NCBI GenBank assembly: GCA_012295275.1
Contig: CM022677.1
Location: forward strand, 1 to 64,000
Direction: 5' to 3'
Origin: Chrysomallon squamiferum
Taxonomy: Eukaryota; Animalia; Mollusca
Length of the DNA stretch: 64,000 bases
Part shown: one piece after another, positions 1 to 64,000 of the stretch
Position numbering within the stretch: position 1 is the first letter of the stretch
Layout of the letters: the number at the start of each line of letters is the position of its first letter
Program-made: the position numbers and the translations under genes
Notes under the pieces: generated by a model
The model's input: only the letters and a program-made list of their open reading frames with translations
Told to the model about the DNA's origin: nothing
Databases searched by the model: none

Positions 1-28
1 CACTGCTCGGTTACACAAGCTTAAAACA

Positions 29-295
29 ATGGCGGACGAATCACTTACACAATCTGCTGGTGAATTTCTCTCTGGATTATTTAAGAGATACCACTATATC
101 TTTGAAAAGCTGTCAGTAAGGATTCAGGTAGTTTAGTGAAGATTACATTGTTAACATGCTTTGGAATGATGACGGCACCAGTTTTACGTCAGTTAAATCG
201 GACGGGTCGTTGAAGAAAAGCGAAAAACCTCATGGGATCCACGTGTATATGAGCCCGACGGTGATATCTTGTGTTGATTGTTTTTGTCTGGCAGG
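29..295 (+). pseudogene. Degenerate first exon of a SWIM zinc-finger protein of the type found in YqaJ-associated DNA-transposon ORFs
   Basis: ATG at 29. From 108 the frame reads SCQ*GFR*FSEDYIVNMLW...SLKKSEKPHGIHVYMSPTVISCVDCFCLAG then a gtaag donor at 296. It matches the KGF.YF.E.YI...S.KK.E.PH...C.C.AG pattern. Two in-frame stops (117, 129) and a frameshift from the ATG frame. Confidence 0.5.
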
Positions 296-779
296 GTAAG
301 TAAGAACATAATTAATGATTTTATTTACATTTGGGAGTTCTCAAAAGTGGATGTAGACATATCAAAATAAATAGCTGGCAAGCTTTTACAACCAAAATGT
401 TTAAGTTTGATGATAAAAGTTGGATAAGAAGTATGGGCATTGGTTTACTGACTGTTACTGTTAGTGTTAGTCAACTATTCCATAAAGGATTATAAAACTT
501 CAAGTCTGAATTATTCATTGATTACATCTGGAATAATTTTAAAAAAAAGAAGAAAAAAAAGATGCCAGCAAGGTAGAATTGGTTTACTGTATTACTTGTA
601 AATATTTAATTGTTTAAATCAAGTAATATATTATAAGAGAGTGATGGAAATTTCTCTTCAGTTTCCCTTCCTTTTTTTATTTACTAATTGTCATATTTCA
701 TTTATTTATTTACATTTTTTCTTTATTATAATTTGCTTCTTCTTATTACTACTGCAACTTTTTTATTATTAATTTGTTA

Positions 780-816
<37 letters not shown>

Positions 817-1459
817 TTTCATATTCTTCTTCATATCATTACTCATGTTTATTTATTTTTCATGTTGTTCAGGCCAAATTTGATCACTGGCAGATATTTT
901 CACATAGTATATGGATAAAATGTTCCAAATTAATTTAAAGAACCATTTTATGAAAAATCAGTTGTGAGTGAAATATTTTATAATTTTTTTGATCTTTCAA
1001 GATTTATGTTCAAATTATTAAAGTTTTTATATGCATTGCTGTTTTGTTTTAATTATTTCTAGTTTCTTACTTTATATATACCTTAGAATTATTTCATCAA
1101 AAATAGAAAATTAAATTATCTGAAAATTGTCAATTAAGAGATTTGTGTTTCCTCTCATGACACTTTTTTCTATAGTACTGTTCAGCTAGTCATTAATGGA
1201 ATAAAATTAAAAATATATTATTGCATGACTCTTTGAAAACAAATTATCTCATTTCTTCATAACACATGTTTAAGACAAAATGAAAAATACAATGCTATAT
1301 TTATATGTTGTTAAATAACACACTAATTCCTTGTTTTTCTCATAACTTATTTAATCAATAATAGATGAAAATGTGTATAGTTAATTATTATTATTGTTGT
1401 TGAGTTATTGCTATTTTTACTATTATTATTACTATTATTACAACTAGTGCTACTGCTAT

Positions 1460-1491
<32 letters not shown>

Positions 1492-2808
1492 TTGTTGTTT
1501 TGGTTATTATTTTTTTTATTTTTTCATCATCATGATTATTATTATTATTATTATTGCTATTATGAAGATGATGATATGTCACTGTGTTGCAGGGTAATCT
1601 TTAATCAACAGTCTGGTGTCAAGTGATGTGTAGTCTGTTAGAATGTTTTCAGAAACCTCTCAGCAGAGGTAGCGGATGTAACTATGTTAGTTTATTAGTG
1701 TGTGTGAGAGAGATATATGTTGTGTGTATGTTTGTATGTATGTGTGTGAGAGAGATATATATATATTGTGTGTATGTTTGTATGTATGTGTGTGTGAGAG
1801 ATATATATTGTGTGTATATATGTATGTGTGAGAGATATATATATATATATATTGTGTGTATGTGTGTATGTTTGTATGTGTGAGAGAGAGAGATATTGTG
1901 TCTGTGTGTGTATCTCTGTCTTGGTCAATTTCATACATAAATAAAAATCACTGAAATATCAACAAATGATAAGAAGCAGAGAAAATGCATTTTTCAACAA
2001 ATGGAGATTGATAAAAATATCATGCTGTTAAATATTTTTTGTAGGTCACTGCAGTATTGTTCAGGTGCTGTCTAGAAAGTGAATTTACATCATGGAGAAG
2101 GATGAATCAGCTCTTACAGAAACCATTCTCGTGTAGTCTGCACCATTCTGAGTTGTGAGTTTGTTTTATTTTTTGGGTCTTAGAGAGTAAAATAAATTTT
2201 GTAACAATTCTTTATTCATTATAAAACAGCATAATAATAATCATTGATCTGTCATTGTTTTGTAAATTATTTTTATGATTATCATTATAAGGATTATTTA
2301 TAGCTGTTTATTTATTATCTGTGTTATTATTTTATTCATTGTCATTTTTTTTGTTTTTTCAGAATGCATATATTCCTCTAATTGATGTGCTGATGATGAC
2401 ATAAACCAGTGAAGTTGTTTCAGCAGAACATGCTGTCCAAGCCATCAGGTAAGCTGTAGTTTTTATTTATATTTACAATTATATTTATATTTATAATTTA
2501 TTGACATATTTTGTTTGTTTATTAAATACATAAATTAAATTTAAAAAAATAAGAAATTGAAAACCTCTTTTACTAAAATGAGATTATTTGGCTCTGTTAA
2601 AGTTTATTTGGAAAGTATCACTGTATGATCAATTGTATTTCAGTTCAGAGGTCAATGACAATCTGTATTTAAAAGTTTTGATCCTTCTACTTTGAATATT
2701 AAATGATTGATGAATTATGATGATGCATTTAAACATATGAATGTATGAGAGAGAGAGGGGGGGAAATGTACGGGTGCATATTTTTGTATAATTTCTAATA
2801 TAATGTAA

Positions 2809-3712
2809 TGAGACCTCAGTCTTTACATTCAGCATATTAGTGAGGTTTAGCATAGATGTAATCTGTTCATGTAACTGACTGCATACAGACTTACAGTATG
2901 AGACCTCAGTCTTTACATTCAGCATATTAGTGAGGTTTAGCATAGATGTAATCTGTTCATGTAACTGACTGCATACTGACTTACAGTATGAGACCTCAGT
3001 CTTTACATTCAGCATATTAGTGAGGTTTAGCATAGATGTAATCTGTTCATGTAACTGACTGCATACTGACTTACAGTATGAGACCTCAGTCTTTACATTC
3101 AGCATATTAGTGAGGTTTAGCATAGATGTAATCTGTTCATGTAACTGACTGCATACTGACTTACAGTATGAGACCTCAGTCTTTACATTCAGCATATTAG
3201 TGAGGTTTAGCATAGATGTAATCTGTTCATGTAACTGACTGCATACTGACTTACAGTATGAGACCTCAGTCTTTACATTCAGCATATTAGTGAGGTTTAG
3301 CATAGATGTAATCTGTTCATGTAACTGACTGCATACTGACTTACAGTATGAGACCTCAGTCTTTACATTCAGCATATTAGTGAGGTTTAGCATAGATGTA
3401 ATCTGTTCATGTAACTGACTGCATACTGACTTACAGTATGAGACCTCAGTCTTTACATTCAGCATATTAGTGAGGTTTAGCATAGATGTAATCTGTTCAT
3501 GTAACTGACTGCATACTGACTTACAGTATGAGACCTCAGTCTTTACATTCAGCATATTAGTGAGGTTTAGCATAGATGTAATCTGTTCATGTAACTGACT
3601 GCATACTGACTTACAGTATGAGACCTCAGTCTTTACATTCAGCATATTAGTGAGGTTTAGCATAGATGTAATCTGTTCACATATCTCATTGCATACAGAC
3701 TTACAGTATGAG
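2809..3712. repeat. 90-bp minisatellite, ~10 near-identical copies
   Basis: Unit tgagacctcagtctttacattcagcatattagtgaggtttagcatagatgtaatctgttcatgtaactgactgcatactgacttacagta recurs every 90 bp (2809, 2899 ... 3619). It produces the 372-aa minus-strand repeat ORF. Confidence 0.97.
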
Positions 3713-4854
3713 TCATGTCCATAACTCACTTTCAGTTTAGTTTCCATGTAAAGAACAAAGTTTCTATTGTGTCAGGTGAAGGAAGGGAAGTAACTGCAGC
3801 TCTAGAACTTATAAACACTTTATTTGGATATATAATATATGCACATTTGGTTAAAACGTGTTCAGTATTTATGTTGCCAAATATAATTAAAGAAAATCAT
3901 AAAAACAAGACTCACCCTTTATAATGTTTCAAAACATTGCTATACGTAAACACATACATATAGGCTTGTCCCATATGAAGAAAATCAGTTCCTGAAAGTT
4001 ACATCTGTGCTAAACCTTTCTATTGAACAAGTAATTTTAAAACTTTCAGACAAATTGTTATTTTTTACACCTCCAGTGAATTTCCAACAGACAACAAAAA
4101 AAATGAGGACACAGTTATTTTCTGGTTAAATAAAGATTGTACTGCTGCCATTGCAAAAGATAAAAAATCTGAGCAGGTGAATTTTTGTTTGTTTTCTTAC
4201 ATATTTCTAATTTTTCTAAACCTAATCAGCTAATGAAGTTTAATTTAATATATGAAGATGCAGTATGTAGATAATTTATCAGTAAGTACATGTATACATA
4301 TACACAAATTACATTAGTATCCTGTACCACAAGCTACACTTCACACTGTGTACATTTGACTCATGTGTTTGTCTGCACACACACACACACACACACTAAC
4401 ATTACATTCATACCAATGTGATTATTTTGTTGTAAATGTTATTTCTATATTTAAAGAAAAAGAAGAAAAAAAGGAAGCTGCATATTTCATCAGTATTTTA
4501 AAATGTTTAACTTTCCTGTTACCAGACTGGAACTGCCAGCCCTTCACACAGAGTCACTGTTCCTGTGATGACAGACATACTAAAAGATGTAGACACGGAT
4601 GTACAGTTCCTGTTGTCTGAAGTTTCTATTGTCTCCAGTCTCTCAGTTTTCATGGTTTGTTTTAGAACAGTTTTTGCAAATAAAATGATAAATGAGATGG
4701 TAATTCAAAAATTTTGTATATATTAAGTTGCTGAAAGTTAATATCTGATTAAGAGAGGCATTGTCTTGGGGACTTTTTTTTAAATTTCATAATCGACAAA
4801 TCCATATTTTAGTATTAGATCTGTCTTTTCTTTTGCTTTTGAATATGATCTAAA

Positions 4855-4933
<79 letters not shown>

Positions 4934-5087
4934 ATTATGAAATACTAATTGCTTTATTTATTATTTATTTTTCAGATACATGTTAGGAAGATGGGTTAGG
5001 ATTAGTTAATTCTTTATGTAATTTTCGCCTCATCAAAACATTCTGTGATCAGCATCTTACCATCAACTTTGTGTACTTCACCTACGA

Positions 5088-5562
5088 GGATCTCCTGTAA
5101 ACATGAGATAGCGTACAAGAAAATCTGTCAGCCTTTCTCACAGAGCTGATCTTCTGTAAACATGAGATAGCATACATGAAAATCTGTCAGCCTTTCTCAC
5201 AGAGCTGATCTTCTGTAAACATGAGATAGCTTACAAGAGAACCTGTCAGCCTTTCTCACAGAGCTGATCTTCTGTAAACACGAGATAGCATACAAGAAAA
5301 CCTGTCAGCCTTTCTCACAGAGCTGATCTTCTGTAAACATGTGATAGCTTACAAGAGAACCTGTCAGCATTTCTCACAGAACTGATCTGTAAACACAAGA
5401 TAGCGCACAAGAAAACCTGTCAGCCTTTCTCACAGAGCTGATCTTCTGTAAACATGAGATAGCATACAAGAAAACCTGTCAGCCTTTCTGACAGAGCTGA
5501 TCTGTAAACACAAGATAGCGCACAAGAAAACCTGTCAGCCTTTCTCACAGAGCTGATCTTCT
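5088..5562. repeat. 59/56-bp minisatellite, ~8 copies
   Basis: Unit gatcttctgtaaacatgagatagcatacaagaaaacctgtcagcctttctcacagagct, with two copies 3 bp shorter. Confidence 0.93.
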
Positions 5563-6154
5563 CGATTCAAATGATAAAACTGACAGAGACAGGACAGCTT
5601 CTGAATAGGCAGGAAGCAGAAAGTAAGTTTTGTGAGATTTTTTAGTTATGATTCAGAATTTTGTTTTTTTTATTCAGAATTTACATTTATATTTTGGTAA
5701 ACCACTTTAGACTATTTTTTAAAATATTTATTTTTAATTATTCATTAATTCAGTGTGTATGTTTATCAGTTTCTCTGTATGCATGTATGCAGAATTGAAG
5801 TCTAAGAGCTGAAATATATTTTTGTTTACAAACATTCATTTGCATCAGTAAATGGTATTGATATGCATATGTAACAGTAAATAATGTTTAAATAAAAACA
5901 GTAAAGAAATAAATTGTTTGTTTTTACTTTTTCAGACTCATAGCACAAAACAGACAAGTGTTGTTATCTAAACTTCAGGATGGGACACACACAGACAGCA
6001 GAACAGACAGAGAAGTTTCTAAACAAAGTGGTATGTAAAACACACATTAATTCAGTTGTTTAACTATCAATTTACATTCTTCTCAGTTTTTGTGTTGCGT
6101 GTATTCTCAATACAGAGTAAGAAAAGCAGATTAGTACAAGGAAAGTACAATAAA

Positions 6155-6462
6155 AAGTAAAGTAATTGTAGTATACAAATACACTGATAACTTAGAATAC
6201 AATAATAAGTGAAGTAATTGTAGTATACAAATATACTGATAACTTAGAATACAATAATAAGTAAAGTAATTGTAGTGTACAAATATACTGATAACTTAGA
6301 ATACAATACTAAGTGAAGTAATTGTAGTGTACAAATGCACTGATAACTTAGAATACAATACTAAGTAAAGTAATTGTAGTATACAAATAGACTGATAACT
6401 TAGAATACAATAATAAGTAAAGTAATTGTAGTGTACAAATATACTGATAACTTAGAATACAA
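6155..6462. repeat. 52-bp minisatellite, ~6 copies
   Basis: Unit aagtaaagtaattgtagtatacaaatacactgataacttagaatacaataat. Confidence 0.93.
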
Positions 6463-9400
6463 TGTTATTTCCATTCTTCCATCAGCATTGTTTCAGTCTT
6501 GTGTCTGGTGTCTACAATCATTAAATTTTCTTTATCTTATGATTTGTTTCTTCTTCTTATATTTTTGTTATTATTTTGTTTATTTATTTGTTATTCCTTT
6601 ACTTCTACATTTATTTTCTATCATAACATTATTAATCCATACAAAAAGCTCAAACAGACTGAGTAGGTCAGCATTTTACACTAACTTACTCAGTCTGTGA
6701 GGTTTACTTTTACATTTCTCCTATTTTCTGATTATATAGATAAATTAAAATAAAAAATGAAACAAAATGTGTTCATTTTAATCATCATCCTTATTATCGT
6801 CATCTAGATTTATAATATCAGTTATTATTACAGGGCTGTAATATTGTAAACTATCTTTTCAGTTAAATTTTATTTTAATCTTTATTTGTAGGTTTTGTTT
6901 TGGTTAAATTAGCTTGCTCACTTGGTTATTAATTTTCTTGTTTTTAAAATATCTGCTAATTATTATTGTCTAAACTAAATTAAGCCATTCCTTAATTAAA
7001 TGGAGCAGAAATATTGAAATCTGTTTTTCTTAGATTTTTAAGCTTTAGCAGGAATTATTCTTTCATTATATTTGATTTTCTTATTATTCTTTGTTTTTGA
7101 AACCCATACTTAGTTTCTATAAATGAATGTTTTTTTTGTTTTTTTTTCTTGTTTTTTTCAGGATTATTCCCACTCTTGTTAATCTACAGAATGTTATTAT
7201 TATTTGTTATTGTTTATTTTTATTTTATTCAAATTACAACATACATTTTTATGTTTTTATAAGAGAATTAGCTTTCCGATCTTGTCTAATTGATAGATAA
7301 TTGTTATTCACTGTTAGAAAGCTTTATAAATATCTGAGAGAGGGAAGTTGGAGAGTTAAATATATCAAGTAGGTGTGAGTGTGTACAATTTTATTCATTA
7401 ATAATGATAATAGTTTAATTTTGTTGCTATTACTGCACAAACACATCAGCTTTAGTTCCTTTTGAACTTTGTATGTAATTATATTTATTTATTTGTTTTT
7501 CTTTTTATACATTACTCCTATGCTAGTACAATTTTATTTATCTATTTATTAATTTATGGTATACTGTGACCAACTGAAATGTAGGTTTTTTTAACAAGAT
7601 TTAAATATTTCTGCATGTCAGTGAAAAAAAGGGTATAGCCTATAACAAGACGTTAATCAATATATTTTAGGGAGTGATTCAATAGTGACAATAAAAAATG
7701 TATCAATATATAATTTCTTATACGTTAGTTTCATATTCTTTTTTTTTTTTTTTTTTTATAATTTACTAATTATCTCACCTCTTAAGATTAAAATAGTTCA
7801 CTGAAAAAAACTGTAAGAATGTTTCTGTGATAAGGAATGATTTAATACTAATGAAATACTGTTTTATTTATTAATTACCATGTAATAAATAAATTAATAT
7901 TATTTTTTTTTTACAGATATAATTCTGGGGCTAAAAGTTTCACTGAAGTGACATCAACCAAACATTTATCTGTGTCCATTGATGCTGTTGTTATTCATAA
8001 TTCTCTCTAGAAGACTGGGAAACCACAGCAACATCAAAGAAAGTGTGTTAGGAAGATGTAGATCTCACAACACACATCACCATCATCCTTACATCATCAG
8101 CAGCTGCAGCAGTTGACTCTTTACATTGTTGTCTTGGTTACAATTCTAAATTACATGTTTTATCAATATATATATATATATTTTAACTATTATATTAATT
8201 TTTTTGAATTGTTTTTTGATAATATTCTATTTCTTTTCTTACTTTATTACCGTTACCATGAAAATATTAAGATTAATAAAAAAATATATATATGTTATTT
8301 TCAACAAAAAAAAAAATAGAAAGAAATTCATAGGTAAATCATTCATATAATTGATTTATTATTATTATTATTTCGTTTTTTGTTGTTCATGAAAATAGAC
8401 ATTGCTTTTAAATTTGTTTGTTACTATTTTTAAATTTTGGTAAATTTAACTGAATATTTATATATATATATTATGATATTTAAACTTGTAATATCTGTTT
8501 TCACACATCGTTTTGTTGTTAATGTTCTTCATTTCTTTTGAACTAAATTGACCTGTTACCATGAAAAGGTTAAGAGAAAAAAACAAAATATACTGTCATG
8601 TTTTTAAAAAAGTGTGTCCAGTAAAACATATAATCATTTTTTATTTCATTTTTATTTTTTGAAGTTGAGAAAATTAACATTGCAGTAAATTTGTTTTTTA
8701 TTATTTTAAATTTTTATTAAATAATTATGAATATTTTATTATTATTATTATTATAAATTATTATTATTTATTATTTGATAATTGTTTCCATGTTGTTAAT
8801 GTTCTTTAATTGAAATAAATGTGACCTGTTTATTATTATTATTATTATGTGGGTAACAAAGAATAGATAGTCTAAATATGGATCTTGAGTTCTAAAACTG
8901 AATTATAAAAAATCAACATTGAAAAATCTGAAATTATTTGAAATAATAATTTACTTTTAATCACCATATTTCTTCTGTGTTAATTTCCTGAATATCTGAA
9001 AATTTGGCTTTTATGATGTACATGAAGACATTCATATCCTGTTACTTTTTTTGTCATTTCTCATACATTATTCTTGTATTTTTCACTGTTAAAAAACTAT
9101 TAAATTTTGCTATAGTTCAGGTTTAATCTGACTTTTTGAAAGATACTTTAACTGAAAAATGCTCATTTTAAATGTGCTAACTGAAACATGATAATTTTTA
9201 TATTCTGAATGGGACATGATATTTTACAAATGCCAGTTTCAATTTTATAGTATAAATAAGGCTGTGGGAAAATGTTACTTTAAAGATGTCATTTAAAACA
9301 AGCTAATTAAATACACTAATTTAAAAATAGTTTGATTCATTTAAATTATTATATATCTGTAATCTAGAAATGATGAGCTTAAAATAATCAATCATTTTCA

Positions 9401-10962
9401 GAACATTCGGATCTTTCAGTCACAGGATGTGAAATAAAATCAGTGATGAACACAAGATATTTCAAGTCACTGTGTGTCAGCTGCAGGTTTTGTCAGATGG
9501 TCTCATACAAAGAAAAATATAGATCATGGTTAATTAGGCTGCATCAAAGATTGTCTTTCTCTCTTTTTTTCTTTTTTAGTGGGATTCAAAACTGATTTAA
9601 TCCTATGGGTTACTATATAGTACTTCTTAATTATAAATTATTTATTTATTTAAATAAAAATAAATGTGTTTTATAACTATGGAATTTTCCAGTTGTCTTT
9701 CATGTTGAATTTATGTTCTATAGTGCTAAATGTTAAAGAAAATAAAATTTCAAAGTAAAACTTGTCTAAAACTAAAGTGTATGGCAGTACAACTCGAGTT
9801 TCATTTCATTTCACTGTTAGCATCCGTAATGGATGCACAATGAATATTCATATCTGTACACATTATATATAAAACACATTAATTTTTAAAAAGTATTTTA
9901 GTTATCAAGTTAGAAACTAAACCATACAGAAATATCTAAAACATATCATTTTGAATCATTTTAGATTGATAATAATATTAAGTACATTAATCTAAAAAAC
10001 AATGTTATATATTATATAGGTGGAGAAATATTAGATTTGCTGATTCAACAAACATGTTATATGCAGTTATAAGTACATACAAAAATAACAACAACAACAA
10101 CAAAATAATGAAAATAAATAAATAAATAAAAAGACAAACAACAGCAAATATAATCCTCTCCTTTAGATCAGCTGAGAATAATTTAAGTGTGTTTTACACT
10201 GAACGAGTTGCATGAAGGAAATGTTTCTTGTAGGAACCCTGCACTCTCCATGTTTACAGTTTTATGGTGTTGAACACACAGTTAAGTAGAGAAGTGTACA
10301 CAGATTCAGTGTTAACAGATTCAGTCTTTTAAATAAAGACTGATAAAAGTATATTAGTTTTGTTAACAAAATTGAATGTACGTGCATATATACCTGTATA
10401 TATGTGTGCATGAATCTTTGGAAATATGAAACTATGATCATAATTACGTCTGGTTAAAATCTATTCGAAAACGCACTGGCACAATAGAAGAAAATCCAGT
10501 CAACACTTCTCAAAATGTCAGATTCCGCTGACGAAACTCGAAAGTATGGCGCCAGTTCTCATGTTTTGATTGCATCGTTCAGTACAGACGTGAAGAAAAT
10601 GACGTATATGAGGACGTGTGACCAGCCCAGTGCTGTTGTGATTACACACTGATTTTTTAAAATGCTTATCTCTTGTCCTTTCTTCTGATTTTCTCCTGAT
10701 TTTTCTCCTTCTTATCTCTCGTCCTTTCTGCTTTTTATCTCCTGGTTTCCACTTAGCCCTGTTTTTCCCTGTTTATTGTTAGTTATCTCCCCACTACATT
10801 ATTTTCTTTATAGCCTGCCCTTTCAACTGCTTATCTCCTATTCATTCTGCTGGTAAGTGGAATTACTAATAATACTAAAACTAATTGTAGTAATATCAGT
10901 TGTCGCTGGTGTTGTACTAATACTAGTATTAGTGTCTGTGGTAGAGGCAGCAACTGTAATAG

Positions 10963-11024
<62 letters not shown>

Positions 11025-11198
11025 TCTATGAGGTGGAATTCTTGGATATTATATCAAAGCGCAGCGTGTATTAGTGGAATTGAGAAATATACAAACGCGC
11101 CTGAGTCAACCCAAAGCCAAAACACAATGGAAAACAGTGTCATGGCAACGATATCAGAATTGAAACTAAAACATTCAACATGCGAGCTACGTGTCCTA
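11025..11198 (+). pseudogene. Frameshifted thrombospondin type-1 (TSP1) repeat exon
   Basis: Reads WNSWILYQSAACISG... then, after a frameshift, NPKPKHNGKQCHGNDIRIETKTFNMRATCP. This fits the TSP1 WxxW / NPxPxxGGxxCxG / CP pattern. Confidence 0.55.
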
Positions 11199-11453
11199 TT
11201 GTTGTTGTTGTTGTAGTTGCTGTTGCTTTTCATTTGATGATGATCATCGTCACTGTCATTATCATGCAGACTTTGAGATACACAGCCAAGATTTGAAACC
11301 TGTTTAGAAACCAAAATGTATTTGGCGATGAAAATATGAATAAACCTCTACATAAATAAATCAATAAATAGAAGCAAATAAACAAACAGTTCGAATATAA
11401 TGTATAAAATAAAATTGTGAAAACATTTTTTTTTTTTTTTAACTACTTTCCAG

Positions 11454-11608
11454 TTGATGGTGGGTGGTCCTGGATGAAAAGTAAACAAAGTGTTTGTAGT
11501 ATATCATGTGGTGGGTATGGGTGGATACAGTTGTGGCAGTCTCGAGATTGCACTAACCCGTCTCCAGTGTTTGGTGGAATTCTCTATCAGGCCAGACCCA
11601 GGAGAACT

Positions 11609-11640
<32 letters not shown>

Positions 11641-11669
11641 AAATAAAAATATATTAAAAGACTGTCCAA
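11454..11669 (+). pseudogene. TSP1 repeat exon, 3' end disrupted by an (AAAT)n tract
   Basis: ttccag acceptor, then (V)DGGWSWMKSKQSVCSISCGGYGWIQLWQSRDCTNPSPVFGGIL, a clear TSP1 signature. It runs into (taaa)n and a stop. A DCP|gt remnant follows at ~11660-11671. Confidence 0.75.
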
Positions 11670-11691
11670 GTACTAATATTGTTATCAGTCA

Positions 11692-11816
<125 letters not shown>

Positions 11817-12295
11817 GTTGTGTTATTGTTTCGCAGAATATTATGTAGAAAATCCACCTAAATGAGTTACGAAGTAACTATTTACTTTAGAGAAACCAAT
11901 GATAATTATATATGTCCACCGAAATATATCACAAATTTACTTGCATTTTTCTTTCAAAGTTCATGGAGAATCAGTAATTGATTTTGGTCATTTGACAACT
12001 TTAGGCAGATGGACGAATTAACAGAGTGACGCAAAGACAAAATGTTGGAATAAAGAAAAAAACAAATAATAGTGTTTTTATTTTCATGTTATTTTTGCAA
12101 ACCAAGTTAATAAGAGACTACTTGAAACAATAAATTAATAATGAACAAATAAATGAACGAATAAATAAATCACTAATTAATAAATAAATGTGTAATAAAT
12201 AATAACTATAAATTAATAACAACAAATGAATATATACTTAAGTAAATTTTGAATAAATAGTTGTTTGTACAATGTAGTAATATTAATATACTTAC

Positions 12296-12592
12296 AGTTA
12301 ACAAAAAGAGATACGCTTGTTGACAGAAGATATTTGTTTGTGACGTGTTTAGCTGTACACTGTCATATTTTATTGTGGTGAGTTCTTAACATTTGAAAAG
12401 TGACGTATCTAGTCTTCACGTCTCCAATGGTAACAAGATTCGTTTTCGTGTTAATTCCGTCAGAAACAAATATGACGTCAGATACGAGTGGCTTTCCTCC
12501 TGTGACTTGACACGACATTTTTAAAACGTCTCCTTCTCGAATTGGGACGCCCGAGTCGTAACCTTTTATTACTGGTTTCTCTTGAGGTACAT
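12296..12592 (-). pseudogene. Disabled C2-type Ig-like exon (arm A copy)
   Basis: aag acceptor, phase 1-1, 297 nt: VPQEKPVIKGYDSGVPIREGDVLKMSCQVTGGKPLVSDVIFVSDG...RTHHNKI*QCTAKHVTNKYLLSTSVSLFVN|gtaagt. TGA at 12363-12365 stands where arm B has TGT (Cys). Confidence 0.75.
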
Positions 12593-12600
12593 CTTATATT

Positions 12601-12657
<57 letters not shown>

Positions 12658-12855
12658 CAGAATAATAATAATAAGAAGAACAACAACAACAACAAGAAAA
12701 AGGAAGAAAAAGAAAGGATCGACAAAAGCTTCTACTTTCTTTTTTTTCTTCATATAAATCAAGGTGCATGATATATTTAAAGTTAAATATTTCTTTGTAA
12801 GTAGAGACTTTAACTTTAGAACAAGTGTGTTTCTGATGAATTTAAACTCCATCTT

Positions 12856-12936
<81 letters not shown>

Positions 12937-13390
12937 GATTATATTTATCGAAAAATTAAAACAAAGAAAAATTTCAATTACTTGTGGTGTTAAAAAGAAA
13001 TCTTCACTCAAACCTCTGTGTTTCTGTGTCGTAGCTCCTGAAATTTAACTAGTTTTATTCCCTGAAATTGTTTCATCTGTTCCTGTATCACTGTGATTAA
13101 ATTTCTTTATGCTCCTGATAATATACAATCTGTGTAACCTGTAATAAATATAACACTCAATATGTGTAACATATTAAATGTAACATGTAATAAATATAAG
13201 TTCTTTTTTGAATTGATAGTGTTAAGTAATAAGTAGACAAGTGTTTTGACAGTCAAGAAGCAAACACTAATCACTGTCATTAGTTAACATATGATACTAA
13301 AAGTACAAGTTAAACTTGGTTAGGTAATTGCATTTTATGGTTCTGCTGTGATAACATTTTCAAGCAATGTGAATGAATGTTATAATTGTG

Positions 13391-13438
<48 letters not shown>

Positions 13439-13875
13439 TATTATTCACTGCTATCAAAAGACGAAAAATAAATAAAACAAGACCTAAGATAACATTAAGC
13501 TGACAAATTATCTGAAAGTGTGAAATAATGGAATAATGTTGTAATCCAAACACTAAAACTGTTTAATTAACTATTCACTGTCCTTCTTCTTACTGTTACT
13601 TCAAATAATAACACTTGTCAAGATAATTGCCAGGTCGCTACTTAAACACTCTCAGTTCAAAGACAAATTTGTTTGTTATATGTTACCAAGAGAATGGGAA
13701 AACTTAATTACAATGATACAGAAAAAGATAAAACAGTTTCAGGTATCATATATAATTCTTAAGTGAATCGGACATTACACATAAAACTGAAAATTTCATG
13801 GATTATACATATTCTTTGTATCAAACACACACATTGTCTGAGCATATATGCATGCTTCTATGTATTTTTGTGTCT

Positions 13876-13964
<89 letters not shown>

Positions 13965-13978
13965 CGCGAGAGAGAGAA

Positions 13979-14016
<38 letters not shown>

Positions 14017-14102
14017 TGTGTTCCGGAAGGTAGGACATTAAAACTATTTCTGTGGTTTACAGACTTTTATTTTATTTCATTTGATTTGTTTTCATTCATT
14101 TA

Positions 14103-14163
<61 letters not shown>

Positions 14164-14305
14164 TAATAATAATAATGCTAAATTTAAATGCCCTGTTTCT
14201 GTGGGATTTTCAATAAACATTGATTTTAATTTATTTTCTAAAACATTCTATTATTCATTCTATTATTTCATTTATTAAGGCAGTTATTATTCCGTATTAT
14301 TCTAG

Positions 14306-20836
<6,531 letters not shown>

Positions 20837-21277
20837 TAAGTTGATACGTTACATTTTACTTATTTTCTTTGTGTTTTTTCCATCTTCCAGTTTCTTATTT
20901 AGCCTTCGTCTTTAAATAATTTATTATTTGTATTTTTACTTTACTTCATTCGTCTTCGTTTTGATTTGTTTTGTTCTATTTTTCTCTTCTTTTCTTTTAG
21001 TTTTTTCTTCCTCTTTCTTGTTTAGTCTTCATCTGTTAGCTAGTATTAATCGTTACTCTTATATTCATATGGTTCCTAATTATTCATTTATTTATGTCAG
21101 TATTATCATTATTAAATACAAATAATAGAAACATACATTTTCCACAAGTGTATATAACACACACACATACACAAATGCATGTAAACGTATATATTATGTA
21201 CAAGTGATGCGTTGTTTAGAGGCCGTCTTATCGGATATACATAATAATAATAATACTAATACTAATAATACTAATAA

Positions 21278-21357
<80 letters not shown>

Positions 21358-21361
21358 CAAA

Positions 21362-21396
<35 letters not shown>

Positions 21397-21814
21397 ATGT
21401 TTCTACAACTGAACGTAGCGGACTCATGTGGCGTTATAGAGATCACACTGACGCACTAAGACAAGATCGTATGGTAGTCAAGTACAGTAACTATATAACC
21501 GTGTTTCGATAGATACAATAAATAACTATGATGCTAGTTTATGTAATGTGGCTGTTGTAGTACACAGTATTTTTGAATAATTCACTTACTTAAAAAAATA
21601 GCAATACACTACTGCAAATACACAAATATAATTCATTTGTTTTGTTCTGACAACGTTGAACTGTTTACGTCACGTTTCTAAGAACGTATCCAGGATGTTA
21701 AGCAAGGCGTGACAGTTATGGAAATGAACGATGTCGTTTTTATTTATATTTTCTTACTTCCAGGTTGACGATGAATCTCCTGATGAGGAAACAGAAACTT
21801 CAACAAATGTATGC

Positions 21815-21858
<44 letters not shown>

Positions 21859-22986
21859 GAAATAGGAAACTGAGAAGTTGAATGTTCAAGTTGTTGCTTT
21901 GTTTTACAAGTGATAGTTTCCTCAGACACTCGATTTGAAATATCTAGCGAGTGTCTCTCTGTGTTTTGTGTGTGTGTGTGGGTGTGTCAGAGAGAGAATA
22001 CGTGTGTTTTGGTATATATGTGACTGTGTCTGTGTATTTATATGGATGTATGTAAAGGGATATGTCTCATTCTGTGTGTATGTGTGTGTGTATGTGTGTC
22101 CCTGTATGTGTGTGTTTGTGCGAGTGTGTGTATGCGAGTAAAAATGTTGTGAATATATTTTGTTTCCCTCTATGGGTGTATTGAATAGCAATGTTTATTT
22201 AAAAGTCTTTATAATTGTTTCTACATTATATAATTTATCCTTATGAATTTATATATCTGATAGTATAATCTTATATGTTTGTATAGTAACTATTTTTATA
22301 GTTGATGTATATTTGTAAATATTTTCTTTCACTGTACAGGATATTATTACTGTTTATATTTAATGATAGTGTACCACATTGATTACCAAGTTTTATATTA
22401 ATAGGGAAATAGGTTTCTTATTAAAATATGCAAATTTGATGATTCACACTTATAATGTAAATATTCTGCACGTATCTGCATGTTTTGAAACAATCTCTCT
22501 GTCAGTTTCATATTAAAAATATTCAGTTATTTTATAAACATATTGTTTCTCATTAAACATTATTTTAATTATACTTTCCTGTGTTTCTCTTTAAAAACGT
22601 GATGTTCTGTCTGTGTCATATAAATACACATAACAGTTAATGCATTATTCAGATAACTGTCACTATGTGTTATTCTCTCTCTCTGTGTATCTGCCTATAT
22701 CTCTGTTTTTTCCGTCTCTCTATCTGTCTCTGTGTTGACTTCTTTATATATCTTTGTATTTATGTGTATATCACTTAAACTATCAATAATTCAGTCATTT
22801 AATATACATATTTGTTTGACGGGCGGTGTATCTACATATTTGTTTGACGGGCGGTGTATCTACTTATGTATCTCTCAAACTGTTTCAGATATCTCTCTAT
22901 CTGTTTCAGAGTTTACTTTTGTTCGTGTTTCTGTCTGTCGCGTCTTCTGAGTTGGCTGATACAAGACAAATATTACAAAGCATCAA

Positions 22987-23064
<78 letters not shown>

Positions 23065-24971
23065 CCAACAATAATAAATAATAATCAAACAAACAAGTAA
23101 ACATACAAATAAATAAATAATGAATAAATAAATAAATAACATATTTAAACCAACAAACAACAGCTATATAAACAAACACAACAGTTGAAAATATTTGTGT
23201 CTTGTTCAGAGAGCAGATTACAAATTATTTTAACTATCCCAACCACTTCAAAGCCATCAGAATAACGTATATTTTCGGCAACAACAACAACAACGATGAT
23301 AAAGATGATATACAAAAGGAGTGAAATAAAAAAATGATTAAACAAATAAACAATAATATAGACGGAATGAATGATCTAATCGTGTTTGTTATCTGTCTGT
23401 AAATAAGTTAATAAGTAAGTAAATAAAAACTAAATAAATAAATAAATAAACAAAACAAAATAAAATAAAATAAAATACAAATATTGCAAATATAGCTTTC
23501 CAAAATATAATTAATAATCCATTTTTAAAGTAATTTGTTTTAATTTTCCTCGGGCACTAATGCAACTGTCTCTCTCTAAATATAATCCAAATTTCTGTTC
23601 TCCCTTTGACTTTCATTTTCATCTTTTTGTCGCTGTTCTCATTTATTTTAAAACTATTTTAAACAGATCGAGTCTTGACTTTAATTACGCTCTCTCTGTT
23701 ATATTTACTGAACAACATTGTAAACGCGTCACCAGTTGATGGATAAGTACGCTAACGGCGTATACACTCTGCATAACAATAATAGCAATGATGATGATGA
23801 CGACGACAATAAGAACAACAAGAGCAGCAGCAGCAACAACAACAACAACAATAATAATAATAGTTACATAATGACATTTAAAACACTGTAAATGATCAGA
23901 CTGATGAATTGTTTTCGACAGATTAAAAAAACTGGAGGAAGTTGAAGGGTTCAGTTTTGCTTCTAAATATGGTGAACACAACAATCACAATTCACCAGCA
24001 GAGGATTTAGACTCAATTATAGGGGAGTATCACATTTAGAGTCTTGGTAAATCTAAACATGTCATATCAGAACACTGACAGGACAGTGTGGACGGAAATA
24101 ATCTAAAGCCATAATAATAATAATAATAACAACAATAACAATAAAAACAATAGTAGTAATAGTAGCTACAGTAGTAACAATAATGATGATGATGACGATG
24201 ATAATAATAATAATAATAGCAATAATAACAACAATAAGAGTTAGAAGAATATGTAGAAAGATAATAATAATAACAACAACAACAGCAATAGCACCGACAA
24301 CAAGAGAACAACAGAAATATCAAAACAATAACACATTTTTTGAAATTCATATTTTTCTCCCACTCTCCCTGGCATGCAAGTTGTTAGATCCGGTCCTAGT
24401 GTGTTCCTAGTTGTCTTCCTCTTTGTGTCATTGTTTTATTAGAAACAGCAGGAAAGTAGAGACATATCAGTGTTACACTGGCTGTACAGTAACATATCTA
24501 CATACAATACTTTGTTTCATGTGTTTTGCATTTTAAAAAAAATCTTTTTTTTAAATAATATTGTGATTGTTATTTGAGATAAAATGAATCACGTGATTAT
24601 CGTTTTTCTTTTAATGCTTCTTCCTCGTCATTCTTTAGCAGGTTAATAACACATCGTTTATTTATTACTAGTTGTAGTAATAATAGAAGTAATAGTAGTG
24701 TAGTAGTGTTAAAGAGAATAGTAGTATTAGTGGCAGTCGCACTAGTTTTAGACCAAGTAGCAGTTTTGATTATAATGACAGTAGCAGTAGTAGTAGAACT
24801 TTTAGTAGCAGTAACAGCGGCATTAGTAATGGTCATAGCAACATCATAAGTGTCGTGGTAGTAGAGGCAGCTGTTGTTGGTGTGGAAATTGTAGAACTAA
24901 TATGGTAGTAGTGGTTGTTGTATTTTTATAGTTCTACAACCTATTGTTGCCGGAGTAGTCGTAGAAGTAAT

Positions 24972-25042
<71 letters not shown>

Positions 25043-25742
25043 TTTCAGGTTAAACTGAACATGAGAGGAAAAGTAATATTATTATGTTAACATATATGTT
25101 TGAAAATGAATTTTCACGTCGACTTTCTCTGGCTTTCTTTCAATCTTTATTTCCAAAGAATCAACGCGAACGTCAAAATAATAAAATAAAATAAAATAAA
25201 AATGAAAATAAATAAATAAATTTAAAAAAATCATAGAACTATATTTGCTCGTGGGATCTTAACTCTTACATTGTTGTAACTGGACAGACGTAGGAATTGC
25301 ATTCTGTTCCTTAAAGATGAAATTATTTAAATATGTCTCGCACAGTTCTAGTTAGAGAGAAAAAATATATAATTTATATTTATTTATTTATCTATTTATT
25401 TATTTATTTATTTATTTATTGTAGTGAACTGTCATATCTGTATATTTTACGAAGATTATTTTGAAATTTTGCACTGTTATTCTGTGTTTCGTTGAGTTCT
25501 GGAAAGAGGAAATGAAGTTATCGTAGACTGGTGTTTAAGGATAATTTAACACAAGATATGTTAAAACGTTAGCTTGCATCTATAACTGAACATTCTCAGT
25601 GTTTTGATATTCTGTCGCATTTATCTGACAATGAGTTCAACGTCTGTAAACAATATAGTCCTTAGTTGTGGTTTTTTGTTTTCTAAAATACATTTCCTAT
25701 CGTACCTTTTGTAAATAAAATATTGATTACACTTTATTATTA

Positions 25743-25804
<62 letters not shown>

Positions 25805-25868
25805 TCACTGTATAACAGAGTATGAGGGGCTAAGTTCTTCTACGGATAAATTGTGCCACACCTTCTTC

Positions 25869-26068
25869 NNNNNNNNNNNNNNNNNNNNNNNNNNNNNNNN
25901 NNNNNNNNNNNNNNNNNNNNNNNNNNNNNNNNNNNNNNNNNNNNNNNNNNNNNNNNNNNNNNNNNNNNNNNNNNNNNNNNNNNNNNNNNNNNNNNNNNNN
26001 NNNNNNNNNNNNNNNNNNNNNNNNNNNNNNNNNNNNNNNNNNNNNNNNNNNNNNNNNNNNNNNNNNNN
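25869..26068. other. Assembly gap (200 N)
   Basis: Run of exactly 200 N, likely a fixed-size scaffold spacer. Confidence 1.
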
Positions 26069-27400
26069 TTCGCTTCTGCATGCTGGGATGTCGTTAAACA
26101 TTCATTCGTTGTTTGGAAAGATACATTTAGAAGAAGAAACGTGATGGAATCTTTCCAGTTCCATCCAGAACTTATTTTATAATTTTTTTAAAGAATTACT
26201 GTGATATTCTAAACATTATTTTATTTTTAATTTACATAATTTTTATATATAGCACAGATATCTGCATTTTTCACAGTTATTCATACTGTTTTTAACCGAT
26301 TTATAAAAACTATTATTTTCATACATATCATTAACGTACATATCATTAACGTTGGACATCCAACAGCCAACTATCTGTTGTTTTATTATGGTGATGGAGT
26401 TGATAAACATTCATTCTTTCATTCATTAATATTTCTCATCTTATGATTCCAGATTGCCCCAAGTACTTTCTTGTTTTAAATTACAACAGAACACTCTGCA
26501 GAGTACATTCTTTTCTCGTGTTCCTATCTTAGCAGTAAATCACTCGATTAGAAAGATGAGTCCATCACAGACACTTTGATTTTAACCTGTGTGAGAATTA
26601 GAAGTAACCAAAACACTTGATAAATGAAACACTGGACTAACTTAGTGTACTGCATCTGAGTGTTTCTATCTGTGTCTGTGTGTATGTGTGTTTGTATGTG
26701 TTTCTGTGAATCTATGTGCTTTTGTACATGTGTGTGAATATATGGGTGTTTTTGTGTGTTTGTGTTTTTTCCGTTTGCGAGTATGTGTGTGGGTACCTTT
26801 GTGTGTACATCTCTATTTGTCTGTGTATGTATATCTGCCTATGTTGTGTTTATGTTTGTCTTTGTGTTGGTGCTACCAAACATCTGTACATTTTTCTATA
26901 CTTGGAGTGGTAAGAAAACATCAGATATAAAAAAGAAAATTTAGCATAATTGAAACACTGCTTTATCTAACTAACAGTAATAAAATACTTATAAGGAAAT
27001 CTGCTGATTGGTATCATAACTTTATTTGTATGTGACTTGTCAGTACATATCACCATGTTTTGGGCATGTTACATATAAAGAGAAAAAAAAACCCACATAT
27101 TTGTTATTCTGTAACTGTGAAAAAAAAAAAAAAAAAAAAAAAAAAAACACATAAAAATCTACTATTCTGATACTACCAATAATAATAAAATTTAAAAACA
27201 AGACAATGAAATCTTGTGCTCTCTGTTTTATTATTCAATGAGTGCTATATTCTTATAAATACACACACACACACACACAGAGAGTCAAAAATCTAAACAA
27301 ATCTAATCACATTTTGACGTTTAAATATGATTTCATACACTTTTTAATCTTTGAATTAAATATTTAAATGAATAATAATAATAATAATAAAAATAAAAAA

Positions 27401-27436
<36 letters not shown>

Positions 27437-27576
27437 AAATAATAATAATAATAATAATAACAATAGTAATTATAAGAATTAATAAAGAAATCATTTCTTT
27501 TATCATAATTTTATACACTTGTTTATTGTTTTATTAAAATTAAAATAAATAATAGTTTAAAGAAATAAGAAGAATT

Positions 27577-31998
<4,422 letters not shown>

Positions 31999-32036
31999 GC
32001 CTAAAAGTAATAATAAAATAAATTATTAAACAAAAA

Positions 32037-32067
<31 letters not shown>

Positions 32068-32774
32068 ACATCTTTTATTTAACATATTACGCTAAAATTT
32101 CGTCACCATTCTGAGTCAGTTTGTTAAACAGACTATATTTCTAAATAAAATGATTACATTTTAGTTTTATGTTAAATTTTGTTAGCGATAATAGGGGTTT
32201 TGGGGATGAAAAATTAAAATTACTGCTATGATGAATTTACATCTAATATAATGATAGTTCTTTCGTTCAAGACAAATAAAAATAATAACAGTAAACAACA
32301 AAGAATATGTATGACTCTTTGTATGTCGTCAAAATAATCATTACTGATTTAAAAACTCACTTCTTTTGTTTCCAGTATGCCATTCCGATTTCTTTTTCCT
32401 TGAATTCCTCCTTAAACAATAGAGATTCATAGAAATAAAACAACATTGTTTTAATTTAAGACACAATGAAATGTGTTGCTTGTGTATTGCTGTGTATGTG
32501 TGCGTGCGTGTGCGTTTTGGCTTCTTAAACCTCGTATGCGCTTTCTGAGAAAATCAGAAATTACGCCACGTTAGCTCCTGTAAATTAACGATTCGACATT
32601 ACATTCTTTATAGCATTGTAAACAAAACGTCACCAATAACAGTCTGACGTCATTTATAGCTACAAGTTCGTTCAGTGATGTGGCAAACATTGATCAGTTT
32701 AGTAAAAACTGTCAAGAATTTTAAGCTAAGCCATTATTATAATAGAAAACAACAACAACAACAACAACAACAAC

Positions 32775-32807
<33 letters not shown>

Positions 32808-33252
32808 CATCATCATTAGAAACAAGTTAGCGTTGTAGTAACTTAAGACGCGAAAATATCGACATTTCATTCAGTAAAGTTTTCGTTCATAACTAATTAG
32901 TTCATGTTGATGTTCATGTTGTTACAGTATTTATACTATCTTTCTCTTGTCTAAGCAGTCTGGGTTCACATAACACATCTTCCCGTATTCCCTAGCAAAC
33001 CCTGGATGCGCTAACAGACACGCACACGCACACGCACATATACACGGGTAGTTACGTACAGAGACATAAGCAGATGGTGGGCAATTTACTGTGGGATTTT
33101 CATGCACACGTCACGTGTTTTCAGATATCTGTTGACACGACATTTGCTGTTTACCTGTAAGAAAATCTTTGATAACAGAAAAACCCGGAACATATTTATC
33201 AGAATATTACATCAGCTGTTAGGAAAATTTTCTAAAAAAAAAAAAAATAAAA

Positions 33253-33286
<34 letters not shown>

Positions 33287-33695
33287 TATGGAAGAAAGAA
33301 AGAAAGAAGAAAAGGTAAGTCCATCCTATTACAATTTTTTATTTTTTTTTAAAGTAATAGAATCAATTTGTTATTTTTTGAAGTTCTTAATTTCAATAAT
33401 TTATTTTTGTATTGTTAAAATCAATAAAGAAACAAACAAGAAACAAATTAATAAATAAATAAATATAAGCCAAAAAACAAAAATAGAATAAACAAATGCA
33501 GATAAATATTAACAGAATATAATCATCCATACTCGCGTACAAATACTGATATATTTATACATAAATATACAGGCACACTTATTAATTCGTATTTATTTAT
33601 TATTATTGATTTCGTTAATAAATACAAAAAAGAAACTTTTAACATGTAAAAAATGAGATAGAAATAAAGAAAGAGACAGAGAAACACAGACAAAC

Positions 33696-33810
<115 letters not shown>

Positions 33811-34238
33811 TGATTAATATCTGTCTGTACCCTTTTCCATCCGTTTTATTTTGTTCTTTTCAACAACAATATGAATGTATGTATGTGTGTGTATGTATGT
33901 ACGTATATATATATAACCTGTATGTACGTATATATATATATATATATTATTTATTGTTAGTATTATCATTATTATTACTATCATCATCGTCATCGTCATA
34001 ATCTTTATTTTATTTTATTTTATTTTTATTTTTTTTTTTTTTTATCTTTTTAAATTTTTATTCAGACAATGAACAAACAAAAAATAAAAATGAGCGTGAA
34101 GACGAACATATGTGGTGATAATAACAGTAAAAAAAAAAAAAAGTTTTGTTTTAAATATTTAACGTCTAAGATAACATTTACATGCGCCACGCACGTTCTC
34201 TGACACTTTCCAGTCTGCTGGTTCGGTTCCAGTCAGAA

Positions 34239-34490
34239 ATGGCGTCGTCTCGTCTCTTTCGTTTTCTTTGTGTCGTCGTTCTTTCAGTTGTGATTGATGG
34301 CGAACAAGACCTAACGCGTGAAGAGAAGCAGAAAGGTGACGACGTTGTGACTGCAGTCGTAGATCAGATCAGAGACAACTGCATCTTCTCTCAGGACAGA
34401 CTTTTCTTGCAGCGACTGGTTCTAGTTGAGTCCGATAATGGGGGAGATACAAAAACATACAGAAAAGGGTTTTACGGAGGAATTTGGCAG
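34239..34490 (+). CDS. Signal peptide + first half of N-terminal domain
   Basis: MASSRLFRFLCVVVLSVVIDG-EQDLTREE...RLVLVESDNGGDTKTYRKGFYGGIWQ|gtgaaa. Confidence 0.8.
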
Positions 34491-34625
34491 GTGAAACTTT
34501 ATTTATTTATTTATTTATTTATTTATGTATTTATTTATTAGTGAATTTTATAGAATACGATATAACTTTGTGAAAAATATATATACAAATATAAGAAGAA
34601 ATATACATAATGAAAGAAAAGGAAA

Positions 34626-34666
<41 letters not shown>

Positions 34667-34730
34667 CAATATAGTATCGATTATTTATTCTTATTTAATA
34701 AAAAAAATCAATTATTAAATATTTTTTGAG

Positions 34731-34983
34731 GTTGATGAATCAAAATTCAATGAAACTAATCACTGCCCGCCACCTGTTAGTGTGACGTGTGACAGAATTA
34801 TGACGTCACTCAACATAACATGGCAGCAGGTGAAGTGGAGTGATCTACTAAAACCGCTGTATTCTGGACTGAAGAGTGGGATCAGCATTCCCGGTGACGT
34901 CACAAGCCAAGCGTTGCCGTGGAAACGTATCTACAGCCCGAATGAGTCTGTCGATGTGTTTACACGAAAAGCCGATGTCAATG
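34731..34983 (+). CDS. Second half of N-terminal domain
   Basis: ttttgag|VDESKFNETNHC...ITWQQVKWSDLLKPLYSGL...IPGDVTSQALPWKRIY...ADVN|gttggt. Phase-compatible with both neighbouring exons. Confidence 0.75.
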
Positions 34984-35182
34984 GTTGGTCTTTCTTTCCA
35001 TATCTTTTATTTTAGTAAATAAAAAAATAAGTTAGTAAGTAGATAAAACCTGTGACGCTTAAGCTTTAATATTAAAACCCAGTCGTCCATTTGAAACGTT
35101 TACATCAAGTGAATATTAAAAACACGTTTCACACTGTCTGAGAAATGAGTCGCGGTATTGGCTGCCAGTGTTGTTATTATTA

Positions 35183-35266
<84 letters not shown>

Positions 35267-35556
35267 GTTATTGTTATTTATTTGTTTCATTTTTTTTCTC
35301 TTTCATATTTTTTTTTTTTTTTTAGATAGAATTTTTTAAATTGATATTCTTCTTCTTAAACTGTTTCTATATCTCTCTTTCCCTGTTTTCTCTGTCTACA
35401 TCCTTTTTTTTATATGTTCATTGTTGTTGTTCTTCTTTGTTCTTCTTTTTTTTTTTTTTTTTGGTATTTTTCTGTCTTTGTCATTGTTAAATAAAATTTG
35501 AGAGTATTTATTTATTTCTTTTATGAATTGTTCTTAAACCTCCCTCTCTCCCTCTG

Positions 35557-35740
<184 letters not shown>

Positions 35741-35745
35741 TCTTC

Positions 35746-35777
<32 letters not shown>

Positions 35778-35793
35778 GTTATTATTTTCACAG

Positions 35794-36074
35794 AGACTTG
35801 TAAGACAAATTTAGATTTAGTGTTTATTGTTGATGCGTCGGGCAGTATTGGTGCGCACAACTTTATACGTGTTCAAAACTTTCTCGTTGACGTTGTCCGA
35901 GGCCTCGACATCAGCGCCGACCACACCAGAGTAGCTACCGTCAGCTTCAGCAGTTCCCCGTATGTAGACTTCGACCTTTCAAAGTACAGGAACGTCAACG
36001 GTGTTGTCAATGGAATTAATAACGTGTATTACGACGGGGGAGGTACTAATACAGACACAGCAATCAAAAAATGA
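35794..36074 (+). CDS. von Willebrand factor A domain exon (truncated)
   Basis: cacag|ETCKTNLDLVFIVDASGSIG (MIDAS DxSxS)...TRVATVSFSS...FDL...YDGGGTNTDTAIKK*. Confidence 0.9.
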
Positions 36075-36142
36075 AATATTCGCAGAGAATCACGGAATCC
36101 GAAAAACTCGAAAAATGTTGCCCGGACGTTTAAATTATTTCC

Positions 36143-36482
36143 TTAAATGGTTTTATCAGTCTCAGACCGTAATTTTTTAATAATTTTTAAATGGAGTTAT
36201 CTCTCTTAGACCGTACATTTTTAAATAATTTCCTTATATGGAGTTATCTCTCTTTGACCGTACATTTTTAATAATTTCCTTAAATGGAGTTATCCCTCTT
36301 AGACCGTACATTTTTAATAATGTCCTTAAATGGAGTTATCTCTCTTAGACCGTAAATTTTAATAATTTCCTTAAATGGAGTTATCTCTCTTAGACCGTAG
36401 GATACAAAATATTTTCTTAATTAGAATTACCTCCCTTACATTGTAAAATGTATTAATTTCTCTAAATGGAGTTGTCTCCCAT
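36143..36482. repeat. 46-bp tandem array, ~7.5 copies
   Basis: Unit ttaaatggagttatctctcttagaccgtacatttttaataatttcc. Central copies are conserved and edge copies degenerate. Confidence 0.93.
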
Positions 36483-36546
36483 GCGTCGCAACAATCATAT
36501 AGAGTGGAACAGAACAACACTGTGCAGAATCTTGTAACATTGCAAA

Positions 36547-36552
36547 TTTATT
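36547..36552 (-). terminator. Polyadenylation signal AATAAA of the insert gene
   Basis: tttatt on the + strand, ~110 nt past the stop of the readthrough frame (36665). Confidence 0.55.
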
Positions 36553-36910
36553 AAACTTCAAAAAAAGGATAACACGAACAGAGAATAGATCTTAATAACG
36601 TATAATGTCTCCTGATTTCGTCATCGTTTGTACCACCAGTAGGTCAATAGGAGTGAATTTTTTCTCACTTTGGAACTGCTGTGAAAATATGTCGGTCGTA
36701 ACAAGTCAGTCGTTGTCGAATAGTCTGGTCTAAATTGAGAAAGAAAGAGACCAATGCGAAGCTGAGAAGGAAGAGAACTAATATGAAAAGACAGTAAACA
36801 AACGTCTCGAGAAAGTTCCAAGTGCACTTTCTGAGGATACACGTAGCTGATTGAACGTGGTTTGTGCAACATACGTCGACAGCGTTCTTTTCGTTCTTCT
36901 TCACGCCTAG

Positions 36911-37946
36911 TCAATCTTCATTCATCTGGAAAGAAGAAACGAAAAGTCTGTTAAAAAGAGGGACGTGTGAGTTCAAATGAAATGGAAATAAAAAGGTGAC
37001 GTCTGTGTTGTTGCGTTTCAGAAAACTGAAGGTAACTCACCGTTTCTTCCTCGTTCTTTCTCGACCCTTTTCGTTGTTTTACTTCCGTTTCCTGACTGCT
37101 TGGAAGAAAGTGCTGGAACGTGGTGACCTGTCCGTTCTTTATTTTCTCTGCCCGGTTGGCAGCAGCGGCGTCGCTCCCGGTGGTGTCTGCGGTGGCTGCA
37201 CCAGGACCGGAATGGAAACACTCCTCGCTCCAGTCCGCTACGACACCGTCCTCCGCGACCTCTTCAACCGCGACATCTCCGTCTTTTGGATTCGTCGCTA
37301 CCTCTTTCAGAACGAGAGTGAGATCGACGTCGCACGCTTCGTCGTCTTCGACTCTTCTCCAGCGGTAACCGATCTCCAGTGAGTTCGTACCGAGGGAGGA
37401 GTATCCTCTCTTCGTGTTCTTCACAAACTTCGTGTAGAAGAGAAGATTGCAGACTCTGCGGACGGTGAGTCGCAGACCGCACCTGCCTGCTTCTTTGCTC
37501 AGCGCCTGCAACTCTTTGTCTTCGTAGAGCCTCTTCCGGGCTGGAGCGGTGCAGACGATGTGCAGATTCGAGTACGTTGACCACACCCATGGGTCGTCGG
37601 TGCCTGTGTGCACCACGAGGTTGCTGTGTCGTTTGCCGTCGTCCGAGCCGACCCTGGGTCGGACGTTCGACGTCAGAAAGACCTTGGCTCTGTTCAGGAA
37701 TCGCCTGAGATCTACAGGAAGTTCTTCCAGGTGTTGCAGTTTCGTGCTCCACCTCAACACTGGAACGACGTTCAGGAGGTCTTTGGACACGTACTGAGCG
37801 AATGGGCGACCTTTGGAATCTGTGAAGTTGCAGTTCTTTTGCTTCACCATGACATTGAGATACCTGCGAGAAAACAATTGACCAAGGCGGGAATCTCTCG
37901 CGTGAATTCCCGTTCCAGGACTGACTATCAAACTGTAGTAAGGCAT
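36911..37946 (-). CDS. Insert gene: ~306-aa protein of unknown function (possible HUH/Rep-like fold + acidic tail), extendable to ~388 aa by readthrough to 36665
   Basis: ATG at 37946 (A at -3), open for 302 codons to a GTGAGT donor at 37040. A 115-nt intron ends ttttcgtttcttctttccag. Exon 2 from 36925 reads ATG AAT GAA GAT TGA CTA G. Confidence 0.7.
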
Positions 37947-38009
37947 CTTGCTTGTCTTCTCTCTCTTGCAGATTTCTAAAATCACGTCCTTCTTCTCCCG
38001 AAGACACTA

Positions 38010-38170
38010 CAATAATGAACGAAACTACTCCGTCCTAATTTTTTATATACTATTTTTTTTTTTTTACAGTCAGTCAGTGATTGGTCTCAGTGAGTCAATG
38101 TACCACATGTTACGAGAGCTACGTCACTTCCGGTTTGCAATCTCATGAAATTGTGGTGTGACGTCACGGC
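38010..38170 (-). promoter_or_regulatory. Compact Pol II promoter of the insert gene
   Basis: CRE palindrome GTGACGTCAC 38158-38167, ETS-CRE composite CCGGAAGTGACGT 38121-38133, AP-1 TGACTCA 38091-38097, CCAAT 38080-38084, TATATAAA 38042-38049, Inr-like TCATT 38014-38018. All are in the correct order and orientation for the ATG at 37946. Confidence 0.75.
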
Positions 38171-39011
38171 GGAAAAGAATGACTTCAAAATGTGGGGTTT
38201 TTTAAACTTCGAGCCCGTCGTAAAGGAAAACAAAGAAAGTACGTTCTTCTCTTCGTAATCGACCCCTCCCCTCTTCGGGCGACTCGACTGGAGGCTCCCT
38301 CCATTCTGACGTGCAACGATGTCTTCTCTCTGAACACGAAGGATTCCGGTACGACCGCCGTTTCGAAGACGTTTCGAAGGCGTCTCCGGCGGAGATGTTG
38401 TCCTCGTCGTCCATGTCGGAAGTTTGAGTTCCGACCGATACCGTCGCTGGGGGGTCTCTGAGTTCGAACACGCATCGTCGTACCTCCTCCGCCCATCTCT
38501 CGCATCGAAAACCACAACGTAGCACCTATGTCAGTTGGACATTACAATCATCATCATTATCATCATCACCAACATCTTGAGAATCTTCATCCTTACAATA
38601 ATCATCAGGATCATCAATATCATTATCATCATTATCTTCATTACTTTATGTAATACAAAACAGACATTGTTTGTTTGTTTGTGTGTATATGTGTCTGTAT
38701 GTGTGTGTGTGTGTCTGTTTGTCTGTCTGTCTATACGTTCTATTGTTACTGACAGGTTTGGAAGTCGTGTGCAGAGAACACGGAACTGAGCGGGAATATA
38801 CGAAGCTGGATTTTATGATGAGTAAATACAAAAAGTATCTTAGTACAGGTAATTATTTGTATACCTCTATTATTTTTTTGTTGTTGTTGTTGTTTTTTTG
38901 TTGTTTTTTTTTTTTTTTTTTTTTTGTTGTTGTTTTTTTTTTTTAAATTATTATTATTTTATTATTATATTGTATGTGTGTGTGCAAATTGATTTGAAAA
39001 ATATTCTACAG

Positions 39012-39449
39012 ACGTCAAACAATAAAATAAAAATAAAGAAAGCACCTCCATCCAACGTTTCTAATCCGTGCACTCCGGAAAAGAATGTGAACGGCAACGT
39101 CTTTTTTTTCTCATATCCACCAGACAAACGTAAATTCATTTACTGCGACTCGTGGGGTTACGCTCACTTACTGTCCTGTCGCCATGGAGATATCTGGTAC
39201 CAGAACGCTCAGATGTGCTCTCTTTACGTCGCAACGAACTCTCCCGGAAACGGAACTAGTTCTCTTGATTACAGTCTTCTGTGTTCCCAAGGCGGTGAAT
39301 TCTACCATCATCCAAGCGATCCGCACAAATACATCAACTGCGGCCCTGACGGCTTCTACTACGTACAGGCGTGTCCCATTCACGTGGTTTTTGACATCAG
39401 AGATCGTGCTTGCGTCCGTCAACACGACATCGGAACAGTTATTGGCTAA
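39012..39449 (+). CDS. Terminal exon with two chitin-binding type-2 (peritrophin-A/CBM14)-like domains
   Basis: NPC...FFSYPPDKRKFIYCDSWG...SCRHGDIWYQNAQMC and LC...YHHPSDPHKYINCGPDG..YVQACPIHVVFDIRDRACV. Ends GTVIG*. AATAAA follows at ~39477 and ~39528. Confidence 0.82.
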   Translation, partial: TSNNKIKIKKAPPSNVSNPCTPEKNVNGNVFFFSYPPDKRKFIYCDSWGYAHLLSCRHGDIWYQNAQMCSLYVATNSPGNGTSSLDYSLLCSQGGEFYHHPSDPHKYINCGPDGFYYVQACPIHVVFDIRDRACVRQHDIGTVIG

Positions 39450-39562
39450 CCCTTCGTGCATTTCTTCACATGATGTAATAAATTTGTTTTGGTTGTATGA
39501 TGATGGTAATTACGATGCATTTAACACAATAAAATGATGGTAAGATCTCACAGAAACAAAAT

Positions 39563-39596
<34 letters not shown>

Positions 39597-40151
39597 AAAC
39601 ATTATTATTATTTTTATCATCATCATCATTAATTTATTTATTTAATTATTTGTTCATTTATTTATTTATTTATTTTCTTTCTAAATATATTTTTGTAAAA
39701 CAACATAACTAAGGGAATGTTTTCAAATTCAGTTAATTAATCAGTCAATAATAAATAAATAATAAAGAATGAAAGAAAGAAAGAAAGAAGAAAAGAAGAA
39801 ACAGATATAGAAACAAAACTCAATTGATTAATATTCTACTTGTCTAAATATCTGTAATACTAAATAATTTTGAATTACTGATTATGTATATATGTATATT
39901 ATTTTTTGTGTTTGTTTGTGTGTCTTTGTCTGAGCGTTATATAACAGTTACGTGGATATTTTTTCTTGTTCTTTTTCTATTCATCTTTTATCCTCCCAAC
40001 CATGATTCATAATAGTCTGCGGTTATTTGATTTGTTCTTTTATTCATTCATCTGATAATTCTTCCATTTATCATACATCGATCCATTCATTAGTTATGTT
40101 CTCAAATGTTTTCATTCTTCATTCTTCCATTCATTATTTCTATCGTTTCAG

Positions 40152-40466
40152 TTCACCCTGTACTCGTGGATTCTTCAAAACAAAATAATTTTGTCGTGGC
40201 TCATCTAGGACAAACAGTCTTCTTAAACAAAATTGTTTTCTCCCGTTCCAACACTGTCTCTGAACAAAAAGGGAAATGTTAACAAGGAAACATCAGCAGT
40301 GTTGACGTTGCTGTAAACATCCACAACGTGAAGGTGAAGTGTACTCGATACGTGATGTCATCTTTATTTCGTTACGCTAACAAAAGTGATATTGGAAAGC
40401 ACGTGCTTACCGTGTTTGTAACCAGTTTAAATGGGACTACTTTTTTTACCAGACTTGTCACAGTGG
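40152..40466 (+). pseudogene. Decayed membrane-proximal Ig-like exon
   Basis: tttcag acceptor and gtgagt donor, phase 1-1: HPVLVDSSKQNNFVVAHLGQTVFLNKIVFS...C*QGNISSVDVAVNIHNVKVK...KSDIGKHVLTVF...NGTTFFTRLVTV. One stop at 40280-40282. Confidence 0.55.
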
Positions 40467-41249
40467 GTGAGTTAGTCAGAAAATATAAAATTACATTTGT
40501 AATATCGTTATATTAGTAACTGTTGACGTCGTAGAAGTTGTAGCAGTAGAGATAGTTATAAAAGTTGAACAAACATTAAAATGAACGGGCTGTGACAGAA
40601 ATAATGTAATAGTTGTCGCAGTTGTAATGTATTGATAGTAGTAGTAGTAGTAGTAGTACTAGTACTAGTAGTAGTAGTAGTATGATGCTTGAACCAACTT
40701 TTTTTGTTAGTGGTGATAGTTGTAGGACTGGTAATGATAATAATAATAATAATTATTATAATAATAAAGTGAAATCAATATTTTATTTACAAAAGGTATG
40801 ATAGGAAATGTATTTTAGAAAACTAAAAACCACAACTAAGAACTATATTGTTTATGGATGTTGAACTCATTGTCAGATAAACGCGACAGAATCTCAAAAC
40901 ACTCATAATGTTGAGTTATAAAAGCAAGCTAACGTTTTAACATATCTTGTTTTAAATAATCCTAAAACACCAGTCTACGATAATATCATTTCCTCTTTCC
41001 AGAACTCAACAAAACATAGAATGATAGTGCAAAATTTCAAAATAATCTATGACAATTCACTACAATAAATAAATAAATAAGTAGATAAATAAATAAATAT
41101 AAATTTTATATTTTTTCTCTCTAACTAGAACTGTGCGAGTCATATTTAAATAATTTCATCTTTCGGGAAATTGAATGTAATTCCTACGTCTGTCCAGTCA
41201 CAAAAATGTAAGTGATAAGATCCCACGAGCAAATACAGTTCTATGATTT

Positions 41250-41324
<75 letters not shown>

Positions 41325-41508
41325 TTTTTTTTTTTTTTTTTTTATTATTATTATTTTTTTTTTTTTTTTTTTTGACGTTCCCGTTGATTCTTTGGAAATA
41401 AAGATTGAAATAAAGCCAGAGAAAGTCGACGTGAAAATTCATCAGATATATTAACATAATAATATTACAATCACGTACTTTTCCTCTCATGTTCAGTTTA
41501 ACCTGAAG

Positions 41509-41551
<43 letters not shown>

Positions 41552-42486
41552 ATTACTCCTACGACTACTCCGGCAACAATAGGTTGTAGAACTACAAAAA
41601 GTATAATAACCACTACTACGATATTAGTTCTACAATTTCCACACCAACAACAGCTGCCTCTACTACCAGGACACTTATGATGTTGCTAAGACCATTACTA
41701 ATACCGCTGTTACTGCTACTACAACTTCTACTACTACTGCTACTGTCATTATAATCAAAACTGCTACGTGTTCTAATACTACTTCTACTACCACTAATAC
41801 TACTATTATCTCTAACACTAGTACACTCATATTACTTCTATTATTACTGCAACTAGTAATAAATAAACGATGTGTTATTAACCTGCTAAAGAATGATGAA
41901 CAAGAAGCATTAAAAGAAAAACGTTAATCGCGTGATTCATTTTATCTCAAATAGCAATCACAATAGTATTAAAAAACCAAACATTTTAAAATGCAAAACA
42001 CATGAAAGAAAGTATTGTGTGTAGATATGTTACTGTACAGCCAGTGTAACTCTGATATGTCTCTAATTTCCTGCTGTTTCTAATAAAACAATGACACAAA
42101 GAGGAAGATAACTAGGAACACACTAGGACCGGATCTAACAACTTGCATGGCAGGGACTTAGGGAGAGTGGGTGAAAAATATGAATTTCTAAAAATTTGTT
42201 ATTGTTTTGATACGTGTTGTTCTTTTGTTGTTGGTTCTATTGTTGTTGTTGTTGTTGTTATTATTATTATTAATATTATTGGTGTAGATTGTCTCGTTAC
42301 ATATTCTTCTAACTCCTATTGTTGTTATTATTGCTATCATTATTATTATTATCATCGTCATCATCATCATTATTGTTACTACTGCAGCTACTACTACTAT
42401 TGTTGTTGTTGTTGTTGTTGTTCTTCTTCTTCTTCTTTTTTATTATTATTATCATTATTATTTTTATTATTATTATCATTATTATC

Positions 42487-42555
<69 letters not shown>

Positions 42556-43607
42556 GTTATTATGGCTTTAGATTACTTCCGTCCACATTGTCCTGTGTTC
42601 TAATCTGACATGTTCAGATTTACAAATGTTTTACTCCCCTATGGTATGAGTGTAAATCCTCTCCTGGTTGTACTGTCATTGTTATGTTCACCATGTTTAG
42701 AAGCAAAACTGAACCCTTCAACTTCCTACATTTTTTTAAATCTGTCGTAAACAATTCATCAATCTGATCATTTACAGTGTTTTAAATGTCATTATGTAAC
42801 TATTATTATTGTTGTTGTTGTTGTTGTTGCTGCTGCTGCTCTTGTTGTTCTTATTGTCGTCGTCATCATCATCATTGCTATTATTGTTATGCAGAGTGTG
42901 TACGCCGTTAGCATACTTATCCATCAACTGGTGACGCGTTTACAATGTTGTTCAGTAAATATAACAGAGAGAGCGTAATTAAAGTCAAGACTCGATCTGT
43001 TTAAAATAGTTTTAAAATAAATGAGAACAGCAACAAAAAGATGAACATGAAAGTCAAAGGGAGAACAGAAATTTGGATTATATGTAGAGAGAGACAGTTG
43101 CATTAGTGCCCGAGGAAAATTAAAACAAATTACTTTAAAAATGGATTATTAATAATATTTTGGAAAGTTATATTTGCAATATTTTTATTTTATTTTATTT
43201 TATTTTATTTTGTTTTGTTTATTTATTTATTTTTTATTTACTTACTTATTAACTTATTTACAGACAGATAACAAACACGATTAGATCATTCATTCCGTCT
43301 ATATTATTGTTTATTTGTTTAATCATTTTTTATTTCACTCCTTTAGTATATCATTGTTATCATCGTTGTTGTTGTTGTTGCCGAAAACATACAAGTTATT
43401 CTGATGGCTTTGAAGTGGTTGGAATAGTTAAAATAATTTGTAATCTGCTCTCTGAACAAGACACAAATATTTTCAAGTGTTGTGTTTGTTTATATAGCTG
43501 TTGTTTGTTGGTTTAAATATGTTATTTATTTATTTATTCATTCATTATTTTTTTATTTTTTTGTTTGCTTGTTTGTTTGATTATTATTTATTATTGTTGG
43601 TTTATTA

Positions 43608-43656
<49 letters not shown>

Positions 43657-44624
43657 TTGATGTTTTGTAATATTTGTTTTGTATGAGCCAACTCAGAAGA
43701 CGTGACAAACAGAAACAGGTAGAGAGATATCTGAAACAGATAGACAGATACATAAGTAGATACACGGACCGACACACAAATATATAGATTAAATGACTAA
43801 CTTACTGATAGTTTAAGTGATATACAGATACATACAAGGATATATAAAGAAGTAAACACAGAGACAGATAGAGAGACGGAAAAAACAGAGATATAGGCAG
43901 ATACACAGGAAGAGAGAAAAACACATAGTGACAGTTATCTGAAGAATGCATTAACTGTTATGTGTATTTATATGACACAGACAGAACATCACGTTTTTAA
44001 AGAGAAACACAGCAAAGTATAATTAAAATAATTTTTAATGACAAACAATCTGTTTATAAAATAACTGAATATTTTTAATATGAAACTGACAGAGAGATTG
44101 TTTCAAAACATGCAGATACGTGCAGAGTATTTACATTATTAGTGTGAATCATCACATTTACATATTTTAATAAGAAACCTGACTATTTCACTATTAATAT
44201 AAAACTTAGTAATCAATATGGTTCACTATCATTAAATATAAACAGTAATAATATCCTGTGCAGTGAAAGAAAATATTTACAAATATACATCAAGTATAAA
44301 AATAGTATACAAACATAAAAGATTACACTATCAGATATATAAATTCATAAAGATAAATTATATAATGTAGAAACAATTATAAAGACTTTTAAATAAACAT
44401 TGCTATTCAATACACCATAGAGGAAAAAAGAAAAGAAACAAATATTCACAAATTTTTTGCTCGCATACACACACTTTCACGAACACACACACATTCAGAG
44501 ACACGCACAAATACACACACATATACACACAGACTGAGACATATCCCTTTACATACATTCATACAAATACACACACAGAAACATACATACCGAAACACAC
44601 GTATTCTCTCTCTGACACACGCAT

Positions 44625-44678
<54 letters not shown>

Positions 44679-44836
44679 CACAGAGTTACACTCTCGCCAG
44701 ATATTTCAAGTCGAGTGTCTGCGGAAACTATCACTTGTAAAACAAAGCAACAACTTTAACATTCAACTTGTCAGTTTACAATGAACGCAGTCCCGTTGTT
44801 AATCCTTATTGCTTATTATTATTATTATTATTATTA

Positions 44837-44882
<46 letters not shown>

Positions 44883-45349
44883 GCCTGTATTTGTTGAACT
44901 TTCTGTTTCCTCATCAGGAGATTCATCGTCAACCTGGAAGTAAGAAAACATAAATAAAAACGACATCGTTTATTTGCGTAACTGTCAGGCCTTGCTTAAC
45001 ATCCTGGATACGTTCTTAGAAACGTGACGTAAACAGTTCAACGTTGTCAGAACAATACAATGAATTATATTTGTGTATTTGCAGTAGTGTATTGCTTTTT
45101 TAAGTAAGTGAATTATTTAAAAACACTGTGTACTACAACAGCCACATTATATAAACTAGCATCATAGTTATTTCTTTTATCTATCGAAACACGGTTATAT
45201 AGTTACTGTACTTGACTACCACATGACAATCAGCAAAACCGATCTTGTCTTAGTGCGTCAGTGTGATCTCTATAACGCCACATGAGTCCGCTACGTTCAG
45301 TTGTAGAAACATTTATTAATTAATTAATTAATTAATTTATTAATTTTAT

Positions 45350-45423
<74 letters not shown>

Positions 45424-45838
45424 GTGTATTCGATCAGACGGCCTCTAAACAACGTATCACTTTGTACATAATATATTCGTTTACATGCATTTGTGTATGT
45501 GTGTGTATGTGTACGTGGTATATGGACTTGTGGAAAATGTATGTTTCTATTATTTGTATTTAATAATGATAATACTGACATTAAATAAATGAATAATTAG
45601 GAAACATATTAATATAAGAGTAACGATTAATACTAGCTAACAGATGAAGACTAAAGAAGAAAGAGGAAGAAAAAACTAAAAGAAAAGAAGAGAAAATAGA
45701 ACAAAACAAATCAAAACGAAGACGAATGAAGTAAAGTAAAAATAAAAATAATAAATTATTTAAAGACGAAGGCTAAATAAGAAAGTGGAAGATGGAAAAA
45801 ACACAAAGGAAAGAAGTAAAATGTAACGTATCAACTTA

Positions 45839-46230
45839 CTACTTCTTAACTTTTTTGACTTCAGTGTACAAGTTGTTGATATCAACTGTTTGATCTTCTG
45901 TCTGTGTTTTAGTTTTTTCGTTCACTTTTCTAACCTGTGTGTACAAACAGGACACGTCTTCCATTTCGGCTTTCCCACAATTCCCTGGTTCTCGTTTAAC
46001 TGTGTTTACCTGTGAGTACAAATCTGAAACCTCAACCTCCGCTATGTGGCTTCCTGTTTGACCGGATGTTGGCGCCGATTTATTTCCCTTTTTCGGAAGT
46101 GCATACAGAGCATCCATTGCTTCGGCTTGAGCTGTGTTTGTAGTGGTTGCCATGGAATTCTTGTCTTCGGGGACATCGTACTGAGCTTCACTCACAACGT
46201 TGTTCTCACCAGCACGTAAAACTGTAACAT
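45839..46230 (-). CDS. Receptor B terminal cytoplasmic exon
   Basis: About 12 differences in 130 aa versus copy A. All five Tyr motifs of this exon are retained. Confidence 0.8.
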
Positions 46231-46339
46231 CTTCCAAGAGAGAGAAAACAACTTAAACCTTGTAACAACAACAAAAACAACGACAACAACAGCTAAACAA
46301 AAGAGGGGAAAATATATGTGAAATAAGAAATATCCGTTT

Positions 46340-46380
<41 letters not shown>

Positions 46381-47102
46381 TATCTTCATCTTCATCATTA
46401 CAGTTATTATCGTTATTATTATTATTACTAGTAGTAGTAGTAGTAGCAATGGTAGTGGTAGATGGAGCAGTTGCATAGTGAATGTAGTAGTGGGAGTGGT
46501 AGTGATAGCAGTAATAGTAACAGTGGTGGTAATAGTAATAGCAATAGTGATAGCAGTAGTACTACTAGTAGTCATACCAGTGTAAAATATGTTGTCGTTG
46601 TAATCGTATTACCTGCATGATTTGAAGAACTGGGTGAAACAAAGTAGAGTTCATTGTCAAACATAACTGTACAAAAAAGAAATAAAAAGCACTACAAATA
46701 AACAACCCATTTCTGTATGTATGTATGTATGTATGTATGTATGTATGTGTGTATGTATGTATATATGTATGTGTGTGTGTATGTGTGTGTGTGTGTGTAT
46801 ATATATATAAATGTTGCCATTTATCAAGCTACTATACAACATTTGCCATGTGAACTTTCTAAAAGAGACTTGTTTACAGAAAAATGCAACTAGTATTTGT
46901 TCAAACATGAAATACGTTTTTTTTAAATAGAATACATTCATTAGTTTCACTTTGTGAAGTTTTCACTTACTTTCATTTTCCTCCACGTGGCTGTGGACAG
47001 CAGCAGCTTGGCTGCCTGTTTAATAAAAAAAAAAAAAAAAAAAATAAAAATATTTCTTTCTTAGAAATTACTCGTTAGTACTACAACAGAAGAACGGCTA
47101 CA

Positions 47103-47277
47103 TTAAGCACTATCAGATTACGTAATGACATTAACGACTATCAGATTACGTAATGACATTAATGACTATCAGATTACGTAATGACATTAATGACTATCAG
47201 ATTACGTAATGACATTAATGACTATCAGATTACGTAATGACATTAAGGACTTTCAGATTACGTAATGACATTAAGGC
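47103..47277. repeat. 28-bp minisatellite, ~6 copies (arm B counterpart of 18981-19578)
   Basis: Unit actatcagattacgtaatgacattaatg. Confidence 0.9.
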
Positions 47278-48617
47278 AAATTACACAAATTCAACAAAAC
47301 AGACAAAATAATAAAACAAACCGCATCTGTTTTCCAGATTTCGTAATGACATCATTGCTCCGCTGTTTGTAATGATATGAGTTTATCTTTTACAAATTAA
47401 TAAAATACAACAAAACAGACAAAATAATAAAACAAACTGCATCTGTTTTCCCTTTCTAGTCCGTGCCCCACTGTTTGTCAAGTGATATGAGTTTATCTTT
47501 TACTACTTTGTTAGTTCACAGCGTCCTAGCCGTAACAGGAAGTTTCATCTCGTTTTATGTGTGACTCTTGACAATAATACTATGTCAGAAATTTCTCTAG
47601 ATATAAAAAGATCGATTCAGTCCTCACGTTTTCCTCTATTTATTTTTCCCTTTACATTCCTTTAGACTTTCCTTTCTTCCGTTATTAACTTGTCAAATCA
47701 TTTCGTTTATTCCATTTATGTCCTCCCAATATTAATTACCTTCTTCTTCATTTGTTCTACCATCTAGTCATATATTCATTCAGTCTATTACACTTTTGTT
47801 CATTCGTTATTTCTCACCTGAAAGACAGGATCTAAAGACAGGGAAGGTTTTAGTTTGTTAGAATTTAACTAAAAAGTCTCTACACTTACTTTTACTCTTG
47901 GTTCGTTTGACGATGCACACAGTTAAAATTACAACGACAAGAACGAGAATCACTCCTGACACAGAACACGAAACAACGACAATCATAAACCAACTCTTTT
48001 TATCTGTGAATTTAAAATAATGTTCACATCTTTGTTAACTGTATATTATAAACAAAATAACGATGATGATAATGACGATGTAAAATAATGAAATAAACAA
48101 GTAAACAATTAAATAAATGAATAATAACAGAAACAAGAGTAATAGAAATGTAAGTGTATGTATCAGTTTGCATATTTTTACGTGTGTGCTTATCTGTGTA
48201 TCTATGTGTACATGTGTTTTTGTGTTCTGGCCTGTCATTTTATTTATAAAAGAAAAGAAAACGAACAAAACATATAGATACATGCAAATACAAATTTATT
48301 TTTAGATAAAATCAGAGATCTGTTATATGTTTACAATGTTCTGTAATGAATCAAAGATTGAATTAATTACATAAGTAATTAAATTAATCAGACAGGTAAG
48401 AACAGGTATCCACACGTAGGTTACATTTACCGATATAAGCTGTATTTAAGATAAAGTATTGTGTACCATCATTAAATATATTCAGTGATAAAAAACAGAA
48501 ACAAGTATTTAAGATAGTTATGTTATAATATCTGTTAATTCTTTTCTCTCTCTCTCTCTCTCTCTCTGTGTGTATATACATACACACGAGACAGAGAGAG
48601 ACAGAGAGAAAGAGATA

Positions 48618-48749
<132 letters not shown>

Positions 48750-49341
48750 TGATCAGATATGTAATAACTCACATGTATTTCTTTGTGGTATGTACGTATA
48801 TATTTATGATTTCATACGAGTGTGTGAATGTGTGTGAGTGTGTGTGAGTGTGAGTGTGTTAGTGTGTGTGTTTGTGTTTGTGCGTGTGTTTGTGTGTGTG
48901 TGTGTGACGAGCTCTGCTTAATTTGATGTTTCAGTTTTAAGTATATTTACTATTATTGTCTGTATGAGTCACAACACTTTCATTCGGTGTCGCTTTTTTC
49001 TTTGTAGATTCCACAGAATTTTCTTCACGTGTAGGTAGCTTCGTGATTTTGTGGGAGGAAACAGTAGGTGTACCCGTGTCGTTGTTATCTGACGTCACAG
49101 TTGTTTCGTTTGACGTAATAGGGTTCGTTTCTGGTGTCTGGCCTGAAGAAGTAAATAATTTAAACAATTTAATTAATAAACATTGAATGTTCTTATGTTG
49201 ATAGCAGATGCAGCACAACCCATATAACTGTTCTTGCCATTGCTGTTATTACTATCGTCATCACTTTTGATCAATTTCATATTTAAATAAATAAATAAAG
49301 TACAAAACAACAACAACAACATAATAATAATAATAATAATA

Positions 49342-49380
<39 letters not shown>

Positions 49381-49838
49381 TAGCGTTACTGTGTGAAAAT
49401 GTCACTGGCTAATATATAAGTTATTGCTGATATGCATTTATCGTCGACTTCACTGTACTACTACTAATATCTCCGGCACTGCGTTTGCTACTGTCACTAC
49501 ATCTATTACTAGTATTACTTATATTAACAGTAACACTACTGTTACACTATCACTTCTACTGATACTACCAAAGCTGTTATCACCACTAGTGTTATTTCTA
49601 TTACAAGTATTGATTGTGCTAATGTTACCACTATTATAAGCACTGCTACAACTATTACTGTCAATATTACTACTACTGTTACTGCTACAATTACTACGCA
49701 TACTACTAATAATAATACTACTACTACTACTAATAATGATGATGATGATAATAATAGTAATAATAATAATAATGATACTACTACTACTTCTACTAGTACT
49801 ACTAATAATAATGATAATAATAATAGTACAGTACTTAC

Positions 49839-50183
49839 GTGTTGGTGTAATGGGGTTGCTCTTATATTTATCACTGCTGCATGTCCATCTCTTAGAATTG
49901 TTCATAGAAATTGAAGATACTCTCAAACTGTAACTCGTTAAATAACTTTTCACTGTATTTAAAGTTTTATTTCTTGTTTGTACAAACTTACATCCGTATT
50001 TTTCTGTCGAACTTTTGTGTATGTTACATGTTTGTGTTTTATATGTACATGTACAAATGGTCTCATACCCTCGCTTAAATGCGATATCTTCTTTATAAAT
50101 ATTTCCAATAACAGAACAAACAAATGTGAAAGTTTGATTGATGACAGCCGTCCAGGAATACAGTGCTAAACCAGGATTTATAG
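49839..50183 (-). CDS. Receptor B Ig-like domain 2 exon (open, highly diverged)
   Basis: INPGLALYSWTAVINQTFTFVCSV...YSLRVSSISMNNSKRWTCSSDKYKSNPITPT, with intact splice sites and all 6 Cys. Confidence 0.8.
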
Positions 50184-50191
50184 CTGAAATA

Positions 50192-50226
<35 letters not shown>

Positions 50227-52837
50227 ATAGTAATAGTAGTATTTTTAGTAGTATTAGTATTAGTAGTAGTAGTAGTAATAATAATAATGTATTTCTATAT
50301 TTAGTAATGAACAATAAACTATAGTATTATTATAGATTGAACAGCAGAACAACAACAGTTCTAGAATTTTTAAATATTGTTCACTAAAACTTTAAAAATT
50401 GCTGTTAGAATTGTTCCTGTACGTCCTTTTATATTTGATTTTGAAAACTCTGTCGAGTTACAAGATGTTAAGATAATTTGTTTTCATAATAAATCAATAA
50501 TATTGAAACAAAATAAAGAAATAAATAAATAAAAAGAAACTGTAATATAATAGTGAACACACGCGTTCAATGACAATTCTGAAATGAACATGAAATTGTC
50601 AAATTAAGACCAACCAAAGTGGCACAAGTGGACGACAACCTGATTATATTAAAGAAAACAGCAGAACACCGCGAAAATAAGTAAATTAATAAAAATAAAT
50701 TAACCAGGAAAGGTAACAGAATCAACAGATTTTAAGAGGAGGTGGACATAAGACATTTTGACTGCAGTTAAACCTTAGTTAAAATTCATATTAGATGATT
50801 TAAAGTTTTTAACAATCACATATCTTACTTCTTTACATTGTTTTAATATACATTATTATATTAATGTATATATATTCTATGTGTACTGAAGATTAATCAT
50901 ACGGTGAGTTTACGAGGGTTAATAATTTACGTTCAGTATTTCCCTGGACTTTAGATGCTTTCTCCACCCCTGTTAGACCGTAAAATCGAAGGTAAAAAAA
51001 GAATAAAAATAAGATTAATATATGTCCAGATTAGATATAGAAATATATATTCACCCTCAACTGTCGTCAGTCCACAGCAAAAATATATTTGACTCTGATA
51101 GCACTTGTAAATAACATAAATATAACGAAATTACGCCTTTTGTGTTACTTCATTAATTAATGAATATTTTATTTATTTATTTTTTTTTTTATTTAGTTTA
51201 TATATTTTACAAAGTACATCAAATTAGCTTCTGGTTTAATATGTTAAGTTGATAGTTATCCACAAAACCAAACTTCTTCATTTCAAAAAAATGAAGTTAT
51301 AAAATTATAGTTTTTAACACTACTGTCATTGTTTAGAACATCAGCCCTAAACTGGACGTAAAGAAAGTTCAGTAACTTACACGTAGTCTCCTCTCTGTAC
51401 ACAGTCACACACACACACACACATTTATTTATTATACACACACACATATATTCACAAACACACACACACACAAACATATACACACACACACACACAGACA
51501 CACGCACACACACATAATGAAAATAAAAAACAATCTAAAAAACAATGAGAACAGGTGACATAATTAGTCAGTGAGTTGAAGAGGAGTCGCACAAGTCTAA
51601 AGTTCAGTGACTGCAGTTAAACTTGTAAATATTTATACTTGATGATTTCTTAAACCTTTCTTAAGGATCAAAGTTGTCATATCTTTATACTGTTTTTTAT
51701 ATCTCTGTGTTCTTACATTATTATGTTACTGTATTATATAGCTGTTATGTGTACTGAAGTTTAATCATTCGGCACATTTTTTAGTTAATATTTTCCCGAT
51801 CCTGACATTTTCCGGACTGGTGCTCCCGCTACTAGTCCATAGAATTGAGGGTCAACAGTGTTTCCAAATTTTAGTTTTATTTATACCAATGTATTACTTT
51901 TTATAAATAAAGTGAAATAATACATAAAGTGAAAAACTCTTTGTAAAAGTTTTATGAATATATAAAATAAATGAATAAATTTGTACGCAATTTTGAATAA
52001 AAAATATATGAATAAAATAATTTCGTTTCCATTTTATTTATTTATTTTATTTGTGTTTTTTTATATATATTTGTTTATTACAATATTTGTTTATTTATTT
52101 ATTTGTTTATTTATTTGTTTGTTTGTTTGCGTGTTTAAGAAAGTACATTTCAAAAAACTTACAAATTACAGCAACTTATGGTTCAGTCCACATTTCAAGT
52201 TGATCAGATCCACAAAACCAGACTCCAGCGTCATCTTCAGTGGTCTGATGTTTATAAACTGTGTAATCTTTGTAGTCGCTGTTAGCTTTGTTTGTCTTAG
52301 CACTGACAAATGTAACTTTGTGTACTGTTACAGCTACACGTGTCTCCTCTCTGTACACAGTCACACACTGTAGTGTTATCAGTTTGTGTTTTGTGTACAA
52401 ACTTTATATCAGAATTCAGATTCTGTGACTCGCGTACTCGACACGTAATAAACATCGTACCACCTTTTAGTACAGGTATCACGTTCAGTAATTCAAATTT
52501 TGCACCTAGAATAATACGGAATAATAATTACTTTAATTACTCAAATAATAGAATGAATAATAGAATGTTTCAGATAATAAATTAAAATCAATGTTTATTG
52601 AAAATCGCACAGAAACAAAGCATTTAAATTAACATTTAATTAATTAAACTAATTATTAAATAATAATAATAATAATAAGAATAATAATAATAATAATGAT
52701 GATAATGATAATGATAATGATAATAAAATAAATGAATGAAAACAAATCAAATGAAATAAAATAAAATAAAATAAAATAAAATAAAAGTCTGTAAATAGTT
52801 TTAATGTCCTACCGACCGGAACACACACGCACACATT

Positions 52838-52986
<149 letters not shown>

Positions 52987-53399
52987 ACATAGATGCATGC
53001 ATATATGCTCAGAGAATGTGTGTGTTTGCTACAAAGAATATGTATAATCCATGAAATTTTCAGTTGTATGTGTAATGTCCGATTCACTCAAGAATTATAT
53101 ATGATACCTGAAACTGTTTTATCTTTTTCTGTATCATTGTAATTAAGTTTTCCCATTCTCTTGGTAACATATAACAAACAAATTTGTCTTTGAACTGAGA
53201 GTGTTTAAGTAGCGACCTGGCACTTATCTTGACAAATGTTATTATTTGAAGTAACAGTAAGAAGGACAGTGAATAGTTAATTAAACAGTTTTAGTGTTTG
53301 GATTACAACATTATTCCATTATTTCACACTTTCAGATAATTTGTCAGCTTAATGTTATCTTAGGTCTTGTTTTATTTATTTTTCTTCTTTTGATAGCAG

Positions 53400-53438
<39 letters not shown>

Positions 53439-54204
53439 GTCACAATTATAACATTCATTCACTTGCTTGAAACTGTTATCACAGCAGAACCTTAAAATGC
53501 AATTACCTAACCAAGTTTAAATTGTACTTTTAGTATCATATGTTAACTAATGACAGTGATTAGTGTTTGCTTCTTGACTGTCAAAACACTTGTCTACTTA
53601 TTACTGAACACTATCAATGTCACTTCTCACGTGAGTAGACTAGTTGCACAGTTCTGTTCTAGATCACTTTTCTTTCAGTGAAAAAAGAAAACAGGCATGT
53701 TTGAAATTTTTCTTTGTTTTAATTTTTCTTCTGAATTTTTCACTTGACGATCATTTGATTTCTCGAGAAGAAATACGACTGATGGTTACACATGACACAC
53801 AGTAAGACAGTGTAAATAGCAGATATCTGTGTTAGCTTCCTCATTTTCTCACATCACTTACAACATACAGGACGTGACCTTTGTTACGCGTAGACAATAG
53901 AGGGTTGTGGTTTACGAGATGGAGGGACGGGCAGTAGATGTAAGGAGGTTTGATAATGAAGTGGCTTGCTGTACTCTTTATAAGGATGACGATGATGATG
54001 ATAATGATGATGATGATGATACAAATTAAAAAAAGAAAATGAAGAAGAAAAAGAACAGCAACAACTACAACTCTAGAAATCAGTGTTATGGTCTCTACTG
54101 ACAGAAATATTTAGCATTAATAAAATATATTTTGCACCCTGCAAAAAGTAGATGCTTTTGTCGATTCATTCTTCTTCTTCATCATCTTCTCCTTCTTCTT
54201 CTAC

Positions 54205-54287
<83 letters not shown>

Positions 54288-54288
54288 G

Positions 54289-54335
<47 letters not shown>

Positions 54336-54337
54336 AA

Positions 54338-54634
54338 ATGTACCTCAAGAAAAACCAGTAATAAAAGATTACGACTCTGGCGTCCCAGTTCGAGAAGGAG
54401 ACGTTTTAAAAATGTCGCGTGAAGTCACAGGAGGAAAGCCACTCGTCTCTGACGTCATATTTGTTTGTGACGGAATTAACACGAAAACGAATCTTGTTAC
54501 CATTGCAGACGTGATGACTAGATACATCACTTTTCAAATGCTAAGAACTCACCAGAATAAAATATGTCAGTGTACAGCTAAACACGTCACAAACAAATAT
54601 CTTCTGTCAACAAGCTTATCTCTTTTTGTTAACT
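54338..54634 (+). pseudogene. Disabled C2-type Ig-like exon (arm B copy)
   Basis: Open 297-nt frame VPQEKPVIKDYDSGVPVREGDVLKMSREVTGGKP...ICQCTAKH...LFVN|gtaagt. The acceptor AG is mutated to AA and the first Cys is Arg. Confidence 0.72.
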
Positions 54635-54829
54635 GTAAGTATATTAATATTACTACATTGTACAAACAACTATTTATTCAAAACTATTTATATATTCATT
54701 TGTTGTTATTAATTTATAGTTATTATTTATTACACATTTATTTATTAATTAGTGATTTATTTATTCATTCATTTATTTGTTCATTATTAATTTATTGTTT
54801 CAAGTAGTCTCTTATTAACTTGGTTTGCA

Positions 54830-57800
54830 AAAATAACATGAAAATAAAAACACTATTATTTTTTTTTTCTTTATTCCAACATTTTGTCTTTGTGTCACTC
54901 TGTTAATTCGTTCATCTGCCTAAAGTCAAATTAAAATTCAAACACTTTCATAGCACTTATAATCTCACTCTACAAAAATAAAATATTCTCTTTTAGTTCT
55001 TTCTCCTGCAATAGTTCTGACGTTTTTGTGAACTCTCGTGTCAATGGGTTACAATGGGAGATATCTCTGTTTGTTTAAAAACAACGTCAGTTTATTATGA
55101 AGCACACTCGAGTAGATACTCCAACACTTGAGTTCATTCTAATAATAGCGAGTAATACAGCTACACAGCAATGAATAAACATAGGTCACCTTGACTTTGT
55201 TTAAATTACATTAAAATAAATTAATACCTTAACTTTGTTAACAAAACTGTAGTAAAATAATTTAAATAGCGTAGCTCTACTAGCATTGTTATATCAAAAT
55301 GAAAATACTATTTATTTATGCTATTAAATGAATACTTTAAATTATCTCAGTATCATTCACCTTAATTTATTTAATCACTTTATTTAATTCACATGCGACT
55401 GAAGTTTGTCACTGTTCTTTAAATCTAATCCAATTTTCACGTTATAAAAAAAAATAAAAACATTAAAAAAAATAAAAGTATAAAGAATGAAGTGTTTTGA
55501 TATACAGTTTGTTTAATTAAACGTGTTGGTTAGACGTGGATAGACTGAATTAGAATCTGCTTGAAAAGTTGCGCCTGGAATGAAGGAAAGAAATAAAATA
55601 AAATGTGAGAATGAATGAAATAGTAACATAACTTAACAAAACTAAGAACGAAGAATGAAACTGAAAGCAGAAGTTTGAAGCGAAATTAAAAGAAATAACG
55701 AAGTGAAGAAAGAAAGTAGAACGAAGTAAAGAAAGCAACAACCTGAACAAATAACATAAGAAAGGAAATGAGATATAAAAATAAACGGAGTAAAGAACAA
55801 AAGAAAGATTCGAATGTGAGAAAAATACGACAATAACGCGCGCACACCCACATCCACACAGACAGATAAAGAAACGAATAGTTAATTAAATATATTTAAT
55901 TAGATACAAATTATTATCTCTAATAGCTACTAAAAATTAACACATTTATCAAACATGATAACTGGAAGAATAACTATGTATACTGTAATTATTTATCGCA
56001 TATTGTGATTAAAATAATACACGTTCCGATAGTTCCGAATGTTTGTTATTGTAATGACGTCAACAATGCTGTTACGTTTCAATATGTTTATAGGACTCGA
56101 GGCGATACTACGCATTTTTTTATTTCTGCAAAATTTGTTTTAAAATGTAAGTAAAATATCGTTTCGTGATATGTATGAACATATTTGATGTTGACACAAA
56201 GCATTTATAAAATGTTTAAATATTTGACTGTAAAGTTTGTAAAAGAGGTAAGTGTTATTTGTTTTTTAATATACAGCTTGCACTCATGTACGGTTGTTCC
56301 TTGCTTTCCATTTCTTATTGCATGTCTATTAATTGCATAATTTCTGAACAGTGTATTTATTTATTTATATATTTCCATATATTTATTTATTCATTCATTG
56401 AATCATCTATTTTCTTCAGAAATTATATCACTTGTGTGTGTGAGTGTGTGTGTGTGTTAGTGTGTGTGTGAGTGTGTGTGTGTGTTAGTGCGTCTGTGTG
56501 TGTGTGTGTCTATATTTGTGCACGTGTTGGTATGTGTATGTCTAGGTGAGTGTGCAAACAAAAAATAAAACATTGTTTGACTGTGAGGATATGACACATT
56601 AAACATCGACCATTATTTTAGACTAAACGTTTAAGAATACGTTATTAAAATATATAAATGAGAGACAGAGAGAGAGAGATATAAAAGAAAAAGAGAGACG
56701 GAGACACAGTCACACCGAGACAGTATGTATGACAGAGAATGTGTGTAGTTTATTTATTTAAAATTCTCTTAAATATACATTAATTTGTTCATATTCACTT
56801 TTAGTTATTTTTTATTCACACATTCATGTACGAATTATTGATATGCTTATTCGTTTATTTATTTATTCATTATTAATGATTTCCTTCTGGTAGTGCCTTA
56901 TTAACATGGTTTCAAAAAATAGAATAAAATAAAACATAGTGATTTAATTTTCTTTCTTCCTTCATTTTGTCTTTGTCTGTTATTCGTTCATCTTCCTAAA
57001 GAACTAATTGATATTCAGGCAACTTGATTACACATATAATCTCACACTACATAAATAAAATCGTTTTCTTTTAAGCGTCTGTCGTGCAATAGTTATGATG
57101 TTATCCGTAAACAGTCAGGTCCTGGTCTCAATTGGAAGCGACTAGAAAGAATGATAACTCTATTTGCTTAGTTTATTGTGAAGCACACTCGAGTAGTTGC
57201 ACTGACACTTGAGTTCATTCTAGTAACAGCGAGTAAAGCAGCAAAGCAGAGGTGATTTAACTTTGTTTACCTTTCATTATAATGAATTAATATCTTTACT
57301 TTGATAACAAACTATAGTAAAATAATTTAAATATTCTATATTTGTTAATACTATTATATCAGAATATTTATTTATTTAGAGGAACACTTTAAATTCACCT
57401 TAATTTCTTTATCATATTTAATTCACATGTGACTGTATCTGTGTACGCACACGCATATAATTATGTCTACAAGAATGTAGACAAGTTATACATAGACTGA
57501 GTGTATTAATGCGTCCACAATATTTAGTGTTTTGCTTATTAAACGGACATGTGTGTGTGTGTGTGTGTATATATATATTTAGTAAAGATATATGTGTATC
57601 TATGTTTTTAAGTATAGAAGATGTACAAATTCCTCATTTACCTTAAAATAATGTTATTTACCTTTGGTTAAAATATTTCGCTGTTCAAGAATTGTTACAT
57701 TCAGTGTATAACTTGTGTAGTTATAATTAGACTTAACTCTACTTAAAAATGCAGAAGATAAGGCAGATTCAGTATCCGTACTACTGTCTATTCAAGATGT

Positions 57801-57845
57801 TGGTTAGACGTGGTTGCACTGGACCAGAATTTTATTTAAAAAGTT
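54830..57845 (+). repeat. Old direct duplication (~54830-55570 vs ~56900-57845), possibly containing decayed Ig exons
   Basis: Shared blocks ataatctcac, tgcaatagtt, gaagcacactcgagtag..acacttgagttcattcta..agcgagtaa and tgttggttagacgtgg occur in the same order. Confidence 0.7.
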
Positions 57846-58076
57846 ATTGTATATCCTGGTATTTTCACTCTTTGTCGTAAATCTATTTAAAATCCTAGTT
57901 AAACACATCTACAGTTTGTTTGTTATTTATCTATTTATACATTTTGGTAGACTCTTGAAGAGTCAGGCTGTGTTTTGACATATTCAACACTGATTTACTC
58001 ACATCAAAACACACATTCTTTCTATCTAGGAACACATCCATCTCTCTTTCTTAAACATATGTACATCTATATTTGA

Positions 58077-58107
<31 letters not shown>

Positions 58108-58810
58108 AACGTCTGTGTTGTGTGTTGTATATATATATACATACACACACATATATATGAGTGGTTAAGCAAGACATTTAGATGTCTGTGTGTATGTATA
58201 TATATATGTAAGTGTTCTTGTGTGTGCGTATATGTGCGTATATGAGTGTGTGTGTGTGTGTCTTTGTGTGTGTGTGTGTTTCTCTGTGTGTGTTTGTGTG
58301 TGTGCGTATTCACTTGGTACCAAACAATAGATGTCGTTTTATTCATGTTTCTCTACAAAGCAAACATCTGTGTCGAGGCCTCCATGTTTATCATTGATTG
58401 CAAACGTCTGGTTTCACTATCGACAGGAAAATATTTAATTTGTTTCATCATTTTAAGAAGGTTAATGTAAGAGAGTTCGGTTAATGGGTCATTGTGTGTT
58501 TTGTCAATCCGTTGATACTTTTTTTTATTTTTCGACCGTTACTCTTTAAAGAAATATATGTTTCGTAGAACTGTCGGTAATGGTCATTACGTTATAAAAA
58601 AAAGTCTCATTTTTCCTGTCTTCATATTTTAAACTGCACTGCCAGGGATCAAGCGACAGTCGACATGGGCGAAATAATCTCTCTCGTAGTAAATTTCGCC
58701 TTACTATTAACCGACGGCAAAGTGTAAGTCACTTCTTTATTTATTTGTTTGTTTGTTTGTTTGTTTGTTTATTTATTTATTTGTTTGTTTGTTTATTTAT
58801 TTATTTATAT

Positions 58811-58843
<33 letters not shown>

Positions 58844-59192
58844 TTTGTTATTTGAAATAGATCACTTGGAAATTAAATTAAGTGAACATTGTATTGAATA
58901 TCAGAGACAAATTTGAACTGCAGTCTGTTTGTCTGTGAGAACTTCTTCAAAAGTACTCTCTGCTTCTCAACCTGTGATGTCTAGTAAATTCTAAGTATAA
59001 TAATTTATTTGCATTTGTTATATAAATCTCAAGAAAACAAAGTCGATAAATAAATCATATACCGGATCTTATTTCTATGTTCAACAATCAGTAAATACAT
59101 CCATAATTTACGTACATTTTATTTTTATTTTTAAAGCGAAATAAAAAAGTAAACAGAAACAAAAAGTATCAATGAACGAATAAATTTTTAAT

Positions 59193-59256
<64 letters not shown>

Positions 59257-59694
59257 TACATACATACATACAGCGGGTGCACTAGTTGTGTCGGAGATCC
59301 ATTCGTACGGACTGACGTAAGGCAGTTTTCGATACAAGTCAGAATTACCACAGCCTAAGTCACGTACATAACCTAAACCACCCTAAAATCATAGGAACAT
59401 ATCAGAAACAGAACTAAACCATTACAAAATGAAAGGGAAAACGTAATAATAGTACAGAAAGATGACAAATGAAACTTTTTAATAATGTGTAGATTCACTT
59501 CTAATGTATTCACTTTCCTTTTCTTCGACGCTCTGCCATGGGAACAGTCTGCCTTTCGTTTGGAAGATTAACTGAAGAATAAAAAGTCCCAAAAGTGTCA
59601 TATTGTATATTGATATATACTGACGTATACTGATTATCTACAAATGTTTTATATACCAACTAAAAACATTATTAAAAATAAATAAATAAATAAT

Positions 59695-59729
<35 letters not shown>

Positions 59730-59730
59730 C

Positions 59731-59772
<42 letters not shown>

Positions 59773-60660
59773 TAATAATAATAATAATAATAATAATAAA
59801 GCAATGAGCTGATTATATACATTTTACACGTATCTGTTTGACAGAAAACAATCCATTAGAAAGGAAAGTTTCAAATCAAATGAAGTGTGCATGACGTCAT
59901 CACTGCGTCTGACGTCACCAGAAATCCCAAAAGTAAACAAATATAAAAATAAATGAATGAATATATTAATAAATAAATAAAGAGAAAAGTATGAAAAATA
60001 AATAAAAATAAGTGATGACTGAAACTGAGAATATTAACACAGAACCTAAACTTAGTGTCTTTAATAATTTTCACTGGACGTCTGAACACGACGTCATACA
60101 CGTCAGACACGTGTTCATATCTTTGTGTCAGTGTAGACCCGTCCAGTATTTTATCTGACTTTGAAGATTCATCATTCGTGATAAGATAAATAGGAAGATA
60201 CAGAACACAGACATATACACACACACACACACACATACATACATACATGCATACATACACACACACATATACTTGCAGAGATAATTTTCAATCACAGACC
60301 ATATTTAATATACATATGTATATTATTTCTCTTTTAATATTATTTTATTGTTTATTGAGTTGCAGACAAAAAAAAAAAAAAAAAAATAAAACAAGTTCAA
60401 ACCACATAGATAAAAACAATTGATTTATGTAGTCTTCTTTTCACTATCTGTAAATATATGATTCACTGCACAGGTTTTAATATTCAAAATAAGAGTATTT
60501 TTAATACTATTATTATTAAATGTATCGTTTTTCATTCGTTCAATTTAAAAGACACCATACTCTCCAGTTCAGTATTCAAGTTTATACAAGATTTATATTT
60601 GGCGGCGTGAACTCTATTATTTTACACAGTCCATGTACAAACCAGTTGTTGTGTCTTATT

Positions 60661-61110
60661 AATATATTATTACAGATTGTGACAGTCATTTTATAAAATT
60701 AATATATTATTACAGATTGTGACAGTCATGTTATAAAATTAATGTATTATTACAGATTGTGACAGTCATTTTATAAAATTAATATATTATTACAGATTGT
60801 GACAGTCATTTTATAAAATTAATATATTATTATAGATTGTGACAGTCATTTTATAAAATTAATATATTATTACAGATTGTGACAGTCATTTTATAAAATT
60901 AATATATTATTACAGATTGTGACAGTCATTTTATAAAATTAATGTATTATTACAGATTGTGACTGTCATTTTATAAAATTAATATATTATTACAGATTGT
61001 GACAGTCATTTTATAAAATTAATATATTATTACAGATTGTGACAGTCATTTTATAAAATTAATATATTATTACAGATTGTGACTGTCATTTTATAAAACT
61101 AATGTATTAT
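60661..61110. repeat. 40-bp minisatellite, ~11 copies
   Basis: Unit aatatattattacagattgtgacagtcattttataaaatt, containing palindrome attttataaaat. Confidence 0.96.
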
Positions 61111-61847
61111 GAATACCGAATTAAAAAAGTTAACACCTTTGTTACAAAGAAAAACTGTAATTCAAAAAAGAAAAAGAGAAGAGCGAGATAAATAACAACG
61201 TGTTAAGTTAAAATTCTTACAACACAATTATGTATGTTTTTCAAGTTATTAATGCTACTGACATAATATTTGATATTTTCTTCTCAAAATAAGGTAGACA
61301 AACAGATTACAAAGTAGCTGTATTCCTAACAATACTTGATATGTAATAATTAAGTGTTAGATTGGGAAATAAAGTAATTTGTCGACTGAGAATAATAACA
61401 TTTACTGAATTAGATTAGTTACGCATTTTGAGTTTATGTGATATTATTTCCTATTTCAGTTTGTGTTCTGAAGATGCGTGTTTTAATTCAGGATATTACA
61501 GATCATGTTTCGTATTTTCTTTTGTGTGCACGCTCGAGTTAGTTGGAGCAAGGGACTGATTCACAAAAATCACAGAGGAGAGGAACAGGACCGGTACTGA
61601 GAGTTCAGTGCTTTTAGGGTGAAGGAAAAAACAAATATATTCTTGTGCCATTTTGTCTTATTTTTGTTTCTTTATTTGTTTCTTTGTATCTTTCTTGTTT
61701 TACTTTTTTATTTATTTATTTGATATGCTCGATTTGATTTAAGTTTTCTAACATTTCGTAACCTATAAGCAGATAGACATGATGCCTATAGTGCTAAAAA
61801 TAAATATTGTGACGTCATCTTTGTAAAATAGTTTACAGTGCAAATCA

Positions 61848-61916
<69 letters not shown>

Positions 61917-62701
61917 GAGTTTTAGTGCAGTAAGAACATTAACACCAACTTCTATAATATAGATAGATTGATAGATTATGTTTCATTGATACAACAGAAA
62001 TGTTACACATCGCTACACAAATAAAGTATGTACTTATTGATTTGATGTAGTTAATAAGTAAATGAAAACATATAAAAAGAAAACATATAAATAAATAAAT
62101 AAATTAATAAATCAATAGATACATAAATAAAATAAAGAAGCTATGAGTTTAACCTTTAATAAGTGTCGTAAGAAATGTGTTAAGAAATAGTTGATAATAT
62201 GAAAGCGATTCATGTCGAACATTAAACTTTATTACACACAGTGTCGTGAGAGAGTGACATTTCATTTTATATCAAAAACAGATTACAATGATCACTACCT
62301 TCACGTGTGTGAAAGTGACTGAAGGAAATGCAATGTTATTTAAATAAACGCAGTGTTATTTAAATAAACTGGTTCATGTTCAGAATAGAATCTGTCGCCT
62401 GAATTCAGAGAGAGATAAAACCTATGTGTTTACACTGCTATGTTTGTTAGTTTTCTCTGACTGAATTACATAAGTCTAAAAATATCGTGTTTATAACACT
62501 CGTAGCGATTATACAAGAACAGCTGTGTTTAACAGAGTCGAGTATTTCAATGTGTCTGTCCGACTGCGTGCATAAAATAATACAAGGCACTTAAAATAAT
62601 AATAATAATACAAATAAAATAATAATAATAATAATAATAATCATTTTTACGATCATCATCATCATCATCATAATAATGCCGTTTCTGAGTTGTAAATATA
62701 T

Positions 62702-62778
<77 letters not shown>

Positions 62779-62812
62779 ACTAGATAAATAACACATCAAC
62801 AAGAATGCAGTT

Positions 62813-62863
<51 letters not shown>

Positions 62864-64000
62864 GTTTAAAGTAGGAGATGTTTGTGTTGAATACAGAACA
62901 GAAAATCACGAATATCAGAATATTCCGATAAATGTAACCATGGTTACCTCTAAGCCTCCGTATTTCACTGTTGTTAGTTATATACTGATCACATGATTCG
63001 TTTTTCCATGTAAACCTGACATCATCGTTTGTGTTGTTTGTTGACATGTAAAAAACATTGTTCCGTTTTATTTCCCTCAGTTGTGACTGTCTGCGGACCA
63101 CTTGATATACAAAGCAGTACCAATGTTTATTAATAGCAGTAGTAGTAATAGTAGCGGTAGCAGCTGTAGTAGCAGTAGCAGTAGTAGTAGCAGTAGTAGT
63201 GCAGTACCGATGTCAATTTCACCTTAAACAGTGCTGTTGTTGTTGTACTGAAAGAAATAAAGAGGCATGCCTGTGTGTCTACGTCACTCTACTATAATAA
63301 TAATAGTAACAGTAACAATAATAATAACAATAACAATAATAATAACAACAACGACGACGTTGATGATGATGATAGTAATAATAATAATAACAATAACAGC
63401 AACAGTAACTGTAACAATAACAACAATAATTATGGTGATGACGATGATGACGGCGACGACGACAACAACAACAATAACAACAACAACAACAACAGCAACA
63501 ACAACAATAATAATAATAGCACTGGATGGATCAAACCCCGACAGCTTTTTTCCTTTTCTCTCCTCCGCCGAGTGGGGCCGAGCAGAGCCGAGCTGAGCTG
63601 AGGTGGGTTCCCATGGCAGCGCTGAGAAGAAGGTTAGAAAACTGGGTCGCGGTACTCGCTAACGATGTCCATTGCATTTTAAACACGTCACCAAAACAAA
63701 AAATTTAAAAAAAGCAATGACAATGACACATTACAGTTCATCACCACGAAAAACGAAACGCTGTTCACTACAACAACAACAAAAATAATAATGCTAATTT
63801 CATATAAAATGACTCTGAACGCAGAATAACTACGAGACCCTTTCCGATAAAACACCATTCTATTATTATCACTACTACAACAACAACTACTACTGCTACT
63901 ACTACTGCTACTCCTACTCCTGCTACTCTATTGCTTGCTACTGCTACTAATACTAATACCACTACCGCTACCACTACTACAACAACAACAACAAAAGCTA

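Follow-up and report, generated by a model that had tools for sequence, protein, structure and literature searches.

The host gene and the site of the block

The question raised by this locus is whether a compact block lying antisense inside a VWA/chitin-binding gene is a piece of viral DNA, and whether its gene can still be expressed. The initial annotation had described it as a self-contained virus-like cassette, recently endogenised and still expressible. We examined it within a 64-kb stretch of DNA (the window), using six DNA-type runs (X1-X6, three studies) and one RNA run (X9) among the 11 listed; X7, X8, X10 and X11 were outside the mapping.

The flanking host gene is on the plus strand and has a signal-peptide-like first exon, a VWA exon and a CBM_14 exon. 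The features at the site are as follows.

35793..36121 (+): 5' half of the host VWA exon, Pfam VWA positions 1-86 of 174
36129..36478 (either strand): 46-bp tandem array, GC 0.28, with a core at 36129-36399 that decays to 36478
38756..38849 (+): host exon that is spliced in RNA to the block on its upstream side and to 40152 on its downstream side
39012..39449 (+): chitin-binding exon of the host (CBM_14 by Pfam), start approximate

Two host exons upstream of the VWA exon (34239-34983, +) encode a secreted N-terminal domain that had no significant Pfam match and that may resemble a lysozyme-like fold. In an RNA contig, exon 38756-38849 is spliced to 40152 and the chitin-binding exon is skipped. 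Molluscan Pif/BMSP proteins likewise combine VWA with chitin-binding domains (PMC11291548), and on the basis of these domains we call the host mollusc-like.

Homology to an intact VWA transcript is lost at ~36121. The VWA frame already meets a stop at 36072-36074, ~50 nt before this cut, and the window allele is without 8 nt at 36069 that are present in X2 and X9. In an X9 RNA contig, the exon ending near 34983 is spliced to the VWA exon and continues in VWA-like sequence that is absent from the window. Compared with the window over 313 nt, this transcript (X9 record 24) has 9 differences plus 16 gap letters, and its sequence past the cut had no match in the window (best 13/18). Because the VWA transcript continues intact in X9, an intact copy or allele must exist somewhere, and its source is either an empty-site allele or a paralogue. 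The rest of the VWA exon was also missing on the far side of the block within the window, indicating that the insertion was not clean, and no target-site duplication of at least 5 nt was found at the junctions. The description of a block inserted where the VWA domain is cut therefore holds in that the domain stops at profile position 86 of 174, but the earlier stop and the missing exon remainder depart from a simple insertion.

Loose contig ends lie in the array at 36185, 36326, 36339, 36359 and 36480 and lead into unrelated contigs, and depth is raised there. Since similar sequence runs into unrelated contigs at raised depth, the array is probably a dispersed host repeat, and we no longer count it as part of the cassette, as had been done initially.

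Layout and composition of the block

The remaining elements of the block are all on the minus strand.

38201..38538 (-): GC-rich fragment (0.54) with three long open frames; indels in other haplotypes
38043..38166 (-): promoter-like cluster with CRE 38159-38166, C/EBP, ETS 38134, CRE-like 38126, AP-1 38097, CCAAT 38085 and TATA 38049
37264..38034 (-): overlapping frame, 256 codons free of stops, no early ATG; one variant listed creates a stop
37302..37946 (-): NS1-like domain at the N-terminus (about residues 1-215), identified by homology to P0001 and P0002; its fold is predicted to be of the HUH/origin-binding type
37041..37301 (-): acidic linker with a basic cluster at its end; a GTGAGT donor closes the ORF exon
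36926..37040 (-): predicted 115-nt intron, GT-AG, with a pyrimidine tract
36547..36925 (-): predicted last exon, 4 codons and a stop, an 81-codon open stretch, then AATAAA

The GC-richest 2.4-kb windows of the whole 64 kb lie at 36001-39400, and the block itself has a GC of 0.45 and 151 CpG. High GC is restricted to 37041-37946 and 38201-38535 (0.54 each), the array being only 0.28. The CpG o/e of the ORF (1.10) is not above that of the four neighbouring host exons tested (0.97-1.27), and a particular CpG richness of the block is not confirmed. No microsatellite was listed between 36480 and 38546, in agreement with the initial description.

The main ORF starts with an ATG at 37946 and runs for 302 codons up to the GTGAGT donor at 37040. 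Its base bias is coding-like (GC1/2/3 = 0.56/0.43/0.64), and a frame of this length was reached in 0 of 2000 base shuffles. Without splicing, the main frame stays open to a stop at 36951-36953, giving 331 open codons in the window allele. The single AATAAA is at 36552-36547 on the minus strand. At the level of sequence, the compact anatomy first described is therefore all there: ATG and 302 codons, 115-nt GT-AG stretch, short exon, AATAAA and 46-bp array. The last exon also contains a hydrophobic, Cys-rich open stretch of 81 codons (36665-36910, -), which is in the same frame as the 4-codon exon with one stop between them. This stretch had no Pfam match and is possibly a decayed small membrane-protein gene.

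Upstream of the ORF, the motifs at 38043-38166 resemble CRE, ETS, AP-1, CCAAT, C/EBP and TATA elements. Five motif classes plus TATA occur in this interval; at least four classes together were found in 0 of 2000 shuffles and nowhere else in the window, the motif set having been picked post hoc after inspection of the sequence. With this reservation about the choice of motifs, the dense promoter noted earlier stands out as a candidate cluster.

The 256-codon overlapping frame was not matched in any of 2000 synonymous shuffles but was in 49 of 5000 context-matched shuffles, with five frames inspected, and showed no excess of synonymous variants (8/28 among the variants listed). It is a possible NS2-like relic. 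The fragment at 38201..38538 is likely the end of an upstream viral gene. It contains the string ...TVSVGTQT... within 38202-38525 (-), which we take to resemble a dynein light chain binding motif. A search for a capsid gene found no other long ORF in the block, and the flanking frames had no significant Pfam match.

Neither a terminal hairpin nor an inverted repeat was found at the block ends (folding z -0.01 and -0.32), and a search of the block for terminal repeats found none. The designation as a self-contained cassette is consequently only partly sustained: promoter, ORF and poly(A) signal are present, but the array has copies in unrelated contexts and terminal hairpins or repeats are lacking.

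The ORF matches the front end of an NS1-like protein

The 302-codon exon matches the N-terminal part of P0001, a protein of 668 aa (28%, E 1.8e-8), whose C-terminal half matches Parvo_NS1, the parvovirus NS1 helicase. P0001 and P0002 were the sole matches among 1.84 billion representatives, with identities to the window protein of 27-28%. P0002 is a domain-only protein of 204 aa and may be one exon of a full NS1. Because it runs via P0001, the homology to parvoviral NS1 is indirect; nevertheless, the viral origin proposed initially is supported by this match to a parvovirus-type NS1, in the N-terminal portion that is predicted to be an HUH nuclease. From its position in the alignment, the acidic linker appears to sit where the P0001 linker leads into its helicase.

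The window protein had no match in Pfam, PDB sequences, the Atlas (searched directly), IMG/VR, JGI metagenomes or phages. Within query-length limits, a 5.8-billion word search with the same protein returned no match and its profile version P0002 only, while residues 1-240 of P0001 as query returned P0001 itself. When the P0001 helicase was used as query, the best E value against the block was 0.45 and nothing was found elsewhere in the window. Separately, a 15-residue match to the helicase query (L001) was rejected, its frame not being continued. Rfam gave sub-threshold matches only.

HUH cleavage requires the two His of the motif and a Tyr (PMC13308288). In the window protein, His113 is conserved, the HUH position reads N-L-H (127-129) and the Tyr position is Phe174, with Tyr171 nearby; P0001 and P0002 both carry H-L-H and Tyr where the window has Asn127 and Phe174. 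Site 127 is Ser in all six DNA-type runs versus Asn in the window, and codon 174 is untouched among the variants listed. Any protein made from this ORF is predicted to be nuclease-inactive. As the missing His is common to all six runs and codon 174 is unvaried, these states likely predate recent drift.

The structure models were poor (pLDDT 32 and 38), and in a comparison of these low-confidence models nucleotidyltransferase folds ranked above the B19 domain. We put a nucleotidyltransferase identity aside as a low-confidence alpha/beta resemblance, and the models lend the HUH fold of the N-terminal domain only weak support.

Presence in the DNA runs and haplotype variation

The ORF was covered in 6/6 DNA-type runs, and in X1 and X2 its depth equals that of the VWA exon, about single-copy. 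The left junction is crossed by an X2 contig that bridges the VWA exon and the array; the right junction is bridged by an RNA contig reaching exon 38756 and by no listed DNA contig, repeats being skipped there. In X10 and X11 (organism B), almost none of the words of the block were present, though this does not prove that the block is absent.

The locus varies in structure between haplotypes.

36962..39366 (either strand): interval missing from a deletion haplotype that occurs in X1 (depth 16) and in X6 (depth 81); each end carries CGTGT

In the deletion contig of these runs 36961 is joined to 39367, by which the ORF and most of the chitin-binding exon are lost (~2.4 kb); this haplotype was found in 2/3 DNA runs examined across 36962-39366. 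In X6, the deletion form (81) is deeper than the ORF (30-50). Because the X6 ORF depth is far under that of the flanks (~70-165), copy structure must be complex.

For the variant analysis, 40 of 66 rows and one more were used, giving 41 distinct ORF variants. Among these, 10 were synonymous versus 27% expected if neutral (pN/pS 1.16), as were 5 of the 22 listed in the domain alone, and none of the 41 listed creates a stop in the main frame. A gap of 26-28 nt just after the domain core was found in X1, X2, X3 and X6, so that a frameshifted copy is present in 4/6 runs, and contigs without this gap were found in X3, X4, X5 and X6. Extra gaps in X6 comprise one of 21 nt and a pair of 26 nt and 7 nt inside the domain. 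The ORF is likely decaying without selection. In addition, haplotypes differ by ~5% (13 differences in 274 nt and 22 in 380 nt), and therefore either the insertion is not especially recent or there is a duplication of the locus; this divergence makes the term recent, used in the initial annotation, doubtful.

Spliced RNA over the block is antisense to the ORF

Two introns were supported by RNA.

37938..38073 (+): intron with GTAAGG and a poly-T acceptor region, ACAGTCAG; joint 37937-38074 in one X9 contig
about 37465..38755 (+): intron from a GTGAGT donor inside the ORF to host exon 38756; one X9 contig with the joint 37463-38755, depth 3.2, side 40 letters

Both joints are GT-AG on the plus strand in canonical contexts, that is, in the sense of the host gene and antisense to the ORF. 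The shorter intron spans the ATG and the TATA box of the ORF, and the poly-T tract beside the TATA box is its acceptor. These results come from X9, one low-depth unstranded run, with one contig per joint at depth 3-5. X9 had no cover over 36782-37401, including the predicted 115-nt intron, which is not evidence against that intron. Although the gene had been thought to look expressible, its variation is neutral, frameshifted and deleted haplotypes occur and the only spliced RNA is antisense. Sense transcription could still take place in other tissues. Antisense RNA over the block might, by analogy, feed the piRNA pathway, a suggestion we regard as tentative; to our knowledge, piRNA defence against DNA viruses in molluscs has barely been studied.

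Origin of the block

Taken together, we consider it probable that the block is a germline-inserted fragment of a divergent parvovirus-like genome, whose ORF corresponds to about the N-terminal third of NS1, is without helicase and is now a decaying pseudogene crossed antisense by host transcription. On the sequence evidence, it is probably a parvovirus-like endogenous element in a mollusc-like host, derived from a lineage that has yet to be sampled. It cannot at present be filed in Parvoviridae or a subfamily, because the helicase, hairpins and catalytic residues are absent; NS1 with its SF3 helicase is the basis of Parvoviridae classification (PMC11357303, PMC13426907).

The putative course of events is as follows. 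A piece of viral DNA comprising the end of an upstream gene, the promoter, the NS1 front end and a 3' region would have been joined into one copy of the VWA/chitin-binding gene by end-joining repair, the rest of the VWA exon being lost at or after insertion. That host gene copy would then have been dead and the viral ORF would have drifted since, while read-through host RNA would use cryptic splice sites inside the block. The poly(A) signal without a helicase may be accounted for by a deletion of the helicase, with a 3' part that arose by chance or came from the host. A point against this course is that a plain truncation of a standard NS1 gene leaves unexplained why the promoter, donor, acceptor and poly(A) signal all look intact.

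This point leads to the alternative that the source virus already had a separate cassette, with its own promoter, intron and poly(A) signal, encoding a helicase-less, nuclease-inactive NS1 paralogue that acted as a DNA-binding regulator, the host copy still being a fossil. The full promoter-ORF-intron-AATAAA layout with no helicase remnant would fit, as would the absence of the first His in all six runs, including both X6 haplotypes (~5% apart), codon 174 unvaried among the variants listed, the domain-only length of P0002 (204 aa) and the existence of parvoviruses with extra upstream cassettes (PMC13426907, section 3.3.1). However, no viral genome of such a layout was found in IMG/VR, JGI metagenomes or phages, P0002 retains H-L-H and Tyr and may represent a single exon of a complete NS1, host DNA could account for the 3' region (GC 0.39), and the intron is a prediction. 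We hold this alternative to be possible but rather unlikely. In an extended form, it would posit an undescribed mollusc parvovirus-related lineage in which an independent, spliced NS1 paralogue, lacking the helicase and dead as a nuclease, had a promoter of its own and served as a DNA-binding regulator, paralleling the inactive origin-binding domains of papilloma- and polyomaviruses, and against which the host now makes antisense small RNAs; this is speculative and, in our judgement, unlikely. Little precedent for helicase loss is noted for the CRESS-type Reps discussed in PMC10288648.

Another possibility is that the block descends from a Replitron-like HUH transposon without helicase, or that it was carried along by a host repeat element of which the 46-bp array is the mark. 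An HUH-like domain without helicase and array copies elsewhere would agree with this reading. It is improbable, because depth is about single-copy in X1 and X2, terminal repeats, hairpins and target duplication are lacking, the nearest relative P0001 has a parvoviral helicase, and Replitrons are described from plants, algae and protists (PMC10288648). Domestication, by which the NS1 front end would serve the host against related viruses as a dominant-negative protein that binds origins, has precedents in DeRep and enRep-Myo9 of rodents (PMC10384997, 10.1101/572735), and the window allele is open with expression signals that look intact. It is nevertheless largely refuted and very improbable given pN/pS of 1.16, frameshifts in 4/6 runs, the deletion in 2/3 DNA runs and joints that are antisense only. 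An assembly chimera with an exogenous virus or contaminant, raised by the initial annotation against its own reading, hardly deserves credence: no single listed contig covers the whole block, but it is present in six runs from three studies at about host depth, with a left-junction DNA contig, RNA in which the block is spliced to the host exon on the right, and a deletion joint linking block and flank.

As a decaying parvovirus-like fragment, the block adds one more endogenous fossil of this type and ties a lineage known from two proteins to an animal host. It represents a class of EVE that is invisible to screens based on the SF3 helicase, and makes spliced antisense read-through across an EVE testable in a mollusc-like animal. 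A helicase-less cassette, if it was indeed viral, would amount to a genome plan not seen before in relatives of parvoviruses.

Other features of the window

A 14-kb inverted duplication (11998-25733 / 40768-54926, ~82-98% identity in the main blocks) encloses the VWA locus and two Cys/Trp-patterned exons, and one of its arms ends beside an assembly gap at 25869-26068. The arms had no convincing Pfam match; they contain exons that resemble Ig-type domains and a tail with a Tyr motif. A tandem array at 2808-3712 (90-bp unit, 10 copies, 99% identical) falls within an open frame of 380 codons (-), whose Pfam matches were rejected as repeat artefacts with no passing stretch. The CpG o/e is 0.06-0.27 in 1001-10000 and mostly 0.5-1.4 in 10001-64000, and this difference suggests that a methylated gene body borders an unmethylated domain, with the EVE lying in the latter.

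Comparison with known systems

In the part of the literature covered, no paper was found that deals with this locus or with a mollusc EVE derived from NS1 without its helicase.

Parvo/denso-like EVEs reported in starfish and sea anemone (PMC6085071) share with the block host-driven negative-sense transcription over parvo-like sequence. Their transcripts yield small RNAs of 26-30 nt with a 5'U, whereas the RNA seen over the block consists of spliced contigs. In enRep-Myo9 of guinea pig and DeRep of degu (10.1101/572735, PMC12300724, PMC10384997), the common point lies in enRep, a replicase that is truncated at its 3' end and linked with a host gene; these elements are conserved or expressed as sense protein, whereas the block is antisense to its host gene and neutral.

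Replitrons (PMC10288648) likewise have an HUH Rep domain without a fused helicase, but they keep the catalytic Tyr, short terminal direct repeats, a high copy number and a weak association with CRESS Reps. SwaBA-MePV-1-like megaparvoviruses and beetle EVEs (PMC13426907, section 3.3.1) have extra cassettes upstream of NS1, some of them spliced. Their NS1 has a helicase, and the likeness to the block lies in this layout.

The closest comparison is with invertebrate NS1/Rep EVEs, including the mollusc sequences of Francois et al. 2016 (PMC5013282), by which parvovirus-related sequences were already reported from molluscs. Like them, the block is related to NS1, lies in an animal genome, contains indels and lacks terminal hairpins; it differs from them in carrying the N-terminal domain only, in having two known relatives, and in its promoter- and poly(A)-like signals.

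Follow-up and report, generated by a model that had tools for sequence, protein, structure and literature searches.

Does the stop codon of a short minus-strand gene in the mollusc Chrysomallon squamiferum end its protein, or do some ribosomes pass it and add a membrane anchor? The gene lies in the first 64,000 nucleotides of contig CM022677.1 (assembly GCA_012295275.1; forward strand, hereafter the window). An initial annotation, made from the letters and their open reading frames, had proposed that a UGA-CUAG readthrough signal lets one transcript yield a soluble protein and a membrane-anchored isoform, with a simple nonsense mutation in a decaying gene as the alternative.

The layout on which this proposal was built is borne out. 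The open reading frame runs on the minus strand from an ATG at 37946 to 37041 (302 codons, ending in EET), and the predicted splice, MNED-TGA-CTAG, the 81 open codons and the AATAAA are all present (Table 1). The isoform lengths of 306 and 388 aa were also recovered when recomputed for the predicted spliced mRNA. The putative promoter stretch contains what we take to be a CRE-like palindrome (GTGACGTCAC at 38167), what we take to be an ETS-like site (CCGGAAGT at 38133) that overlaps a TGACGT at 38126, and a presumed TATA element, TATAAA, at 38047. Directly upstream of these motifs lies a GC-rich, acidic 107-codon stop-to-stop frame (38202-38525, minus strand), possibly an exon located upstream or one more relic.

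Table 1. Features of the gene and its surroundings, in positions of the window.
Feature	Position	Strand	Basis
Spliced antisense RNA	37424..38848	+	Run X1, one contig each, depth 3-5
Promoter-like stretch, putative	38042..38167	-	Motif scan
Exon 1, residues 1 to ~205, parvoviral NS1-type nuclease/origin-binding domain	37332..37946	-	Sequence and model comparison
Exon 1 linker, acidic, low-confidence in the model, basic patch KQRKGSRK at its end	37041..37331	-	pLDDT
Predicted intron, phase 0, 115 nt	36926..37040	-	Splice signals
MNED, four codons ahead of the stop	36914..36925	-	Translation
TGA-CTAGGC, candidate readthrough signal	36905..36913	-	Motif
In-frame extension, 81 codons: cysteine-rich stretch, one hydrophobic helix, 23-residue tail	36668..36910	-	Translation and hydropathy
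Predicted transmembrane helix, extension residues 40-58	36737..36793	-	Hydropathy
Second stop, TGA	36665..36667	-	Translation
AATAAA, predicted poly(A) signal, 112 nt past the second stop	36547..36552	-	Sequence
46-bp tandem array that separates the 3' end of the gene from the broken vWA exon	36129..36478	.	Sequence

Origin of exon 1

The initial annotation had overlooked the parvovirus NS1 origin of the upstream exon. A full scan with exon 1 (HMMER, 1.84 billion representatives) gave two protein matches, P0001 and P0002, each 27% identical to it. P0001 (668 aa, E 1.8e-8) matches via its first 235 residues, bears a Parvo_NS1 helicase behind the matching part (E 1.3e-16) and has AAV Rep as its best solved relative; P0002 (204 aa, E 2.2e-7) consists of the same domain as exon 1 without more. 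The structural model of exon 1 was built on a three-row alignment that includes P0001 and P0002, and is hence not fully independent of them; its confidence is low (mean pLDDT 50.6), with values below 50 for residues 204-302. Against BFVD, all four of its matches at E<=0.001 are Parvoviridae non-structural proteins (best E 1.9e-7). In the PDB, nothing reached E<=0.001 with Foldseek; the AAV origin-binding domain ranked 2-4 there without significance. The best VIA-align match of this model (Z 6.5) is an unrelated fold, and the nuclease domains of RepB, circovirus Rep, B19, AAV5 and MVM stand at Z 4.9-6.3, amid unrelated folds. The model of P0002 (pLDDT 51.8) has no PDB match at Z>=5 and finds three Parvoviridae proteins again, only at E 0.005-0.013. 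In an atlas search, exon 1 scored low (best 0.79), while residues 1-215 of P0001 reached Rep/HUH-type clusters at 0.83-0.86, which we use as a lead only.

Further relatives were sought in several collections. A word-indexed protein search with exon 1 gave none among 1321 candidates; with the three-row alignment it gave none among 4577 candidates near its length and P0001 only among the 7993 longer ones scored. Viral contigs gave none in 4 stretches with P0001 and none in 109 with the alignment. Metagenome contigs gave none in 262 with exon 1 and no occurrence of a 21-base pattern spanning the stop. The protein and metagenome-contig searches gave no homologue from another animal.

An HUH motif and a catalytic tyrosine are described as features of active parvoviral NS1 (PMC13308288). 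In the three-sequence alignment, exon 1 retains a single histidine of the HUH pair (H129). Where P0001 and P0002 both have the tyrosine, it has a different residue (position 174), with a tyrosine three residues earlier. Given these degenerate columns, the domain is likely unable to nick, as far as three sequences can tell. It should also be noted that P0002, encoded on a contig of 3180 nt, keeps both motif columns and stops directly behind the nuclease domain; it may be a single exon from a viral or host gene that is spliced.

The helicase half is absent from the window: P0001 matches the window in tblastn at its residues 4-200 only. Pfam places no family on exon 1, the extension, the overlapping 98-codon and 256-codon frames or the upstream 107-codon frame. 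A second copy of the gene was not found within the window, nor a terminal hairpin-like inverted repeat in 35900-39600. The gene is embedded in host DNA, between vWA and CBM14 exons and microsatellites, and contigs of a further sequencing run, X2, span the same exon, intron and flanks. Taken together, and judged by sequence, exon 1 is an endogenous parvoviral fragment that comprises the N-terminal nuclease/origin-binding domain and linker of NS1 and has lost the helicase. On the same comparisons, the locus belongs with endogenous parvoviral elements and not with active parvoviral NS1.

The window as a whole is AT-rich DNA with long microsatellites. It contains a large inverted duplication (11998-25769 versus 40732-57001; pieces 80-94% identical, the longest 5052 nt), and the viral gene sits in its central spacer of about 15 kb. 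On one side of the gene is a vWA exon (Pfam E 8.6e-22) of a secreted-type gene at 34182-36105 (plus strand). This exon is 8 nt shorter at 36069 than its X2 versions and breaks off near 36105, where an RNA contig of run X1 continues in a different sequence. The viral gene is followed by a CBM14 exon (E 1.8e-7; about 39010-39449, plus strand). It may be that the viral gene and the array broke up a vWA-chitin-binding gene, and an X2 depth of about 100-135 over the vWA and CBM14 parts suggests that the whole block is multi-copy. Elsewhere, twin frames at 20522-20836 (plus) and 45839-46153 (minus) carry four tyrosine motifs each (ALYAL, DLYSQV, CLYTQV, NLYTEV), which we take to resemble inhibitory receptor tails. 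Cysteine-spaced exons at 14353, 16534, 28201-28743 and 31395-31754 presumably resemble Ig, and Pfam gives no Ig match. A 372-codon frame of a 90-bp tandem repeat at 2629-3747 (minus), with copies about 99% identical, is probably a satellite open by chance.

Stop codon context, extension and copies

The TGA at 36913-36911 is followed by CTAG at 36910-36907, and the context extends further than had been reported, to TGA-CTAGGC. TGA-CTAG sits inside the predicted last exon and is therefore independent of the exact donor. UGA-CUAG is the best-known leaky stop signal. Counting both strands, the window has 2451 TGA triplets, of which 6 precede CTAG and a single one CTAGGC. Genes with a nonsense codon are numerous in a genome, and at about one TGA in 400 a handful of them should show this context by chance; the present one was chosen for its motif.

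The nine bases UGA-CUAGGC are identical to those of OPRL1, Ross River virus and Getah virus, which are reported to have this context in common (PMC4132726). Readthrough is given as about 31% for OPRL1 (PMC4132726), as 6.4% for OPRL1 in a measured range of 0.5-6.4% (bioRxiv 10.64898/2026.07.14.738498), and as at least about 1.3% for the UGA-CUAG motif (PMC13517186); all of these measurements come from human cells. Four human UGA-CUAG genes are described as read through, with 12 nt on the 3' side being enough and a conserved structure unneeded (PMC4132726). At the present locus, no stimulatory stem-loop was found 3' of the stop in the three stretches folded (z = 0.56, -0.24 and 0.92). A purine is reported to be favoured directly before the stop (PMC4132726); the base here is U. 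Among the 23 human genes that end in UGA-CUAG, a coding signature is reported in 4 only (PMC4132726).

The strong hydrophobic helix claimed for the extension is evident: the best Kyte-Doolittle mean over 19 residues is 2.96, at extension residues 40-58. The maximum in exon 1 is 0.63, indicating no hydrophobic helix there, and the arrangement of a tail anchor (a sole helix near the C-terminus) is found in the predicted long isoform only. When the 3' region was shuffled 4000 times with its dinucleotides preserved, 39 shuffles stayed open for 81 codons and none of the 4000 also contained a helix as hydrophobic; therefore, this is not a chance frame in a 3' UTR. GC content by codon position in the extension is 0.44/0.33/0.49, versus 0.34 in the UTR, and resembles that of neighbouring exons. 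The extension is coding or formerly coding.

Copies of the region are present in X2, a run of unstated kind in which the intron is unspliced and whose contigs lose rare variants. An X2 contig of depth 108.7 covers 36833-36914 with two differences, neither of them in TGA-CTAG, and overlaps both copy classes of this run (depths 29.2 and 80.9). At least the major X2 path therefore carries TGA-CTAG. The class of depth 29.2 matches the window through the intron; its last two exon bases differ, with GTGAGT and the phase retained. The commoner class, of depth 80.9, agrees with the window from the exon as far as 36961; past this point about half of the letters match (15 of 30, allowing a 1-nt shift). 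The similarity stops where an intron interior would begin, just upstream of the branch-like site, which speaks for the predicted intron. The exon upstream of this major class is unseen, so the NS1 origin concerns the exon 1 of the window. Directly ahead of its stop, the major class carries a glycine codon of a kind (other than GGA) that is reported to drop readthrough to background in human cells (bioRxiv 10.64898/2026.07.14.738498). Among the matches listed, three of the four long X2 contigs over exon 1 differ from it in length by multiples of three (6, 21 and 33); the fourth lacks 28 nt, a difference that would put it out of frame.

Over the extension, X2 shows 15 substitutions (5/2/8 by codon position), no indel and no new stop. 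Seven of the 15 changes are silent versus 3.8 expected from base-matched permutation (P=0.051), an excess that is borderline and in which alleles are mixed with paralogues. The other five frames have no silent excess (P 0.29-0.99); the overlapping 98-codon frame, considered as the selected one, was rejected (5 of 15 silent, P=0.37). The three amino-acid changes within the helix are all hydrophobic-to-hydrophobic. The two copy classes differ from each other at 10 of 138 extension bases, half of them silent, without indel or further stop. The second stop at 36665 is a sense codon in an X2 contig of depth 101, which would lengthen the tail by 7 codons, and a 7-nt deletion at 36553 in X2 leaves the AATAAA intact. 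Divergence is lower in the 3' UTR, where about 265 nt show 5 substitutions and 1 indel, than in the extension, with 15 substitutions in 243 nt. This contrast points to patchy homogenisation; the stop could have been spread in this way after the silent changes arose.

The initial annotation had looked to homologous copies for an invariant TGA-CTAG and a conserved extension. TGA-CTAG is present in both X2 copy classes, which are closely similar and come from contigs that lose rare variants; the extension shows a borderline silent excess, without indel or new stop, and an unshared second stop. Together, the shared stop and the silent excess raise readthrough above its chance prior, although not decisively.

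Predicted splice, transcripts and alternative explanations

The donor, GTGAGT at 37040 in phase 0, has the top score among donors in 36900-38300. The acceptor, CAG at 36926, is preceded by 20 nt with 90% pyrimidines, and a branch-like TTAAC lies at 36954-36950, 25 nt upstream of it. These signals lead us to predict a splice from 37040 to 36926. Past this acceptor, all three frames stop within five codons. The AG near 36948, named in the initial annotation as an acceptor that would undo the model, is unlikely to be used because by standard splicing rules it is too close to the branch point. As a candidate it was rejected also in that it offers no escape from stopping, since all three frames end within a dozen codons behind it.

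None of the three RNA runs has a contig over 36662-37423, the stretch with the intron, the stop and the extension; the libraries are tiny (depth 3-5), with X3 and X4 lacking usable cover. That no RNA contig lies on the intron, and that the spliced RNA seen is antisense, both count against the reading with two isoforms. One joint in X1 connects 37424-37463 to 38755-38848, followed by a loose end that matches an acceptor at 40152; the other connects 37815-37937 to 38074-38196. Both are GT..AG on the plus strand, opposite to the gene, and overlap exon 1. The antisense RNA (37424-40152, plus strand) has at least two intron patterns over the viral exon and the promoter stretch, and skips the CBM14 exon.

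We give about an even chance to a co-opted endogenous parvoviral gene that produces a 306-aa soluble protein and, via readthrough, a minor 388-aa tail-anchored isoform. The original proposal of soluble and anchored isoforms is partly supported. In its favour are the UGA-CUAG motif, an extension that is both open and hydrophobic, a stop that recurs in a second copy class, the negative SECIS search and, at a borderline level, the silent excess; the nonsense alternative still stands against it. In the proposed mechanism, an exon with the NS1 N-terminal domain and linker would be spliced onto a last exon bearing UGA-CUAGGC. A few percent of ribosomes would pass the UGA and make the 388-aa form, while the rest would make the major soluble protein of 306 aa, consisting of the viral origin-binding domain, the acidic linker and the basic patch, which perhaps acts as a nuclear signal. 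The single C-terminal helix would anchor the long form in such a way that its viral domain faces either cytosol or nucleoplasm. For all this we infer sense transcription, the splice, readthrough and membrane insertion with that topology. In the most speculative step, the nicking-deficient domain might retain its affinity for NS1 or for the origin DNA of parvoviruses and serve as a decoy, free in the nucleus as the short form and tethered at a membrane as the long form; the idea of a decoy is taken from the analogy with degu DeRep. That a mollusc has such a nicking-dead NS1 decoy, with an OPRL1-type leaky stop setting the ratio of soluble nuclear to membrane-tethered protein, we regard as unlikely.

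Other explanations have to be weighed against these isoforms. A nonsense codon in a once-continuous, membrane-anchored NS1-domain gene, inherited or spread by conversion and followed by CUAG by chance, is possible though doubtful. The product would then be a truncated soluble protein or the locus a young pseudogene, with any readthrough being unselected leakage. This reading needs no new assumptions for the long open frame, the helix or a composition like that of exons, and the patchy similarity of the copies, the unfavourable codon before the stop and the unshared second stop are what a decaying, recombining region would give. The probably frameshifted X2 version of exon 1 and the adjacent broken vWA exon fit decay as well. 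What it meets with difficulty is the rarity of CTAG, and above all CTAGGC, behind the TGA triplets of the window, and the presence of the stop in both X2 classes even though their extensions have diverged from each other, half silently and without indel. Rather unlikely, in our view, is a locus that is not translated as modelled. The viral fragment would then serve mainly as a template for antisense RNA in small-RNA defence, with intron retention or a silent gene, and the hydrophobic frame would be the relic of an exon. Both RNA joints are antisense, have consensus splice sites on the plus strand and lie over exon 1; the unspliced frame meets a plain stop at 331 aa; and for invertebrates an involvement of densovirus-derived elements in RNAi has been mentioned (PMC7737747). 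Nevertheless, at the RNA depth available absence of cover proves nothing, the 302-codon frame is open with X2 length changes that mostly keep the frame, and the promoter-like motifs, splice signals and poly(A) signal are all on the minus strand.

Two further possibilities concern the stop itself. The membrane form could arise by alternative 3' splicing past the stop, at an AAG at 36899, 36896 or 36887 (or later at 36827 or 36806). Each of these AGs preserves the frame of exon 1; they would leave 77, 76, 73, 53 or 46 codons including the helix, and selection on the extension would be explained without readthrough. However, the three near AGs have 15-35% pyrimidines upstream compared with 90% at 36926, they sit behind three closer AGs, and the OPRL1-type context is left unexplained; we consider this explanation less probable still. 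A UGA read as selenocysteine, for which an in-frame UGA and then a long open frame in the last exon would be expected as seen here, is hardly credible. The SECIS search suggested by the initial annotation disfavours it, with no SECIS among the 10 Rfam matches at E<=10 in 35800-39200 and nothing from a simple pattern in 36300-36910. In addition, the 3' regions fold worse than shuffles, and there is no selenoprotein-like domain.

Significance and comparison with known systems

The co-opted parvoviral genes on record come from a few rodents and aphids. Should the gene with two isoforms be real, a gene made from the nuclease half and a membrane anchor past a leaky stop would be a new design of virus-derived host gene, in which programmed readthrough switches the location of a co-opted viral gene product. 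It would also offer an antiviral candidate that can be tested, in animals that lack adaptive immunity, and would extend UGA-CUAG readthrough to molluscs, as lophotrochozoans, with a whole membrane anchor being added. No paper was found that combines an endogenous parvoviral element, readthrough and a membrane, which is weak evidence as most subscription journals were outside the search. Within the same scope, we found no paper on UGA-CUAG readthrough with a transmembrane extension, and no title on a mollusc readthrough gene among the matches listed.

Parvovirus-related sequences as such are already known in molluscs (PMC5013282, PMC11357303). Among invertebrates, the pea aphid genes Apns-1 and Apns-2 and the NS1 elements of sea stars likewise derive from densovirus NS1 (PMC10926426, PMC7737747), and the aphid pair is reported to have a host function (PMC10926426). 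As described there, the aphid and sea star relics keep the Walker-box helicase part and are without nuclease motifs, whereas the present locus kept the opposite half. Degu DeRep (EPV-Dependo.43-ODegus) is alike in being a co-opted Rep; it is reported to be nuclear, to bind viral DNA and to lower MVM replication (PMC10384997). According to the same source it is wholly viral and retains nuclease and helicase, while here the helicase is lost and the nuclease motifs are degenerate.

With respect to the stop, UGA-CUAG is also found in OPRL1, OPRK1, AQP4, MAPK10, MDH1, LDHB and alphaviruses (PMC4132726, PMC4615788). The absence of a 3' structure here parallels the mammalian UGA-CUAG genes (PMC4132726), unlike alphavirus-type readthrough, which has such a structure; a stem-loop was not found in the stretches folded here. 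The vertebrate genes are described as conserved across vertebrates, with measured readthrough (PMC4132726, PMC4615788), whereas here there is one species and an extension of 81 codons with a predicted membrane anchor. The vertebrate extensions reported are short (13 residues in MAPK10) or are peroxisomal signals (PMC4132726, PMC4615788).

The guinea pig genes enRep-M9l/enRep-Myo9 share with the present locus, as predicted here, a 3'-truncated rep with an N-terminal Rep domain, spliced to non-viral exons and giving two isoforms (PMC12300724; bioRxiv 10.1101/572735). They differ in having five myosin-9-like exons and alternative splicing, with RNA and protein seen (PMC12300724). Here, by contrast, a single orphan exon in an invertebrate, known from sequence alone, carries its predicted membrane helix past a candidate leaky stop. 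By analogy with these systems, we propose that the gene combines a truncated rep fusion of the enRep-M9l kind with recoding of the OPRL1 type.
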